DNA from: Rebecca billardiae RCC1528 | Taxonomy: Eukaryota > Protista > Haptophyta | DNA length: 64,000 nucleotides | Reading direction: 5' to 3' | NCBI GenBank assembly: GCA_965240325.2 | Contig: OZ251227.1 | Location: forward strand, 1,674,001-1,738,000 | Translations under genes and position numbers: made by a program | The notes under the pieces: generated by a model | What the model saw: only the letters and a program-made list of their open reading frames with translations | Told to the model about the DNA's origin: nothing | The model's database searches: none | Shown: positions 1-64,000 of the stretch, in pieces | Numbering within the stretch: the first letter of the stretch is position 1 | Layout of the letters: every line of letters begins with the position of its first letter

Positions 1-2433
1 GCGGCGGCGCACGCTCGCGCGGCAGCCGTGCGGGCACTCGAGCAGTGCAAGAGGGCACGTGCGCAGGTGCGCGTCCATCTCCGAGCGGAAGATGTCCTTC
101 TGGCACCCGTTGGGGCAGGGCACCAGCCCGTGCGGGCACACGGGCTCGTGCTCCGCCATCGCGCGCGGGTTGAGCAGCTCGGTGCAGCCGCGCGCCTTGT
201 TGGTGCACGCGTACAGCGCCTTTTGGCCTGTTGTCCAGCGCAGCCGGCGCTCGGGGCACCACACGCCCGGGTGGAAGGCGCAGAGCTTGGCCGCGGGCAT
301 GTCGCACATCGTGCACACCGCCTCGCGCCGAACCACCGCGCCGAACTGCTCCGCGCCGCACATCTCGCACTGCTCCGCGCCCGGCCACAGCTTGAAGTCG
401 CACTGCTCGCACGGCCGCAGGCCCGGGAGCACGTGTCCGCCCTTGCGGCAGCCGGTCGGCTGGTGCCGCTCGCGCGCCTCGGCGTCGGTGTGCTCGCCGT
501 ACTGCGCCGCGGAAGGCAGCGGGCGCGGGCGCGCGCGCGCGCGCGGTGTGCGCACGTCTGAGCGATGCGCGCGCAGCTCTCGCCTCACGCGCGCAAACGG
601 CAAAGCTCGGCACGCGCGCGCTCACGCGCGCAGCGCAGCAGCGGGCGCGGGCGGTGTGGGGCGGTGTGGATGGCGCGCACATAGTCGTAGATGGTGCCCT
701 CGTACCCGGCGCTGCCGCAGCAGTCCCACTGCACGGCGCCCCACTTGGTGGTCTTCACCGCGCCCGGGTGGTATTGGCACGCGCCGAACCGCGACTGGTC
801 GTCCCGGTGCACCCACACGCCGCACTGCGTGCACTGCATCTGGCCGGTCGAGTGCTCCGTGTTTGCCTTGCAGCCGACGTGCCGCGGGTCGATCGACTTG
901 CAGCACGTGTACAAGCCCTTCACCGTGTCCGGCGCGTGCACGCTCACGTCCGTCGAGCCCCGGCGCGAGTCGACGTTGTCCGACACCCTGCGCGCACGGT
1001 GCGGCGCGGTGGGCGGCGGGCGCGAGGGGGGTCTCAGCGTGCACGCGGGAGCGAGGCGCGCGCGCGCGGGCCACAGCTGCGCACGGCGCTGCGCGGCACG
1101 GCGCGGCCACGCGCGCGCACCACTTCCGGAACGAGCCGCGCGCGGAGACGCCGTCCTCGGCGAGTGGCGCGGCCAGCGGCGGCGTGGTCGCGCGCGCCGG
1201 TCCCGTCGGCGCCGACTCGGCGCCGAGCTTGAGCGAGAGGCCGTCCCCGACACGCCCCTCCTGGTCAGCAGACACCAGCACAAACTTGCCCACGCCGCGC
1301 GAGGCTGAGCCGCGCTCGGCCTCGGCGGGCTGAAGGCGGCGCGGTGGGGGCGATGGCGACGGGGAGCGGGAGGTCCGGCGCGAGGAGAGCTTGGACGACG
1401 CGGCGGAGCGCCCCGGCGGCTCGGGCATGAGGACTGACGTGCGCCGGGACGAGAGGCTGCTCGGCGAGGCGGAGGCCAGCCCCTCGCGCGCCTCCGCCGA
1501 GCCGCGCCGGCTGCGCGGCGGCGTGGACGGCTGGCTGGGCTGGAAGCTCCGCTTGTAGCTGGCCGGGTCGCTGGCGGCCCAGACGGGGATGTAGCCGCCT
1601 CCGTCGCTGGGCGAGGCGGCGGGCTCGTTGTCCTCGTCGCGCACCGACAGCGACGACGCGTTCTCCACGCTCCCGGCGGCGGACGAGGGCCGGCCCGCCC
1701 GCAGCGCCGCGCTCGGCGAGTGCGCGCGCACGGCGCTGGTGGTGCTCGCGTTCGAGCTGCGGCGGCTGCGGTTGTTGAAGCTGCCGCCGGGGCTGCTGGC
1801 GTTCGAGACACGGCGGACGCGCTCGAGCGTGGGCCCAGCCGAGAGCCGAGCGGCGCGCTTGGACTGCGCGTCCGGCGGCGTCAGCGCGCCGCGCGGCGAG
1901 TTCGCCTCAGACCTCGGCTCCGAGCCTGGCGGCAAGATCTTGGGCGGCGACGAGAGGACGGCGAGCTTGTTGAACGGGGCGGAGCCGCGCTCCATCGACT
2001 CGGCCGAGATGGGCTTGATGGGCTTCATGAAGAGCGGCGAGGACGCGTTGTACAGCTCGGTCACCTGCATGTGCGCCGACACTTGCACAGGCGCCACCTC
2101 GTCCTTTGGCTGGACGAGCTCGAGCGCCGAGCGCGGCGTCGCGCGGCCAGAGGAGCCTTGCGGGCTGCGAGGCGAGTGCGAGATGGAAGGGCGGCGAGAC
2201 CCGCGGCCCGAGTCATTGTCCATGCGTGGGCTGCCCTTTGGCGTCGGCCCGGCGCTCGAAGGGCGGGACGCCGTCGGCTGCGCCGTGCGGAGCGCGGCGA
2301 GCGCTGGCACGCCAGCCGGCATGTTGCTGCGCTCCATGGAGCGCGAGCGAAATCGGGGTGGCGGGGTGGTCGATCCCACTGGCATAGCTGCCGGCGGAAC
2401 GGGGCCCGTGTTCGCGTAGCGTGTGGTGATCAT
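1..2433 (-). CDS. Ser/Pro-rich protein with C-terminal Cys/His zinc-binding motifs (CHORD/Btk-like and TRAF/SINA-like); 3' end runs off the window
   Basis: Exons 2433-1121, 987-681 and 501-<1 join in frame at GT..CAG introns. Motifs: YTCCKSIDPRHVGC, CQYHPG..WDCC..GCRKGGH, CEQC..CEMC, CAFHPG, YACTNKARGC..AEHEPVCPH. Confidence 0.7.
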
Positions 2434-2704
2434 GTCGCGCGCGGAGTGGACGGCGTGTTCTGCGTGCGCGCAGAATCGGTTTGCTGGCCACCGGTGATGA
2501 AAGGGTCCACTTTCTGGCCAAATTCGTCATTTCCGGGTTTATTGTCGCGGTTTAGAGCGCGTGATGATTTTTCCTGCCGTGGATCCGGCTCGGAGCGCCG
2601 GAAGCGTGCGTCCGGGAGCGGTCCTGCTGGCAAAGTGCCGCTCGGCGCTCTTGCTGATCAGCGGCCACGACGACTCATTCCCCTTCCGCCTCCGTTCCTC
2701 GGCG

Positions 2705-4771
2705 ATGCGCGAGCTCGTCACCCTCCAGTTCGGCCCGCTGGCCAACTATGCGGGCGCGCACCTATGGAACCTGCTGGATGAGTACGCGGCGAACCATGAG
2801 GACGAGGGTGATGCCGCCGCCTCCGACATCTTCTCGCGCGACGTGCTCATGCGGCGCGCATGCGTGCCAGGCCCGGGCGGCAGCATGGCGGAGCGCGAGG
2901 TGTACGTGCCCCGACTTGTGCTCGTCGACCGGCAGGGGGGCATGGGCATCATCGGCAGCCGTGGCTTCCAGTACGCAGACGCCGACCCCCTCGCCGATGT
3001 CACCCAGCTCGCCGGCACGGTGAGCACGTGGGACGGCGCGGTGCGCGTGACGGCCGCCGACCCTCTGCAGCCGCACGACTTTGTGCGGCAGATGCGCGAG
3101 CAGCGCGATTGGGGCGGGTACTACGTGGCACGCGCGAGCGCACGGCGCTCGCGAGGCCACTGGGGAGGCGACGAGGACGACGAGGACGAGGAGTGGGACG
3201 AGGACGAGGAGGAGGAGGACGAGCGCGGCGCGTACGGCCGGCAGTCGCAGCGCGCACATGCCGCGTACCACCCCGCGCATGGCGCCGCCGCCGCCGAGCC
3301 GCAGGCGCACGAGCTTGGCCAGCCGACGGCCGAGGAGGGCGCGCCCGCCGCGGAGGACGGCGTGAGCGCCTCGCACTTCCGCTTCGAGCAGACCGTCTCC
3401 CACTGGGCGGACTACCTGCAGCTGGACGTGCACCCGCGCGCGCTGCACGTCGTGCAGCACTACGAGCACGGCTACTCGCGCTTCGACGGCTTCGAGCACG
3501 GCCGGGAGCTGTTCGACGCGTCGGGCGCGGGCGGGGCGGGCGCGGCCGAGGCGACCGAGGCGCTGCTCGATCGCGTGCGCCGCGAGCTCGAGGCGTGCGA
3601 CCGGCCGCAGGGCCTGCTCGCTCTCGTGGACGTGGACGGCGCGTTCGGGGGCGTGGCGCAGGGCACGCTGCTCGCGGCGCACGATGAGCTCGGCTGCTCC
3701 GACGTGCTGTGCTTCGGGCTGCAGCGGCACAGCGGGGGCGAAGAGGAGGCGGAGGGCGAGGGCGGCGCGCTCGACGAGGGCGACGCCGAGGCGCGGCAGC
3801 AGCGCGCCACCCGGCGCGGGCACAACCACGCGCGCGCGCTGCACTGCCTCTCAGAGGTGTGCTCGCTCTATGCGCCGCTCTGCGTGCCGCCCACCGCCGG
3901 CGAGAGCGCCGACGCGGGCGGGGCGCACCCCGCGCAGGCGTTCGCGCACGTGCGCGGCGCGCTGCGCTCGCGCTACGAGGTCTCGGCGCTCATGGCCGCG
4001 GCGATCGACTGCGCCACCTCGCCAGCGCGCGCGGTGGGCTCGCCGCAGCACACCTCTCTCGCGCAGCTGTGCGCGGCCGCGCGCCCGGTGCCCGCGGCGC
4101 GCATCTCGGCGCTGTCCCTCGCGCTGCCGTGCGCGCCGGCGGAGTGCATGCCTGCCGGCGCGTGGTCGACGGGCACGCAGCTCTGCCCGCTCATCCAGGC
4201 GTCCGCGCGGCTGGTCCGGGCGCACGCGCACATCCCGCCGAGCGCGCTGTGCCTGAGCGCGCGCGGCTGCGAGGACGCGGTGCGCGCGCGAGTGAGCGTG
4301 GCGCACGGCGTGTCGGCGGCCGAGCGCGGCTGGGCGCAGTCGCGCGCCGAGGGGGCGTGGTGGGCAGCACCCGCCGCGGGCGTCACGCGCGCGCACGCGG
4401 TGCGCCTCCACCCGCCGCTCGAGCTGCCTGTCGCCTTCCCGCAGCTCTTCGCGCCGAGCGTCGACCGCCGAGGCCTCGTCCCACGGCGCGACGCAGCTCG
4501 GCCGAGCGAGGAGGAAGTGTTCGCGCTGCCTGCGCTCACGAGGCTCGAGTCGGCGGCCGTGCTGGGCCTGGGCATCCGTGACGCGGCACGCGCGCTCCGC
4601 GCCTCGACGGGCGCCGTGGCGAAGCGAGGTGGAGGCGGCGGCGGCGCGTCCTCCGCGCCGGACGAGGAGGGCGTGGCGGAGGCGGCGGAAGAGCTCGCGC
4701 AGCTCGCAGAGGACTACGCCGAGATGGCGACGGTGGGCAGCGAGGCGCTGCTCGCGCAGCTCGAGCTCTGA
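2705..4771 (+). CDS. MSTO1: Misato/DML1 tubulin-like protein
   Basis: N-terminus MRELVTLQFGPLANYAGAHLWN, YVPRLVLVDRQG, WADYLQLDVHPRA and DRVRRELEACDRPQG..DGAFGG are Misato-family signatures. Single ORF; ATG at 2705. Confidence 0.9.
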   Translation: MRELVTLQFGPLANYAGAHLWNLLDEYAANHEDEGDAAASDIFSRDVLMRRACVPGPGGSMAEREVYVPRLVLVDRQGGMGIIGSRGFQYADADPLADVTQLAGTVSTWDGAVRVTAADPLQPHDFVRQMREQRDWGGYYVARASARRSRGHWGGDEDDEDEEWDEDEEEEDERGAYGRQSQRAHAAYHPAHGAAAAEPQAHELGQPTAEEGAPAAEDGVSASHFRFEQTVSHWADYLQLDVHPRALHVVQHYEHGYSRFDGFEHGRELFDASGAGGAGAAEATEALLDRVRRELEACDRPQGLLALVDVDGAFGGVAQGTLLAAHDELGCSDVLCFGLQRHSGGEEEAEGEGGALDEGDAEARQQRATRRGHNHARALHCLSEVCSLYAPLCVPPTAGESADAGGAHPAQAFAHVRGALRSRYEVSALMAAAIDCATSPARAVGSPQHTSLAQLCAAARPVPAARISALSLALPCAPAECMPAGAWSTGTQLCPLIQASARLVRAHAHIPPSALCLSARGCEDAVRARVSVAHGVSAAERGWAQSRAEGAWWAAPAAGVTRAHAVRLHPPLELPVAFPQLFAPSVDRRGLVPRRDAARPSEEEVFALPALTRLESAAVLGLGIRDAARALRASTGAVAKRGGGGGGASSAPDEEGVAEAAEELAQLAEDYAEMATVGSEALLAQLEL

Positions 4772-5123
4772 GGGCAGAGCAGTGTGCCAGGTTGGCTGCG
4801 CGCCGGCGGGCGAGGCGCTGCGCCTGTCGCATGATCCTCCACTCGCAGCTGCGCATGCATCGATGTTACCACAGTTTACTACTACTAGTAGTAAGAATAA
4901 GAGACGCACACAGCTCAGGCGAACATTAGCAACATAATTCATTAAAAAAACCAATTCGTGCGGCCCGTCCTGGTTGCTGTTCGTTCATTCGTCAAAAGCT
5001 TAGGGCCGGCGCCGCGCGCCGCGCCGAACGTCCGTCCGCGCTGGCCCGAACGCGAGGACCGTCCAGTGCGGCGCGTCGGCCGTCCGTGAGCGTAGTTGAC
5101 GAAGAATCAGCGAGGCAGTTGGG

Positions 5124-5684
5124 ATGAGCATCGGCGCGATGACTCTCGAAGCGTTCGTGGCTGAGCTGGCGGCGAAGCAGCCCACTCCCGGTGGAGGTGC
5201 GGCTGCCGCCGTCGCCGCGGCCGTCGGTGAGTCCGCCGCGGCGATGGCAGCAGCGTACACGCAGCGCAAGAAGGATGTGGAGTCGGGGGCAGCGACAAAG
5301 GCGACCGCGCTGCAGCAGCGGTTGGTGGCAAGTGGCGCACTTGGGTTTGCGGACAAGGATGCGGCTGCCTATGCCGACCTCCAGAGGTCCTGGAAGGACG
5401 CTGACATGACACCTGAGCAGAAGTCGGCTGTGGAGGCGGCTGCGCTCGCTGTGCCCGTCGAGCTCATCGAGCTGTGCCATACGCAGATCAGCGCGATCGA
5501 GGCATTCCTTCCCGACTGCAACCCGAACATCACGAGCGACGCCAAAGTTGGCGTCCATCTGCTCGCTGGAGCGGCGCGCTCGGCGTATCAGACCGCCCTG
5601 GTCAACAAGCCGCCAGACGAGGTGGCCGCCAAGCTGAAAACGCTGCTCAGCGAGATTGGCGAGATCGAGCAGCGGCTCATGTGA
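5124..5684 (+). CDS. Stand-alone formiminotransferase-cyclodeaminase C-terminal domain (cyclodeaminase/cyclohydrolase family)
   Basis: TLEAFVAELAAKQPTPGGGAAAA, D.D..AY, A..VP and NPNITSDAKVG..L..AA..A...N motifs. Intronless, 186 aa. Confidence 0.85.
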   Translation: MSIGAMTLEAFVAELAAKQPTPGGGAAAAVAAAVGESAAAMAAAYTQRKKDVESGAATKATALQQRLVASGALGFADKDAAAYADLQRSWKDADMTPEQKSAVEAAALAVPVELIELCHTQISAIEAFLPDCNPNITSDAKVGVHLLAGAARSAYQTALVNKPPDEVAAKLKTLLSEIGEIEQRLM

Positions 5685-6283
5685 ACAGTCGGCGGTCCTG
5701 CGATGAGTACGAAAGCTCCCTGATCATGATGCCCGGGGCTGCCCCGCGCGCGCCCCTTGACGAACAGGAGCAGGTCTGCGCGGCAGGGTCCGAATGGAAC
5801 AGTTCGTCATCAGTGTCGGCGGGTTACACCGTCGCCACTTGAGTACTGTTTTGTGGCGGTGTCTTTGTGCAGTGTTGGATGGCGTCAATCACGCCTTAAC
5901 CAAGTGTGCACGTTCAATTAAACATATAGTAAACTGTAGCTCGTGCGGACTACACGACGGTCCGATTATCCTTATTATTTTTCAGTAATCAATTACTAAC
6001 TGCGGACTGTAGTGCCCGCCGTGAGATTCGGAGAACCGCCACGGAGTGAAGCCTAAGCGATCAGGCTGCGCGCCGCTCCAGGGTCACTTAGACACTTGCT
6101 TGCACTTAATTGCAGTCTTGCCTGCGCACGGCTGCCGGCGGGCGGTCGAGCGCCAGAACTCAAGAGTCTGACGCGGCAATGCCACCCGCCGCGGCACATC
6201 TGACTTGAATGGCACGGCGTTCGGCACTTGTGGCGGCCTGTCAGTCTGTTGCCGGGGACGCGCCGTCGGCGCCACACTCAGAT

Positions 6284-6757
6284 TCAATTGAGTGACTTCG
6301 ACCACTTGTCCCCAGCGCCGCCGTCGATCTTGGTCGGGCCACCATTCTTTGCTGTCTTCGTCCAGCTCGACTTGTCGTCGTAGAATTTGGCAGCGCCGCC
6401 GCCCGCCTGTGTGACATTATTCACCTTGGGCCCGCCAGCACCAGCTGCAGCCACTTTCTCGACCAGCGCGTCGGGCGACACGCCACCTGCCTCGGCGCAG
6501 TGCCCAAGTGCGATGAGAAACTGCTCAAAATTGATTCGCTTGCCGCCCCACGAAGTATCGAGCGTGCCCGCCTGCGCGCGCGCCGCCTTGGTGAATGAGA
6601 GGTCGAGCACCGTCAGCGTGATCTTCTTGTTCACGATGCCTGTGTCCTTGGCGAGCTTCACAAAGTTGCGGGAGGTCATTCCAACCTGCGGGCCACCGCC
6701 GCCTGCATCACCGCCGAACCTCGCATACGTCTCGAAGACCGGGCGGACAGCTTCCAT
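6284..6757 (-). CDS. TPPP/p25-alpha family microtubule-associated protein (short type)
   Basis: F..YARFG, MTSRNFVKLAKDTGIVNKKITLTVLDLSFTK, RINFEQFLIAL and KFYDDKSSWT...NGGPT. Confidence 0.85.
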   Translation of the reverse strand: MEAVRPVFETYARFGGDAGGGGPQVGMTSRNFVKLAKDTGIVNKKITLTVLDLSFTKAARAQAGTLDTSWGGKRINFEQFLIALGHCAEAGGVSPDALVEKVAAAGAGGPKVNNVTQAGGGAAKFYDDKSSWTKTAKNGGPTKIDGGAGDKWSKSLN

Positions 6758-6972
6758 CTGGAGCGACGGGCAGTCGTACGAGATACGATGGCCGGTCCCG
6801 CGGGCGGACGGTCTTCGAAGGGGGAGCCGCCAATGTCGTTCCGGGACGAGTGGAATTCTCGCAAGGAGACTTTAAAAAGTGGGTTATTTGTAAGACCCCT
6901 TGATTCTCGTGCCCGGCCGTCCGGGAGCTCGGACCGCGAGCGCGAGCGGCCGGAGCCAGGCCGCGGAAAATC

Positions 6973-8073
6973 ATGGGAGCGATGGCGAAAGCCCGCAGGA
7001 GTCGTCGCATGCAGTGCAAGCCCGTGCGCGCCATGGTGGCGTTGGGGCTGCTGATTGCACTGCTCCACACCGGTGGCGCCGAGCCTGCCATCGCAGATGC
7101 CTCGCCCCCGCAGCACTCGAACCCATGGCAGGCGTTCGGGATGACGATGGCCGCTGGGTCGTCGACTGGGATCGGTGCGCTGTTGGTGTGCTGCGTGACA
7201 AAGATGAACCATAAGGTGCTGGCGATGACAATGGCGTTCTCGGCGGGCGTGATGATCTACGTCTCGCTCGTCGAGGTGATACAGGTCAGCTTCGAGAAAT
7301 TCCACAAGGAGCACTCCGCGGAATACGCGTACCTCCTAGCGACCGTGTCCTTCTTTGCCGGCGGCGTGCTGATGGCCGTGACGGACGACATCGTGCACAT
7401 GATGTTCGACGTGATCATCGCCGACCGCAGGAGGAAAAAGCGGCGGTATGACGGCCGCGCCGAGCGCGTCCGCCAGCTCGAGCGCGGGCCCGTCGCGGCC
7501 GACGACCTCGCTGACGACGAGGACGACTCGGCAGACTCGGCGGACGAGGATGACGAGGCGCTGGCCATCGAGAGCGTCTTCGTCGGCCCCAAGGCGGAGG
7601 AGCGGCAGACGCTGCTGCTCACCTCGGCGCTGATCGGCATCGCGATCGCGCTGCACAACGTGCCTGAGGGCATCGCCACGTACATCGCCTCGTTCCACTC
7701 GCTGCCCGCCGGCGCGCCGCTCACCGTGGCCATCGCGGTGCACAACATCCCCGAAGGGCTGGCGGTAGCGATGCCCGTGCTGCATGGCACGGGCAGCCGC
7801 TCGACGGCCGTGTTCTGGGCTGCGCTCTCGGGGATGGCGGAGCCCCTTGGTGCGCTCATCGCCTACTTCTTCGTCAACCCGCGCTCATCCGAGTCGAGCT
7901 TCGGCGCCATGTTCGCCATCTCGGCTGGCATGATGGTGTACGTGTGCCTCTCGGAGCTGCTGCCTGCGGCATACCGCGACCACCCCAGCGCCAAGGTCGT
8001 GACGCAGTCCTTCTTCGCCGGCTGCTTCGTGATGGCGTCGTCGCTCGTGCTCGAGAGGCTCGGCGGCATCTAG
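6973..8073 (+). CDS. ZIP (ZupT/GufA-type) zinc/metal transporter
   Basis: AFSAGVMIYVSLVE, IALHNVPEG, IAVHNIPEGLAVAMP, SGMAEPLG and AGMMVYVCLSELLP. Multiple TM segments. The exact start Met is uncertain. Confidence 0.92.
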   Translation: MGAMAKARRSRRMQCKPVRAMVALGLLIALLHTGGAEPAIADASPPQHSNPWQAFGMTMAAGSSTGIGALLVCCVTKMNHKVLAMTMAFSAGVMIYVSLVEVIQVSFEKFHKEHSAEYAYLLATVSFFAGGVLMAVTDDIVHMMFDVIIADRRRKKRRYDGRAERVRQLERGPVAADDLADDEDDSADSADEDDEALAIESVFVGPKAEERQTLLLTSALIGIAIALHNVPEGIATYIASFHSLPAGAPLTVAIAVHNIPEGLAVAMPVLHGTGSRSTAVFWAALSGMAEPLGALIAYFFVNPRSSESSFGAMFAISAGMMVYVCLSELLPAAYRDHPSAKVVTQSFFAGCFVMASSLVLERLGGI

Positions 8074-8824
8074 CCCCCGCCAGAGCTCGGCTAGAGCTGC
8101 GCACAACGTCGCTCGCGCTCCGCCGAGGCTTGTCGTCACGCCAGCCGCCCGACCGGACGTCGGACGTGGTTCCCCGGCCGGCGCGGTCACAAAAATCAAA
8201 ATGCGAGAGAAAATCGATGATGAAGATGGCGGCGCGTGTTTTTTCGCGCGGTGATCGATGATGAGGTTTTCATTTTCATCAGCCAGAAATCGACGACGCG
8301 CGATTGATGCTGATGTGATATGAACCGCGTGAGCTCGGTGATGCTGCTGGTAAGTGGTATATTTACCGCGCGCGCTGCATCAAATATCAATAATCGTCGC
8401 GCGTCCGACTCGACACTCGAGTCACGGTCACTGCTAGTCAGCCGACTGAGTGAGTCAGCCGTGACTTGCAGTGCCAGTCCGACTACGACTGGGCCAGTGG
8501 CGGTCGTTATTGGCGTCGTTGCGTGCAACCATCAGTGGCATCACTCATCAGTGCGCCCGCCGCCCCATCAGTCTGATCACTCATCAGGCAGGCATCACTC
8601 GGCCGTGATCACGGCGACGAGTCAGACGGGTTATCCGCCGCAACCTCCGCGCATGATCCATATTTAGACCATATCGTCGTCGTTCCCAGTGCGCCACTGG
8701 CACTGATGAGGCACTGTGTTGTACAGCGCGCAGTGTCAGGTGACACCAGAGCAGTCACATCACGCATAACATGCGCCAGCGCATGCTGGCATCGTCAAGC
8801 TGCGGCGATTGGCTGCCGTGATCG

Positions 8825-11546
8825 TCAAGCTGCGGCCAGTGGCTGCCGGGTGCCGCGGAGCTCAGCGTCCACCTGCGCGGACGGGCGCGGTGCGCGGTGG
8901 GTGAAGGGCGGACGATGGAATGATGAGAGAGAGAGCGGCGCGCTTGGCAGCTGTCTCGCCCCGGGCGCTTGGCACGCGGTGTGCCGGGACATCGCCATCG
9001 CCAATCGTCCCGCTGACATGCCACCGTCGGACTGGCGCCGCCAGCCACGCGCGCGCACCTGCTGTCTCGCGCGCTCGAGCTCAGCCTCGAGCTCGACGGC
9101 AGCCGTCGCCTCTGCACCCAGATGGCGGCCGCCGCCCCTGTCACGCGAGCGGCTGCTGCTCCCGCGCGAGGGGACAGCGGGCGCGACGAGCGCGGCGTGC
9201 CGCGAATGCCGTTCGCGCCTCGTCTGCATGAGCTGCGCGCTCAGCTGCGCGCGCTCGGCGGAGATGGCCGAGCTCTCACGCACCGCCTCTGCAGCCTGCG
9301 CGCGGCGCGAGGCGCGCGGCGCGTGCGCGCGTGTCAGTGCGCGCGCGCGTGGGCGCGCGCAAAGGCGTGCCTCGGTGGCATGCGCGGTGTTGCGCGCGGG
9401 AGCGGCGCACCTGCGTCGTCGCATCGGCAACGCGCGCCTCGGCCGCGCGCAGCTGCTGCTGCAGCCGCGCGTTGGTCGCGTTCAGATCGCGCTCAAGCTG
9501 AGTCGCCGCCGCACCCTTTGCCTCGGCTGCGCCCAGCTGCGCGCTCAGCTCAGCCGCGCGCTGCGTGAGGCGCGCGTTCTCCGCGCGCACCTCGCCGATG
9601 AGCGAGGTGGCGCGCTCCGCCGCGCGCCGCGCCTCGAGCCGGTACTTGTCTGCGAGCGCCTCCTGCGACGCCAGCAGGCCCTCCAGCTCGCTCGTCGAGC
9701 GAGCGTGCGCCTCCTTCGCCGCCTCCAGCCGCCTGCTCGCCGCCGCGAGCGACTCCTCGTGAGCGCGCTGCGCCTCGGCGAGCTCGGCCGCCTTGGCGCG
9801 GCGCAGGCCGTCGAGCTCGCGCCGCGCGGCCGCCGCGTCGCCCTCCGCCTCCGCGACGCGCGCGGCCTCGCGCAGCCGCGCCTGCCTCGCCTCGTCCAGC
9901 TCCCGCTGCAGGTGCGCCTGGTGCCGCCGCGCCTCCGCCACCTGCGCCGTCAGCTGCTGCTTCTCCGCCTCGAGAGCCTCGTGCTTGCGCCGCGCGGCGA
10001 GCGACTCGGTGCGCGCGGCGTGCGCCTGCTCGTCGCGCTCGCGCTCGGCGCCGAGCAGCCGCGCGAGGAGGTCGTCAAGTCCGGCCGCGCCGCCCGCCGA
10101 GCCGCCCACCAGCGCGAAGCCGCCCCCGCCGCTCGACGTGGTGCCGCCGGTGGAAGCGAAGGCGGCGGCGCCGGCAGTGCCGCCTCCGCCGCCGCCGGTG
10201 CCGCCGCTCGCGGGCGCGGGCGTGAAGCTGCCCGTGAGCGTCTCGCGCCGCCGCTCGGTCTCCCGCTCGCGGCGCGAGCGCTCCAGCCGGTTGCGCAGGT
10301 CCGTGACCGCCTGCTCGAGTGTGCGCTGCTCCGTCGCCATGTGCTCGAGCTGAGCCGCCGCCTCCTTGCGCGCCGCCTCCACCGCGGCCTCTCGCTTGGC
10401 GAGCTCGTCCGCGGCGAGCGCGCGCATGCGCTCCTCGACGCCGCCCATCTGCTCGCGCGCTGCGCGCTCGCCCTCGCGCAGCTGCTCCCGCTCGAGCGCG
10501 AGCTCGTCCAGCCGCGCGCGCGCCTCGGCGAACCGCTGGCTGACGCTGCCCTCGCGCACCTCCAGCTCGCGCGCGTGGCCCTCGAGCTCGCGGCAAGACT
10601 CGCCGAGCGCGCGCAGCTCGACGCGCGCGGCGGCGAGCTCCTCGGAGAGCGAGCGCTCGCGCGCGGCGGCGGCGTCGATCTCGGCCTGCATCTCCGAGAG
10701 CTGCCGCCCCGCCACGCTCTCCGTGCCGCGCAGACGCCCCAGCTCGGACGAGAGCGCGTCGCGGTCCGCGTGCGCGCGCGAGTTCAGCTCCGTGATCACG
10801 CGCTGATGCTCGACGAGCGACGCTGCGGCGGTGTCGCGCTCGAGGCGGGCCTGCCGCGCGGCGTCGGTGGCCTGCACCGCGCTGCTCTGCGCCTGCGCCA
10901 GCTCCGCGTTCGCCAGCCGCAGCTGCTCCTCCAGCGACGCGCGCTCCATCTCGGTCTCGTCGAGCCGAAGGGCGAGGTCCCGCTGGTCGGCGCGGATCGC
11001 GTCGAGCTGGCGGCGCAGCGTGAGCTGGTCGGTGGAGGCGTGGGCCTTCTCGCGCGTGAGGCGCTGGAGCTCGGCCGACGCCTCGCGCTGCTGGTCCGTG
11101 AGCACGTCGTTCTCCGCCATCAGCAGGTCGAGGCGCTGCTGCAGCTCCTGCGCCTCCTCCATCGTGATCCGCTTGGCCCGCGCTCCGCCCGCGCCGAGCT
11201 CGAGCTCGAGGGCGGCGGCGCCGCCGTCGTTGCCGCGCAGGCTCTGCTTGTACTCGGTGCGTAGCCGCTCGTTCTCCGCGATGAGCCGCTGCAGCTCGGG
11301 CTGGAAGCGCGCGTTGTCCTCGCGCAGCCGCTCGCACGTCGACTCGAGCTCGGCGATCCGTCGGTCGTACGCTTCCATCAGCGGCGAGATGTGGTCGGGG
11401 CTGGACATCCAGGGGGGCAGGTGGCCGACACCGACGTACTCGGGGATGGACGACGGGCCGACATGGTGGCGCCCGAGCTCGAGGCTCAGCCGGCGCACCT
11501 GGTCGCGCAAGAACTCATTCTCCTCGCGCAGCGTTGCCCCCGCCAT
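8825..11546 (-). CDS. CEP89: CEP89/CCDC123-like centriolar coiled-coil protein
   Basis: LPPWMSSPDHISPLMEAYDRRI resembles the conserved CEP89 PPW....SPL..AY motif, followed by a long coiled coil. Exons 11546-9411, 9295-9059 and 8872-8825 splice in frame. Confidence 0.65.
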
Positions 11547-11777
11547 CGTTCAAACACTGCTCAATGTTCGGGGGCGTATTTTAGCGCCAAACGGCCGGCG
11601 AATGAAAACAAATCTGGCAGAGAAAAGATGCCGAAGGCGCACGATGGCGGCGTGTGATTTACCATCAAACACGACGGCAAGATGCAAGATACTTGGCTGG
11701 AACAAGCCACGGGCCCGTGGGCTGGCTCAGCGTGGCGCTATCCCTGCACGCGCGCGTGTGCCCGGCCGCTCTGGGCG

Positions 11778-13120
11778 ATGGCCGAACCTTCAGCGGCGGC
11801 CACCACGGATACCGCTGGAGGTGCCCCCGCCGCACCTCTGACCAACGGCTCGGCCGCGGACTCAGCCGCAGCCAACGGCACAGTGGCCACCGCACCCGTC
11901 GCACCGACGACGCTGGCTGCACCCGTGCGCGCTACCGAGGACACAGCAGATGGCCAGGTGGACAAGCCGCCGGCGCCCACGCCCGACCCACCACAACGGC
12001 CATTAACTGCGGCGGCAATGCTGTCGCTCCAACCCGCTGGCGCGCAGCCGCTGCCAAACGGAGGAGCTACAAACGGAACTGCGCACGGCGGCGCGGCAAA
12101 CGGGACGGGTGTGCCGCCAGCCAACGGCCAGGCACCGAGCCACGCGGGCAACGCGGCTGGCAAACGGCCGAGACTGTCTGAAGGCGGTGATCAGAAGGCT
12201 GCCTCCGACGCCGACGCCGATGGACCCGCAGCCGACGAGGCCGGCGACGACAAGTACGAGGCGCGCGTCGCCATCTGGAACCGCGTGACGCGCCGCAAGA
12301 CGAGCGGCAAGGCGGCGCCGATGCGCAAAAACCTGGAGGCGTACTTGACCGAGCACCCCGACTGCGAGGTGTACGTCGGGCAGGACCGCGAGCACGGCGG
12401 CCGCCCGCCGCCGGGCTCGGCCCTCGGCTCTCAGGCCCTGATGGGTGGAGGCGTGTTCATGAAGGGCCTCCGGTACAACGGCGACGTGGCGATGCGGCAC
12501 CACGGCATGTCGCTCCTCGCAAACCCGAACGCGCACAGCAGGCCTCCGATCCACCCGGGACGGCCGATGCCCAGGCGCGACATGGATAGCCCTGAGACGG
12601 GGTGCGTGCCGCGCCGCCGCCAGCCCGTGTGCCGCCCGCCATCTCACGCCCAGCCCGCGCCCCCTCGCATGCACTCGTTGCGCGCACGCACACTGGCACA
12701 GGCCGTTCGGCATCCGGTTCTACTCCCCTGTGATCAAGCCCAGCCCGGCGATGAACTGGGAGCAGCAGAACGGCGCTCAGGAGCCCATAGAGACTGAGCA
12801 CGGCACGCCGGTGGCGTCGGCGGTGCGCGCTCGCCACGCGGGCGTCTGCCGCGTCGCCGCGATGCGACACCTGACCCCGTCACGGTGCGCGCGCACTCAT
12901 GCTCCTCGCTTCTGCGCAGATGGCTGTGACCACATTCAGCCCGCCGCCACCCGTCGGCTGCACGCCTGGTGACCAAGAGGCATTCACAGACTTCAACTTG
13001 GACGCGGAGCATGGCCCCCCTGTGCACGGAGCCGGAGCGGCCGGGACCTCAGCGCATCCGCCGCGAGACGAACGAGCGATTGCGGCGAACGGCTCGAGCT
13101 CGGCTGACGCCGCGCACTGA
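11778..13120 (+). CDS. Low-complexity protein with a single BRK domain
   Basis: [37 protein letters not shown] fits the BRK consensus. Exons 11778-12601, 12702-12822 and 12920-13120 are in frame. Confidence 0.7.
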
Positions 13121-13851
13121 GCCTGGGGCGTAGTCAATCGACTACGGTTGGCATCTCGATGTGGCGCAGGGGGTGCTATCCATCGAGCTGCCTGGGGGCA
13201 GAATGGCGGACGTGCCAGTATCGCGGGCGACACGATCTTGTGGCTCGGCCCACGAGGTCGAGGAGCCGCTCTCCGTGACCGTGTCACAGTCTCAGCCGCA
13301 GGCAGGCCTGGCGCCAGGCTGCGACGACACTTAGTTAGCTTAACGACTATTAACAAGCGACATATGACAGGGACATTGACGCAGGGCCGACTGCCAGGGT
13401 CGGCGCCGATTGGCGATCGCCGCCCGACGCGAGGCCCGGACTCCGATCCTGAATCTATAATTATATAATTCGTCTGTATCATTCACATATTGATAATCCC
13501 GACTGATGAGTGATGACACGTATACGTGATGATCGGATTGATTATTTGAATTTGATCTGACCGAAGAGTCCCGGTGCCCGGGGCCGGTGACCTGTCGGAG
13601 TGGCCGGAGTCCGAACGACCGAACGAACTCGAAGTCGAATAAGACGGTCGACGGAGCTCGCCACTGCTCGGCCTCGGGACCAGAGTTGCCTGAGAGTCTG
13701 AGAGAGGACTCAGAGCGGTCCGTGACCGTGTCCGTGACCGCTGGCGCTGAGTCCTGACTGAGACTCTGCTGAGAGTAGTTAGTTACTTAGTTACCGTGCT
13801 AGTCGTTAATGAATACTTAATGTCAATGTGAATGATTATAATCAATAGTAG

Positions 13852-13886
13852 TTATATATATATATATAGTTATATATATATATATA
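13852..13886. repeat. (TA)n microsatellite
   Basis: Interrupted TA dinucleotide run. Confidence 0.85.
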
Positions 13887-13896
13887 CTGCGCTATT

Positions 13897-15939
13897 CACA
13901 GTAAAGAAATCGATTTTCGGCGTTACCGTAACCCGTCCGCACTTCCGCCCAGTGGGGATGCGCTGGATTTTTTTTCATGCCCCGTTCGCGGCACTTCGCG
14001 CCGCCACAGTGGAGAAAGATCGGGCCGGAAGCCGTTTGAGCATGGTCGGTCGTGCGCACGCCCATTCGAATCGATGGCGCGCTCCGAGCGGCGGGCATGC
14101 GCGCATGTGTGCCGCGAGGGGGGCTGCGAGGCGTCGGCCGGCTTGCCAAGGCGGTTCCCCGGGGCGGCGTCACCCTCGCCCGCCCCTCCTCGCCCACCCT
14201 CGCCCCACGGGCGGCCACACGTGAGCTGTTAAGATGAGTTCACGGGGGCCGCGCGGCACGCGCGCGGAGAGGCGAGGAAGTGGTGTTTCGCGGAAAAACG
14301 CTCTGTAGCATTGTGCTCAACCCATGTGGGCACCCGCTCCACAAGTTTGCGGTGCGCCAAACCGCACACAGCGGCCTGAGCAGCTCCCAGACTGAGTTTC
14401 GCTCTTGAAGCCTGTTTTGGGGCCAGATCTTGGTGTGGATGTAGCGCGGCGAGGAGGCGCCGGGCGCGCGCCCGAGCTGCGTGCTGCCACTCGCCATGAC
14501 CCATAGGCATCGTCCGTCGCGAACGACCCGGCTCGCCTCGACCTCTCCGACCCGCCGGGCAGCCACGACCGAGCACGGCACGACAATGGCCAAACCGGGA
14601 GGCTTCTCAGACCGCGTGGGATGGGCATAGGCGCGAGAGAGGGCGCCCAGCGCGCTCTTGAGATGCACAGGAGCACGCACTGATGCGTATGGAACCATCC
14701 CATCACGATCGCCCCGACCTGGCGCGCCCTATCTGGCCCGTCAGGCTGCCCGCGCCGCCGCCGCCGCGCCACGCCGCCGCCCAGGGCGCCGCCGCACCGC
14801 GGGCACATGGGTAAGTCCGTATTCAACAAATACAGAATTTCCGTTGCGGCCCTCTTTTGGGCGGCAAGGTCGGCCTGGTCGACACCTGCCGAGCGGCATG
14901 GGCCACGGCGCGGCGAGGTGGCGGCTGGCGCACCGCGGCGTGGGCGGGATGGCTCGAGGACACCACCGCCCCGCCTCCCACGCCGCGCCGTGCGCGTGCG
15001 CCGTGCTCTCGTCGCGTACCGAATTTCCTGCGGTGAGCGACGTCACACAGCGCGACCATGCCATCGCGCGACGAGGTGCGTTCAGCTCGGCGATTTGTCG
15101 TATTTGTTGAATACATGCGGGTACGAATCAGCCGCAAGATCGCCGTCGATGGCGAGACTCGCATCGCCCGAGAGGGCGCGCGCGGCGTGGACTGGCACGC
15201 GACGCGGAGATGGCGGGCGCGGTGCCGCGGGCGCGCGACTGGTCTAGAACATCCCAATGAAGCGCGGGACGGCGCTGCGCGCCTGTGCTCGCCGCCGTCT
15301 CCTCGCAGTCGAAAATATCTGTGCACCCTTCTGTCTGGCTAGTCGACCGGCCGGCACGCGGCACGCGAGCAGTGTGTGTGGGGAGGAGTGTGACATGGCA
15401 GGCTGTGGCGAGGTGGATGGCCGTGCAGGTCTACGCTAGGAAGGGCCGCTCCCGCGCTCGCGCGGTGCCTCGCGCACGCCTCGTCGAGGACGAGCGTGTT
15501 TGAATGGCTCCGGAGAAGGCTTACGATCGCTCGTTGATGGGCAGCGCGCGACACGTGCACACGACGAAGGTGACGACCAGGCACTCCGGCGAGGGCGGCT
15601 GTGCTGGTAGCAGACTGCATTCGGAGTAAGATGCGCCATCTTACGCGCCGCTTCGCCTCGCTGCATCGCCGCACTGAGCAGCAGGGCTCCACGCTCACGA
15701 ATGGCTCACCACGAGCTACGTGACCGGCCAGCCGCGTGCAACCCGGCGAGGCAGAGAGGGGCGGAGGGATGGGGAGGCTGGGTGGGATGTTGCAGTCCCA
15801 TGCCCGGGGCACTCGCCAGGCGCATGCGCGACCACCGTAGCGTCGTCTGTGCGCTCGTGCGGCCCGCGCGAGAAATTCCCCGAAAATCGGCTCGTGTCGG
15901 ACGGGTTACGGTGAACGATAATCCCGTTTTTGTTCACTG
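13897..15939. mobile_element. Putative non-autonomous DNA transposon, ~2 kb, imperfect TIRs
   Basis: ACCGTAACCCGTCCG (13925-13939) is inverted at 15898-15912, with CAGT(A/G)AA ends. Interior non-coding. No TSD found. Confidence 0.45.
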
Positions 15940-16416
15940 AGTCAAATCACTGTGTTAATCGGTAATTTATTTCTATAACTAATATATAAATATATTATAT
16001 TTGTTATTAACTTATTGTTAACCAGGCCGTTATTGATAATTTGATACTGATTTAACACTGAGGCTTCCTCGGATTCATGCCACATTCGCCGGTCGCGGGC
16101 TGCCTGCCGGCAACTTGAACTCCGTCTTGAAGCAAGCAGTACTGTAGACCGTCGGCCACCGAGACCGAGTCGCCGACCGAGCTGCAGAGTGCAGTCCGCG
16201 AGCACATGCACTGACACGGTCCGCCCACTGGCCACTGCCGCCGCCGGGACCCGAGCTTCGCAGTTCGCTGCGCTCAACGTTCGCGAGCGAGCTTTCGTCT
16301 CGTCGTCCGCCCGCGATGCGCAATCGCCCTTGGACGATCTGACAAAGACGGCTGTCTCTCTCGTCCCCGGCCGGCCGCGGGCAACTCGTGACCTTGTGAG
16401 CGAGCCGCGTACACCT

Positions 16417-17573
16417 TCAGACAGCGGCCACGCTCTGGATGAGCTTGCGCGGGTTGTTCACATGCTCGTACCCACCGAAGGCGTTCGCATGCGCGACTGC
16501 CGCCGTCTGTACGTGCACCCGCTTCGCCGCAGTCAGCGCCGACTGTGCCCAGCGCACGCGCTCGTCGATCTCGTCGAGGCGGAAGCCCGCGCGCTCGCAC
16601 AGCCGGCTGAGCTCGGGCGCAAGATCCACCAGAGGCGCGGGGCCATCTGCCTGCGCAGGCGGCGCGTCGGCGCCTGGTGTCCAGTCCGAGGCGATGGTCG
16701 CGTTCTGGGACTCATGGACGAGCGCGTCCCACTGCGCACTCTCCCGCTTGAGCGTGTCCACCAATGCCTGCGCAGGTGCAGGGCATGGCGGGGCGATCAG
16801 CACGCGCTGGGCTGGGCGCGTCGCCGCGCGAAGTGAGCCGCACCGTTTTGTTGAGCGTGTCGGCTGTCACGGCGTTGAGAGAGGGCACGTCGGCGAGCGT
16901 AGCGGCCTGCAGCATGCGCGAGGCGAACTCCTGGCACACCTGCGCAAGCAGCTCGCGCTGCTGCGCCGACGGGCCTGCTTCGCTGTGAGGTGCCTGGTCG
17001 CAGCATGGAGAGCGGACGCGCGTGCGCAGTGCAGGCGCTCATCAGTTTAATGCTGCGTCTGAGAAGCGCGCGTGCGCGCGTGCGCACGTGCGCAGCGCAC
17101 ACCTGCATCTCGGACTCGAGCGCGATCTCGACGCATCGCACGGCGCTCTCCACGTGGCGGGAGGGTGCCGCAGCCGCCTCGGCCGCACTCGCTGCCTCTG
17201 CCCCGTCCGGCTGCTCCGAGGCTTCCTGAGCTGATGTGCGTGCGGCCACCATCTCCGCCATGGCCTGATGATCCACTTGACTCACGCGCCTGGACTTGCG
17301 GCGTGACTTGGGCAGCGACGCCAGTGCCGCCGGCTCCGCTGCGACAGCATGCCCTGTGACGGCGGGCGCGGGCTTGGGCGCTGGTGGCTGCGCTCGCGAT
17401 GGGGCACGCGGGGCGCAGCTGGTGAGAGCTCAAGGCCTGACGACCTGAGAAGATGACACGACACGGCATGGACCGCCTCACGCGCCCACTCCGCTTACCT
17501 CCGCTCGCTTGTCGACGCCGACAATCTTGCGCTTGCGCGTCGCCTTCTTGAACGTGGGCCCGGTCGAGTCCAT
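16417..17573 (-). CDS. Putative Dsn1/Mis13-like kinetochore protein (~286 aa)
   Basis: Exons 17573-17499, 17387-17103, 16993-16844 and 16767-16417 are all phase 0. Basic KSRRKSRRVS motif, coiled segments and C-terminal FGGYEHVNNPRKLIQS. Confidence 0.5.
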
Positions 17574-17692
17574 CGTGCAGCCGCGGAGGCGGTGCGTTTA
17601 AAAATGCCTCGCCCGCGCTGCTTGGCGGTGCCGGAGTGCTTCCTGGGCTGAAAGTCCGGTGCTGCCGAGCCGAGCTGGGAGAGCTCCGGCCC

Positions 17693-20016
17693 ATGGCGTG
17701 CGCCGCCGCCATCTTGCTGTGCATCCTGGCGCGGGCGAAAAAGCCGCAGCCGGAGGTGGAGCAATGGGCGCCATGGTGGCATAGCGTGGACGAGCTCGCG
17801 CGTAGCTACAACGCGTCGCTCACCGCCGCGGCCGGCCGTCGTGGGAGCGCAGGCGTGCGCCCGCACTCGCGCTGCCACCCGTCATGTACGCGCCGGGGCA
17901 ACTGCAACGAGTGGACAGGCGAGTGCGAGTGTCCGCTGACGGCGTATGGGCCTGGCTGCACGTATGCGTCGCTCCCTGCCTGCGCGTTCCAGCGCGGCAC
18001 GGCGGACATCCGCAGCTGGCTGGGGAGCAAGCTATTCCGCGGCGGCAGCAGCAGCCCAGAGGTGGGGCCTGTGAGCTGCGACTGCATCGAGCAGGCCTTC
18101 AATCTGAGGCATTACATGTGGGTCTCGCCCGTCGCGTCGAAGCACTGGTCTTCGCCTGTGCGGATCACTTGCGCCGAGTGGCGCGAGCCGAGAAGGCGCG
18201 TGCTCACGATCAACGACGTGATCAGCGCGGGCGCGGGCAACGTGACATGGAGCGAGGTGCAGGTTCGGGGCCGCTTCCTGGCGACGGTGTTGCAGGTGGC
18301 GCGCGGCATGGGCACGCACTTCTTCACCGTCGAGCGCAAGGGCGTCGGATTCCACGCGGACATGACCAGCGTGCCGATCAGTCGGTGCCCCCAGAAATGC
18401 CGCGGCGTGGGCGTGTGCGTCACGTCGCCCAGCCTGAAGCGGGCGCACTGCCTCTGCGGCGGCGCGACAGGCAAGTGCGAGCAGGACGGGCGGCGGCCCA
18501 CGGGAAAAGTGACGGAGCCGTGCCCGGGGAGCTCGAAGTGCTCGGGCCAGGGCACATGCGACGGGAACGGCTTCTGCCACTGCAAGCCGGGCTACTGGGG
18601 GCTCGACTGCGCCGAGACACTCGGCTCGGATGGCAGGCTCGCGCTCAGCCTGCCCGCGCCGAGGCCCAACCAGGTGCACGCGCCAGAGTCGGCCCGCCCG
18701 CGCGTCTACGTGCACAGCATCCCGGTGCTCCTGCGTACGGGCGCAGGGTTCTACCACGACTTCTACGAGCGCCTCACCGACCGCGTCCTCGCGAGTGAGT
18801 ACCGCACCGCCGATCCGGAGCACGCCGACTACTACTGGCTGCCGGGCCCCGTGCGGCGCGGCCAGTTCCTCGACAAGCTCAAGTACGTCAAGCGGCGCTG
18901 GCCGTACTGGAACCAGACGGTGGCGGCCGGCGAGGCGCGGCACGTGGTGTACACGGGGTGGGAGCTCGATCCGGGCAAGATCTTCGCGCAGGATCCCTTC
19001 GAGCCGTCCAAGTTCTACGGCCCGGACATGAACGTGGCGAGCCCGTCGCGCGCTTGGCTCGCCCTCTCCCACAACGGCATGGCGGACATTGCCGAGTTCA
19101 ACGCGCCGGGCTCGGCGCGGCGCTCGAAGATCCGCCACTGCTCGGTGTGCTACCAGCCGGGCAAGGACGTGGTTCTACCGTTCAAGCCCGGCGTGATCGA
19201 CGTGCCCGACTGCGGCAAGCTCAAGGCGCGCTCGATCTTCGCGCCGGGGCAGCTGAAGCGCGGCGCTGAGCAGCGGCCGACCAAGTTCTTCTTCGCAGGC
19301 TCCGTGCCCGTGCCCAAGAGTCAGCCGCGCAAAGCGGATCCGTACGAGCTCAAGCAGTACAACCCCCCGCACGTCCGGGCCGACATCCACCGCCTCCACT
19401 CGAGCACGCCGGGCTTCAAGGTCGTCGACTCCCGCGGCTCGGGCATCAAGGTGGACCCGGTCACGTGGATGCTCAAGTCGCAGTTCTGCTGGGTGCCGCC
19501 CGGGCAGCGGTGCGCGCGCAGCGCGCCTCGCCCGCGCCCCGCCGCGCGCCGGCATGACGCGTCCCGGCCGCTCCTCCCGCGCGTGACGTTCGGCCGCCGG
19601 CCCGCAGGTACGGTGATCCACGGCGGCACATCCTGTCGTCTGCATACGGTTGCATCCCTGTGTTTACGATCCCCAACGGCCACTTCACCTATGACGAGCT
19701 CATCCCATGGAATTCGATGGCGGTGGTGGTGAGCAGGGCGGAGCTGCCGCAGCTCGCAACCATCCTGGACAACTACACCGCCACGGATCGCGAGCGGATG
19801 CGCAAGCAGCTGCGCTGTGCTTGGCCTCGGCTGTGGTGGACATCCATCTACGGCTCGTGCTTTGGCGACGACGCGCGCTACGACGCCTTTGATGCGCTGA
19901 TGGCGACGCTGCGGTACCGCCTGCCAGGGCTGGCGGACAGCAAGCCAGCCTACGCGAGCTCCAACGACGCGTGCGACCACTTCGATAAGCCGCTCCGTCG
20001 ACGCATGCGTAGGTAG
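17693..20016 (+). CDS. Exostosin-family (GT47) glycosyltransferase with EGF-like domains
   Basis: Signal anchor; EGF-like C.RRGNCNEWTGECECP and CSGQGTC..GFCHCKPGYWGLDC; YRTADPEHADYY, PGKDVVLP, FFFAGS, SQFCWVPPG|..GCIPV. Intron 19510-19607. Confidence 0.88.
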
Positions 20017-20522
20017 CTAGCGCTGACAATGTCTATTAGTATAGTTGTTAAAATAGCTATAGTTGTCCGAATTTAAAAATAATAATATCGATCTGATATA
20101 TCACTACGTTCAGATGTATTCACTTCATCATGACGTCAAAGAAAATATATATTAATAATAAATAATATATATAAGTAATAATATATTAGTTACGGGGGTC
20201 GCCCGATACCGATGTTTATCAGGCTCAGGCCTCAGGGGCCCCGTGGTCGGTGGAGTGCGCCGGATCGATCGACCAAGTTTATTATTATTATTATAATGTT
20301 ACTTAATTAAACTTAATTTCGTGATTCGTCGACGTACTCCCGCCCGCCAACATTGGGTGGCCGAATAGTATTATATATGTATTGCATCAATTCGGACCAT
20401 TGACTCAGGTGCCTCGGCTGCGCGGTTATTATGACACGGCGCCCGGCGGTGGGCACTGAGTGATCACGCCATCACGGTGACCGTCGGTTACGGTAGCCTT
20501 CGTGTCGCGCTTATTAGACTGC

Positions 20523-21626
20523 TCAGATGAGCATCGCCTGCGCGCGGGTCCCGCGCAAACGCACTGCTGCGAAGCCGATGGCCAAGCCGACGATCAGAAG
20601 AAGAACGATTGCAGCGGCAGCTTGAACGCCCACAGACGGCAGGAGGAGCATGCGACCACGCGACTTGGAATGCTCGCCCTCAGACCGCAGAACAGGGGCG
20701 GCTGTAAGTGAGGACGGTTTGGTGGCTCCGCTGGTCGGCCGACTCGTGTAGATGAGGACGGCCCGCGTGCCCATTTCGGTCGGCACTGTACCAGTGAGGG
20801 AGTTCTCGTGCAAATCCATGAAAATAATGCTGGTCAGCATGCCCACCTCGGTGGGCACCGTGCCAGTGAGCGAATTGTGATCCAGATTCAGGTACGTAAT
20901 GCCGGTCAGCGCGCCCACCTCGGTCGGGACGGTGCCAGTGAGCAAGTTGTGGCTCACGGCCATGTAACGACCGATTCTGTTCAGCGCGCCCACCTCGGTC
21001 GGCACTGTGCCAGTGAGCGAGTTGTCCATCAGACTCATGTACGTCAGGCCAGTTAGCGTGCCCAACTCGGTCGGTACTGTGCCGCTGAGCGAGTTCACGC
21101 TACGATCCATGTCAGTGAGGCAGGTGAGCGTGCCCAGCTCGGTCGGGACGGTGCCAGTCAGCGAATTCACTTTGAAGCGGATGAGCTCCAGGCTGGTCAG
21201 TGCGCCCACCTCCGACGGCACTGTGCCGGAGAGCGAGTTCTCCCTCAGGTTCAGGTATGTCAGGCGCGTCAATGCGCCCACCTCAGTCGGCACGGTGCCA
21301 TTGATCAGGGTCACTGTCGCGGCCATGTAGTTGAGGTTGGTCAGCGCGCCCACTTCCGTCGGCACGGTGCCAGCGATGTTCAGCTTCAACTCGAGCCGAA
21401 TGGCAGTGAGGCTGGTGAGCATGCCCACCTCAGTCGGCACGGTGCCAGAGTAAAGACCTGAATCGGTCCATTCCACGCATGGCGTCGGACTCTCGAGGCA
21501 CCGCTGGACCCGCAAGAGGGAATCATCGTGCTCAATCCCGTCGTCTCCGAGAGGCGCACTCGTAGCAGGCTGGGCAACGAGGGCGAATACGGCCGCCGCG
21601 AAAAGCATGGCAACCGAGTTCATCAT
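20523..21626 (-). CDS. Leucine-rich-repeat receptor-like membrane protein
   Basis: Signal peptide, about 10 plant-type 24-aa LRRs (NSLTGTVPTEVGALT.L), C-terminal TM helix and very short tail. Intronless. Confidence 0.88.
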   Translation of the reverse strand: MMNSVAMLFAAAVFALVAQPATSAPLGDDGIEHDDSLLRVQRCLESPTPCVEWTDSGLYSGTVPTEVGMLTSLTAIRLELKLNIAGTVPTEVGALTNLNYMAATVTLINGTVPTEVGALTRLTYLNLRENSLSGTVPSEVGALTSLELIRFKVNSLTGTVPTELGTLTCLTDMDRSVNSLSGTVPTELGTLTGLTYMSLMDNSLTGTVPTEVGALNRIGRYMAVSHNLLTGTVPTEVGALTGITYLNLDHNSLTGTVPTEVGMLTSIIFMDLHENSLTGTVPTEMGTRAVLIYTSRPTSGATKPSSLTAAPVLRSEGEHSKSRGRMLLLPSVGVQAAAAIVLLLIVGLAIGFAAVRLRGTRAQAMLI

Positions 21627-21816
21627 CACGACGTCTCGAAACGTGAGCGCCCGTTCGCGGCGCGGCTCCGCCGTGGCGCCGTCCGGTCGTGGCCTCGTGG
21701 GATTCCCCGGATTATTTTATCATTAATTATTTTTTGGTGGGACGAAGACGACCAGCTGGCTAGAGGCTCATGAGTTCAGAGTCGTGCGCGACCAGGACTG
21801 ACACAATGATCCTTCA

Positions 21817-22215
21817 CCAAGCTGCCGCCGCCGGCGCGCCGCCGTCCACCCGGACTGCCGCCACCCGGACTACAGGCCACCTGTATCACTGTATCTGTGT
21901 TTCACTGTCTGTATCTGCCTGATGTATCACTAATAACGGGGGGCCCTCCCGTTGCCAAGCTGCCGGCGCCGCCGCGCGCGCCGCCGTCCACCCGAACTGC
22001 CGCCAGCCCGGACTACAGGCCACCTGTATCACTGTATCACTGTACTGTATCTGCCTGTATCACTGATGATACGGCAGGGGGCCTCCTTGCCAAGCTACCG
22101 CACCGCGCGCATCGCCGTCCGCCCGGACGGTCACCGGACCCGGACTGGCAGCAGGCCACCTGTATCAGTATCACTGTATCACTAGCTGTATCTGCCTGTA
22201 TCACTGATACGGGGG
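21817..22215. repeat. Degenerate ~137-bp tandem repeat (3 units) with TGTATCAC sub-repeats
   Basis: Units begin CCAAGCT at 21817, 21955 and 22090; each contains CAGGCCACCTGTATCA. Confidence 0.75.
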
Positions 22216-24549
22216 GGGCTCCTCCCGGCCGCGCCGCTGGCCGCCGACACGGCCGCGCACGGCTTCGCCAACACGCGGCGCCGGTCTATACTGCTCCTGT
22301 CTCCTGCTGGCGGTATCAGATCCACTCTCGTCGTGCTGGACAGATCGCTGACGCTGTCGTTGCGTACTTGCCACTGGGGACACGGCACCCAGGGTCGGAG
22401 AAAATCGGCGCGCTTTTTATTTCCGCCTTGCATTAATTCCGCCGCGCGCATCGCGGCGGCCGCGCGCGTCTCGGGCGAGCGGGCGACGGCGCCGCGCTCC
22501 CGTGCGTGTGGACGATCCCGCGAGCGCAGAGCCGGCGAGCTAGGCTGGGCAGTCGTGCTGAAGTGCCATGCGCCGCTTCGCGTCGCGCATCGCATTCGGC
22601 TGTACTTGCCTCGGGCCAGCATGTCTGTGCACACCGCCACACGGCCAGCCTCGCCCGCGTGCGCCATGCGAGGCGAGACAAACACGGAGCATGCGCTTCC
22701 GCGTGGCGAGGCCTACACTGTACACACTGCGCTGCCTTGCGCCGCCGCGCATGAGCGCGGGTCCGAACAGCTGCGCTCAGGTGTGCTGATTGCATCATAC
22801 GATTCGATTGGTCGAACAAGCGCTCTGGCCCGACGACGACGTTGCACTTGCAGCGCACGCCATGCTGATATGCGGTGACGCGCAGCATGTGCGCTCGCGC
22901 GGAGTCGCCGCACACGTGACTTTTGTCCAGCTCCGCCTCGGCACTGACATCCCTGACTCGTGCTCCGACGTCAATCTTGGCCCGAGGTAGTACGAACATA
23001 CATGCGTGCAATGCAAAACATACCTGAACGAGGCCCATGGCCTGCGTGTATGTGCCTCTTCGGATGACACGGCGCGTGTATGAATGTGTGTACTACATTG
23101 TCAAGCAGTAGCTCACGCCTGGACGTTCCTGTCGAACTTCACGGTGCGCATCGCGCACACACGGTCAGCCTTGATGGACGCCGACGCACCCGTGCAGCCG
23201 GAAGGCAGCATCAGCCTGCTCAAGACGTGAGCATCCAGCCCCGACGCCGCGTCCGGTGCCTAAATGGCGCGCGCTTCATTCACGCGGGAATGTGCTCACT
23301 ACATCACTATCCAGAAGGGCGCATGTCAGTGCTTTTCATGCTCACACGACCCTCGCCGTAGGTCGATGCCAACCGCTGCGTGATGCTCGATCATGCCTTT
23401 TGACGGCTGTGTGACCCGTGCAGATGCGCATGCCAGGCAGCGTACTGTGACGAGCGATGACGCGTGCATAAAGTACCTGGACATTGCCCAGTGCAACCAA
23501 GTGCCGGACGCCGACGCCGCTGCTCGCAGCACACGTGCAGTCAGCCGAGGAATGCACACGAATTCCTTTTTGTTGCGGCGCACGCGGTGGCCTGAGGCGC
23601 GGCGGATGCAGTGACTCCGAATGGCGAGCGGCAGAACGACACAAATGGCTGCTCTTCAGCCGCGCTCAACCACGCGCACCGCCTTCGCGGGCACGCAACT
23701 ACCGCAGGAGTGCGCGCAGTCGGCGCCCATCTCGCCCTCCGGCGCCGCCCAGTGCGCTGTCAGTGCAGCCGCCAGCGGCAGAGGTTGGTGCCGGCCTCAG
23801 GCCGGCACCAACTTATTCGGAAAAGAAAATCCCCACCCGAAATTCCTGCGCCCAGTGGATATCTATACTCGTGAGTCGGCACGCATTATCATTAGCCTTA
23901 GGTGCCCCTAGAGCGTGGGGGGGGGGAGGGGGGGGGCTTCCTGGACACCCCTGATTCTGGCCAAACTTGGGGGGCGCACCCGTGCAGCCGCTGCGCGCTC
24001 CGCCCTGCACCGCGGGCCATATAACGTTCTGCTATAAGGTAAGAATACAGTTTATGCGCGGGCCGGGCTAGTGGCTATGACCAATGAGTCTGAGAGCTCG
24101 TCGAGTTACGAGTGAGACTCATTCTATGATGATGATTTAACGACACAGGTAGGACGATGCGGGTCTCCTGATCCGTCGGCGGCAGTGCCCGATAGTCGAC
24201 ACGAAGTCATCGGCGCTGGTGGCAGAGCATAGCCTGCACCGCGATCGTAAAGCTCGAGCGCGGCCTTGAGCTGCTGAAGCGCGATCCACCTGCGCTGCGC
24301 GGCTCGCATGGACCTGCTGTGCCCCGAGCAACCTTGCATGGGCGAAAGACAAAGTGCAGGTCCGGATGTCAGCTGGCAGTCTCAGCCGCGGGTAGCAGCT
24401 GGTCGTACCTGCCCCGTGCTCCCCGGGCGGTCGCGTACGCGCTTGCTGCTCGAGCCAGCTGGCTGGCTGGCGGCGGCTGGCGCTGCGGCGTCGTCCAGGG
24501 TGCGCTTTGAGACTGGTTCGTCAGGTGGGCATCATTCTGACGCGCCGAC

Positions 24550-25650
24550 TCACTCATCATTACCCTCACTGGCTGTTCGCCGCGTCCACCACCTCCTCGT
24601 TATGCATAGCGATGCGCCGCACCGCGTCTTGCGTCCCGCTTGCACGTCGCTGCCGGTTTCGGTGTCGATCAATTTGGCATGGTCAGTTTCCAATTGTCTC
24701 GGCAGAAGGAGACCGTACACTGACGACCCGAAGATCACAATCACGCCAGCCAATGTCGTGAGTGTCGGAAGTGCATCTGTTCGCCTCGTGAACAGTGACT
24801 GCAACACCAGCGCGGAGGTAACCTCTGCCCCCATCATCTCGACGGTGCCCATGACCGCGCGCATGCGCCGGAGAGCAATGCTGAGGGAAGCTTGCATGAT
24901 GGTCCCGCAAGCTGCCATCGTAAGCAGCAAGCCCCAGGCTTCTGGCGCTCGTGCAGGTTCGGAGGTTTGTGCGAAGAATGGGGAGCGTGTGGCGAACGCA
25001 CCAACCGGCGCCATCACCAGCACGCCCCATGCGTTGGATGCAAGCACAGTGCTCAGGGGCATCTGCGCACCACTTGTCGTAGTCGTACTCATCGCACGGA
25101 CGAACACGTACGCCAGTGCCATGAATAGCGCGCTGGCGAGTGCGCATGCGCTGCCGACCACACGGTCGCTAGTGACGGGCGAGCCGATGGATGGGCCCAT
25201 GATGAGCGCCACGCCTAGCACGGCCCCGACGCATGCGAGCGTGTCTGACACTCGCAGCTCTTCGGCAAAGATCAGCCGGGCTAGGATGCCAGCGAAAAGG
25301 GGCACAGACGAGACGAGCGAGACAGTGTCCGCAAGCGGAATGAGGGTGATCGACTTGAAGTAGAACAGATTGCCCATACCGCTCATGAAAGATCGCTGCG
25401 CGATCAGCGCAGTGTGCTTCCGTGTTTCTCCGAGGAGAGCGCGGGGGTGGTCGGCGCTCCAGATATGCATCGCAAGCACGAGGCACAAGTGAGAGATTCC
25501 CCGCATGAAGACCACCTCGTAGATGGGTACACCATGTTGGGCCTCGAGCACTTTCGCCAGCAGGGAGCTGAGCGTGCCCGTCAGGCCAGCACACAGGACG
25601 AGGGCGTGATCGAGAAGTCGGATGATGTGGATGGGCGTGCCCTCCGCCAT
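24550..25650 (-). CDS. EamA/DMT (SLC35G-like) transporter
   Basis: GVPIYEVVFMRG, RS..G....FYF.SIT.IPLAD......PLFAGILARLIFAE; about 10 TM segments. Intronless. Confidence 0.85.
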   Translation of the reverse strand: MAEGTPIHIIRLLDHALVLCAGLTGTLSSLLAKVLEAQHGVPIYEVVFMRGISHLCLVLAMHIWSADHPRALLGETRKHTALIAQRSFMSGMGNLFYFKSITLIPLADTVSLVSSVPLFAGILARLIFAEELRVSDTLACVGAVLGVALIMGPSIGSPVTSDRVVGSACALASALFMALAYVFVRAMSTTTTSGAQMPLSTVLASNAWGVLVMAPVGAFATRSPFFAQTSEPARAPEAWGLLLTMAACGTIMQASLSIALRRMRAVMGTVEMMGAEVTSALVLQSLFTRRTDALPTLTTLAGVIVIFGSSVYGLLLPRQLETDHAKLIDTETGSDVQAGRKTRCGASLCITRRWWTRRTASEGNDE

Positions 25651-26588
25651 GATGCTGATGACGTGCAGTGTAACCAAGTGTGCACGTTAAATCATAGTAA
25701 ACTGTAAAGCTGCTCATCGAAACCCTTTGATCGAAACAAGCTGTGTCCGGGGTCCCGCAACTCGCCGGTGGGCGGTGGGTCTGAAGTTATGATACAGGTG
25801 GATACGGGTCAACTGGACAGTGGCCGACCCAACTCACGCGGAGGCCTCTCTCGGAGCATTGGGGTCGAAGGGGCGCCAGGGACGGACTTCAGGGGGTCCC
25901 TGGAGTTCCGCCGCAGCGCGCTTTCTGCGCTGCGGGCCCGTCTCCGCGCGTGGCGGCCGCAATGGCACTGTCCAATTAGCCCCTGGCACTGGCTGAGGCA
26001 TGGGAATCGAGCTCAGAGACGCGCGCGCGGAGGAAAAGCGTGTGCATCGGCTCGGACGGTTGCTCTGGGACCTACCCACGCCAGCGCAACCGCGCCTTGC
26101 CTCGGAGTCCGCCCTTCCTGAGTCCGCGCACGCGCCTTGCGGCTTGAACCGCTGGCGTTCGGCCTTGTGCGCGGGACTCATGAAACAAGGCGAAGGCGGC
26201 GAGAAGCGCGACCTGGCGCGTGCGCAGACGACGTTCCACGACCAGGTGAGTTCAGCAAACATCGTGCGCCGTCGTGGCGACCCGCCAGTGGGCGCTCGTG
26301 CTCGTTCGCCCACGAGCCCTCGCCACGAGGCCCGCCGCCCGCTGAGTGTCCAGTTAGCCCCGGTGTCCAGTTGACCCGTATCAAGGGCTTGACTTCACGC
26401 TGGGGACCAGCCCGTCGCGGGCCTTTATTTGACGCCCGGCTCACCACCCGGCCAAGCAGGCTCGCACCGCGCCCCTCGGCGACCCCCCCCGTGACCTGGC
26501 TGCCGCCGCGCCGCAGTCGCTGGCGTAGAGCCGCGCGCGGCGCTGGCGCGCCAGACGCGCCCGGTTGGGCAGCGCAGGCACCCTCAGC

Positions 26589-26708
26589 GGCCAGGACGAC
26601 GACTTCCTCAACGGCAAGGGCGACGACTTCCTCTGCGGCCAGGGCGACGACTTCCTCAACGGCAAGGACGACGACTTCCTCAACGGCAAGGGCGACTACT
26701 CCCTCAAC
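26589..26708 (+). repeat. 24-bp minisatellite (5 units) readable as (G)KGDDFLN
   Basis: GGCAAGGGCGACGACTTCCTCAAC-like units in tandem. Confidence 0.8.
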
Positions 26709-27024
26709 TCGGCAAGGCCACTAGGCCGCGCACACCGGCCCGGGCGACCACATCCACTACCTGCACTACGGCATCAACTTGAACAGCCTCGGACGACGAC
26801 GACACGGGCAACTACATGATGACCAAGGCCGACGACGACTGCAAAACAGCGGCATCCCCGGGCGCCTACTACCTCAGTGACCGTGTGATCAGCATCGGTT
26901 ACGACGACTCCCTCACCCGCGGCCAACGCGCTCCGACATCCTCCATTAACTCCATTCAGTACTTCGACAGACGAATCAGGAGAGCTGCGCCCTCGTGCCT
27001 GTGTCTTTAAATCATAGAATTAGT

Positions 27025-30000
27025 CACCGGGTCACATATGCGCAATTCGCGTACCCGCTTACGCGCTCGATAGGACAAAAGCCGCTCGTCGTCCGGTCAA
27101 AAACCGCTCGTCGTTCGGCGCTTTCCGTACTCACATTCGCGCGAATCGCATCGGCGCATTCGTCGTGTCGCGAGTTCACATTTCACATTCGCACGAACCG
27201 TCAGTTTCTCGCTGGACATTTCACGAGCGAAAGGGCGCGCTGATAGTGGCACGCGGGTATCATCTTGCATCTTGCATTGGACTACGAGTATCGGAGCAAC
27301 CTCGCGCGGCCTCGCGTCGACGAACGACGTCCCGTGAAGGACGACAAGAGCCCACGCCATTCCAAGGGTCGCCCTTGCGTTGACGTCTCGTTCGGTCGCG
27401 CGACGAGCGGCTCGCGTGCGGCGCCAAGCGAGCGACGCGGGGCGCGCGGCGGGCGCACGCGCGAGGCTGCCCACCACGCGCACGCGCGCGACCCCGCCGG
27501 CTCGGGCGACACGCCGCCGCCTCAGCTCGAGCACGAGCGCGAGGCGTGGCGCCGGCTCGGTGGGCGGCGGACGGCTCGACCTGCACTGCGGTGCCAGCGG
27601 ATGAAGCGGCAAGCCCGGCGGGCGCATACGCGCAGGTCCGCCCTCCACGCGCGAGCGCGCGACTGCGTGTTCCACGAGCTGCAGCAGGCGGCCGCGGGCT
27701 GGTCGGCGGCCGGCGAGGTCGGCGGAGTGCCGCCCGGCCCGCGTTCTCGCTTGGGCGCGGGCCACACTCTCACTCACAGCGCGGGGCGTGGTGCTGTGGA
27801 CGGGCCAGTCATTGCAGCGCGCACTCCGTGGTCAGACGTGCACACGCGCGCGCGTCGTCAGCCCCGCCGCTGCGCCCCTGTGGCGCCGTTGGCAGGCGTC
27901 GGAATTCCGAGCTCGGGCTACCGGCCCGGCGTGCCATCATGCGTTTCAGAAACAGGTTTCCAGCCCAAGTTGACGCGCAGCGCCAACCCATATCAAAGGA
28001 ATTCTGGAAACCCACGAGAACAAAGGCACGACTTCACGCTGGGGACCAGCCCGTCGCCAGTCTGCAGCCAAGCCGTTACACGGCACCCTCCGCCTCCGGC
28101 GGAGGGTCTGAGGGCGGAAGGTCATGCGGGCGTGCTTCGCCCGTGGTTCGCTGGTGCGACTCTTGGGGGCGGCACGACGGCCGCATGTGATCGTTCGAAG
28201 GCGCAAACGCGGCTGCGAGTGATCCGGAGACACGTCAGCTGGCCGCATGCAAGCGCTCCGCTTGGTAGCTCATGTTCTCGTCGCCTCACCACTGGGGCGT
28301 ACGCTCGGTGACTCGGCAAGCCGCAGCGCGCGTGTGGCGACTCAGGGCGAGAGAGGAGATGACAGGTAAAGTTTGCGCTGAGAGCAGGCCGGGGCATGGT
28401 TAGTAAAAACCGGCTGCGCACTTCGCGCGCTTCATTGCACTGCACCATCGACCGTGAGCGCGCCTGGAAGAAGGCGTCACAAAGACGCCGTGCGAGAAGA
28501 CCGCCATCTCGGCCGGTTTTTCCGGTGACTCCGTGACTGGACTGACTGCACTGCTCTCACGTAGGTTTTTGAGCGCGTCTGCGCTCGTCCAACTTTGGCT
28601 CCCCGCGCCGACCGTTCTTGGTGTGTGGACAACGGCCTGCAGCCCACGGTGAAAAGGGTATTCAGGAGTCGACCAAGAAGCGTCCAAAGTCTCCGAGATG
28701 GCGGCCTTCTCGCACGGCATCTTTGTGACGCCTTCTTCCAGGCGCGCTCACGGTCGATGGTGCAGTGCAATGAAGCGCGCGAAGTGGGCAGCCGGTCTTT
28801 ACTAACCATGCCCCGGCCTGCTCTCAGCGCAAACTTTACCTGTCATCCCCTCTCTCGCCCTGAGTCGCCACACGCGCGCTGCGGCTTGCCGAGTCACCGA
28901 GCGTACGCCCCAGTGGTGAGGCGACGAGAAGGTGAGCTACCAGGCTGGGCGCTTGCATGCGGCCAGCTGATATGTCTCCGGATCACTCGCAGCCGCGTTT
29001 GCGCCTTCGAACGATCACATCCGGCCGCAAAAAGCTCACGCAGGCCGCCACAGCTGGGCACCCTGGGCTCACGGGCGAAGCACGCCCGCAGCCACTCTTC
29101 CGCCCTCAGACCCTCCGCCGCAGGCGGAGGGTGCCGTGTAACGGCTTGGCTGCAGACTGAGCCCGTCGCGGGCCTTTATTTGACGCCCGGCTCACCACCC
29201 ACCCACCCATCCGTCGGCCCACCGGGTCACATAAGCGCAATTCGCGTACCCGCTTACGCGCTCGCTAGGACAAAAGCCGCTCGTCGTTCGGTCAAAAGCC
29301 GCTCGTCGTTCGGCGCTTTGCGTACTCACATTCGCGCGAATCGCATCGGCGCATATTCGTCCGGTGTCCTCTCGACTCTCGACGTGGCGTCCCGGGTCCG
29401 AAGCGGACACCGGAGCCGAGACGAAAGCCCACGGGCCACGAATCCAAGGGTCGCCCTCGTGTCGGTCGGTCCGACGAACGGCTCGCGTGCGGCGCCAGCG
29501 AGCGACGCGGGGCACGCGGCGGGCGCACGCGCGAGGCTGCCCACCACGCGCACGCGCGCGAACCCGCCGGCTCGGGCGACACGCGCCGCCTCAGCTCGAG
29601 CACGAGCGCGAGGCGTGGCGCCAGCCCGCGGTCGGGCGGCGGAGGGCTCGAGCTGCCGACTGCGCGCGGCGAGCGGCTCGCATGCGGTGCCAGCGGATGA
29701 AGCGGCACGCGCGGCGGGCGCATACGCGCAGGGCCGCCATCCACGCGCGAGCGCGCGACTGCGTGTTCCACGAGCTGCAGCAGGCGGCCGCGGGCTGGTC
29801 GGCGGCCGGCGAGGTCGGCGGGGAGTGCCGCCCGCGGGGCCCGCGTTCTCGCTTGGGCGCGGGCCACACTCTCACTCACAGCGCGGGGCGTGGTGCTGCA
29901 GACGGGCCAGTCATTGCAGCGCGTGGTCAGACGTGCACACGCGCGCGCGTCGTCAGCCCCGCCGCTGCGCCCCTGTGGCGCCGTTGGCAGCGTCGGAATT

Positions 30001-31167
30001 CCGAGCTCGGGCCACCGGCCCGGCGTGCCATCGTGCGTTTCAGAAACAGGTTTCCAGCCCAAGTTGACGCGCAGCGCCAACCCATACTTAATTCTGGAAA
30101 CCCACGAGAACAAAGGCACGACTTCACGCTGGGGACCAGCCCGTCGCACGCCTTTTTTTGACGCCTTTACCACCGACCCACGGGGTCACATATGCGCAAT
30201 TCGCGTACCCACTTAAGCGCTCGATAGGACAAAAACCGCTCGTCGTTCAGTCAAAAACCGCTCGTCGTTCGGCGCTTTGCGTACTCTCATTCGCGCGAAT
30301 CGCATCGGCTCATTATTCGTCGTGTCGCGAGTTCACACTTCACATTCACACGAACCATCACTTTCTCGCTAGACATTTCACGAGCGAAAGGGCGCGCTGA
30401 TATTGACACGCGGGTATCATCTTGCATTTGACATACGAGCGTCGGAGCAACCTCGCGCGGCCTCGGCGGCGTCCCGGGTCCGAAGCCGACAAAGAGCGAG
30501 AGCCCACGAGCCCGAGGGTCGCCCTCGTCCTGGCGGTCGGTCGCGCGACGAACGGCTCGCGTGCGGCGCCAGCGAGCAACGCGGGGCGCGCGGCGGGCTC
30601 ACGCGCGAGGCCACCCACCACGCGCACGCGTGCGAACCCGCCGGCTCGGGCGACACGCGCCGCCTCAGCTCGAGCACGAGCGCGAGGCGTGGCGCCGGCC
30701 CGGTCAGGGCGGCGGAGGGCTCGAGCTGCCGACTGCGCGCGACGAGCGCCCTCGCGTGCGGTGCCAGCGGATGAAGCGGCACGCGCGGCGGGCGCATACG
30801 CGCAGGGCCGCCATCCACGCGCGAGCGCGCGACTGCGTGCCTTCCACGAGCTGCAGCAGGCGGCCGCGGGTTGGTCGGCGGACGGCAAGCGGTCGGCGGA
30901 GTGCCGCCCGGCCGGCGTTTCGCTTGGGCGCGGGCCACACTCTCACTCACAGCGCGGGGCGTGGTGCTGCAGACGGGCCAGTCATTATTGCAGCGCGCAC
31001 TCCGTGCCCAGACGTGCACACGCGCGCGCGTCGTCAGCCCCGCCGCCGCGCCCCTGTGGCGCCGTTGGCAGCGTCGGAATTCCGAGCTCGGGCCACCGGC
31101 CCGGCGTGCCATCGTGCGTTTCAGAAACAGGTTTCCAGCCCAAGTTGACGCGCAGCGCCAACCCATA
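27025..31167. repeat. Tandem array of a ~0.95-1 kb unit (3 copies plus a partial junction at ~26390-26450)
   Basis: Copies at ~27025-28057, ~29220-30150 and ~30180-31167 share GGGTCACAT..GCGCAATTCGCGTACCC and TTTCAGAAACAGGTTTCCAGCCCAAGTTGACG. Confidence 0.85.
28058..29159. mobile_element. Non-autonomous foldback (MULE-like) element, ~430-bp TIRs, 10-bp TSD
   Basis: Ends CAGTCTGCAG...CTGCAGACTG. TSD AGCCCGTCGC at 28048-28057 and 29160-29169. Empty site at ~26402-26448. Confidence 0.9.
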
Positions 31168-31169
31168 TA

Positions 31170-33728
31170 CAAAGGACCATCAAATACCTAGGAGAGAAAC
31201 TCGTTGGTTTCAGGGCTCCAAGACGGTACACCGGACACCGGTAAATACCGTACCGGTGCGTACCGGTGCGTACCGGTATGCACCGCCACAAACTGCCGCG
31301 CACCGGTGAGAGTCCGGGAGGGGTCGTGTGCGCCCGGACCACAGCACCCGCGAGTACGGACTACTGCAGGAGCTGTCACTTGTCAGTGTCCGAGGTCGGA
31401 GTCACTGCTGGCAGGCTGGCTCAGGGAAGGCGACTACGGCCGCCGATTTCGTCCAATAATTGGGCTGTTTCTATCAGTAAATAGGCCCAAAAATTTTCGC
31501 CGCCTCGGGCCGGCGAGGCCCCGGGGGGGACACCCCCCCGGACCCCCCCGCGGTGCGCGCACCGGTGTACCGGTACACCGGCGCCTGCGGCGCCGGTGCA
31601 CCGGTACGCGTACCGAGCACCGGATCTTTGAGCCCTGGTTGGTTTCGTCAGTCGGAGCTGGTGGTCGACGAAACCCAGGGTGCCGAGCAGAAGCGAGGTC
31701 GGAATGGCGAGGAGGCGGCCCTCTCCGCCACGGCCCACGATCCGCGTGTCTTCAGCGGGCACATGGGCACCGCCGTGCTCTCGGACGGGGCTCGCTTGAA
31801 GGGGACACCCGACCGACACACCAGCACCCCTCTCGCGTGCCTTGCTTCACCTCCTCCGTGCCGTTAGTGGGAGCACGCGCCTTCCGGTTCCATGCTCCCA
31901 TTTGGCGTGCACGGCGGCTCCGCGACTCGTGCGCAGCACTGCGTGGGCGACCAAACGTGGGTGAAGTGCCTTGGTACCGCGGGGTGTGGTGTGTTTGGCA
32001 CGCCAAACGAACTTCACCCACGTTTTCTTGCGATTTCGACGCCACATACATGTTGCCTTGCGTTGTGCCTGGGTGCGCATCCGGGAAGTGGCGAGCACAC
32101 CCTCAGGAGAGGTGAGGAGGGCATGGTGATGGCGTGTGCGGGCGCACAGCAACGTTCTGGAGCATGTGCGTGCACGTGCGAGCGCTGGTCGACGGACCGT
32201 GCCTACCTGTGGCACGCGCGCGCTCACGCGCCGCTAATCTTTCCCACCCGACCAGCGTGGTGAAATGGCTTGAGCGGCGCTGCACTTGCAAGGGCGCGTT
32301 CGCGCACAGACGCGGTTGGAACACGTTGTGCAGGTCATGAGCACCCTACGCCGCTGCGCCAACGCGCTCCACCGCGTTTGGTCGCCCAGGCAGTGCTGCA
32401 CGTGATGCGCTGTCGGCACAGGCCGAGTGCTGCGCCGTTCAGCCCCCTCCTGTTTGGCGCGCGGTCAAAGGGCAGTCTGGTGGGCGCGCTGTAAGAGTCA
32501 AACAGCACGGTATGCATGGTCGACCCGCCCACCGATCAGTAAGTAGCTGCTCGTCAGTGTGATGGCCGCGGCTCAATAGCCTATTAGCAGAGTCACCGGC
32601 CAGCCACACACCCTGCTCGACCGCGCAGTGGGACACCGGGCCGTGACCGCGCAGCGGCGTAGTCAGCCGCGGGGCCGCTGCGGCACACTCTCGGCGGCGG
32701 AGTCTGACTTGGCAGTGATGGTGAAAGTGCGGCGGGCGTGCGGCGCCCCTGAATAATAGTAATCGGTCCTAGCCTGGTGCTCGCAGTCACAGAGTCGGTC
32801 ATCACTCACCAGCAGGCCCTCTAGCGAGACCAGCTCAGCCACCGGCAGACACACAAGCTGATCACACTCACAGCGCGAGCCCGGGCGCGCGGCTGCTGCT
32901 CGTGTTGCGCCGCGCGCTGCTGCTGGCTCATCCACGTTGCCGGCGCAGGCCATCTGACGGGCTTGTTGGCATGCATGCCTGAACCTGTGCCGGCACTAGC
33001 CTCAGCGCGAGCAGGCGCCAACTGGCGTTGTAACCGCCTGTATGCCAACCTCGGTGTACTCACCGCAGCGCTGAGCGCGCGCGCGCGTGCCACAGGTAGG
33101 CACGGTCCGTCGACCAGCGCTCGCACGTGCACGCACATGCTCCAGAACGTTGCTGTGCGCCCGCACACGCCATCACCATGCCCTCCTCACCTCTCCTGAG
33201 GGTGTGCTCGCCACTTCCCGGATGCGCACCCAGGCACAACGCAAGGCAACATGTATGTGGCGTCGAAATCGCAAGAAAACGTGGGTGAAGTTCGTTTGGC
33301 GTGCCAAACACACCACACCCCGCGGTACCAAGGCACTTCACCCACGTTTGGTCGCCCACGCAGTGCTGCGCACGAGTCGCGGAGCCGCCGTGCACGCCAA
33401 ATGGGAGCATGGAACCGGAAGGCGCGTGCTCCCACTAACGGCACGGAGGAGGTGAAGCAAGGCACGCGAGAGGGGTGCTGGTGTGTCGGTCGGGTGTCCC
33501 CTTCAAGCGAGCCCCGTCCGAGAGCACGGCGGTGCCCATGTGCCCGCTGAAGACACGCGGATCGTGGGTCGTGGCGGAGAGGGCCGCCTCCTCGCCATTC
33601 CGACCTCGCTTCTGCTCGGCACCCTGGGTTTCGTCGACCACCAGCTCCGACAGCGACGCTAACCAAAAACCACTGTGTCAACCCGACGAAACCCGGAGTT
33701 TCTCTCCTAGGTATTTGATGGTCCTTTG
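31170..33728. mobile_element. Foldback element with ~600-bp inverted arms
   Basis: CAAAGGACCATCAAATACCTAGGAGAGAAACTC is inverted at the right end (to 33728). Arms ~31650-32223 and ~33075-33650 are near-identical inverted copies. TSD unclear. Confidence 0.85.
31211..31637. mobile_element. hAT-type MITE nested in the foldback arm
   Basis: TIR CAGGGCTC...GAGCCCTG. 8-bp TSD GTTGGTTT at 31203-31210 and 31638-31645. Many ACCGGT/GTAC subterminal motifs. Absent from the opposite arm. Confidence 0.88.
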
Positions 33729-33856
33729 ATTATATTCTGGTAATCTGGTTGGCTTATTAGAGGGGTTTTACTCCGAAAGTCAGCGGGTTTTACTCCGAAA
33801 GTCAGCGGATCGCCGGCTTTTACCCCGCGTGCCCGTGGTTGGGACAGTCTTCGCAC

Positions 33857-34567
33857 ATATGTGGCTGAGTCAGTTTAAAATCCCCTTTTTAGTGCAGGGG
33901 TCGCGATCCGAGTTAGCTAGCCTACCCGAAGCGCCTCGTCGAGAGGAGCACGTAGAGCCCAAGAACGTCGACGAAGGACCAAAATTGGGCGAGAAAATCC
34001 ATTTTTTTGAATTTCTGAGAAGTGTGAGTCAGATTTAGGATCTGAGACTGCTGCCAGCCTGAGCCGCGCGCCGCGCGGCAGCGCGCGCGCTGGGCGCCGG
34101 GCGGCGGCCAGCGCGTCAAGAGGTCACGGCGCAGCTAGAGACGCATGTCGCTGCCGCACCCACTGGCGCAGCTTGCTCAGTGCATCCTGTCAGGCCTGTA
34201 GGCAGCGTGTCTGGCGCTTGTCGAGGCCGGCATCACTCCACGCCGCCATCCGACGTTACGAGCCGCTCCGTGCCGTGAGCCGAGCTGCTGCATGACTCAG
34301 CACCTCGTCCTTGAACTTGCCGCATGTCGGCGGTGCTGCTCGCTACGATCACCTCCCTGCTGACTCGGCTGCGACCGAGCCCATCCAGTTGGCTCCGATC
34401 ACCGCGGCTCGCCCAGGACGGCCGACCGCAGGCATGCTGGCAACCGCACGGGCGGCCCACTCTGAGCTTGCGGGTGAGTCAGCGGGTTTCGACTTTCTTT
34501 GACCGGGCTTTGCGCGGAAAAAGTTTCCCTTCGCCGAAGGGGAATTTAAACTGACTCAGCCACATAT
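33857..34567. mobile_element. MITE-like element with ~31-bp TIRs
   Basis: ATATGTGGCTGAGTCAGTTTAAAATCCCCTT versus AAGGGGAATTTAAACTGACTCAGCCACATAT. Confidence 0.75.
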
Positions 34568-34719
34568 TTGCTGCGACAGTAGATAGTGCCAATCCACGTG
34601 TGAGGTATGCGTTTGTCCTTTCCTGCTTGAGTTGCCGCTATTTGGGCCCCGCGCGGCCATGAGTATTGTTCAATATACAGCTGCGAGGTACAAGTATTCA
34701 AGTGAGTATTCAACGCAGG

Positions 34720-34847
34720 GGTGTCAAGGCACTTGGTGTATCGGTCAGTGGTTTGAGGTTGGGTGAGGGTGGTGGTTGGTTGGGGGCTGGCCAGGGTAGG
34801 GCTGGAGGCTTCGGCCGCCAGTCTGATCACCCGGAGCCCGTTATAAA
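34720..34847 (+). mobile_element. 5'-truncated copy of the non-LTR retrotransposon 3' end
   Basis: Near-identical to the reverse complement of 62202-62331 and ends at the same CCCGTTATAAA terminus. Confidence 0.8.
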
Positions 34848-35409
34848 CTTATAAAGGGGAATTTGAAGGTCGTATTCGTCGATCGATTACAGCCGACGCG
34901 ACTCAAGTTAATTGGCGGCTCATTATTTGAACAGCAACCGCGATGATACTCGCTCGTCAAGAGGGGCCCGCTCCCTGTCCGGTTAAGACCCGGACTGCCA
35001 CTGCCGCGTGCAAGCACTGCGGCCGCAGGGCGTCCCTCGCCCCATGGGAGAGGGGAGGTAGTCCGGGTCTCAACCGGACAGGGCCCGCTCCAAAGAATAG
35101 AGGGGGCGCTCGGGCCAGGCTGACCGCCGTGACGGGAGGTCGAGATGCCACCGCGGGCGCCGCGGGGCTGCGACCGAGGGTGTGGACCGTCGGGGTGATG
35201 TGTGAGCAAGATGTTCACGCCCTGTCACCTGCAACTGTCGACGGCCGTCCTCCACCTGCACCTCGCCTGCACCTCACGACCGGGTGCCCGGATGACCGAT
35301 CTGTAACGCTCGACGAGTGATCCCGACGGCTCGACGAGTGATCGAGTGATCCGCACGACGGGCGTCGCTTGCAACTGATCACGGCCGCTCTCCTGCCCGG
35401 CGCTCAGGA

Positions 35410-35960
35410 GGCGCACGCTTGATGCGTGTCCTACGCGGTTGTCACCTAACGACCTGCCCCGGCGGTTGCAACTCTCTACATCTCTCGACGGAGTGGCGCG
35501 CCGCCGTCCGCGTTGCTCGACTGGATCTGCGCACCGGGCCTCGCCTGCAACTGTTTTGATGCGTGCCATGCCCTGCGCGGTTGGCACCTGGCTGCCTGCC
35601 CCTGCTGCTGCAACTCTCGACGGCGGCGCGCCGATCAGTGTTGCTCGACTGGATGTGCGCACCGCGCCTCGCCTGCAAGTGTTTACGGCCGTCCACCAGC
35701 CCTACGGTCCGAGGCTCAGTCGGCGCGCGCGCTTGATGCGTGCCGTGCCCTGCGCGGTTGGCACCTGGCTGCCTGGCCCTGCTGCTGCCGAACTCTCGAC
35801 GGCGGTGCGCCGAATCAGTGTTGCTCGACTGGATTACTGCGCACCGGGCGTCGCCTGCAAGTGTTCAGTACGGCCGTCCACCAGCCCTACATACACGGTG
35901 CGAGGCTCAGTAGACAGTAGGGGCGCGCGCTTGATGCGTGCCCTGCGCAGTTGTCAACGC
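35410..35960. repeat. Degenerate ~150-195-bp tandem repeat
   Basis: Recurring TTGATGCGTGCC..TGCGCGGTTG, AACTCTCGACGG and GTTGCTCGACTGGAT blocks. Confidence 0.7.
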
Positions 35961-38900
35961 AGGCTGCACCCGCCACCCGCCCCAGCGTCCGCAGCACTCG
36001 GGACCGTGGCGGCAGCAGCTACCTTGACGAATGTGACGGACCGCCAGCTGTCTTAGTATGACGCTGCGGCTGCCAGCTAACCATCAATCTGAGCAGTTCA
36101 TTTAAGAAGTCCTCAGGGCTGGCACGTGCGCACGGCGGCGTCGTCTGCATCAGCGAGTGCCGAGTCTGCAGCGCGCTGTCCGCACCCGGCTACCACGGTA
36201 TCAACGTCTGAACTGAAGGTGGTCGTGATTCGTGAAGTTGCCGCCGGCGTGCAGCGGCGGCTGCAACTCACTCTCTAGTCGTCCAGAAATAGGCCATACT
36301 GTAGCACCTGTAAGCCAACCAGAATTTTAGTTGAAGTCCTGCCTGAATTGAACACACGAGACGAGACACTACAGTATCCATAGATATCATAGTGCCCGGA
36401 CAAGATGGTCACTCCGTATCTCGCCTGCCTAAGCTGTCAGCCTGTGTGCGTCTCTTATTCGTCTCCGCTCTTCCTGTTTCTCTCCACGATCCGGCTCGCC
36501 GAGTTGGTTTGCATCGGGAGTCGCATACAGGCCGCGGCACCGGTCCACCGCACCTGCACTCGCGCCCCCCGTCGTCAGGCCAGCGCTCCTCGCTCTCGCG
36601 GCGCTGAGTCCTTTGTGAGAGCGACCCACCCAGTGGCACGTGCTGTTGGCAGCCGTGCACTGTGCCATGTGTGTACGAGGTAGCCATCCGCTGACCGACA
36701 CACGCTTTCGTGCGCATCGGCTGAGGCGACTGTTCGCCCGCATTCCGCCGCCTCCTCTCGTCTGTCGCGTGACCACCTGCACAGCTCCACCACAGCTCGC
36801 ACGTGTGCGGAGGCTGCTGATGGGCGGAGTGCCGCCCACTTGCGCGCTGGCCGCTGACTGCGTGGCGTGATCCCGTGCCTGAGACGCGCCTCACTCGAGC
36901 GCTCCTCTTGCTCGGCAGCAGTGGTCGATGAGTGAAACAGCCAGACGCCCATTGAATGCATCGGCATGTGTTTGTGACGGCAGGGCGTGTGCGCACCGCT
37001 ACCGCCTCACTGAGCCCAGGTCTGACGGCGTGCGCTTTGCCTGCGGCGGAGGGTCACTGTCGTCGCCTGTCGTCACAATCACGGCACGACGACAGTGATT
37101 TCGAAGCGCCGAGCGCGCGACGACGAGCAGGCGTAACCGATTCAGCCACTACAGTCGACGGATGTCACGTCTGTAGCCGAGACATGATGTCCCTGGCCGA
37201 GCGCCCAGCTGTATCAGACTGACCACTATCACCGACTACGATGATCCTCCTTTTCCTCCCTCTCTTCTTCCCCCCGGAGCGTTGCGCCAGCTGGACAAAC
37301 GCGAAGGACCCAAGACCCAGGATCCTTGGACTTGTGGAGGGCCCTGGCGAGACCTGCACTCGGATCGGGGCCCTCTCTCGCTGTGCCGCTTTCGGCGCAC
37401 GCCCGGCCGCGCGGCGGGCGACGTGTGCGCACGCCGTGCAGCTCGCGGCGCGTGCGCATTGGCTAGCTGGCACACGTCTCCCGACGCACAAGGCAAATGA
37501 CCGCAGCTGGAATGCTCTTTCGCGCCGCAAGAACGCGTGCGAGGCCGGTCGCCGCGGCCGAGCGGCGTGGCCGTGCCGCCTGCACGCTGGGCGCCCATGG
37601 ACGTGGCTTCGCCGCGCGCGCTGAGGCCGGCGAGCGTCGCGACCGACTTCCACGACGCGTGCGACGCGCCATCTGCCCGCTTCCTTGCCTGTGACGCACG
37701 TCTTCTGCGGGCAATGGCGACTCGCGCGCCCATGCGGCGGCGAAGCCGCCATCCCGCATCCGCCGCGCTTTGCCGTTGGACAGCGCGGAACATTTCTTTT
37801 TGAAAAGCGCCGATCTGAAAAGACCGGAAGGCGTTTGTCCAGCTGGCGCAACGCCCCTGCTAGCCCCTCCTGCTCAGCCGAAGCCCACGTCCGGCCTGCA
37901 TGGCGTCGACGGTGACCAATGCGACGGAAGCGCAGCGCCAACGGCGTACGACGCGCAGCGGACGCACCTCCCGGGTCTGTCGCCGTGGCAGCAACCGCGT
38001 CGTCGCGAGTTGGCGACCCTCGCCGCAGCGCGACACAGACAAGCCCGTGATGCCATCCGCAGAGAGATGAAACGTCGAGCATGCAACATCGCCGCGCCAT
38101 GGCCTCGTCCATGGCGCAGGCGCTGCGGGACGAGGCGGAAGTCGTCACGCCGGTGACGGATGCGCTGCGATTCGTGTGCTCGCGTGAGCAGCGCTTGCCC
38201 ACTCTCGATCGCGAGTGGCACACGCTGTCGCTGTGCGCGCGCGCGCGCACAACCAACAGCTCCTCGTGCCGCCGAGCACGCGAGCGCCAGACCTGTCGAA
38301 GATGCGAAGAGCGACGACCGCGTTAACGTCAACGCGCTCGTGCTCAGCGTGGTGGCCGTGTACGACGTCAACGCGACCTGCGCCGAGCCCATCATGCCTG
38401 GAGCCGACATCGACAAGCATCCTCGCGACGACCGCTCTCGGCTGGCGGCAGGAGGACATGCACATGATCTACTCTGGCGGCTTCGTCGGCGGCGAGGCGC
38501 TCGATTACGCCATCGCGGTCGACATGCGGCACATACAGCGCGTACCCGCGCTCGCGCGGAGCAACGGGCTACCCGCCCCGCCCCGCGTGCTGCACATTCC
38601 CTCGTGGGTGTGGGCCTCGCTGATGCGCATACAATACTCTAAGAGTACAGACCGTGAAACGTGTGTACATCACGTCGGGGAGCCAACTTCACGTGTCACT
38701 GGTCCTTGCACTCGACTGTCCGTCACCCACGGCCACGAGCGAATGTGGAAAGACGCGAACCCGCAAAGGATACATTGCGACAGCACTGGCACGGCCCGCC
38801 GACCCCCCCGCCCGCCAGGGCACAGTTTGAATTTTAGCGCGCGCGGGTGGCAGCGGAGCGCAACCAACCCGCGGAGTGTCCGAAGGAGATCTCCGAGACG

Positions 38901-39004
38901 CAAAATGTGAGCCAATTCTTGTCGCCTGCGCACCAACCTTGCGCCCGGGACCGACCATCAAAGCCTGAGTGAGTCTCCCGTGAGTCTCCCGGCGCTGTAC
39001 GGAA

Positions 39005-39130
39005 TAAGCTCGCGCAGGAGCTTATCTCAGCCCTGGCTGATTTAAGGGCTTAAATCAGCCCTGGCTGATTTAAGGGCTTAAATCAGCCCGGGCTGAGATA
39101 AGCTTATTAAATCAGCCCGGGCTGATTTAG
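39005..39130. repeat. Cluster of palindromes AAATCAGCCC(T/G)GGCTGATTT
   Basis: Four copies, spaced by TAAGGGCTTA / ATAAGCTTAT palindromes. Confidence 0.8.
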
Positions 39131-39197
39131 CGCTGCCGATCGGCGACGGCTTCATGGGCGGTGACAGTTGGCGGGCGTCACTGATCTCGCTTATTTT

Positions 39198-39559
39198 ATC
39201 TCGCCTGAGGCCTGAGCTGTGTGCGTCTCTTATTCTTAGTAAACTGTGATGGCGCGGCACTACCTGCCACCGTGAGCCTTACGCACGTTAAAACAAATAA
39301 ACTGTAAGGGGGGTGTCCCCCGGCACTGGGCGGCTAGGTGTGCGCCCGCACACCTCGCCAGGCTGGCTACAGTTTTATTACTGTCGTGCTCTTGCTTGCG
39401 TCTGAGGTCATGGGTTCAAAACCAGTTTCCAGGTCTCTCTTCGGAGAGCGTGCGATGCTGAAGGATGGCGCGGCAACCTGCCACCGTGAGCCTTACGCAC
39501 GTTAAAACAAATAATAAACTGTAAGAATAAGAGACGCACACAGCTCAGGCAGGCGAGAT
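39198..39559. mobile_element. Composite MITE: ~40-bp outer inverted repeats with a nested TA-flanked CAGTTT(T)A...TAAACTG unit (39370-39521)
   Basis: ATCTCGCCTG..GTGTGCGTCTCTTATTCTTA is inverted at 39522-39559. Solo copies at ~4892-4921 and ~36419-36460. Internal ~60-bp direct repeat. Confidence 0.65.
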
Positions 39560-40231
39560 TGACGCCCGTAGGTGTGCATCCGCCCACCCTCGCGTCGTCA
39601 GAACTTTTGGAAAGGAAAGTCGCGCCAAGGCGGCCCCGGCCTTCTCTCACGGCGGCGCAAGGGGCGCGGGGGCGCTGGCTCGCGATCCGAAGGGCAGTCG
39701 CTCGCGACCTCGCTTGGGCGGCGGCAGCGGCGCTGCGGCATACTGTTTGCCACCTGCGCGGCTGTGTGCGATCGCGCGGTCCCGTTCGTCGCCACGCCGC
39801 GCGCGACCGTTCACGCCAGTCTTTCCGCACTGTGAGTCACAAGTAGTGTGAGCACCCCTTGCCAGCGCACGGTGGCGGAGAGCCCAGACACCCCGTCACG
39901 CGCGCGACGTCCTTGTGGGGTGCGATGTACCCTGGTTGAGGTTCTTTGGGTTCCCGGAGGCACGCGCTTGCCCACGGGGTGGGCATGAGGATCATGGACG
40001 ACTGCTGCGCTGTCCATGACTCGTTGACCGATTGGCAGACGATGACTCATCTTGCAGTGGCAGTAGAGAGTGGTCTGGATGCTGAACAGGCTCACCAAAC
40101 TGCACCAAAACGCAGGCGCATGCTATAGCATTATGATATAGTGTGAGTCACACTCGGGAACTTGTATGGGGGTACCGGGTACGTAGAGTGTTCACTCAGT
40201 GTTCATCAGCGGGGCGAGGCTGCCGCGGGGA

Positions 40232-41710
40232 ATGGAGGCGCGCACGGCATGGCTCGTGATAGCGTGCTCATGGTCGTGCATGGCTGGGTCGCTGGGCATG
40301 TTCTATTCCTGGGGAGTTCTCTACCCGCTGGCGCTTCGTGACTACAGGAATCTGCGGGACGGCGTGACGGAAAGCTCCGTTGCCGGTGCGAGCACAATTG
40401 CTCTTGGCTTCTTTGCCGCCGCCGGCGCCCTCGGGAGCAGGCTCGTGAAGTCTCTAGGGCACAAGTTTGTGCTCGGGGCGGGCATCTTCCTGGTTTACAT
40501 CGGCTCGGAGGCACAGGTGCGCTCCCTGACCATCGAGGGCCTGTACGTGTCCTTTGGCTGCGCAGTTGGAACCGGGGCTGCGCTCGTGTACCTCACCGCG
40601 TACACGCTGCCAACGCTCTACCACTTTGGAGAGTGGCAGGGCCTGGCGACGGGCGTCGTGTCCACCGGGTCGATGGTGGGACAGCTCCTGGTGAGCAGCG
40701 TCTATGCCCACGGCCTTGCAGCCGGTGCTGATTGGCGGACCATGCTTGCAATCACCGCTCGAATCACAGCGGTGGCTGGGTTCACGATGCTAATGCTGCT
40801 CTTCATGTTGAGCAGGTCCAACACTACGTGTTCACCGGCCTGGACCGGGCGTGATTCGAGGCAAGATCTCCAGTTGGAGCAGGCCCCATTCGACCCAGAA
40901 TCGAGCACGCTGCCAGATGCTGTGCAAGAGTCAAACTCACCGCGCGAGTCTCTGCATGTGCACTCATCACCAGCGTCACTTGATGAGGGCACAGTTGCCC
41001 CTGCAGCAGATCACAGGCAGAGCCCCGGCCCCGATCACGAGCTGGGTGAGGGGAAGCAGGGACTGCCTGGTTGGTTGGACTTTGCCCTGTGTAGCTCATG
41101 TATCCGCCTGACCATTGCTGCTAACACTGGAGGCCTGGCCGTGTACACTGCCAACAACTTTCTCATGGCACAGGCAGTGGCATTTGGCATTGATGACTCG
41201 ACAATGCTGATGGCGCTGGCGATCATGCTATCGGCCGCCGGCATTGGTGTGCGTCTTTTTTCGGCCCACATTGCCGTCGACCGACTTGGACTCTCGCCGT
41301 TCTGGTGCTGGCGAGTGGCCATCGGCACAATGGGCTGTGTGTGCTTGCTGCCAGCAGCCCTCGGCACAGTGATTCCGCGCATCGCAATGGGCTCGTTTGC
41401 TTTGTGTCTTGGGAGCTGCCTGGGTATTTGGGCCTCATTCTACCCCCTCTTGCTCGCCGAGCTCTTCGGGAAGCAGAACGTAACGCACGTTTTCGGCATG
41501 CTTCAGGCTCTCGAGTCCCCCGGCATGTTTGCTGGTCCGCTCATTTTTGGCCTCATTGCTGACCGTTTTGGTGGGGCGTATGCCTCGAGCTGGATCCTCA
41601 TTGGTGTGTGTCCGATCATTGGAGCAGCGCTTTGCCGAGGCATCACTGCAGAGCTCGTTCAGAGCGAGCTTGGGCTCGTGCAGCGCCGGCGGCGGCCGCC
41701 CCTGCGCTAA
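40232..41710 (+). CDS. MFS transporter (monocarboxylate-transporter-like)
   Basis: GMFYSWGVLY, GLATGVVSTGSMVG, LAELFGKQN...VFG, GPLIFGLIADRFGG.Y; 12-TM layout with central loop. Intronless. Confidence 0.88.
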   Translation: MEARTAWLVIACSWSCMAGSLGMFYSWGVLYPLALRDYRNLRDGVTESSVAGASTIALGFFAAAGALGSRLVKSLGHKFVLGAGIFLVYIGSEAQVRSLTIEGLYVSFGCAVGTGAALVYLTAYTLPTLYHFGEWQGLATGVVSTGSMVGQLLVSSVYAHGLAAGADWRTMLAITARITAVAGFTMLMLLFMLSRSNTTCSPAWTGRDSRQDLQLEQAPFDPESSTLPDAVQESNSPRESLHVHSSPASLDEGTVAPAADHRQSPGPDHELGEGKQGLPGWLDFALCSSCIRLTIAANTGGLAVYTANNFLMAQAVAFGIDDSTMLMALAIMLSAAGIGVRLFSAHIAVDRLGLSPFWCWRVAIGTMGCVCLLPAALGTVIPRIAMGSFALCLGSCLGIWASFYPLLLAELFGKQNVTHVFGMLQALESPGMFAGPLIFGLIADRFGGAYASSWILIGVCPIIGAALCRGITAELVQSELGLVQRRRRPPLR

Positions 41711-42250
41711 CCTTTTCATGGGCGCCGGGCCTCGTCTGCCTACTACTGGCAAGCTCGGACAGTGTCGACCGCCCCCGCCGCACGCCCCCGCACGCTGCGC
41801 CGGGCGTTGGTCGGCACTGCACTAGCTTAACAGTTCCAGTGTACTGTGCATACAGTATAGTCTGTATGGCGGGCCGTAGGTCCGCCCCTTGTACTGCCCG
41901 GGAAATAAAAGAAAAGAAAATTAAAAGAAATCGCCTCGCCAAGAAATGACATAAAATGAAAACTCGCTTCTGCTCACTACGGGGCGCCCTCGCTGCTCGC
42001 AGCTCCCAGTGCTCCCACTGGGGACGCTCGGCCGAAAATCTGTTCAGGATGGCGCGGAGCGCGTGGGCGGCGCGCGCCAGATCCAACGCCGGCGCGGACC
42101 TGGCTCCGGCTCGGGTCCACCCCCCCCCCAGCTCCGTTACGTCTTGGCCCCGAGCCGAAGTCAACCAAGCGGACCATGTCACAGCAGAGTCCCTTCCGAC
42201 CCCCGATTGATGAGTTTGATGACTTCAACGAGAAATCGGTCGCATCCGAC

Positions 42251-42422
42251 CACCTCCCAATAGGTTCAGACTCTATTTTACTATGTAATTACCCGTCCCT
42301 TACTCAGATTTCAGCACAATCCGGGCGGAGCGTTCCGGACACCGGTATACATATATATGCGAAAATGGTACCAGGACTGGGTATTTAGTTATAGAAAATA
42401 GAGTCTGAACCTATTGGAGGTG
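42251..42422. mobile_element. Small MITE-like inverted repeat (~30-bp arms)
   Basis: CACCTCCCAATAGGTTCAGACTCTATTTT versus AAAATAGAGTCTGAACCTATTGGAGGTG. Confidence 0.65.
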
Positions 42423-43518
42423 TTAATATGGCTGATGATCCATCTGGCCGTAATGTCGTCCAAGGGACAGCCTGGGGTGGTCTAGGAGCTATCGTAGATC
42501 ATCAGAGGCGGCGCGATCCGCTGCCGATTGCAGTGTCAAGATGTAACGCTCCAGTGACCGGACTGGGGGGGGGGGACCGAAGCCGGAGCCGACATCGCTC
42601 GACGATTCCCGAGACGTGTTTTTGCCCGATTCGCGATTGCTGCCCTCGTCGTCTCGCGTGCAGGTCGCACGGGGGCTAAATCGACCCGTTTGGAGCGGTA
42701 CGCTCGGCGCGTCGGCACGATCGTGCGACCTGGGGCAGTCCTCGCCCGACTTGCACGTCGAGCGCTCGCACGGGCCATATTAATATCAAGCGCTGCGCAC
42801 GACAACCACCTCGCGCGATCCACTGCCGCGCGTCGGGCTCGGTGCAGAAAGACCCTCATCACGAGGTGTCTCGCGGGCGGGAAGCGCCTCGCACGCGACG
42901 CAAGATTTGGCGCGGCCTTCTGGACTCGATCGCCGGAATCCGCGCACCGGACCACCCTCTCTCATCAGCCTGAAACGGCCGAGCGGGCTCGACGCGAGCC
43001 CGCTTGGGAGAACACACCTCACCGCGGCGGCCTCGCAGGTCAGACGGCGCGGGAGGGGTGCGTGCGTAGCTGGTGCTCATGACGGGAGGAGCTGTGTGTT
43101 GGCGCACCTTGTCGTGCGCGCGCAGCCAAGCTCGCGTGCCGCTCTCCTGCTTCCACTCGAGTGCATGCGCGACACGCGTGTCTCTCCAGCGCTCGAAGAG
43201 GACGGGCGGGTCGCGTGCGGATGTAGCGCAGCTGCACACACTCCAATCATCCGCGACCGCAACCACCAGCCACGGTCGCCCTGCTGCCAAGCAGACTGTG
43301 CGTGAACACAGCGCGCGCAAGGCAAGCCATGCGCGCGCGCGCGCGACATGGTGCCAGTGCGAGTGACGACGAGGAGGAGGGCGAGCTGGCACCGCACGAG
43401 ATCACTGGGTGATGGCGGGCTCGTCGCGGCCCATCGTACCGTCACTAGCACCCGATGCACCCCCGTCCACCACTCGAACTCATCGCGGCGCGCCGCGCAG
43501 TGCGAGGCTGCGTCCCGC

Positions 43519-43581
43519 GAGGGCACCGTGCCCTCAGAGCCCCACGAGGGCACGGTGCCCTCCAGAGGGCACGGTGCCCTC
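43519..43581. repeat. Three copies of the 17-bp palindrome GAGGGCAC(C/G)GTGCCCTC
   Basis: Read directly from the sequence. Confidence 0.85.
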
Positions 43582-43633
43582 ACGGTCAGGGCAGATTAGC
43601 ACCACTGTAGGACGACGCGGGTCTCAGAAGAGT

Positions 43634-45468
43634 CACTACAAAAAGTCTCCGCCAGCGGAGCATCCGGGCAAGGGGCCCAGACCCTCCGCCGGCGGAGATT
43701 TTTGTGGCCACGAAAAATCCCCGCTGGCGGAGCATGGAATGCTCCGCTGGCCGGAGCCTGGGCTTGCAGGAATGACACAACAAACTAGTTATGGTACCAG
43801 AAGTCTGTCAACCACCGAACAGCAGTCACCTCCGCTGGCGGAGCTCGCTAATGAGCCGTGCCTTTTGTAAACGAATACACTCGGCACTTGAACTGAGCTC
43901 CGCTGGCGGAGCTTCGGGGGCGCCGAATGCCATTCTTGATGACCCACCTGACTTGAACTGAGCTCCGCTGGCGGAGCGTCGGTGGTCAGCGCCGTGTGTC
44001 ATATCGGAGAAATAATGCTAAGCCTTTCAACGCATTCATACTCTGCTGTGCCACACATTCAACCTCCGCTGGCGGAGCTCACTGGCCTATCAGTCGACTT
44101 GAACTGAGCTCCACTGGTGGAGCCTCGGCTGCGCCGAATGTCCTTAATCGATGACCCACTCTCGACTTGAGCTGAGCTCCCCTGGCGGAGCTTTGGTGGC
44201 GCCGCATGTCATATTGGAGTAACGCGGAAGCGTCAACCGTAGTCATATCTATATTGAGACTCAACCTCCGCTGGCGGAGCTCGCGGACGACCTACTAGTA
44301 TTCAACTTTAACTGAGCTCCGCTGGCGGAGCCTCGGGGTGTGTCGAATGTCCTTATCGATGGCCGACGTCTTGACTTGAGCTGAGCTCCGCTGACGGAGC
44401 TTTGGTGGCGCCGCATGCCATTTATGGGAATAATGTGAAGCCGTTAACCATAATCATATCCATATTGACACTCAACCTCCGCTGGCCGAGCTCACTGACC
44501 TATTCGACTTGAGCTGAGCTCCGCTGGCGGAGCTTTGGTGGCGCCGCATGTCATATTGGAGTAATGCGAAGCCGTCAACCGTAATCATATCCATATTGAT
44601 ACTCAACCTCCGCTGGCGGAGCTCACTGGCCTATTCGACTTGAACTGAGCTCCGCTGGCGGAGCCTCGGCTCCGCCGAATGTCCTTATTGATGGCCCACG
44701 TCTTGACTTGAGCTGAGCTCCGCTGGCGGAGCTTTGCTGGCGCCGCATGTCATATTGGAGTAATGCAAAGCCGTTAACTACCGTAATCATATCCATATTG
44801 ACACTCAACCTCCGCTGGCGGAGCTCGCGGGCCTATTCAACTTGAACTGAGCTCCGCTGGCGGAGCCTCGGCTGCGCCGAATGTCCTTATCGATGGCCCA
44901 CTTGACTTGAGCTGAGCTCCGCTGGCGGAGCTTTGGTGGCGCCGCATGTCATATTGGAGTAATGCAACGCCGTTAACTACCGTAATCATATCCATATTGA
45001 CACTCAACCTCCGCTGGCGGAGCTCGCGGGCCTATTCAACTTGAACTGAGCTCCGCTGGCGGAGCCTCGGCTGCGCCGAATGTCTTTATCGATGGCCCAC
45101 GACTTGACTTGAGCTGAGCTCCGCTGGCGGAGCTTTGGTGGCGCCGCATGTCATATTGGAGTAATGCAACGCCGTTAACTACCGTAATCATATCCATATT
45201 GACACTCAACCTCCGCTGGCGGAGCTCGCGGGCCTATTCAACTTGAACTGAGCTCCGCTGGCGGAGCCTCGGCTGCGCCGAATGTCTTTATCGATGGCCC
45301 ACGACTTGACTTCAGCTGAGCTCCGCTGGCGGAGCTTTGGTGGCACCGAATGTCATATTGGAGTAATGCGAAGTCGTTAACCGTAATACTATCCATATTG
45401 ACACTCAACCTCCGCTGGCGGAGCTCGCGGACCTATTCAACTTGAACTGAGCTCCGCTGGCGGAGCCT
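43634..45468 (+). repeat. CACTA-like terminus followed by a higher-order (~200-bp) array of the palindrome CTCCGCTGGCGGAG
   Basis: CACTACAAAAA at 43634, then about 29 copies of the 14-mer arranged three per 199-202-bp unit (e.g. 44608, 44810, 45009, 45211, 45410). Confidence 0.85.
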
Positions 45469-45871
45469 CTGCTTGTGGTTTGCTGCAATTGGGGCTGGGC
45501 AGCCTGGGCTCAGCATGGGGCAGCTGTTCACAGCCCAGGCGGGGCGTCACCGCCTGTGAGCCGTCGGTGGGCAGGGCCGACGGCGTCGCAGAGCTCATGC
45601 GTGGGAGCAGCGCGTCGAGGAAGCGATCAAGGTCGAGAAGGAAGGGGCAAGCAGCAGGGGCTGCCTGTACGTTTGTACATGCCTTCTCTGGATAGAATCT
45701 AGAGAAAAAGGTACATGGAACGAGTAGCGATCATTCATCGGTTTTTTTTATAAGGCCCGACCCTTTTTTATTTACGCGTCGTCGTCATGAGCATGAAATA
45801 AAGGGGCTTGTGGTACCAGACAGGGCCACGTCCTTGGTGGATCGTGCCCCACCGCGCGGATCGAGAGCGCG

Positions 45872-47101
45872 ATGACGACCGCCGTGCTCCTGCGCCGCGC
45901 GCTTCTTCGCCGTGCGGTTCGCGGCCATGCGGCTTGGGTCCCGAAGGCCACGATAACGACAGTGTCCATCGAGCCTGTCGTCAGCGAGGCGGACGCGCGT
46001 GAGCTGCACGCGTTCGAGGCCAAGATGGACCGCGAATACTTTGGGATCCCTGTCATTGCGACAGAGGACGAGTACGTGCACCATATCCGCTCAGGCCGAG
46101 CAAATGCGTTTGTGGCGCGTGCTTGGACGCACGAGGCCGGCACGCCTGCTGCTCGCGGTGCCGTCGTCGGGCTCGCAACGTACTCAATGAGTCTCAACCT
46201 GTGGGATGGCCCGCAGCTCTACTGGGAGCACTGCACTTTCGACAAGAACTTCCGCGGCTACGGCCTCTTTGATGGCTTCCTCGGAAGTATCTGCCAGAGG
46301 GCATCCGACGCCGGGATTGTGCAGGTGTGCTGGACGCTCAGCGACTGGAATCACAGGCCGTATGCCCTCTACGCACGCCTTGCGGACGAGTGGTTCGAGC
46401 CGCACCCGGGTCACCCGCACTCCAGCGGCCAGCGCGTGAACTTCTACATCGACAAGGATCAGATTGCAGCGGCAGGCGCACATGGGCCGTGTTCGCCTGT
46501 TGAGGAGTTGCCTGTGACCGTTTCCCTCGCCACGCCAGAGGATGCCGACGAAATTCATGCACTGGCCTCCAGCCTTGCCCCTGAGTGCGTGGCTTGCGAC
46601 GTCGGGCAAGCTCATCATGGGCAGCACGGCGCAGGGCCTGGCTCGCCGCCTCGCACGAGCGCACGCGATGTCGCCGAGGCCATCTCAGATGGGCGTGTCG
46701 TTTGCGTGAGCGCGCGGTGGAATGGCAACGTCGTTGGGGTCGCCTACTGCATGCGCGTCTTCTGCAGCAATATTGGCCCGGAGCTCGTCCTCAACTTCGT
46801 GGGTGTGCGTGAGGCGCACCGCAGGCAGGGCATTGGCGCCGCAATGTTGAATGCCGTGCGGCGGCACGCGAGCGACACGGACGAGCGAGGCATTCGCATC
46901 TTCGTGCCGGAGTGGAACACCCCAGCAATCGCCTTTCTTTCCGGGCCGCATGTCGGAGCCAAGGAATGGCTGGACCCTCACCCAAGCTTCCCTGACCAAC
47001 CGGGCAAACGCTTTTGCTTTGTCTGCCGTGGCGACAAGTTGCGGGCCGCCGCCGCCCGCCACCGTGAGCGTGGACCAGGTCACGTCTTCAAGATTCAGTA
47101 G
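45872..47101 (+). CDS. Tandem (two-domain) GNAT N-acetyltransferase, diamine-acetyltransferase-like, with possible mitochondrial presequence
   Basis: Two GNAT units: VVGLATY..FRGYG..DWNHRPYALY and VVGVAY..HRRQGIGAAML..EWNTPAIAF. Arg/Leu-rich N-terminus lacking acidic residues. Intronless. Confidence 0.82.
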   Translation: MTTAVLLRRALLRRAVRGHAAWVPKATITTVSIEPVVSEADARELHAFEAKMDREYFGIPVIATEDEYVHHIRSGRANAFVARAWTHEAGTPAARGAVVGLATYSMSLNLWDGPQLYWEHCTFDKNFRGYGLFDGFLGSICQRASDAGIVQVCWTLSDWNHRPYALYARLADEWFEPHPGHPHSSGQRVNFYIDKDQIAAAGAHGPCSPVEELPVTVSLATPEDADEIHALASSLAPECVACDVGQAHHGQHGAGPGSPPRTSARDVAEAISDGRVVCVSARWNGNVVGVAYCMRVFCSNIGPELVLNFVGVREAHRRQGIGAAMLNAVRRHASDTDERGIRIFVPEWNTPAIAFLSGPHVGAKEWLDPHPSFPDQPGKRFCFVCRGDKLRAAAARHRERGPGHVFKIQ

Positions 47102-47925
47102 TCGTCGTCGCGATTGTTTTATTGAAAGTGAGGACGTGAAGGATATGATACGATGACGTTATGGCCCGCGGTGCAGGGCGGAGCGCGCAGCGTGGAGCCC
47201 GCACCAGCGGGCCCGAACCACGTTTCAAAAAGATCTTTGATCATGAAAAAAGGGACGGGGGGCGATTTTTAGGGCTGGCGGAGACCGAGTTTCGAGTTTT
47301 TGAGATCGCATAGAGAGGTCTATTAGGCCGAAAAAAAGCGCGTCCAGCTGATTCCCTTAAGTAAAGTGCGATCTGGACGTCAGCTGGACGTGACATTAGT
47401 GTAACGGTTCGTTACGAGCGCGATTTTAAGTATGAGATTGCCGCCAACCAACCGCCAACCGCCATAAAAACGGCAAGGCAAGGGCTCGGGAAACTTGATC
47501 ACTTCTAAATGTGAATAGTAAAATGCTCTCCCCGAGCGCGCCTGTCGCCTCGCAGGCCGCAGTATGAGATTGCCGCCAACCGCCAACCGATAAAATTAAA
47601 AACGGCAAGGCAAGTTGGACACTAATGGACATTTGGCATCTAAGCTAGTTGTCAGACGGACGTCCGATTTGACGGGTGCCGGGTGCGGTCTCAGGTCCGC
47701 TGCTGTGATTGTAGTGTGAAGTGTGATGAATGAGTCTCGCGCGGGATCGCAGGCAGGGCGACGGCCGGGACTAATATAGTTAGACTGTACTCTGTTCAGT
47801 TGAGTCTCGGAACCGACTTCAACTGGCGAACTGCCACTACGGCAGAGAGCCGCGATTGCACGGCCACCGCGGGCCCCCAACTGCGTTGATTCTGTGCAGG
47901 AAAGGACCGCGGAACGCGGTCATAT

Positions 47926-50900
47926 GACCGCGTTCCGCGGTCTTTTTCCGTAGAACGAACGTAGTTCGGGGCCCGCGGTGCACCCTCCGTCGGCTGCTGT
48001 CTCAGTCTGACATGTGTAAGTGTAACAGTTCGCCTGAGCTGCCACCGCCAACTCAGTCACTGCCGCCCACCGGGCCGGCGGGCCGATGAGGACTGTCGCC
48101 GCGGGCCGCCGCGGGGACTAGCGGCCGGCGCGCGCGCGCAGGCAGGGCGAGGCCGAGAGGCGCTGGCGCGGCGCGAGCCGGCGCATGCGCGCGAGCGGGC
48201 GCACCTGCTTGAGGTACTCGCCCTGCGCCATGCGCTCGACGACGGGCCGCTGGTCGCTCAGCCGGCGCGCCTCGTGCCGGCAGAGCGAGAGCGCGCGCCA
48301 CTGCTGGCCCCGGCCTGCCGGCTGCGCAGCCGCGCACCAAGACCGACCGAGCGGAGCTCGGGGCGGTGGAACGAGGCGAGCGGCGCGTCGCGCCTGCCGC
48401 CGCGCGTGCGCGCCTGCTCCACTGCGCCGCCGTGCTCGCCCGCCGCCTCCTCCGCCGCGTCGGCCTCGAAGACGGCGGCTGCCAGCGGCAGGCTGAGCCG
48501 CGCGCGCTCACTCAGTGAGTCACTCACACTGTGAGTCACACCCGCGGTCGCCTCGACGGCCATCTATCCACAGCTGCTCGAGCTGCTGGAGGGCGCCGCG
48601 ACGATGGCGGCGCGGGCGCCCAGCGCGTCCGTTGCCGCGTCGCTCAGCTCGTCGAGCTCGGCGCCGCACTTCGCCAGCTTGGCGCCTAGCGCCTCCGCGT
48701 GTCACGTGCTCGTGCACGTCAGCCTGCTGATACGCCGCCGCCCATCGGCACTTCTGGCATCTGCGCGCGCAGCTGCTGCAGCTCGACGGCGGAGTCGTCG
48801 CGGCTGGCGGCGAGGGTGCGCACCGCGTCGATTGCCGAGGCCTGCAGCCCGGTGATCGCCGCGTCGACGCGCGCGGCGATTTCCCCACGCAGCTCCTCGC
48901 GCCACGTGGCCGCCGCTCGCGTGCAGGCAGCTGGGCGCCGCTGCGCGACCCAGGAACCGGCGCGCGTCGCAAGGCACTCCCTTGGACAGGCTCCGCAGTT
49001 GACGACCTCTTTCACCTCGGCACGTGCCTTAAGTAGCTCTCTGATCAAGAGTGCCTTGCGTGCCGGGTAGCTCTCTGATCAGTAGGTTACGACGCGGTGG
49101 ATTCATTCTCCTGATGGCTCATTGATGAATACCATTTGTCGTCACGAAGCGGTGGATTCGTTCTCCTGATGGCTCCTTGATGAATACCATTTGTCAGATG
49201 GCGACGATCAGGTAACGAGTGGTAAAGAGTCCGGTCATACGCGACCCGCTTCCTCTGCAATCCCAGCTTTCGGCATACGCGGGTACTACGATACATTATG
49301 GCCCGCGGTGAAGATAAATACGATGAGAGTCGTTGCGGCGGCGAGGCCATATTTATTTATTACTATGGTCACACATGAACGAGAGGCTACCCACAATTAC
49401 CCTGCCTGGCGCACTTGGGCGTGGGTTTCGTTGATTCCTCTGTTCACTATTCAAGACGGCGGACGCGCCCTTTTTCGACGCTAATGCACCTGTAAGGGAG
49501 TCTCAAAATCGAAACTCGGTCTCCTCCAGCCCTAAAAAATCGCCCCCCGTCCCTTTTTTCTTGATCAAAGATCTTTTTGAAACGTGGTTCGGGCCCGCTG
49601 GTGCGGGCTCCACGCTGCGCGCTCCGCCGCACCGCGGGCCATAACTACTATCGGATATCCCACTGCGATCCTATCCCATAGGATTCAATCCTATCACCTA
49701 TGGCATAGGATGGCCCCAGGGACGACTCAGCAGACGACATTTTCTCATGTTGCCGAATGGTACGATTGCACCTAGGGGTCGGTAGCAGTGCCGCCACCAT
49801 CCGCCAGAGCGAGCTTGTTGTGATTTTCGACCACCACCGCATGTTTTGGGCTCCACGGATGGAGCGCGTGAAGCCGTCGCGGCCGTTGCCGCCTTGCGAC
49901 TCCACGGTGGCAACGCCGACCAACATGTGGCACTTGTGATGACACCCAGCTTGATGCTCACACATCGTGGTTCACTGTGTTCGACCGGAGCCGTACGAGG
50001 TTCAATCACAATGCGTTTTGGTCCTCGCCAAGCATGGCATTGTACGTCACGCCGGGGCTGCGCGCACAAGCCGCTGCGGGTCGCTCGCGTCGTCAGGTGG
50101 TTGCGATCGAGCATCGGCGCGCATGTTGAGCAAGCCTCGGAGGTAGCCGGAACATCTTGCCATGCCGCGTGCGTGGATGGTATCGCACCTGTAGACACGC
50201 CATGCGTATGCCGCAGTCGATTTAGGCGACGCTCGACCCGCACGCTCTTGGATTCGTGGGCTGTGGTCCACAAGGACGGCCGCCACCATCGTGGAAGGTC
50301 CGTGGCCGCACGCACGATGGCGGTTGCCCTCTCTTCGCCCCGCCCCAGAATCGGTGTGCTACGGGCAGCAACGCGCCTGGCGGCGTGGGCGGCGGTGCGG
50401 GCGGCAGCGCGGGCATCCGGTGCGAGCACTCGCCTGCGCCGTCCGTGCCCAGGGTCGCCGCTCGGCTGCCAGGGGCGAGCAACTGACGCTGTCATGCCGA
50501 TCCTATGTAGCCGTCCCTGGCGCGGATCCTATGGCATAGGATCGCGCGCGCGCGCGGGGTCGCGCGCGCGCGCGCGCGACCGCCGTGGCAGTGGCGGCAG
50601 GCGGAGATGGTGTGTGTCGACAGCCGGTGGAGTTGTGTGTACGATATAGCAACACCGATGATCGTATGCGCAGAACTGAGCCGCTGGCGCTCTGGTGAAC
50701 TCATCCTATGCCATAGGATCAGATCCTATCTGTTGCAGTGGGATATCCGCAAGGGCTCGGGAAACTTGATCACTTCTAAATGTGAATAGTAAAATGCTCT
50801 CCCCGAGCGCGCCTGTCGCCTCGCAGGCCGCGCGTCTCAGCGCCCTCTCGCTCCGCTCTCCCCGAGGCTGAGCTCGCGGCCCGCCTGTCACCTCGCAGGC

Positions 50901-52031
50901 GCGCGCCACGGACACATGCGCGACGAGATCGCGGCGGGGGCGGCGAGATCGCGGCGGGGGCGACGGGCAACAACCTGCCCGCGGGCGCGTTCGTCACTCG
51001 AGGAGCAGCGCGCAAGGGCGAGCCGAGTCCGGAGCACGCGAGCTCGTCGCTCGCCGACCGGAGCAGAGCGCGCCGCCCGCCGCCGCCGAGCGAGCGGCGC
51101 GGCAGAGCTGATGAGCCGGATGCGCCCGGAGCTCGCGCGGCTGAAGGGCGAGCACGAGCACGCGAGCTCGCGCCTCGACGCCGAGCGCGAGCTCCTCCTC
51201 AACTCGGTCGACGGCGGCGCGGAGGTCCGGCAGCAGCGTGAGGACTCACAGACAGTGTGAGTGAGCCGCGCGCAGCTCAGCCTGCCGCTGGCAGCCGCCG
51301 TCTTCGAGGCCGACGCGGCGGAGGAGGCGGCGGGCGAGCCGAGCACGGCGGCGCGGTGGAGCAGGCGCGCACGCGCGGCGGCAGGCGCGACGCGCCGCTC
51401 GCCTCGTTCCACCGCCCCGAGCTCCGCTCGGTCGGTCTCGGTGCGCGGCTGCGCAGCCGGCAGGCCGGCGGGCCAGCAGTCTGCAGTGGCGCGCGCTCTC
51501 GCTCTGCCGGCACGAGGCGTGCCGGCTGAGCGACCAGCGGCCCGTCGTCGAGCGCATGGCGCAGGGCGAGTACCTCAAGCAGGTGCGCCCGCTCGCGCGC
51601 ACGCGCCGGCTCGCGACCAGCGGCCCTTCGTCGAGCGCATGGCGCAGCGCGAGCACCTTGCAAGCTGAAGCAGGTGCGCCCGCACGCGCGCACGCGCCGG
51701 CCCGGCGCCGCGCGGCGCCTCTCGCCCTCTCGCCCTGCGCGCGCCGCCGCCCCGCTTCCCCGCGCGGCCCGTCCGCGCCTCTCGCCCTGCGAGCGCGCCG
51801 CCCCGCTTCCCCGCGCGGCCCGTCCGCTGGTGTCCCATGCCACCCTTGGCCGTGCGCGCCCGCATACTCGCGCCGAGTCCGAGACTCGGTCTCGGGTCTG
51901 ACTCTCCCTCTCAGAGTGGCTGAACTGTCTTTCTGACTCGGACTGACTGACTCGTCAGTCTCATTCTCAACCACTGCGCCGCGGGCCCCGAACTGCGTTG
52001 GTTCTACGGAAAAGGACCGCGGAACGCGGTC
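47926..52031. mobile_element. Foldback element with GACCGCGTTCCGCGG termini and long inverted arms carrying coding-like fragments
   Basis: AT|GACCGCGTTCCGCGGTC...GACCGCGGAACGCGGTC|AT. Arm ~48180-48530 is inverted at ~51250-51610. A further end abuts head-to-head at 47865-47921. Confidence 0.7.
49652..50749. mobile_element. MITE with (CGGATAT)CCCACTGC termini and ATCCTATNNCATAGGAT subterminal palindromes
   Basis: 15-bp inverted ends at 49652-49666 and 50735-50749. Palindromes near 49668, 49697, 50526 and 50703. Confidence 0.75.
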
Positions 52032-53104
52032 ATACGGATATTGAATTGATGTGCCGTCAGACGAGAGCTTAATATATTAGTTATTAGAGCTCTACCCGCG
52101 TACACGTCAGACATTAAGCGGGGCGGGCCCGAAACTCGGTAGTGCGGCACTGTGACGTGACTGACGGCTACGAGTGCTGGACCTGGTCACAGCGAGAGTG
52201 CTGAGTGTTTAGTGCTGATTTCGGGCTGGATCATATGCGCCCTCTGGAGGGGTCTGGGGCCCGACACTCGACTTGTTCAGCTCACTGCGCGGCGTGCGGC
52301 GTGGCGCGGCGGCGTGCCGCGTGGCGCGCGCGGCAGGGCGCGCGCATCATGGTCGGCAGTGGAAACACAGCGAGAAACGCGCCTCGCTCCCACGCGCCAC
52401 GCGCTTTCGCACCCAGAATATCACACACGAGTCAAGCACGGACCGTGCACGAGCCGTCCGACGAGGAACCCGCACTGGGCCAAAGGGGCATCGGCAGCGG
52501 GCGGGGCGCGCGGGGTGAGCGGGGCATGAAAGCGACGCCGATGACCGTCGGGACCCGCCGCAGCCGTGCGCACCTGCGCTGAGTGAGAGTCCGTCGGATT
52601 GAACGCCTCGTGCGCAGCGGGCCCCGCTGCTCCGGCGAGCGGCGCCTGGCGCAAGGCAGCCCCTCCCGCTCGGCTTGCTGAGCCCTTGCCCCTTCACTTT
52701 CTCATTATGATTAGCGGGCTCAAACTCTAACTAGGCCGGACCAGGCGGGCGACGGCCCGGGAATACTCGGGTAGGCGGCGAGGCCATATATATGTCTAAG
52801 TTTTACTATATCTATGGTCACACATGAACGAGAGTCTACCCACAATTATACTTGGGCGTGGGTTAATCGTTTATCGTTGATTCCTCTGAATACAAACAAG
52901 CCGGATGTGCGGGCCTGTTTTGTGCCTAATGCATGCTGCTAAAGGGGGACTACTCAAAATTCGAAACTCGGTCTCCTCCAGCCCTGAAATTCGTCCCCGG
53001 GCCCGTCCCTGCTTTCTTGATCAAAGATCTTTTTGAAACGTGGTTAGGCGGCCCGCACTGCGGGCTCCACGCTGCGCGCTCCGCCCTGCACCGCGGGCCA
53101 TCAT

Positions 53105-56100
53105 TAGGTGGGCCCACTGAATTTATCGCGCACGTAAAAAAATGATTTTCACCCGAAAAGGGCCGCTCAGCGACCGTCAGCGTCGCCGCTGAACCTCTCT
53201 TCCGGACAGCCCCGACGGAGCCGCGGCGAGCACCGGATTCAGCGTCGAAGTTGGACGGTGTCGGGCCATCAGCAGGTCGACGGCGTCGACGCCCGCGCCC
53301 TCGGCGGCGCCATGCGGCACCCCGTCGCGCCCCGTCGCCATGGCGGTGAGTCCGGACGGGCGAGGGGAGCGAGTACCCGGACTCCAACGGCCGTCGCGAT
53401 TCAAAATTTGAACGTGGCATCTGGAACGACCAGTACACGAGCTGTGAGTTTGAATCGAGATGTGCAACTTCCCCCAACCTGCGAGCACCAGCGGCGTGGA
53501 CGAGCTGGGACAGCCGCGCGCGGTGCTGGGACAGACGTACGCAGGTGTGGTCGCGTCGTCGGGCTCGGCTTCACCACCTTCCGAGCCCCGCACCGCCGCC
53601 GCGCCGGCCGCCTGTGCGCGAGCGTCTGGCGGCGGCAAACAGGCCTCATCCGCCGTGGGAGCCACGGACAAGGTGTACGCGGTCGAGAAGGGCGCTCGGC
53701 AGTTCCTGGAGGAGTATCCATCGCCTACCGCCTCTGCTTCGCGCGCTGACCCACCCGAGAAGCTCGACTTCGCCTCCGCGCGCGCGCTTGACGGCGTCGT
53801 TCGCAGCATCTACAAGCCCAGGCCGAGCGATCGCGATCGTGAGATCAAGGCGCACCTCGAGAACGTGGGGATCTGCTCGCAGAAGGTGACGTTCTCGCTG
53901 GTGGTCGCGAACTTCTTTGGAGTCCCCCTCCGCCGTCCGATCAACAGCCAGCACGACCTCTACGGCACGCTCGGCGAGATGGGCCGTGCGCTGCAGGTCA
54001 AGGTTGACCGGCACTCGGCTGCGCTCGCACAGGTCAAGGAGACGGGCCGCAAGCGGAAGGCGTCGTCCGACGTGACGCAGGCGAAGTCGGAGAGCTGCGC
54101 CGCGCGCTTCGACGCCGGCGTCACGCGTGAGGCGTTTGCGCGCGTGCTGCCGCAGGCGCCGCCGGTTGCACTCGGCGGAGCCGCGCCGCGCCCCGCCGGC
54201 CAGCGCCCGGCTGCTGCTGCGAGCAGCACCCCGCGCTCGACGCCGCCGATCGCGGATGCGCACGGCCCGGCCGGCGCACCCGAGCCGCGGGATCTCGCGC
54301 GCAGCCAGTCGCTCGTGAAGACGGGCTCCGCCTCGGGCTTGGTGAGCTTCGAGGAGGCGCGCGCGCGCACGCGCGCGCAGCGGCAGCCGCCGCCCGAGCT
54401 GCAGCCGCCGAGGATCGCGGGCGATGCCGTGCGCATCAGCAGCGAGGGCAAGCGCCCGGACCTGCCGCTGTCGTACGAGGGGCTGTACTACAAGTGCGAT
54501 GCCGCCGTGACCAAGTGCCGCGCCATCGAGCTCGAGTGCGCCGCGCTCGGCGAGCAGCTCGAGCAGGCCGAGCAGCAGCTCGCGGCGGCCGCCGAGCGCG
54601 AGCTCGGCGCGACGCGCAAGCTCGAGGACGAGCGCAAGCGCTGGGAGCGCGAGCGCGCAGCGCACCAGAAGGACCTGGCCGCGGCCGAGCGGCGCGTGGC
54701 CGACGCGGTCAAGCAGAAGGATGAGATCGTGTTCGCCGCGGTGCGCAGCGACAGCAAGGCCGAGCACGCCTTCGAGCAGCTCGAGCAGCGGAAGAAGCAG
54801 CAGGCGGACGCGCTGAAGGAGGCGGAGCGCGCGCACGCGGAGCAGCTCGAGCAGCAGCGCGCGGCGCTGCAGGCGACGATCGACGAGCAGGCGGAGGAGC
54901 TGGCGAAGGTGCAGGCGGCGCTGGGCGAGGCGGTGAAGGCGGCCGACGCCGCGCGCATCGAGTCGGAGCGCGCCCGCGCCGAGACGCAGCGCACGGAGAA
55001 CGGGCTGAAGAGCAAGCAGAAGCAGCTCGTGGCCGCGAGGAAGGCGTGCGGGTATTGGCGGTCCGTCTCCACCAACCACTCCGAGAAGATCGAGACGCTC
55101 AAGGGCACGCTCGAGTCGCGGAAGCGGCTGCGAGGTCCGGAGATGCAGACGCAGCTGCGCCAGAGCGAGGCGAAGGTGGTGCAGCTCGAGGCGGACAAGG
55201 TGAAGCTCAAGGGCGACGCCGAGCGCGCAAACAGCAAGGCCAAGCGCGCGGCGGGCTCGGCGGCGTACGCCAAGTCCGAGGCCAAGCGTGAGGTGAAGAA
55301 TGCGCGCAGGCAGGCCGACGCGGAGTCGAAGAAGGCGGAGCGCAAGCTCCAGGAGGCGCGCGAGCAGGCTCTCGACCTCGAGCAGCGGATCATCGACCCG
55401 GCCGGTCTCGAGGACACGCAGCGCGAGCTTGCCGACGCGGAGGCGGCGCACAAGGCGGCGACTGCCCAGCGGGACGAGCTCAGCTCGCAGCTCCGCAAAG
55501 CCGAAGCCGAGGTGAAGAAGCTCAACCAGCAGCTCGGCGCGAGCCGCAGCGTGTCCAACCCGACCGCCAAGGACATGCGCAAGAGGAGTGAGTGCCGCGC
55601 CGCAGCGCGCGCGTGCGGCCGCGCGGCTGCGCGGCCGCGCGGCTGCGCGGCCGCGCGGCTGCGCGGCCGCGGACGGGCGTCGAGCGCGCCGCGGCCGCGC
55701 GTGGCCGGCTGCACCACTCACCCGCCCATCCCCCGCGTTGTGCGCCTCGCCGCCGCTCGCAGGGGCCGAGCTGCAGGCGGCGTTCCTCCAGTGCAACACC
55801 GAGTTGGGCATCGCCTCGAACAGGCTGACCCAGGCGGCCGAGACGCTGCTGCAGGCCGCGGGCATCAACATGGACGGCGCGCGCAGCAAGCGGGCGCGCA
55901 AGGACGGCAGCCGCGCCGTGGTCGGGATCCCGAGCCGCACGACGGCGCAGCGGCTTACTGCGCTCGGTGACCATGTCGCCGACTTCCAAGCCGCGGTCCA
56001 TATCTCCGCCGACCTCAACAAGGCCATCGAGCGCGGCGAGGGCCCGGAGGGCGTCGCTGGAGCCGCCTGCTTCGACGGCGCGGCGACTGCCGGCATGCAC

Positions 56101-59100
56101 TTCAACATGGCGACGCTCAAGACTGAGAGCGGCTCGTTGGCGCTGCACATCTTGCATACCGACGGACACGACACGGGCAAGGATATCGCCACGGGCTACT
56201 CGAAGGCGCTCAAGCAGATCGCCAAGGTCGTCGCGCACCTGACTGGCCTGGGCGTCGGGGCGATCGACGGCGTCGCGCTCGCCAAGAGCGATCTAATCTC
56301 GGAGCGGATCTTGAGCGTCGTCATCACGGACAGCGCCTCGGCCGAGCAGAAGGCGGCGGAGCAGCTCGGGATCATGAAGCAGGCGACTGCCTTGGCGGAC
56401 GAGCAGAAGGATATCGCGCTCGAGCTGGCGCGCGCGCTCGACGGGCAGGCCGGCAGCTTCACCGTGACCGTGGTGGATGAGCAGGGCCAGACGGTGCAGC
56501 AGTCCTTCAACGTCGCGGCGGCGCAGCTCGCTAGCGACGGCGCGCCGGCGACTGGCAACGAGGGCGGCAGCACCGCCGAGACCACGCGGCCGGACGAGCG
56601 CGCCGGCGCCGATCCGATGGAGGTGCAGGCGGAGGCGGAGGCGGAGGCGGAGGAGGAGGAGAAGGCGCCCGAGCCCGAGCGGCGCGCGAACGCAATCGCG
56701 GAGGAGCTCTTGACAACGCACGGCGACCTGATCGAGGCGATCCGCCTGTATCGCCGCCGTCCGACGGCGGAGCGGCGGCAGCGCGTGCTCGACAAGCTTG
56801 AGTACATCAACTGCCTGCTGCACGCGGTGATGCACGCGCTGACCGCGGGCTCGGACGCCGTCGAGGACGCGCTGCTGCAGGTGCTGCCCGCCGGGTTTAT
56901 CGACGGGGAGTACACGAGCCTGAGCGGGCACCAGCCGTCCGCGACCAAGGACGGTGCGCGCGATGCCCGTCGTGCGCCGCTCTCAGCGCGGACGCAGCAG
57001 CACACACTCACCTCGCGCGCGCGCCCCGCCGCGTCCCGCCCCGCCCCGCCCCGCCCGGGTCTGCTCTGCCCGGACCCGCCGCCCCGCGCCGCCCCGCCGC
57101 GTCTCGGCCCGCCTCGGTCCGCAGGTAAGGTGCAGAAGGACAGCGGCGGCTACTCGCTGCGCACGCGGCCGCTCAACCACCTGATCCACACGCTCACCAA
57201 GATGTTTGCGCGCGTCGCGACGAAGGACTGGAGCCTCTTCGAGCGGTTCATCAAGTTCGTCATTGACTACAACAACGAGCGCGATGACGGCATCCGCTGG
57301 ACCGCGGACCAGATCCGCGGCCTCGTCACCGGCTTTGGGCGCACGTGCGGCGCGCGTGGTGGCGCGACCACTCTGGTGCGCGCCGCGCCGCGCCGCGCCA
57401 CGCCGCGCCGCGCCGCAAGAGCGCGGCTGAGCGGACGCACGCGCGCGCGGCTGGCCCCGCGATCGGCGCTGCCCCGCAGAACTGCACGGCGGCGTGCCGG
57501 CTCATGTACCTCTGGATCCTCTTCACCGAAGACGAGCTGGCATGCGGCGAGAAGCTGTCGGCCTCGCACCGCTACTCGTACAACTGCCTGACGCGGCCCG
57601 AGTACCAGGCGGCCATCTACGCCAAGGGCATCTGCGGCCCGTTCTTCTACACGCAGGTGCTCGCCGAGCTGCACCGCGTGGAGAGCGAGGGCACCGTGGC
57701 CACCGAGCTGCAGGACGTCTGCACGCGCGTGTACGAGGTGGCCAAGTCCATCGGCGTGGACGCCACCCGCTTCATGCGGCGCGAGGTGGATCTCTTCGCG
57801 GGACGCAAGCGGATGGCGATGGTGGACGAGCTGCTCCGTGAGCGCTGCGAAGCTGAGCGGCGCGGCGCGCACGGCGTGCACTGGGAGCAGTGCAATCTCA
57901 CGAAGCGCTTCATCGAAGTCTTTTGCGCCGCGTTCGCCACTCGCTTCAACCACTTCACCGTGCGCTGGCAGCTCGAGCTCGCGACGCCCGACGATCCGCT
58001 CGCCGACCTGCTCGGCTCGATGCGCGACCTGGACGAGCAGCGCGCGCTCGCGCTGCGCAACGCGCACACGACCGGTGCGCCGTGTGAGCGCATCGCAGGT
58101 GAGTGCGCGGCCAGCGCGCACGCGCTGCGCGTGCGACTCTCGCCGCGCGCGCAGCTGACACCCTGCGTGTCCGGGCCCGCGCGCCTCGCTCAGGGATGCT
58201 CGGCGAGGCGCAGCGCACGGGGCGCACGACGAACGCGCACCACCTCGCGAGCAAGGTGCGCGCGAAGGCGAACAAGACGGGCACCTTCCTCATTGGCCTG
58301 CGCCCGGAGGAGAGGAAGCTCGCCTTGAAGGTTTCCCGCAAGTTCAAGCGGCAGGATGACGCCGTCAACGGCAGCACGCTCATCGGCCGCCTCGCGCGCC
58401 ACGCGGCGCTCTCGCGGCCGAAGAAGCTCGAGCGCAAGGCCAAGCTGACGGCCAAGCGCGACAAGGAGGAGCAGCACAAGAATCGGATCGTCGAGGAGGT
58501 GGCGCCGTCGCGCGTGACGCGCTGGTCGCAGCTCGCTCCGGCGGAGAGCGCGCTGTCGGCGCCGGCGCTCCTCGACCAGATTGACGTCTTCCGCTTCGTC
58601 GACAAGTCCAAGGTCGTGCCCAAGTCGAGGTCGGGCAAGAAGGAGAAGCTGATGGGGATGCTCGCCGACCTCGTCGTGGGCAAGTATGGCGAGGCGGCCA
58701 AGGACGTGCCGTACGCCCAGCTGATGGAGTCGGCGGGCCGGGTGCGCGCCGCGCCGCTCAGCTGTGCCGGCGCGTGCCCTCGCCGTAGCGCGCGTGCCTC
58801 GCGTGTCTGATCGCTGCTCGCGCCCGGTGCCCACACCCCATCGCGCGCTCGCAGAAGGGCGCTCCGCGCCGGCGCGGCACTGGCGAGCCCGCGGCCAAGC
58901 GGCGGCGGGCGCCGAAGCCGAAGCGGAGGCAGTACTGGGACATCACGGGCCTGCACGACTTCCGCATGGGCGCCACGGGGCCGGAGGTGCTCGTGGGCTG
59001 GGAGCCAACCGACGAGGTGGACGAGGACGGCTACGCGATCGAGGACGACGACGGCCGGCCCGAGCTCAAGCACTGGCCGCCCTCCTGGCAGCCGCTCTCC

Positions 59101-59888
59101 GACCTCTCGAACGACGCTGAGACCATGGCGATGCTCGACCAGCTCCTCAAGGTGGCCGACGGCGAGGCGCTCATCGCGTGGGACGACAAGGTGCAGGCGC
59201 TGATCGACTCTCCGCTCGAGGTGGGCACGCGCGTCATCGTGCAGCTGCCCGTGTCGTCCGACTCGGAGGACACGGACACCTTCTCGGGCGTCATCAAGAG
59301 CGTCGACCAGAGCGCCGACAAGTATGTCGTGGAGCCCGTCGGTGCCGAGCCGCGCGCCGTCCCGCGCGAGGCGATCTTGTCGAAGGCGCCGCCGCCGTCG
59401 ACGGCCAAGAAGGGGCTGTTCGTGCGCGCGCTGCTGGAGACTGAGATCGACGACGAGGCGTGTCGCGTCTGGAGCTACGGCAAGCTCAGCAAGCTGCTCA
59501 GCGGCAACGAGGTGGCGGTCGTCCGCACCGCGCTCGATGACGCGGACGCGCTGGTACCTGTGTACGATCTGCAGGATGCGCGCACGGGCGAGTGGCTGAC
59601 GACTCTCTGACGCCGGATCCGGCCGTGAGAGCGCCGAGGCGGCCGCCGCGGCGAAGTCTCGCGCCGCCGCTGCCCCCACCGACTGCTGCCGAACGGGTCG
59701 CGTGGGGCCGCGCGGCCGCGCGCTTGGCGCGCGGCCGAGCACAATCCTCTGATGACTGCACCAACGTGTCTGATTGGTCCCATTAGGTACCTAGAGTCAT
59801 AAACCAGTCCAAGTTTGAGCGTCTGACCCTCGTAGACAGGCCTCCAACAGTGGCGCGCCAGCCTCACAGCGGCCAGTGGGCCCCCCTA
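53105..59888 (+). mobile_element. Complete autonomous hAT-like (hATw-type) DNA transposon
   Basis: TIRs TAGGTGGGCCCACTG (53105-53119) and CAGTGGGCCCCCCTA (59874-59888) match 14/15. 7-bp TSD CCATCAT at 53098-53104 and 59889-59895. Encloses the transposase gene. Confidence 0.9.
53460..59610 (+). CDS. ~1830-aa DDE transposase with N-terminal coiled coil and C-terminal chromo-like plus tandem Tudor-like domains
   Basis: Exons 53460-55587, 55763-56953, 57125-57375, 57480-58098, 58194-58741 and 58855-59610 sum to 5493 nt in frame. Motifs CFDG (D 56074), VITDSAS (D 56329), CLLH (56812), TGAPCERIAG (E 58086), NKT..FL. An alternative first exon from ATG 53312 is possible. Confidence 0.85.
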
Positions 59889-60236
59889 CCATCATTCATC
59901 AATCATTGACGAGTTGGCTGTGGCATCACGTCACGCCCGCATCGGCGGCGTCCGAGGCCGTCATAGCTAGCCGCCCTGTCCGCCGCCGCCCCCCCCCCCC
60001 CCCCCGACCCATCCCGCGCTCTAGCTTATGCAGATGGTCAACCGAGAAATTGCATGTAGAGTCGGACACGGACCTACCCTGAGGCCACTGAAAAACAAAC
60101 AGCAATAATCAATGGCGCGACAGCACTGGCACTTAGCCCGCCCGACCAGTCACACAGACACAGTGTCACACACACGTACCGCGGCACACACCCCGCCCCG
60201 CCAGGGCAAAGATTTCATTAGTGATTCTTATTTTAT

Positions 60237-60356
<120 letters not shown>

Positions 60357-62020
60357 AGAGGCAGAGAGAGAGACGAGTAGAGTTATAACTAATAAGGCTT
60401 TCGGGCAGCAATGGAGCCTACTGCGACGTAGCCAGTAGCTTACTAGTGGCGCACGGCCCCCCCGAAAGGTCTGAGCGTGAGCGAAAGCCGGGGGGCGGCG
60501 GCGCACGTGCTCCGCAAAATCAAAAAAGATAATGGCGCGCGTGATGCTGGTGGGGATTTTGTACTTTTAGCAGGGGGAAAGCTGCTCACTAAGTCTAATG
60601 AATGGCATTGGGGGATTGGCAACCCCCTTGATGACGGCTTGATTGCGTTCGTACTATCCGATTCCCCTGCTCGTATTAATCTCTTTTTGCAGCATGGATA
60701 CTAATAGGACAATTCCCTCGCTCAATAGCACAAATGTCGCCTTGGCCAGTTGGCCTTCTTGGCCCAATGTGGGTGGCATTCTACTCTCTATCTGCGAGGA
60801 TTAAGAGCTCTCTGATGAAAGAAGTGTGGTGAGTGTGTCCTGGACAGCCTGAGCGGAAAGGTCAATAATTGCGCTTGTGATTCAAGATTCAGACTCAGCA
60901 CCCCGTATTGCCAATTGATTCAAAACCAATGCGGGTGTGAATCGACGCGTTTGGGCTCAATCTGCAATGAATAAGAGCTCTCTGATTAGGGTGTGGGGGC
61001 AACACGGCAAAGTCCGCGCTAACGTTAGGTAGTTAGAGAAATTTTAGATAGGCGGGATCCGGCCCTATTTGAGCTCTAACGTGGGCCTCGCTCCGGAGGG
61101 CCCAGGTCGCGCTTACGAGGGGGGAATCTGGCTCTGTAAGGGCTCGCCGTAACGTTAGCTCCCCTAAGTGGGAGATCGCGTCGCCGCGACCTTTGATTCG
61201 CGCCGCGGCGCCGCAAAGGGCGCACGTGGACAGCTCGGCTCGCTGGCGCAGCGCCGCACGGAGGCGCGCGCGCGCAGCTCGCGAGTGCGCGCGCGCGCGT
61301 TCTCGCGCGTTCGTCGCGCGAGAAGAAGTCTTCGCGTTCGCGGCGCCTTCGTGCGACCAGAAGCCGACGTGGCCTACGTCGTGCGCTCTTGCGTGCGTGC
61401 CGCAGTGTGCCCGGCAAGCGTTGCGTGCGCGCCGTGCCGCGTGCGCTCGCCGCGCTGGTGCACTCCTTGGAGAGCGCGCGGTTGGCGGGTCGCGCGAGCA
61501 GGGTGCCGTGCGTAGCGCTGCGAACGACTGGAGCTACCGCGGTCCGCACCCTGCACGTCAATGAAAGCGCCAAGGTGGCTGAGCGAGCGCTGGCCCTCGC
61601 ACGCGGTGGCGATGGTTCTTCTGGGCACCCTCGCCGCGTTTTGAATGCCGAGATTCAAATCTCTAACGTAACAAAAGCGACCGTGCCCCCACCCTCATCC
61701 AAGGGGCTTACAAAAGTGGTATTTGTAAGCCCCTTGCCTCATCCACGCTTTCCTTGGTAGGCTTCCGCTTACATTTTCATATTCACCGGACAAATAGAGA
61801 TCCTTCGATCAGTCGACGCGGCGTCGCTCACAGCGCAGGCAGGTGTTTGGCGTGGCTGCACTCTCGAGGTGGCTGGGATACAACATCCAGGTGCAGCACC
61901 CTCCCCGTGTGGTGTCAGAGCGCGCTCTCGAGCGCGTGCCTCCGAGCGCGGGGCGGCCGCTTGCTGCAATGGCCGCCTCGATGAGGTGCGGCAACGCGCC
62001 CCTCACCTGCCTGCGCCGGT

Positions 62021-62107
62021 CTGTTTTGTGGCGGTGTCTTTGTGCAGTGTTGGATGGCGTTAATCACGCCTTAACCAAGTGTGCACGTTAAATCATAGTA
62101 AACTGTA
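62021..62107 (+). repeat. Dispersed repeat ending GCACGTTAAATCATAGTAAACTG|TA
   Basis: Copies at 5846-5938 and 25671-25706; related ends at ~39306 and 39521. Confidence 0.8.
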
Positions 62108-62201
62108 ACGTTAGCGCGGACTTTGCCGTGTTGCCCCCACACCCTATTCAAATGGGTATGTATGGTACGCAGTGCTTCCTGGACAGTTAAAATGCCCCTT
62201 A

Positions 62202-64000
62202 TTTATAACGGGCTCCGGGTGATCAGGCTGGCGGCCGAAGCCTCCAGCCCTACCCTGGCCAGCCCCCAACCAACCACCACCCTCACCCAACCTCAAACCA
62301 CTGACCGAGACACCCGTAGTGTCTTGACACCACTCCACTGTGGACAGCCCGCCTCCAGAGGGGGCGGGGGTATGCCATTGCCAACAGCATACAAGCCCAA
62401 CACTGTGGGGTGGTCCCAGGTACAAGCAGTGCACGGCCTTGCAATTCAAGATCATCGAGTTTGAGCCGAGTCGGCAGAAGGGGCACCCCCTAGGGTGCCC
62501 CAGTGTGGGCAGAGGGCCAGCCACTAGCCGATCCCTGCGCGGCCGGAAGGGGACTGAGGGGACTGTCATCGAGCCCAGTAGCTGGGCAGGGGTCTGGGCC
62601 ACTGGCCCTGGCAGCGAGGCGCCTGTATTTCACTCGTGCAGCTATGGAGGCAGAGGGGGTCATGTCAGACATGTGTGCTATATCGGGCATCAAGTCAGGG
62701 CGTGGGCCGCTGTAGGAGGCAAGCAGAGTGGTGGCGATGGCTAATACGCCTGGGGAGGAGTCGTTTGCGCGCCTCTTTCTGCTGCTCTTTGCAGGGGGTT
62801 GCATACTTCGCTGTGCAGGCTGAGCCTGCCTGCCAGTTGGTGTTAGGATAGGCACATTTGCCTGGCGGGGTGGGCAGTGTCGTTTGGGCGGGGGGCTGTC
62901 TTGCTGAGCTTGACTAGGAGGAGGCAGCCTGCGCCTGGGGGCTGCCAGTGTCTTGGCAGAGCCAGCAGGTGGCTGTGTGGCCTGCTGTCCAGTGTCTGAT
63001 TGTGTAATGCCGTTGTGAGCTCAGTGACCAGTGTGACTGCCCGCAGCAGGATCTGCCTCAATCTCAGGGCCCCCATGTGTCAACACATTGTCCGACGGAC
63101 GCACATCGCGGCGAGCCAACGGTGGGGTAACATGTTGGAGCGGCCATGCCACAAGAGGTGTGGCAGGCTGCAGAGGCCACGCAATCACCATAGGGAGGGG
63201 GCGAGCACGCTGTAGGGGCCATGCCCGCAAGAGTAGCTGAGGGCGCACGTGGTGACCGCGCGCTATTGGCTGGTGCAGGTTGGCCTGCCCCGCGCCTGCC
63301 TGCCAGCCCTGGCCAGCCTGGGCAGGGGGTTGCTGCTGGATGACAGGTGGCCCCTGTAACTGATTATTCATGGCAATCGCCCCTCCTGGGCCTGCCTGTG
63401 CCTGTGGGGGAGGGGGCTGCCCCCCCTGGTCGTGCCCAGGCGGCTGCCGAAGCTCCCTGGCATGTCGGAGGAGACGCCCTGCCTTTGACAGCTGGGAGTC
63501 CACGTCCTTGCGGGCCTGCATGATGCCTAGCCCTGCCTTCAGTAAGGCCACGTGCATGCTCCTGCCGAGATGCACGTTGCCCCCCACAGTGGTCTTCAGT
63601 GTGCTGGGCACCCTGCCCAAGAGGGCAGCCCCAGAGCACACATGTCGCGCCAAGTTCCATGCTGCTGCCTGTCCCTGCATGAAGGGCTCAATTATATGCG
63701 ATATGCTTCTGGCAGCAGCCTCGCGGTAGGCATCGACCTCAGGGCACTCGGAGAAGAGGTGGTGTTCAGTATCTGGCGCTGGATGTAGCAGTGGAGTATG
63801 ATCACAGAGGGGGCAGGCATCGCTAAATGCAGCCCCCGACTGGAATCGCACAGATAACAACGTCGGGTCTCGCAGGGCAGCCGGCTGCAGGAACTCATAT
63901 CCGTGGTGGAGTATGTAGTAGGCAGGCACAGTGCTGGCCTGCCAGGTCCGTAGGATGCCAGTGGAGGCCTCTGGCCACACGCCAGTCCATTCACCCACCA
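62202..64000 (-). mobile_element. 3' portion of a non-LTR retrotransposon (ORF C-terminus plus ~0.8-kb 3' UTR)
   Basis: CCHC knuckle in the ORF. The 3' end is duplicated as a truncated copy at 34720-34847. Composition is CpG-poor relative to the flanks. Confidence 0.7.
63021..64000 (-). CDS. C-terminus of non-LTR retrotransposon polyprotein (zf-RVT-type zinc knuckle, Q/P/G-rich tail); partial
   Basis: CPLCDH.......DTEHHLFSECPEV..YR matches the knuckle that follows RT in non-LTR elements. The RT domain itself is not in the window. Confidence 0.7.
   Translation of the reverse strand, partial: VGEWTGVWPEASTGILRTWQASTVPAYYILHHGYEFLQPAALRDPTLLSVRFQSGAAFSDACPLCDHTPLLHPAPDTEHHLFSECPEVDAYREAAARSISHIIEPFMQGQAAAWNLARHVCSGAALLGRVPSTLKTTVGGNVHLGRSMHVALLKAGLGIMQARKDVDSQLSKAGRLLRHARELRQPPGHDQGGQPPPPQAQAGPGGAIAMNNQLQGPPVIQQQPPAQAGQGWQAGAGQANLHQPIARGHHVRPQLLLRAWPLQRARPLPMVIAWPLQPATPLVAWPLQHVTPPLARRDVRPSDNVLTHGGPEIEADPAAGSHTGH

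Follow-up and report, generated by a model that had tools for sequence, protein, structure and literature searches.

The region between positions 53105 and 59888 of the window (the whole 64,000-nucleotide stretch of Rebecca billardiae DNA that was analysed) raises the question of whether a cut-and-paste transposon can carry its own chromatin-reading module, and to which superfamily such an element would belong. We find there an intact DNA transposon of the cut-and-paste type, whose family is very rare and unannotated. With a probability of roughly 0.6, we further propose that it is autonomous and probably recently active, and that a DDE-type core and a tail with a chromodomain-like part and two barrels are joined on one 1830-residue transposase. 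Three related lineages, which come from metagenome assemblies of estuarine or marine origin, have the exon structure and the core motifs in common with it.

The ends of the element consist of the following features.

53098..53104, no strand: left target-site duplication CCATCAT, the same 7-mer as at 59889-59895
53105..53119, + strand: left terminal inverted repeat TAGGTGGGCCCACTG, 14/15 against the right end; the related sequence L001 shares the TAGGGGGGCC... terminus (at about 116)
53120..53459, + strand: 5' untranslated/subterminal region with no conserved coding; the long frame has its first ATG at 53460
59611..59873, + strand: 3' untranslated/subterminal region
59874..59888, - strand: right terminal inverted repeat, which reads CAGTGGGCCCCCCTA on the + strand
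59889..59895, no strand: right target-site duplication CCATCAT, the same 7-mer as on the left

The earlier note on this DNA had described 15-bp inverted repeats and a perfect 7-bp duplication. Both are present and the duplication is indeed perfect, but the repeats are not, as 14 of the 15 positions agree between TAGGTGGGCCCACTG (53105-53119) and the reverse complement of TAGGGGGGCCCACTG (59874-59888). The two terminal repeats are the sole matches with no mismatch in the window. When 7-bp direct repeats combined with 15-bp inverted termini (at most one mismatch) were searched for, the window yielded this element alone; among 40 dinucleotide shuffles, used as the control, 39 contained none. The terminal pentamer is TAGGG on the right and TAGGT, one position off the YARNG motif, on the left; both ends of L001 read TAGGG, as do the right ends of two further related sequences, L006 and L009. 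YARNG-type ends are typical of hAT elements (PMC3014272). The duplication is 7 bp if both ends begin with TA, and an 8-bp reading (CCATCATT) requires asymmetric ends; either figure comes from a single insertion with both flanks. The flanks of L001, when compared with each other, gave no match, and the subterminal motif AGTGGSC was not enriched.

Inside these ends lies a gene of six exons, as the earlier note had proposed. It encodes 1830 amino acids without an internal stop, and every intron is of the GT..AG type.

53460..55587, + strand: exon 1 (aa 1-709), an open frame with a poorly conserved N-terminus and a coiled-coil-like region at aa about 350-705
55588..55762, + strand: intron 1 (GTGAGT..CGCAG), which holds a GC-rich 8/16-mer tandem repeat
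55763..56953, + strand: exon 2 (aa 710-1106), the first part of the putative catalytic core, with D814, D899 and C1060..H1063
56954..57124, + strand: intron 2 (GTGCGC..CGCAG), 171 nt, in frame and stop-free, its position kept in all relatives
57125..57375, + strand: exon 3 (aa 1107-1190), with the conserved RPLNHL.H ... KDWS ... GFGRTCGARGGATTL
57376..57479, + strand: intron 3 (CTG|GTGCGC..CGCAG|AAC), its flanking codons as in the L001 intron 4166-4250
57480..58098, + strand: exon 4 (aa 1191-1396), with RPEY.AAIYAKGICGP and TVATELQDVCTR, ending in TTG...ER[IV]AG with E1393
58099..58193, + strand: intron 4 (GTGAGT..CTCAG), its position common to lineages A and B
58194..58741, + strand: exon 5 (aa 1397-1579), an MLGE.QRT...VR.KANK block and a basic, helical region
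58742..58854, + strand: intron 5 (GTGCGC..CGCAG), with an equivalent intron in L001
58855..59610, + strand: exon 6 (aa 1580-1830 and the stop), the reader-like tail

The four introns that were tested, introns 2 to 5, are at positions conserved in the relatives. At intron 2, the ORFs of the relatives continue past KDG into unrelated sequence, and the third donor is fixed at 57376 because the end of exon 3, GFGRTCGARGGATTL, is conserved. The coiled-coil-like region of exon 1 is rich in A, E, K, R, Q and L (71% of these six residues and 4% P+G); residues 510-709 share 31% identity with P0002, in which the Pfam scan found an Alanine_zipper match. Exon 4 is the best conserved block, with 52-53% identity to lineages A and B. 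Exon 3 is 57% identical to lineage A and 42% to lineage B, and the identities to the two lineages are 41-43% for exon 5 and 41-42% for exon 6.

The D-D-CxxH-E series that had been read from the sequence is present in full.

56074-56076, + strand: D814 codon, exon 2
56329-56331, + strand: D899 codon, exon 2
56812-56823, + strand: C1060..H1063, exon 2
58086-58088, + strand: E1393 codon, end of exon 4

D814, D899 and the CxxH are invariant across four lineages, and the E block is invariant across the three lineages that have sequence there; the invariant core motifs are D, D, NCL[LF]HA and ER[IV]AG. Presumably D814, D899 and E1393 catalyze the reaction, and the chemistry may be of the hAT type. 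D899 and the CxxH are about 160 residues apart, and the approximately 330 residues between the CxxH and the E are predicted to be largely helical in the part that was modelled. Judged by its motifs, the arrangement of the core would be that of the group formed by hAT, P, Kolobok, MuDR and Dada, and closest to hAT. The CxxH form is common to hAT, P, Kolobok and MuDR, and the DxxH form is found in Dada and IS256 (PMC3706591).

The earlier note had gone further and called the element a hAT. This assignment was not borne out, as there is no Pfam hAT domain and no match to a PDB sequence, and the AlphaFold model of the core (exons 2 and 3; pLDDT 49) is too poor. The Pfam scan covered all six exons and all relatives at E-value limits from 1 to 10, with the E block, which is split by intron 4, scanned in pieces or through the in-frame intron read-through of L001, and it gave no core or hAT match. 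PDB sequences likewise yielded no transposase when the core was searched against them with phmmer and with three profiles. In the model with pLDDT 49, D814 is on strand 1 of a predicted beta-meander that is followed by a long helix, and the top fold matches, none of them significant, are ATPase domains of the RNase H-like class. Placement within hAT, which is favoured only by the order of the motifs, their spacing and the YARNG-type ends, is plausible but unproven. The earlier note had also called a 7-bp duplication the hallmark of hATw, for which no definition appeared in the literature searched; the 7-bp length here comes from one insertion.

It is possible, though we are doubtful, that the transposase belongs to another CxxH superfamily (P or Dada-like) or founds a separate one, in which case neither hAT-type chemistry nor the labels of hAT subgroups would hold for it. 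Such an origin would agree with the lack of a hAT Pfam domain in any member and of a profile link to Hermes or any other solved hAT protein, and with an exhaustive phmmer search with exon 2 that recovered just three relatives, none of them annotated, as hAT or otherwise. The duplication would also fit, as it is 7 bp long and hAT typically makes 8, and Dada makes 6-7 bp, although its motif has the DxxH form. By eye, the Trp that usually follows the first Asp in hAT is missing from the alignment, and the CxxH is about 160 residues past D899 rather than close to it. Against these points, the ends fit YARNG, and the distance of about 330 residues from the CxxH to the E, together with the TDSAS and ER..G motifs, resembles the hAT pattern. 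In addition, Hermes (2bw3_A) is the sole transposase among the fold matches listed for the pLDDT-49 model (rank 44, E 0.19), and its alignment of 295 columns is the longest among them. The P and Dada-like versions have difficulties of their own: Pfam found no THAP domain, which is expected for P elements, in exon 1 or P0002, and an Rfam scan of 51000-62000 found no RNA family, unlike the multicopy small-RNA genes that are the targets of Dada.

The tail encoded by exon 6 is the other unusual part of the protein, and the basic run, the chromodomain-like stretch and the two barrel stretches all lie where the earlier note had placed them.

58897..58929, + strand: basic NLS-like run KRRRAPKPKRR, read off the translation
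58933..59145, + strand: chromodomain-like module of three strands and a helix, from profile matches and AF2
59230..59382, + strand: barrel 1, SH3/Tudor-like, with AF2 strands at tail residues 126-176 and Foldseek matches to tandem Tudor/Agenet
59419..59601, + strand: barrel 2, SH3/Tudor-like, with the conserved RVW.YG, [FY]D[LV]Q and WL

The NLS-like run is basic in lineage B too and weaker in lineage A. The AlphaFold model of the tail (pLDDT 60.6, moderate) shows a beta-beta-beta-alpha unit followed by two barrels. In the chromodomain-like part, the strands are at tail residues 29-38, 43-50 and 77-80 and the helix is at 88-97 (pLDDT about 55-68), and assignment to the chromo fold was judged on the order of these AF2 secondary structures alone. 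The first part of the tail had been called chromodomain-like, and a profile of the family agrees: 15 of its 16 PDB matches are chromodomains, aligned in register and including LHP1, Rhino, CDY and CBX1/2/5, with E-values of 0.087-1.4 that are each non-significant. The Pfam Chromo model did not match the tail. The window copy has an acidic insert of 12-13 residues in this module. The aromatic cage that had been proposed, Y/W/W, holds for its first two positions when aligned to HP1/LHP1, with W/Y/W at position 1 and W at position 2 in all three sequences, but the third is Asp in the window copy (GWEPTD) and Trp in lineages A and B.

The two SH3-type barrels of the earlier description were recovered at the fold level in this moderate model, as they resemble tandem Tudor/Agenet pairs. 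The best Foldseek matches are SGF29 (E 2.2e-4) and FMRP (3.4e-4), followed by SETDB1, 53BP1 and ADCP1, with TM-scores of 0.2-0.4; the SAWADEE domain and KOW pairs, which bind nucleic acid, are also among them. Barrel 1 has no conserved aromatic cage, and its L001 counterpart has a sub-threshold Chromo_MORC2_6th match. When the tail was compared with viral structures, Foldseek found only generic barrels. Overall, the models and profiles support a reader-like module made up of a chromodomain-like part and two Tudor-like barrels.

Another tentative possibility is that the barrels are generic SH3/KOW-like domains which bind DNA or RNA (for example, the ends of the element) or proteins, and that the chromodomain-like part, if any, is what touches chromatin. 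The KOW tandem domains of Spt5 and KIN17 among the fold matches and the missing aromatics of barrel 1 would be in keeping with this; so would a barrel profile that matched no Tudor domain, or anything else, among the PDB sequences and Pfam matches that all fall below threshold. However, the top 50 fold matches are mostly methyl-lysine-reading tandem Tudor/Agenet/SAWADEE/Spindlin pairs, barrel 2 keeps a W, a Y, an F/Y and an adjacent Asp in all lineages, and both barrels are physically coupled to the chromodomain-like module.

The family is rare. Among roughly 15 billion proteins it is represented by about four lineages, and a profile of exons 4-5 recovered only itself from 5.8 billion proteins. 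A metagenome scan returned the same two JGI samples and no others, and scans of viral and prokaryotic genomes found no relatives. An independent Logan contig holds a copy or variant that is 99.7% identical. The family is also mobile, as the earlier note's reading of an intact cut-and-paste element had implied. The right terminus ...GGCCCCCCTA-3' is common to L001, L006 and L009 and is kept in three lineages despite a protein identity of 30-55%. Furthermore, L001 and L006 are 99.3% identical up to GGCCCCCCTA and unrelated beyond it; because they diverge exactly at the terminus, the ends are real and the family moves. The substitutions between these two are near neutral, as for transposon copies, in counts that are reliable for the first part (to exon 2) only. 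These counts are uninformative on function. A ZIP gene neighbours the element.

It is very unlikely that this locus has become an immobile host gene, domesticated from a transposase, whose termini and repeats are remnants or coincidence. There is one copy in the window, and the long protein with its large coiled-coil region is unusual for a transposase, but the termini and the duplication are intact, the same terminus occurs in three lineages, two near-identical copies sit in different flanks, and the differences between L001 and L006 are near neutral. Least probable of all is that exon 6 is a separate downstream gene: an ATG-initiated ORF of 214 residues at 58966-59610 was called as a gene of its own in the Logan assembly, but conservation reaches upstream of this ATG and takes in the basic run as well as the first chromo strand. 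A stop at 58786-58788 closes the exon-6 frame, the tail lies about 110-130 nt past the counterpart of exon 5 in each of the three lineages, and canonical GT..AG sites are available both in the window and in L001, where the junctions were mapped. The view that the tail belongs to the same protein is therefore supported, since the exon-6 frame is closed inside intron 5 and the location of this intron is kept, like the tail, in all three lineages with sequence there. Exon 6 cannot be translated alone because its frame is stopped inside intron 5 and its first ATG is past the first chromo strand, and retention of intron 5 would stop translation at 58808-58810.

If the locus is an autonomous transposon with a reader-like tail, as we propose, its transposition might proceed as follows. 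The weakly conserved N-terminus would presumably bind the ends of the element, and the coiled-coil-like region of about 350 residues would presumably serve in oligomerisation. The transposase would then excise the element at its TAGG...CCTA ends and reinsert it through a 7-bp staggered cut. The tail could hold the transposition complex on nucleosomes bearing one particular methyl-lysine mark, which would bias the choice of landing sites; the chromodomains of chromoviral integrases in retrotransposons are the model for this step. Histone binding by the tail, and the mark that it might read, are predictions from its fold, and targeting to heterochromatin is pure inference. At the insertion site, no sign of heterochromatin identity was found, and the ORFs that flank the element had no Pfam match. 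Two observations count against targeting: only the aromatics of barrel 2 are conserved, and the chromo cage of the window copy is one aromatic short.

In the literature searched, no paper reports a cut-and-paste transposase with a tail of this kind, or insertion targeting by chromatin reading in such enzymes, and chromatin-reading tails are reported only for retrotransposons. For retrotransposon and retroviral integrases, targeting by chromatin reading is firmly established. A natural fusion of a DDE transposase with a chromodomain and a double Tudor would, if true, mean that DNA transposons independently reached the same solution, and it would provide a compact, naturally occurring model of how DNA insertion can be directed by chromatin. 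The core has no Pfam match and is present in only about four lineages, and therefore would represent an unsampled branch of the hAT/P/MuDR-type group, to which the ancestors of the V(D)J recombinase also belong. The strongest version, that this is a superfamily-level DDE lineage related to but outside hAT, with a permanently fused multivalent histone-mark reader, and the first DNA transposon to choose its targets by reading marks, seems to us unlikely.

How does the element compare with known systems? The best fold matches to its two barrels are SGF29, 53BP1, FMRP, ADCP1 and the SAWADEE domain of SHH1, and several tandem Tudor/Agenet readers also have an aromatic cage on just one of two barrels; however, there is no significant sequence similarity to these proteins and the TM-scores are low (0.2-0.4). 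Dada has a 6-7 bp duplication and a DDE transposase with a D/CxxH motif that is kin to hAT, P, Kolobok and MuDR (PMC3706591). It differs in that it enters small-RNA genes, whereas the site of the element has no RNA gene, and no sequence similarity between the two was detected. Like Ac, hobo, Hermes and Tol2, which are hAT elements, the element has short inverted TAG/CAG (YARNG) termini, a single transposase gene, a duplication of similar length and the order D, D, CxxH, a region of roughly 300 residues and an E in an ER-containing block. Unlike them, it matches no hAT Pfam model or solved hAT protein and has no BED zinc finger, its duplication is 7 rather than 8 bp (one case), the gap from the second Asp to the CxxH is about 160 residues, the N-terminal half has some 350 coiled-coil-like residues, the protein is roughly three times as long as usual, and it ends in the chromo and double-barrel tail. 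Gypsy-10_Ec32 from Ectocarpus also carries a Tudor-type domain on its insertion enzyme, but it is a retrotransposon with one Tudor domain and no sequence relationship to the element. Finally, the chromoviruses (Ty3/Gypsy) likewise have a chromodomain-type module at the C-terminus of the inserting enzyme, which steers integration to H3K9-methylated chromatin (Gao et al. 2008, as summarised in PMC12477314 and PMC6839031). In the chromoviruses this is a single chromodomain on a retrotransposon integrase, whereas the element has three reader-like modules in a row on a cut-and-paste transposase.

The transposon at window positions 53105-59888 is bounded by two 15-bp inverted termini, and an identical CCATCAT lies directly outside each end (53098-53104 and 59889-59895). 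The earlier note had described 15-bp terminal inverted repeats and a perfect 7-bp target-site duplication; the duplication is as described and the repeats are present, but with 14 of 15 positions matching. The element is the sole structure in the window that combines a 7-bp direct repeat with 15-bp inverted termini (at most one mismatch), and such a structure was absent from 39 of 40 dinucleotide shuffles. Its terminal sequence has no other 0-mismatch occurrence in the window, where just 0.17 matches are expected by chance with 2 mismatches tolerated, and no second copy of the element is present there. A 2-mismatch terminus-like sequence, GAGGTGGGCGCACTG, without a partner at 21198-21212 (- strand), is probably due to chance but could be a relic of an old element end. 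Between the termini, six exons together make up an open frame of 1830 aa, as had been claimed.

Termini and transposase exons of the element
53105-53119, + strand: left terminal inverted repeat, TAGGTGGGCCCACTG
53460-55587, + strand: exon 1
55763-56953, + strand: exon 2
57125-57375, + strand: exon 3
57480-58098, + strand: exon 4
58194-58741, + strand: exon 5
58855-59610, + strand: exon 6
59874-59888, - strand: right terminal inverted repeat, TAGGGGGGCCCACTG

When exon 2 was run through phmmer exhaustively against 1.84 billion representative proteins, just three true relatives were returned, all of them incomplete gene predictions that extend into introns. The lineages below come from the contigs of these relatives, a metagenome scan and a profile search. 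There were no family members in viral or prokaryotic genome collections, and a profile of exons 4-5 matched nothing besides itself among 5.8 billion proteins. Therefore, the family is real, yet very rare in public data.

Relatives of the window element
Lineage A: L001 (6661 bp) and L006, 99.3% identical to each other
Lineage B: L002, L003, L004 and L009, overlapping contigs
Lineage C: P0003, known from protein alone
L008: Logan contig (ERR14847150), 99.69% identical to window 57448-59710

The introns of the transposase gene start with GTGAGT or GTGCGC and end with CGCAG or CTCAG. Only the intron 3 junction is ambiguous; its donor was set at 57376 because GFGRTCGARGGATTL closes exon 3 in each of the three lineages that cover this part. 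The junction in L001 is identical to that of the window (CTG/GT...CAG/AAC), and introns 2 to 5 each have a GT..AG counterpart at the matching position in L001. Window intron 2 (56954-57124) and L001 intron 4 (4876-4977) are in frame and stop-free, so that prokaryote-style gene callers carry on into or across them, and the database entries (P0001-P0003) are no more than fragmentary proteins with intron-derived tails. GC-rich short tandem repeats, namely the 8/16-mer GCGGCCGCGCGGCTGC, (CGCCC)n and (CGCGC)n, lie at 55594-55671, 57022-57113 and 57379-57416 and make up most of the three introns concerned.

The relatives also bear on the element ends. In L001, TAGGGGGGCCAG lies close to the left end and CTGGCCCCCCTA close to the right; the contig is 99.3% identical to L006 up to exactly ...CCCCCCTA and unrelated past that point, and lineage B ends in ...CTCTGGCCCCCCTA, followed by unrelated sequence. 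The terminal GGCCCCCCTA is thus common to three lineages with 30-55% protein identity and the two lineage A copies occupy different flanks, which confirms the right end in the window with single-base accuracy and demonstrates transposition of the family. The L001 flanks (1-115 and 6643-6661) form no target-site duplication (ATTTGTC vs GCTGACT), and so, the 7-bp duplication rests on the single insertion in the window; this metagenome contig may be a composite joining the ends of different copies.

L008, from an independent data set, is a copy or strain variant that differs from the window at seven positions (three non-synonymous, two synonymous and two intronic); it breaks off before the 3' end of the element and so may or may not represent a second insertion site. 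That a functional copy inserted here recently is suggested by the perfect duplication, the near-perfect termini, the open six-exon frame and this 99.7% identical copy or variant. The surrounding DNA is eukaryotic and nuclear, with a GC content of 57-75% across the window, and the neighbouring open reading frames listed below are ordinary eukaryotic genes, which places the element within gene-bearing DNA at the scale of the window. A poly-C run (~59985-60007) and a (GA)67 microsatellite (60240-60373) lie ~100 and ~350 bp downstream of the element.

Neighbouring open reading frames
2561-4768: Misato-like tubulin-fold protein
6973-8070: ZIP transporter
11682-12794: BRK-domain protein
17636-19729: GT47-like protein
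40199-41707: MFS transporter
45872-47098: GNAT acetyltransferase

In the N-terminal half, ~350 residues (aa ~350-705, window 54507-55574) are coiled-coil-like, with 71% A/E/K/R/Q/L and 4% P+G. Residues 510-709 are 31% identical to lineage A, including a KRLRG.E motif, and P0002 matches the Alanine_zipper model. A segment of this length is unusual for a transposase, and we assume that it would serve oligomerisation.

The product of exon 6 (the tail) belongs to the transposase, as the earlier note had it. In lineages A and B, tblastn places the tail homologue ~110-130 nt downstream of the exon 5 homologue on the same strand, and L001 has an intron at the intron 5 position. In the window, the exon 6 frame is closed upstream by a stop at 58786-58788, within intron 5, and its first ATG (58966) is preceded by the conserved basic run and the first strand of the chromo-like part. 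Retention of intron 5 would lead to a stop at 58808-58810, which makes a tail-less isoform conceivable. A perfect 22-nt inverted repeat pairs exon 4 (57851-57872) with the intron 5 donor (58742-58763) and could in principle mask that donor, favouring such an isoform; a repeat as long was reached in two of 60 shuffles, and it is absent from the relatives.

The tails of three lineages align at 41-42% identity and have the pattern [WY]..GILD.R...EVL.SWE.TW...EW..[ST]WEP...L in common, with a helix (AWDDKVQALI) and two beta-rich stretches after it. Pfam Chromo and Tudor do not match the window tail; the sole notable Pfam match is a sub-threshold one of Chromo_MORC2_6th to L001 barrel 1 (23 bits vs a cut-off of 27). 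A profile of the first part had 16 matches among 177,635 PDB sequences, 15 of them to chromodomains (LHP1, Rhino, CDY/CDYL, CBX1/2/5), all in one register (E 0.087-1.4); each is individually weak, but collectively they are not easily put down to chance. In the AlphaFold model of the tail (pLDDT 60.6), this part is predicted as strand-strand-(acidic insert)-strand-helix and is followed by two barrels, each with five to six strands, in line with the two SH3-like barrels read earlier. Foldseek against the PDB returned mostly tandem Tudor/Agenet/SAWADEE/Spindlin readers (SGF29 at 2.2e-4, FMRP at 3.4e-4, SETDB1, 53BP1, ADCP1, AGDP3, SHH1), plus tandem KOW domains, with low TM-scores of 0.2-0.4; a barrel profile gave no match in sequence searches. 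Aligned to HP1/LHP1, the three tails have W/Y/W at aromatic-cage position 1 and W/W/W at position 2; at position 3, lineages A and B have W but the window copy has D, which departs from the Y/W/W cage proposed in the earlier note. Barrel 1 has no conserved aromatic residues, and RVW.YG, [FY]D and WL of barrel 2 are conserved in all lineages. A tail made of a chromodomain-like module and two Tudor-like barrels is supported by predicted fold and profile, and it may read histones.

In the core, D814 (CFDGAAT), D899 (ITDSAS) and C1060/H1063 (NCLLHA) are invariant across four lineages. Exon 4 ends in TTG...ER[IV]AG, which contains E1393; this stretch and the R...L...VR.KANK block that follows show no variation among the three lineages that cover this part, which bears out the D-D-CxxH-E motifs. 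In Pfam scans that took in all six exons and every relative, the core had no match, and phmmer and three family profiles matched no transposase among all PDB sequences. For exons 2+3, AlphaFold gave a poor model (pLDDT 49), with D814 in strand 1 of a three-strand meander before a long helix, an RNase H-like arrangement, and it had no significant Foldseek match. Hsp70/actin-type ATPase domains head the list (E 0.02-0.2), and Hermes (2bw3_A) is the sole transposase in the top 50 (rank 44, E 0.19), with the longest alignment (295 columns). None of these analyses ties the core to a named family.

A CxxH/DxxH after the second Asp occurs in hAT, P, Kolobok, MuDR, Dada and IS256 (PMC3706591), and hAT elements typically have 8-bp duplications and YARNG termini (PMC3014272). 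The termini of the element fit YARNG or differ from it at one position. Dada-type targeting of small-RNA genes is excluded, and the transposase has no THAP domain. The TDSAS motif, the ~330-residue distance from CxxH to E and the ER..G...R...N block look nearer to hAT than to MuDR or P. However, a Trp is usual after the first Asp of hAT and is missing from the window element, and the CxxH comes ~160 residues after D899; the core is therefore called hAT-like, a candidate for hAT membership. The hAT-like reading of the earlier note is favoured by motif order, spacing and the YARNG-type ends; the core had no Pfam or PDB sequence match and no significant fold match.

In conclusion, the observation is confirmed and its interpretation supported in part: the element is real and intact, and it belongs to a cut-and-paste family that is rare, unannotated and equipped with a C-terminal, reader-like triple module; its hAT membership is plausible, and chromatin targeting is a hypothesis. 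In the searchable literature (coverage incomplete, without Repbase), no cut-and-paste transposase, hAT-like or other, was found to be described with a chromo or Tudor tail, and the GingerRoot authors sought a chromodomain in their transposase and found none. Chromodomains on transposable elements have been described there for Gypsy-type integrases, and it was again a Gypsy element that was presented in 2025 as the first reported transposable element with a Tudor domain (PMC12477816).
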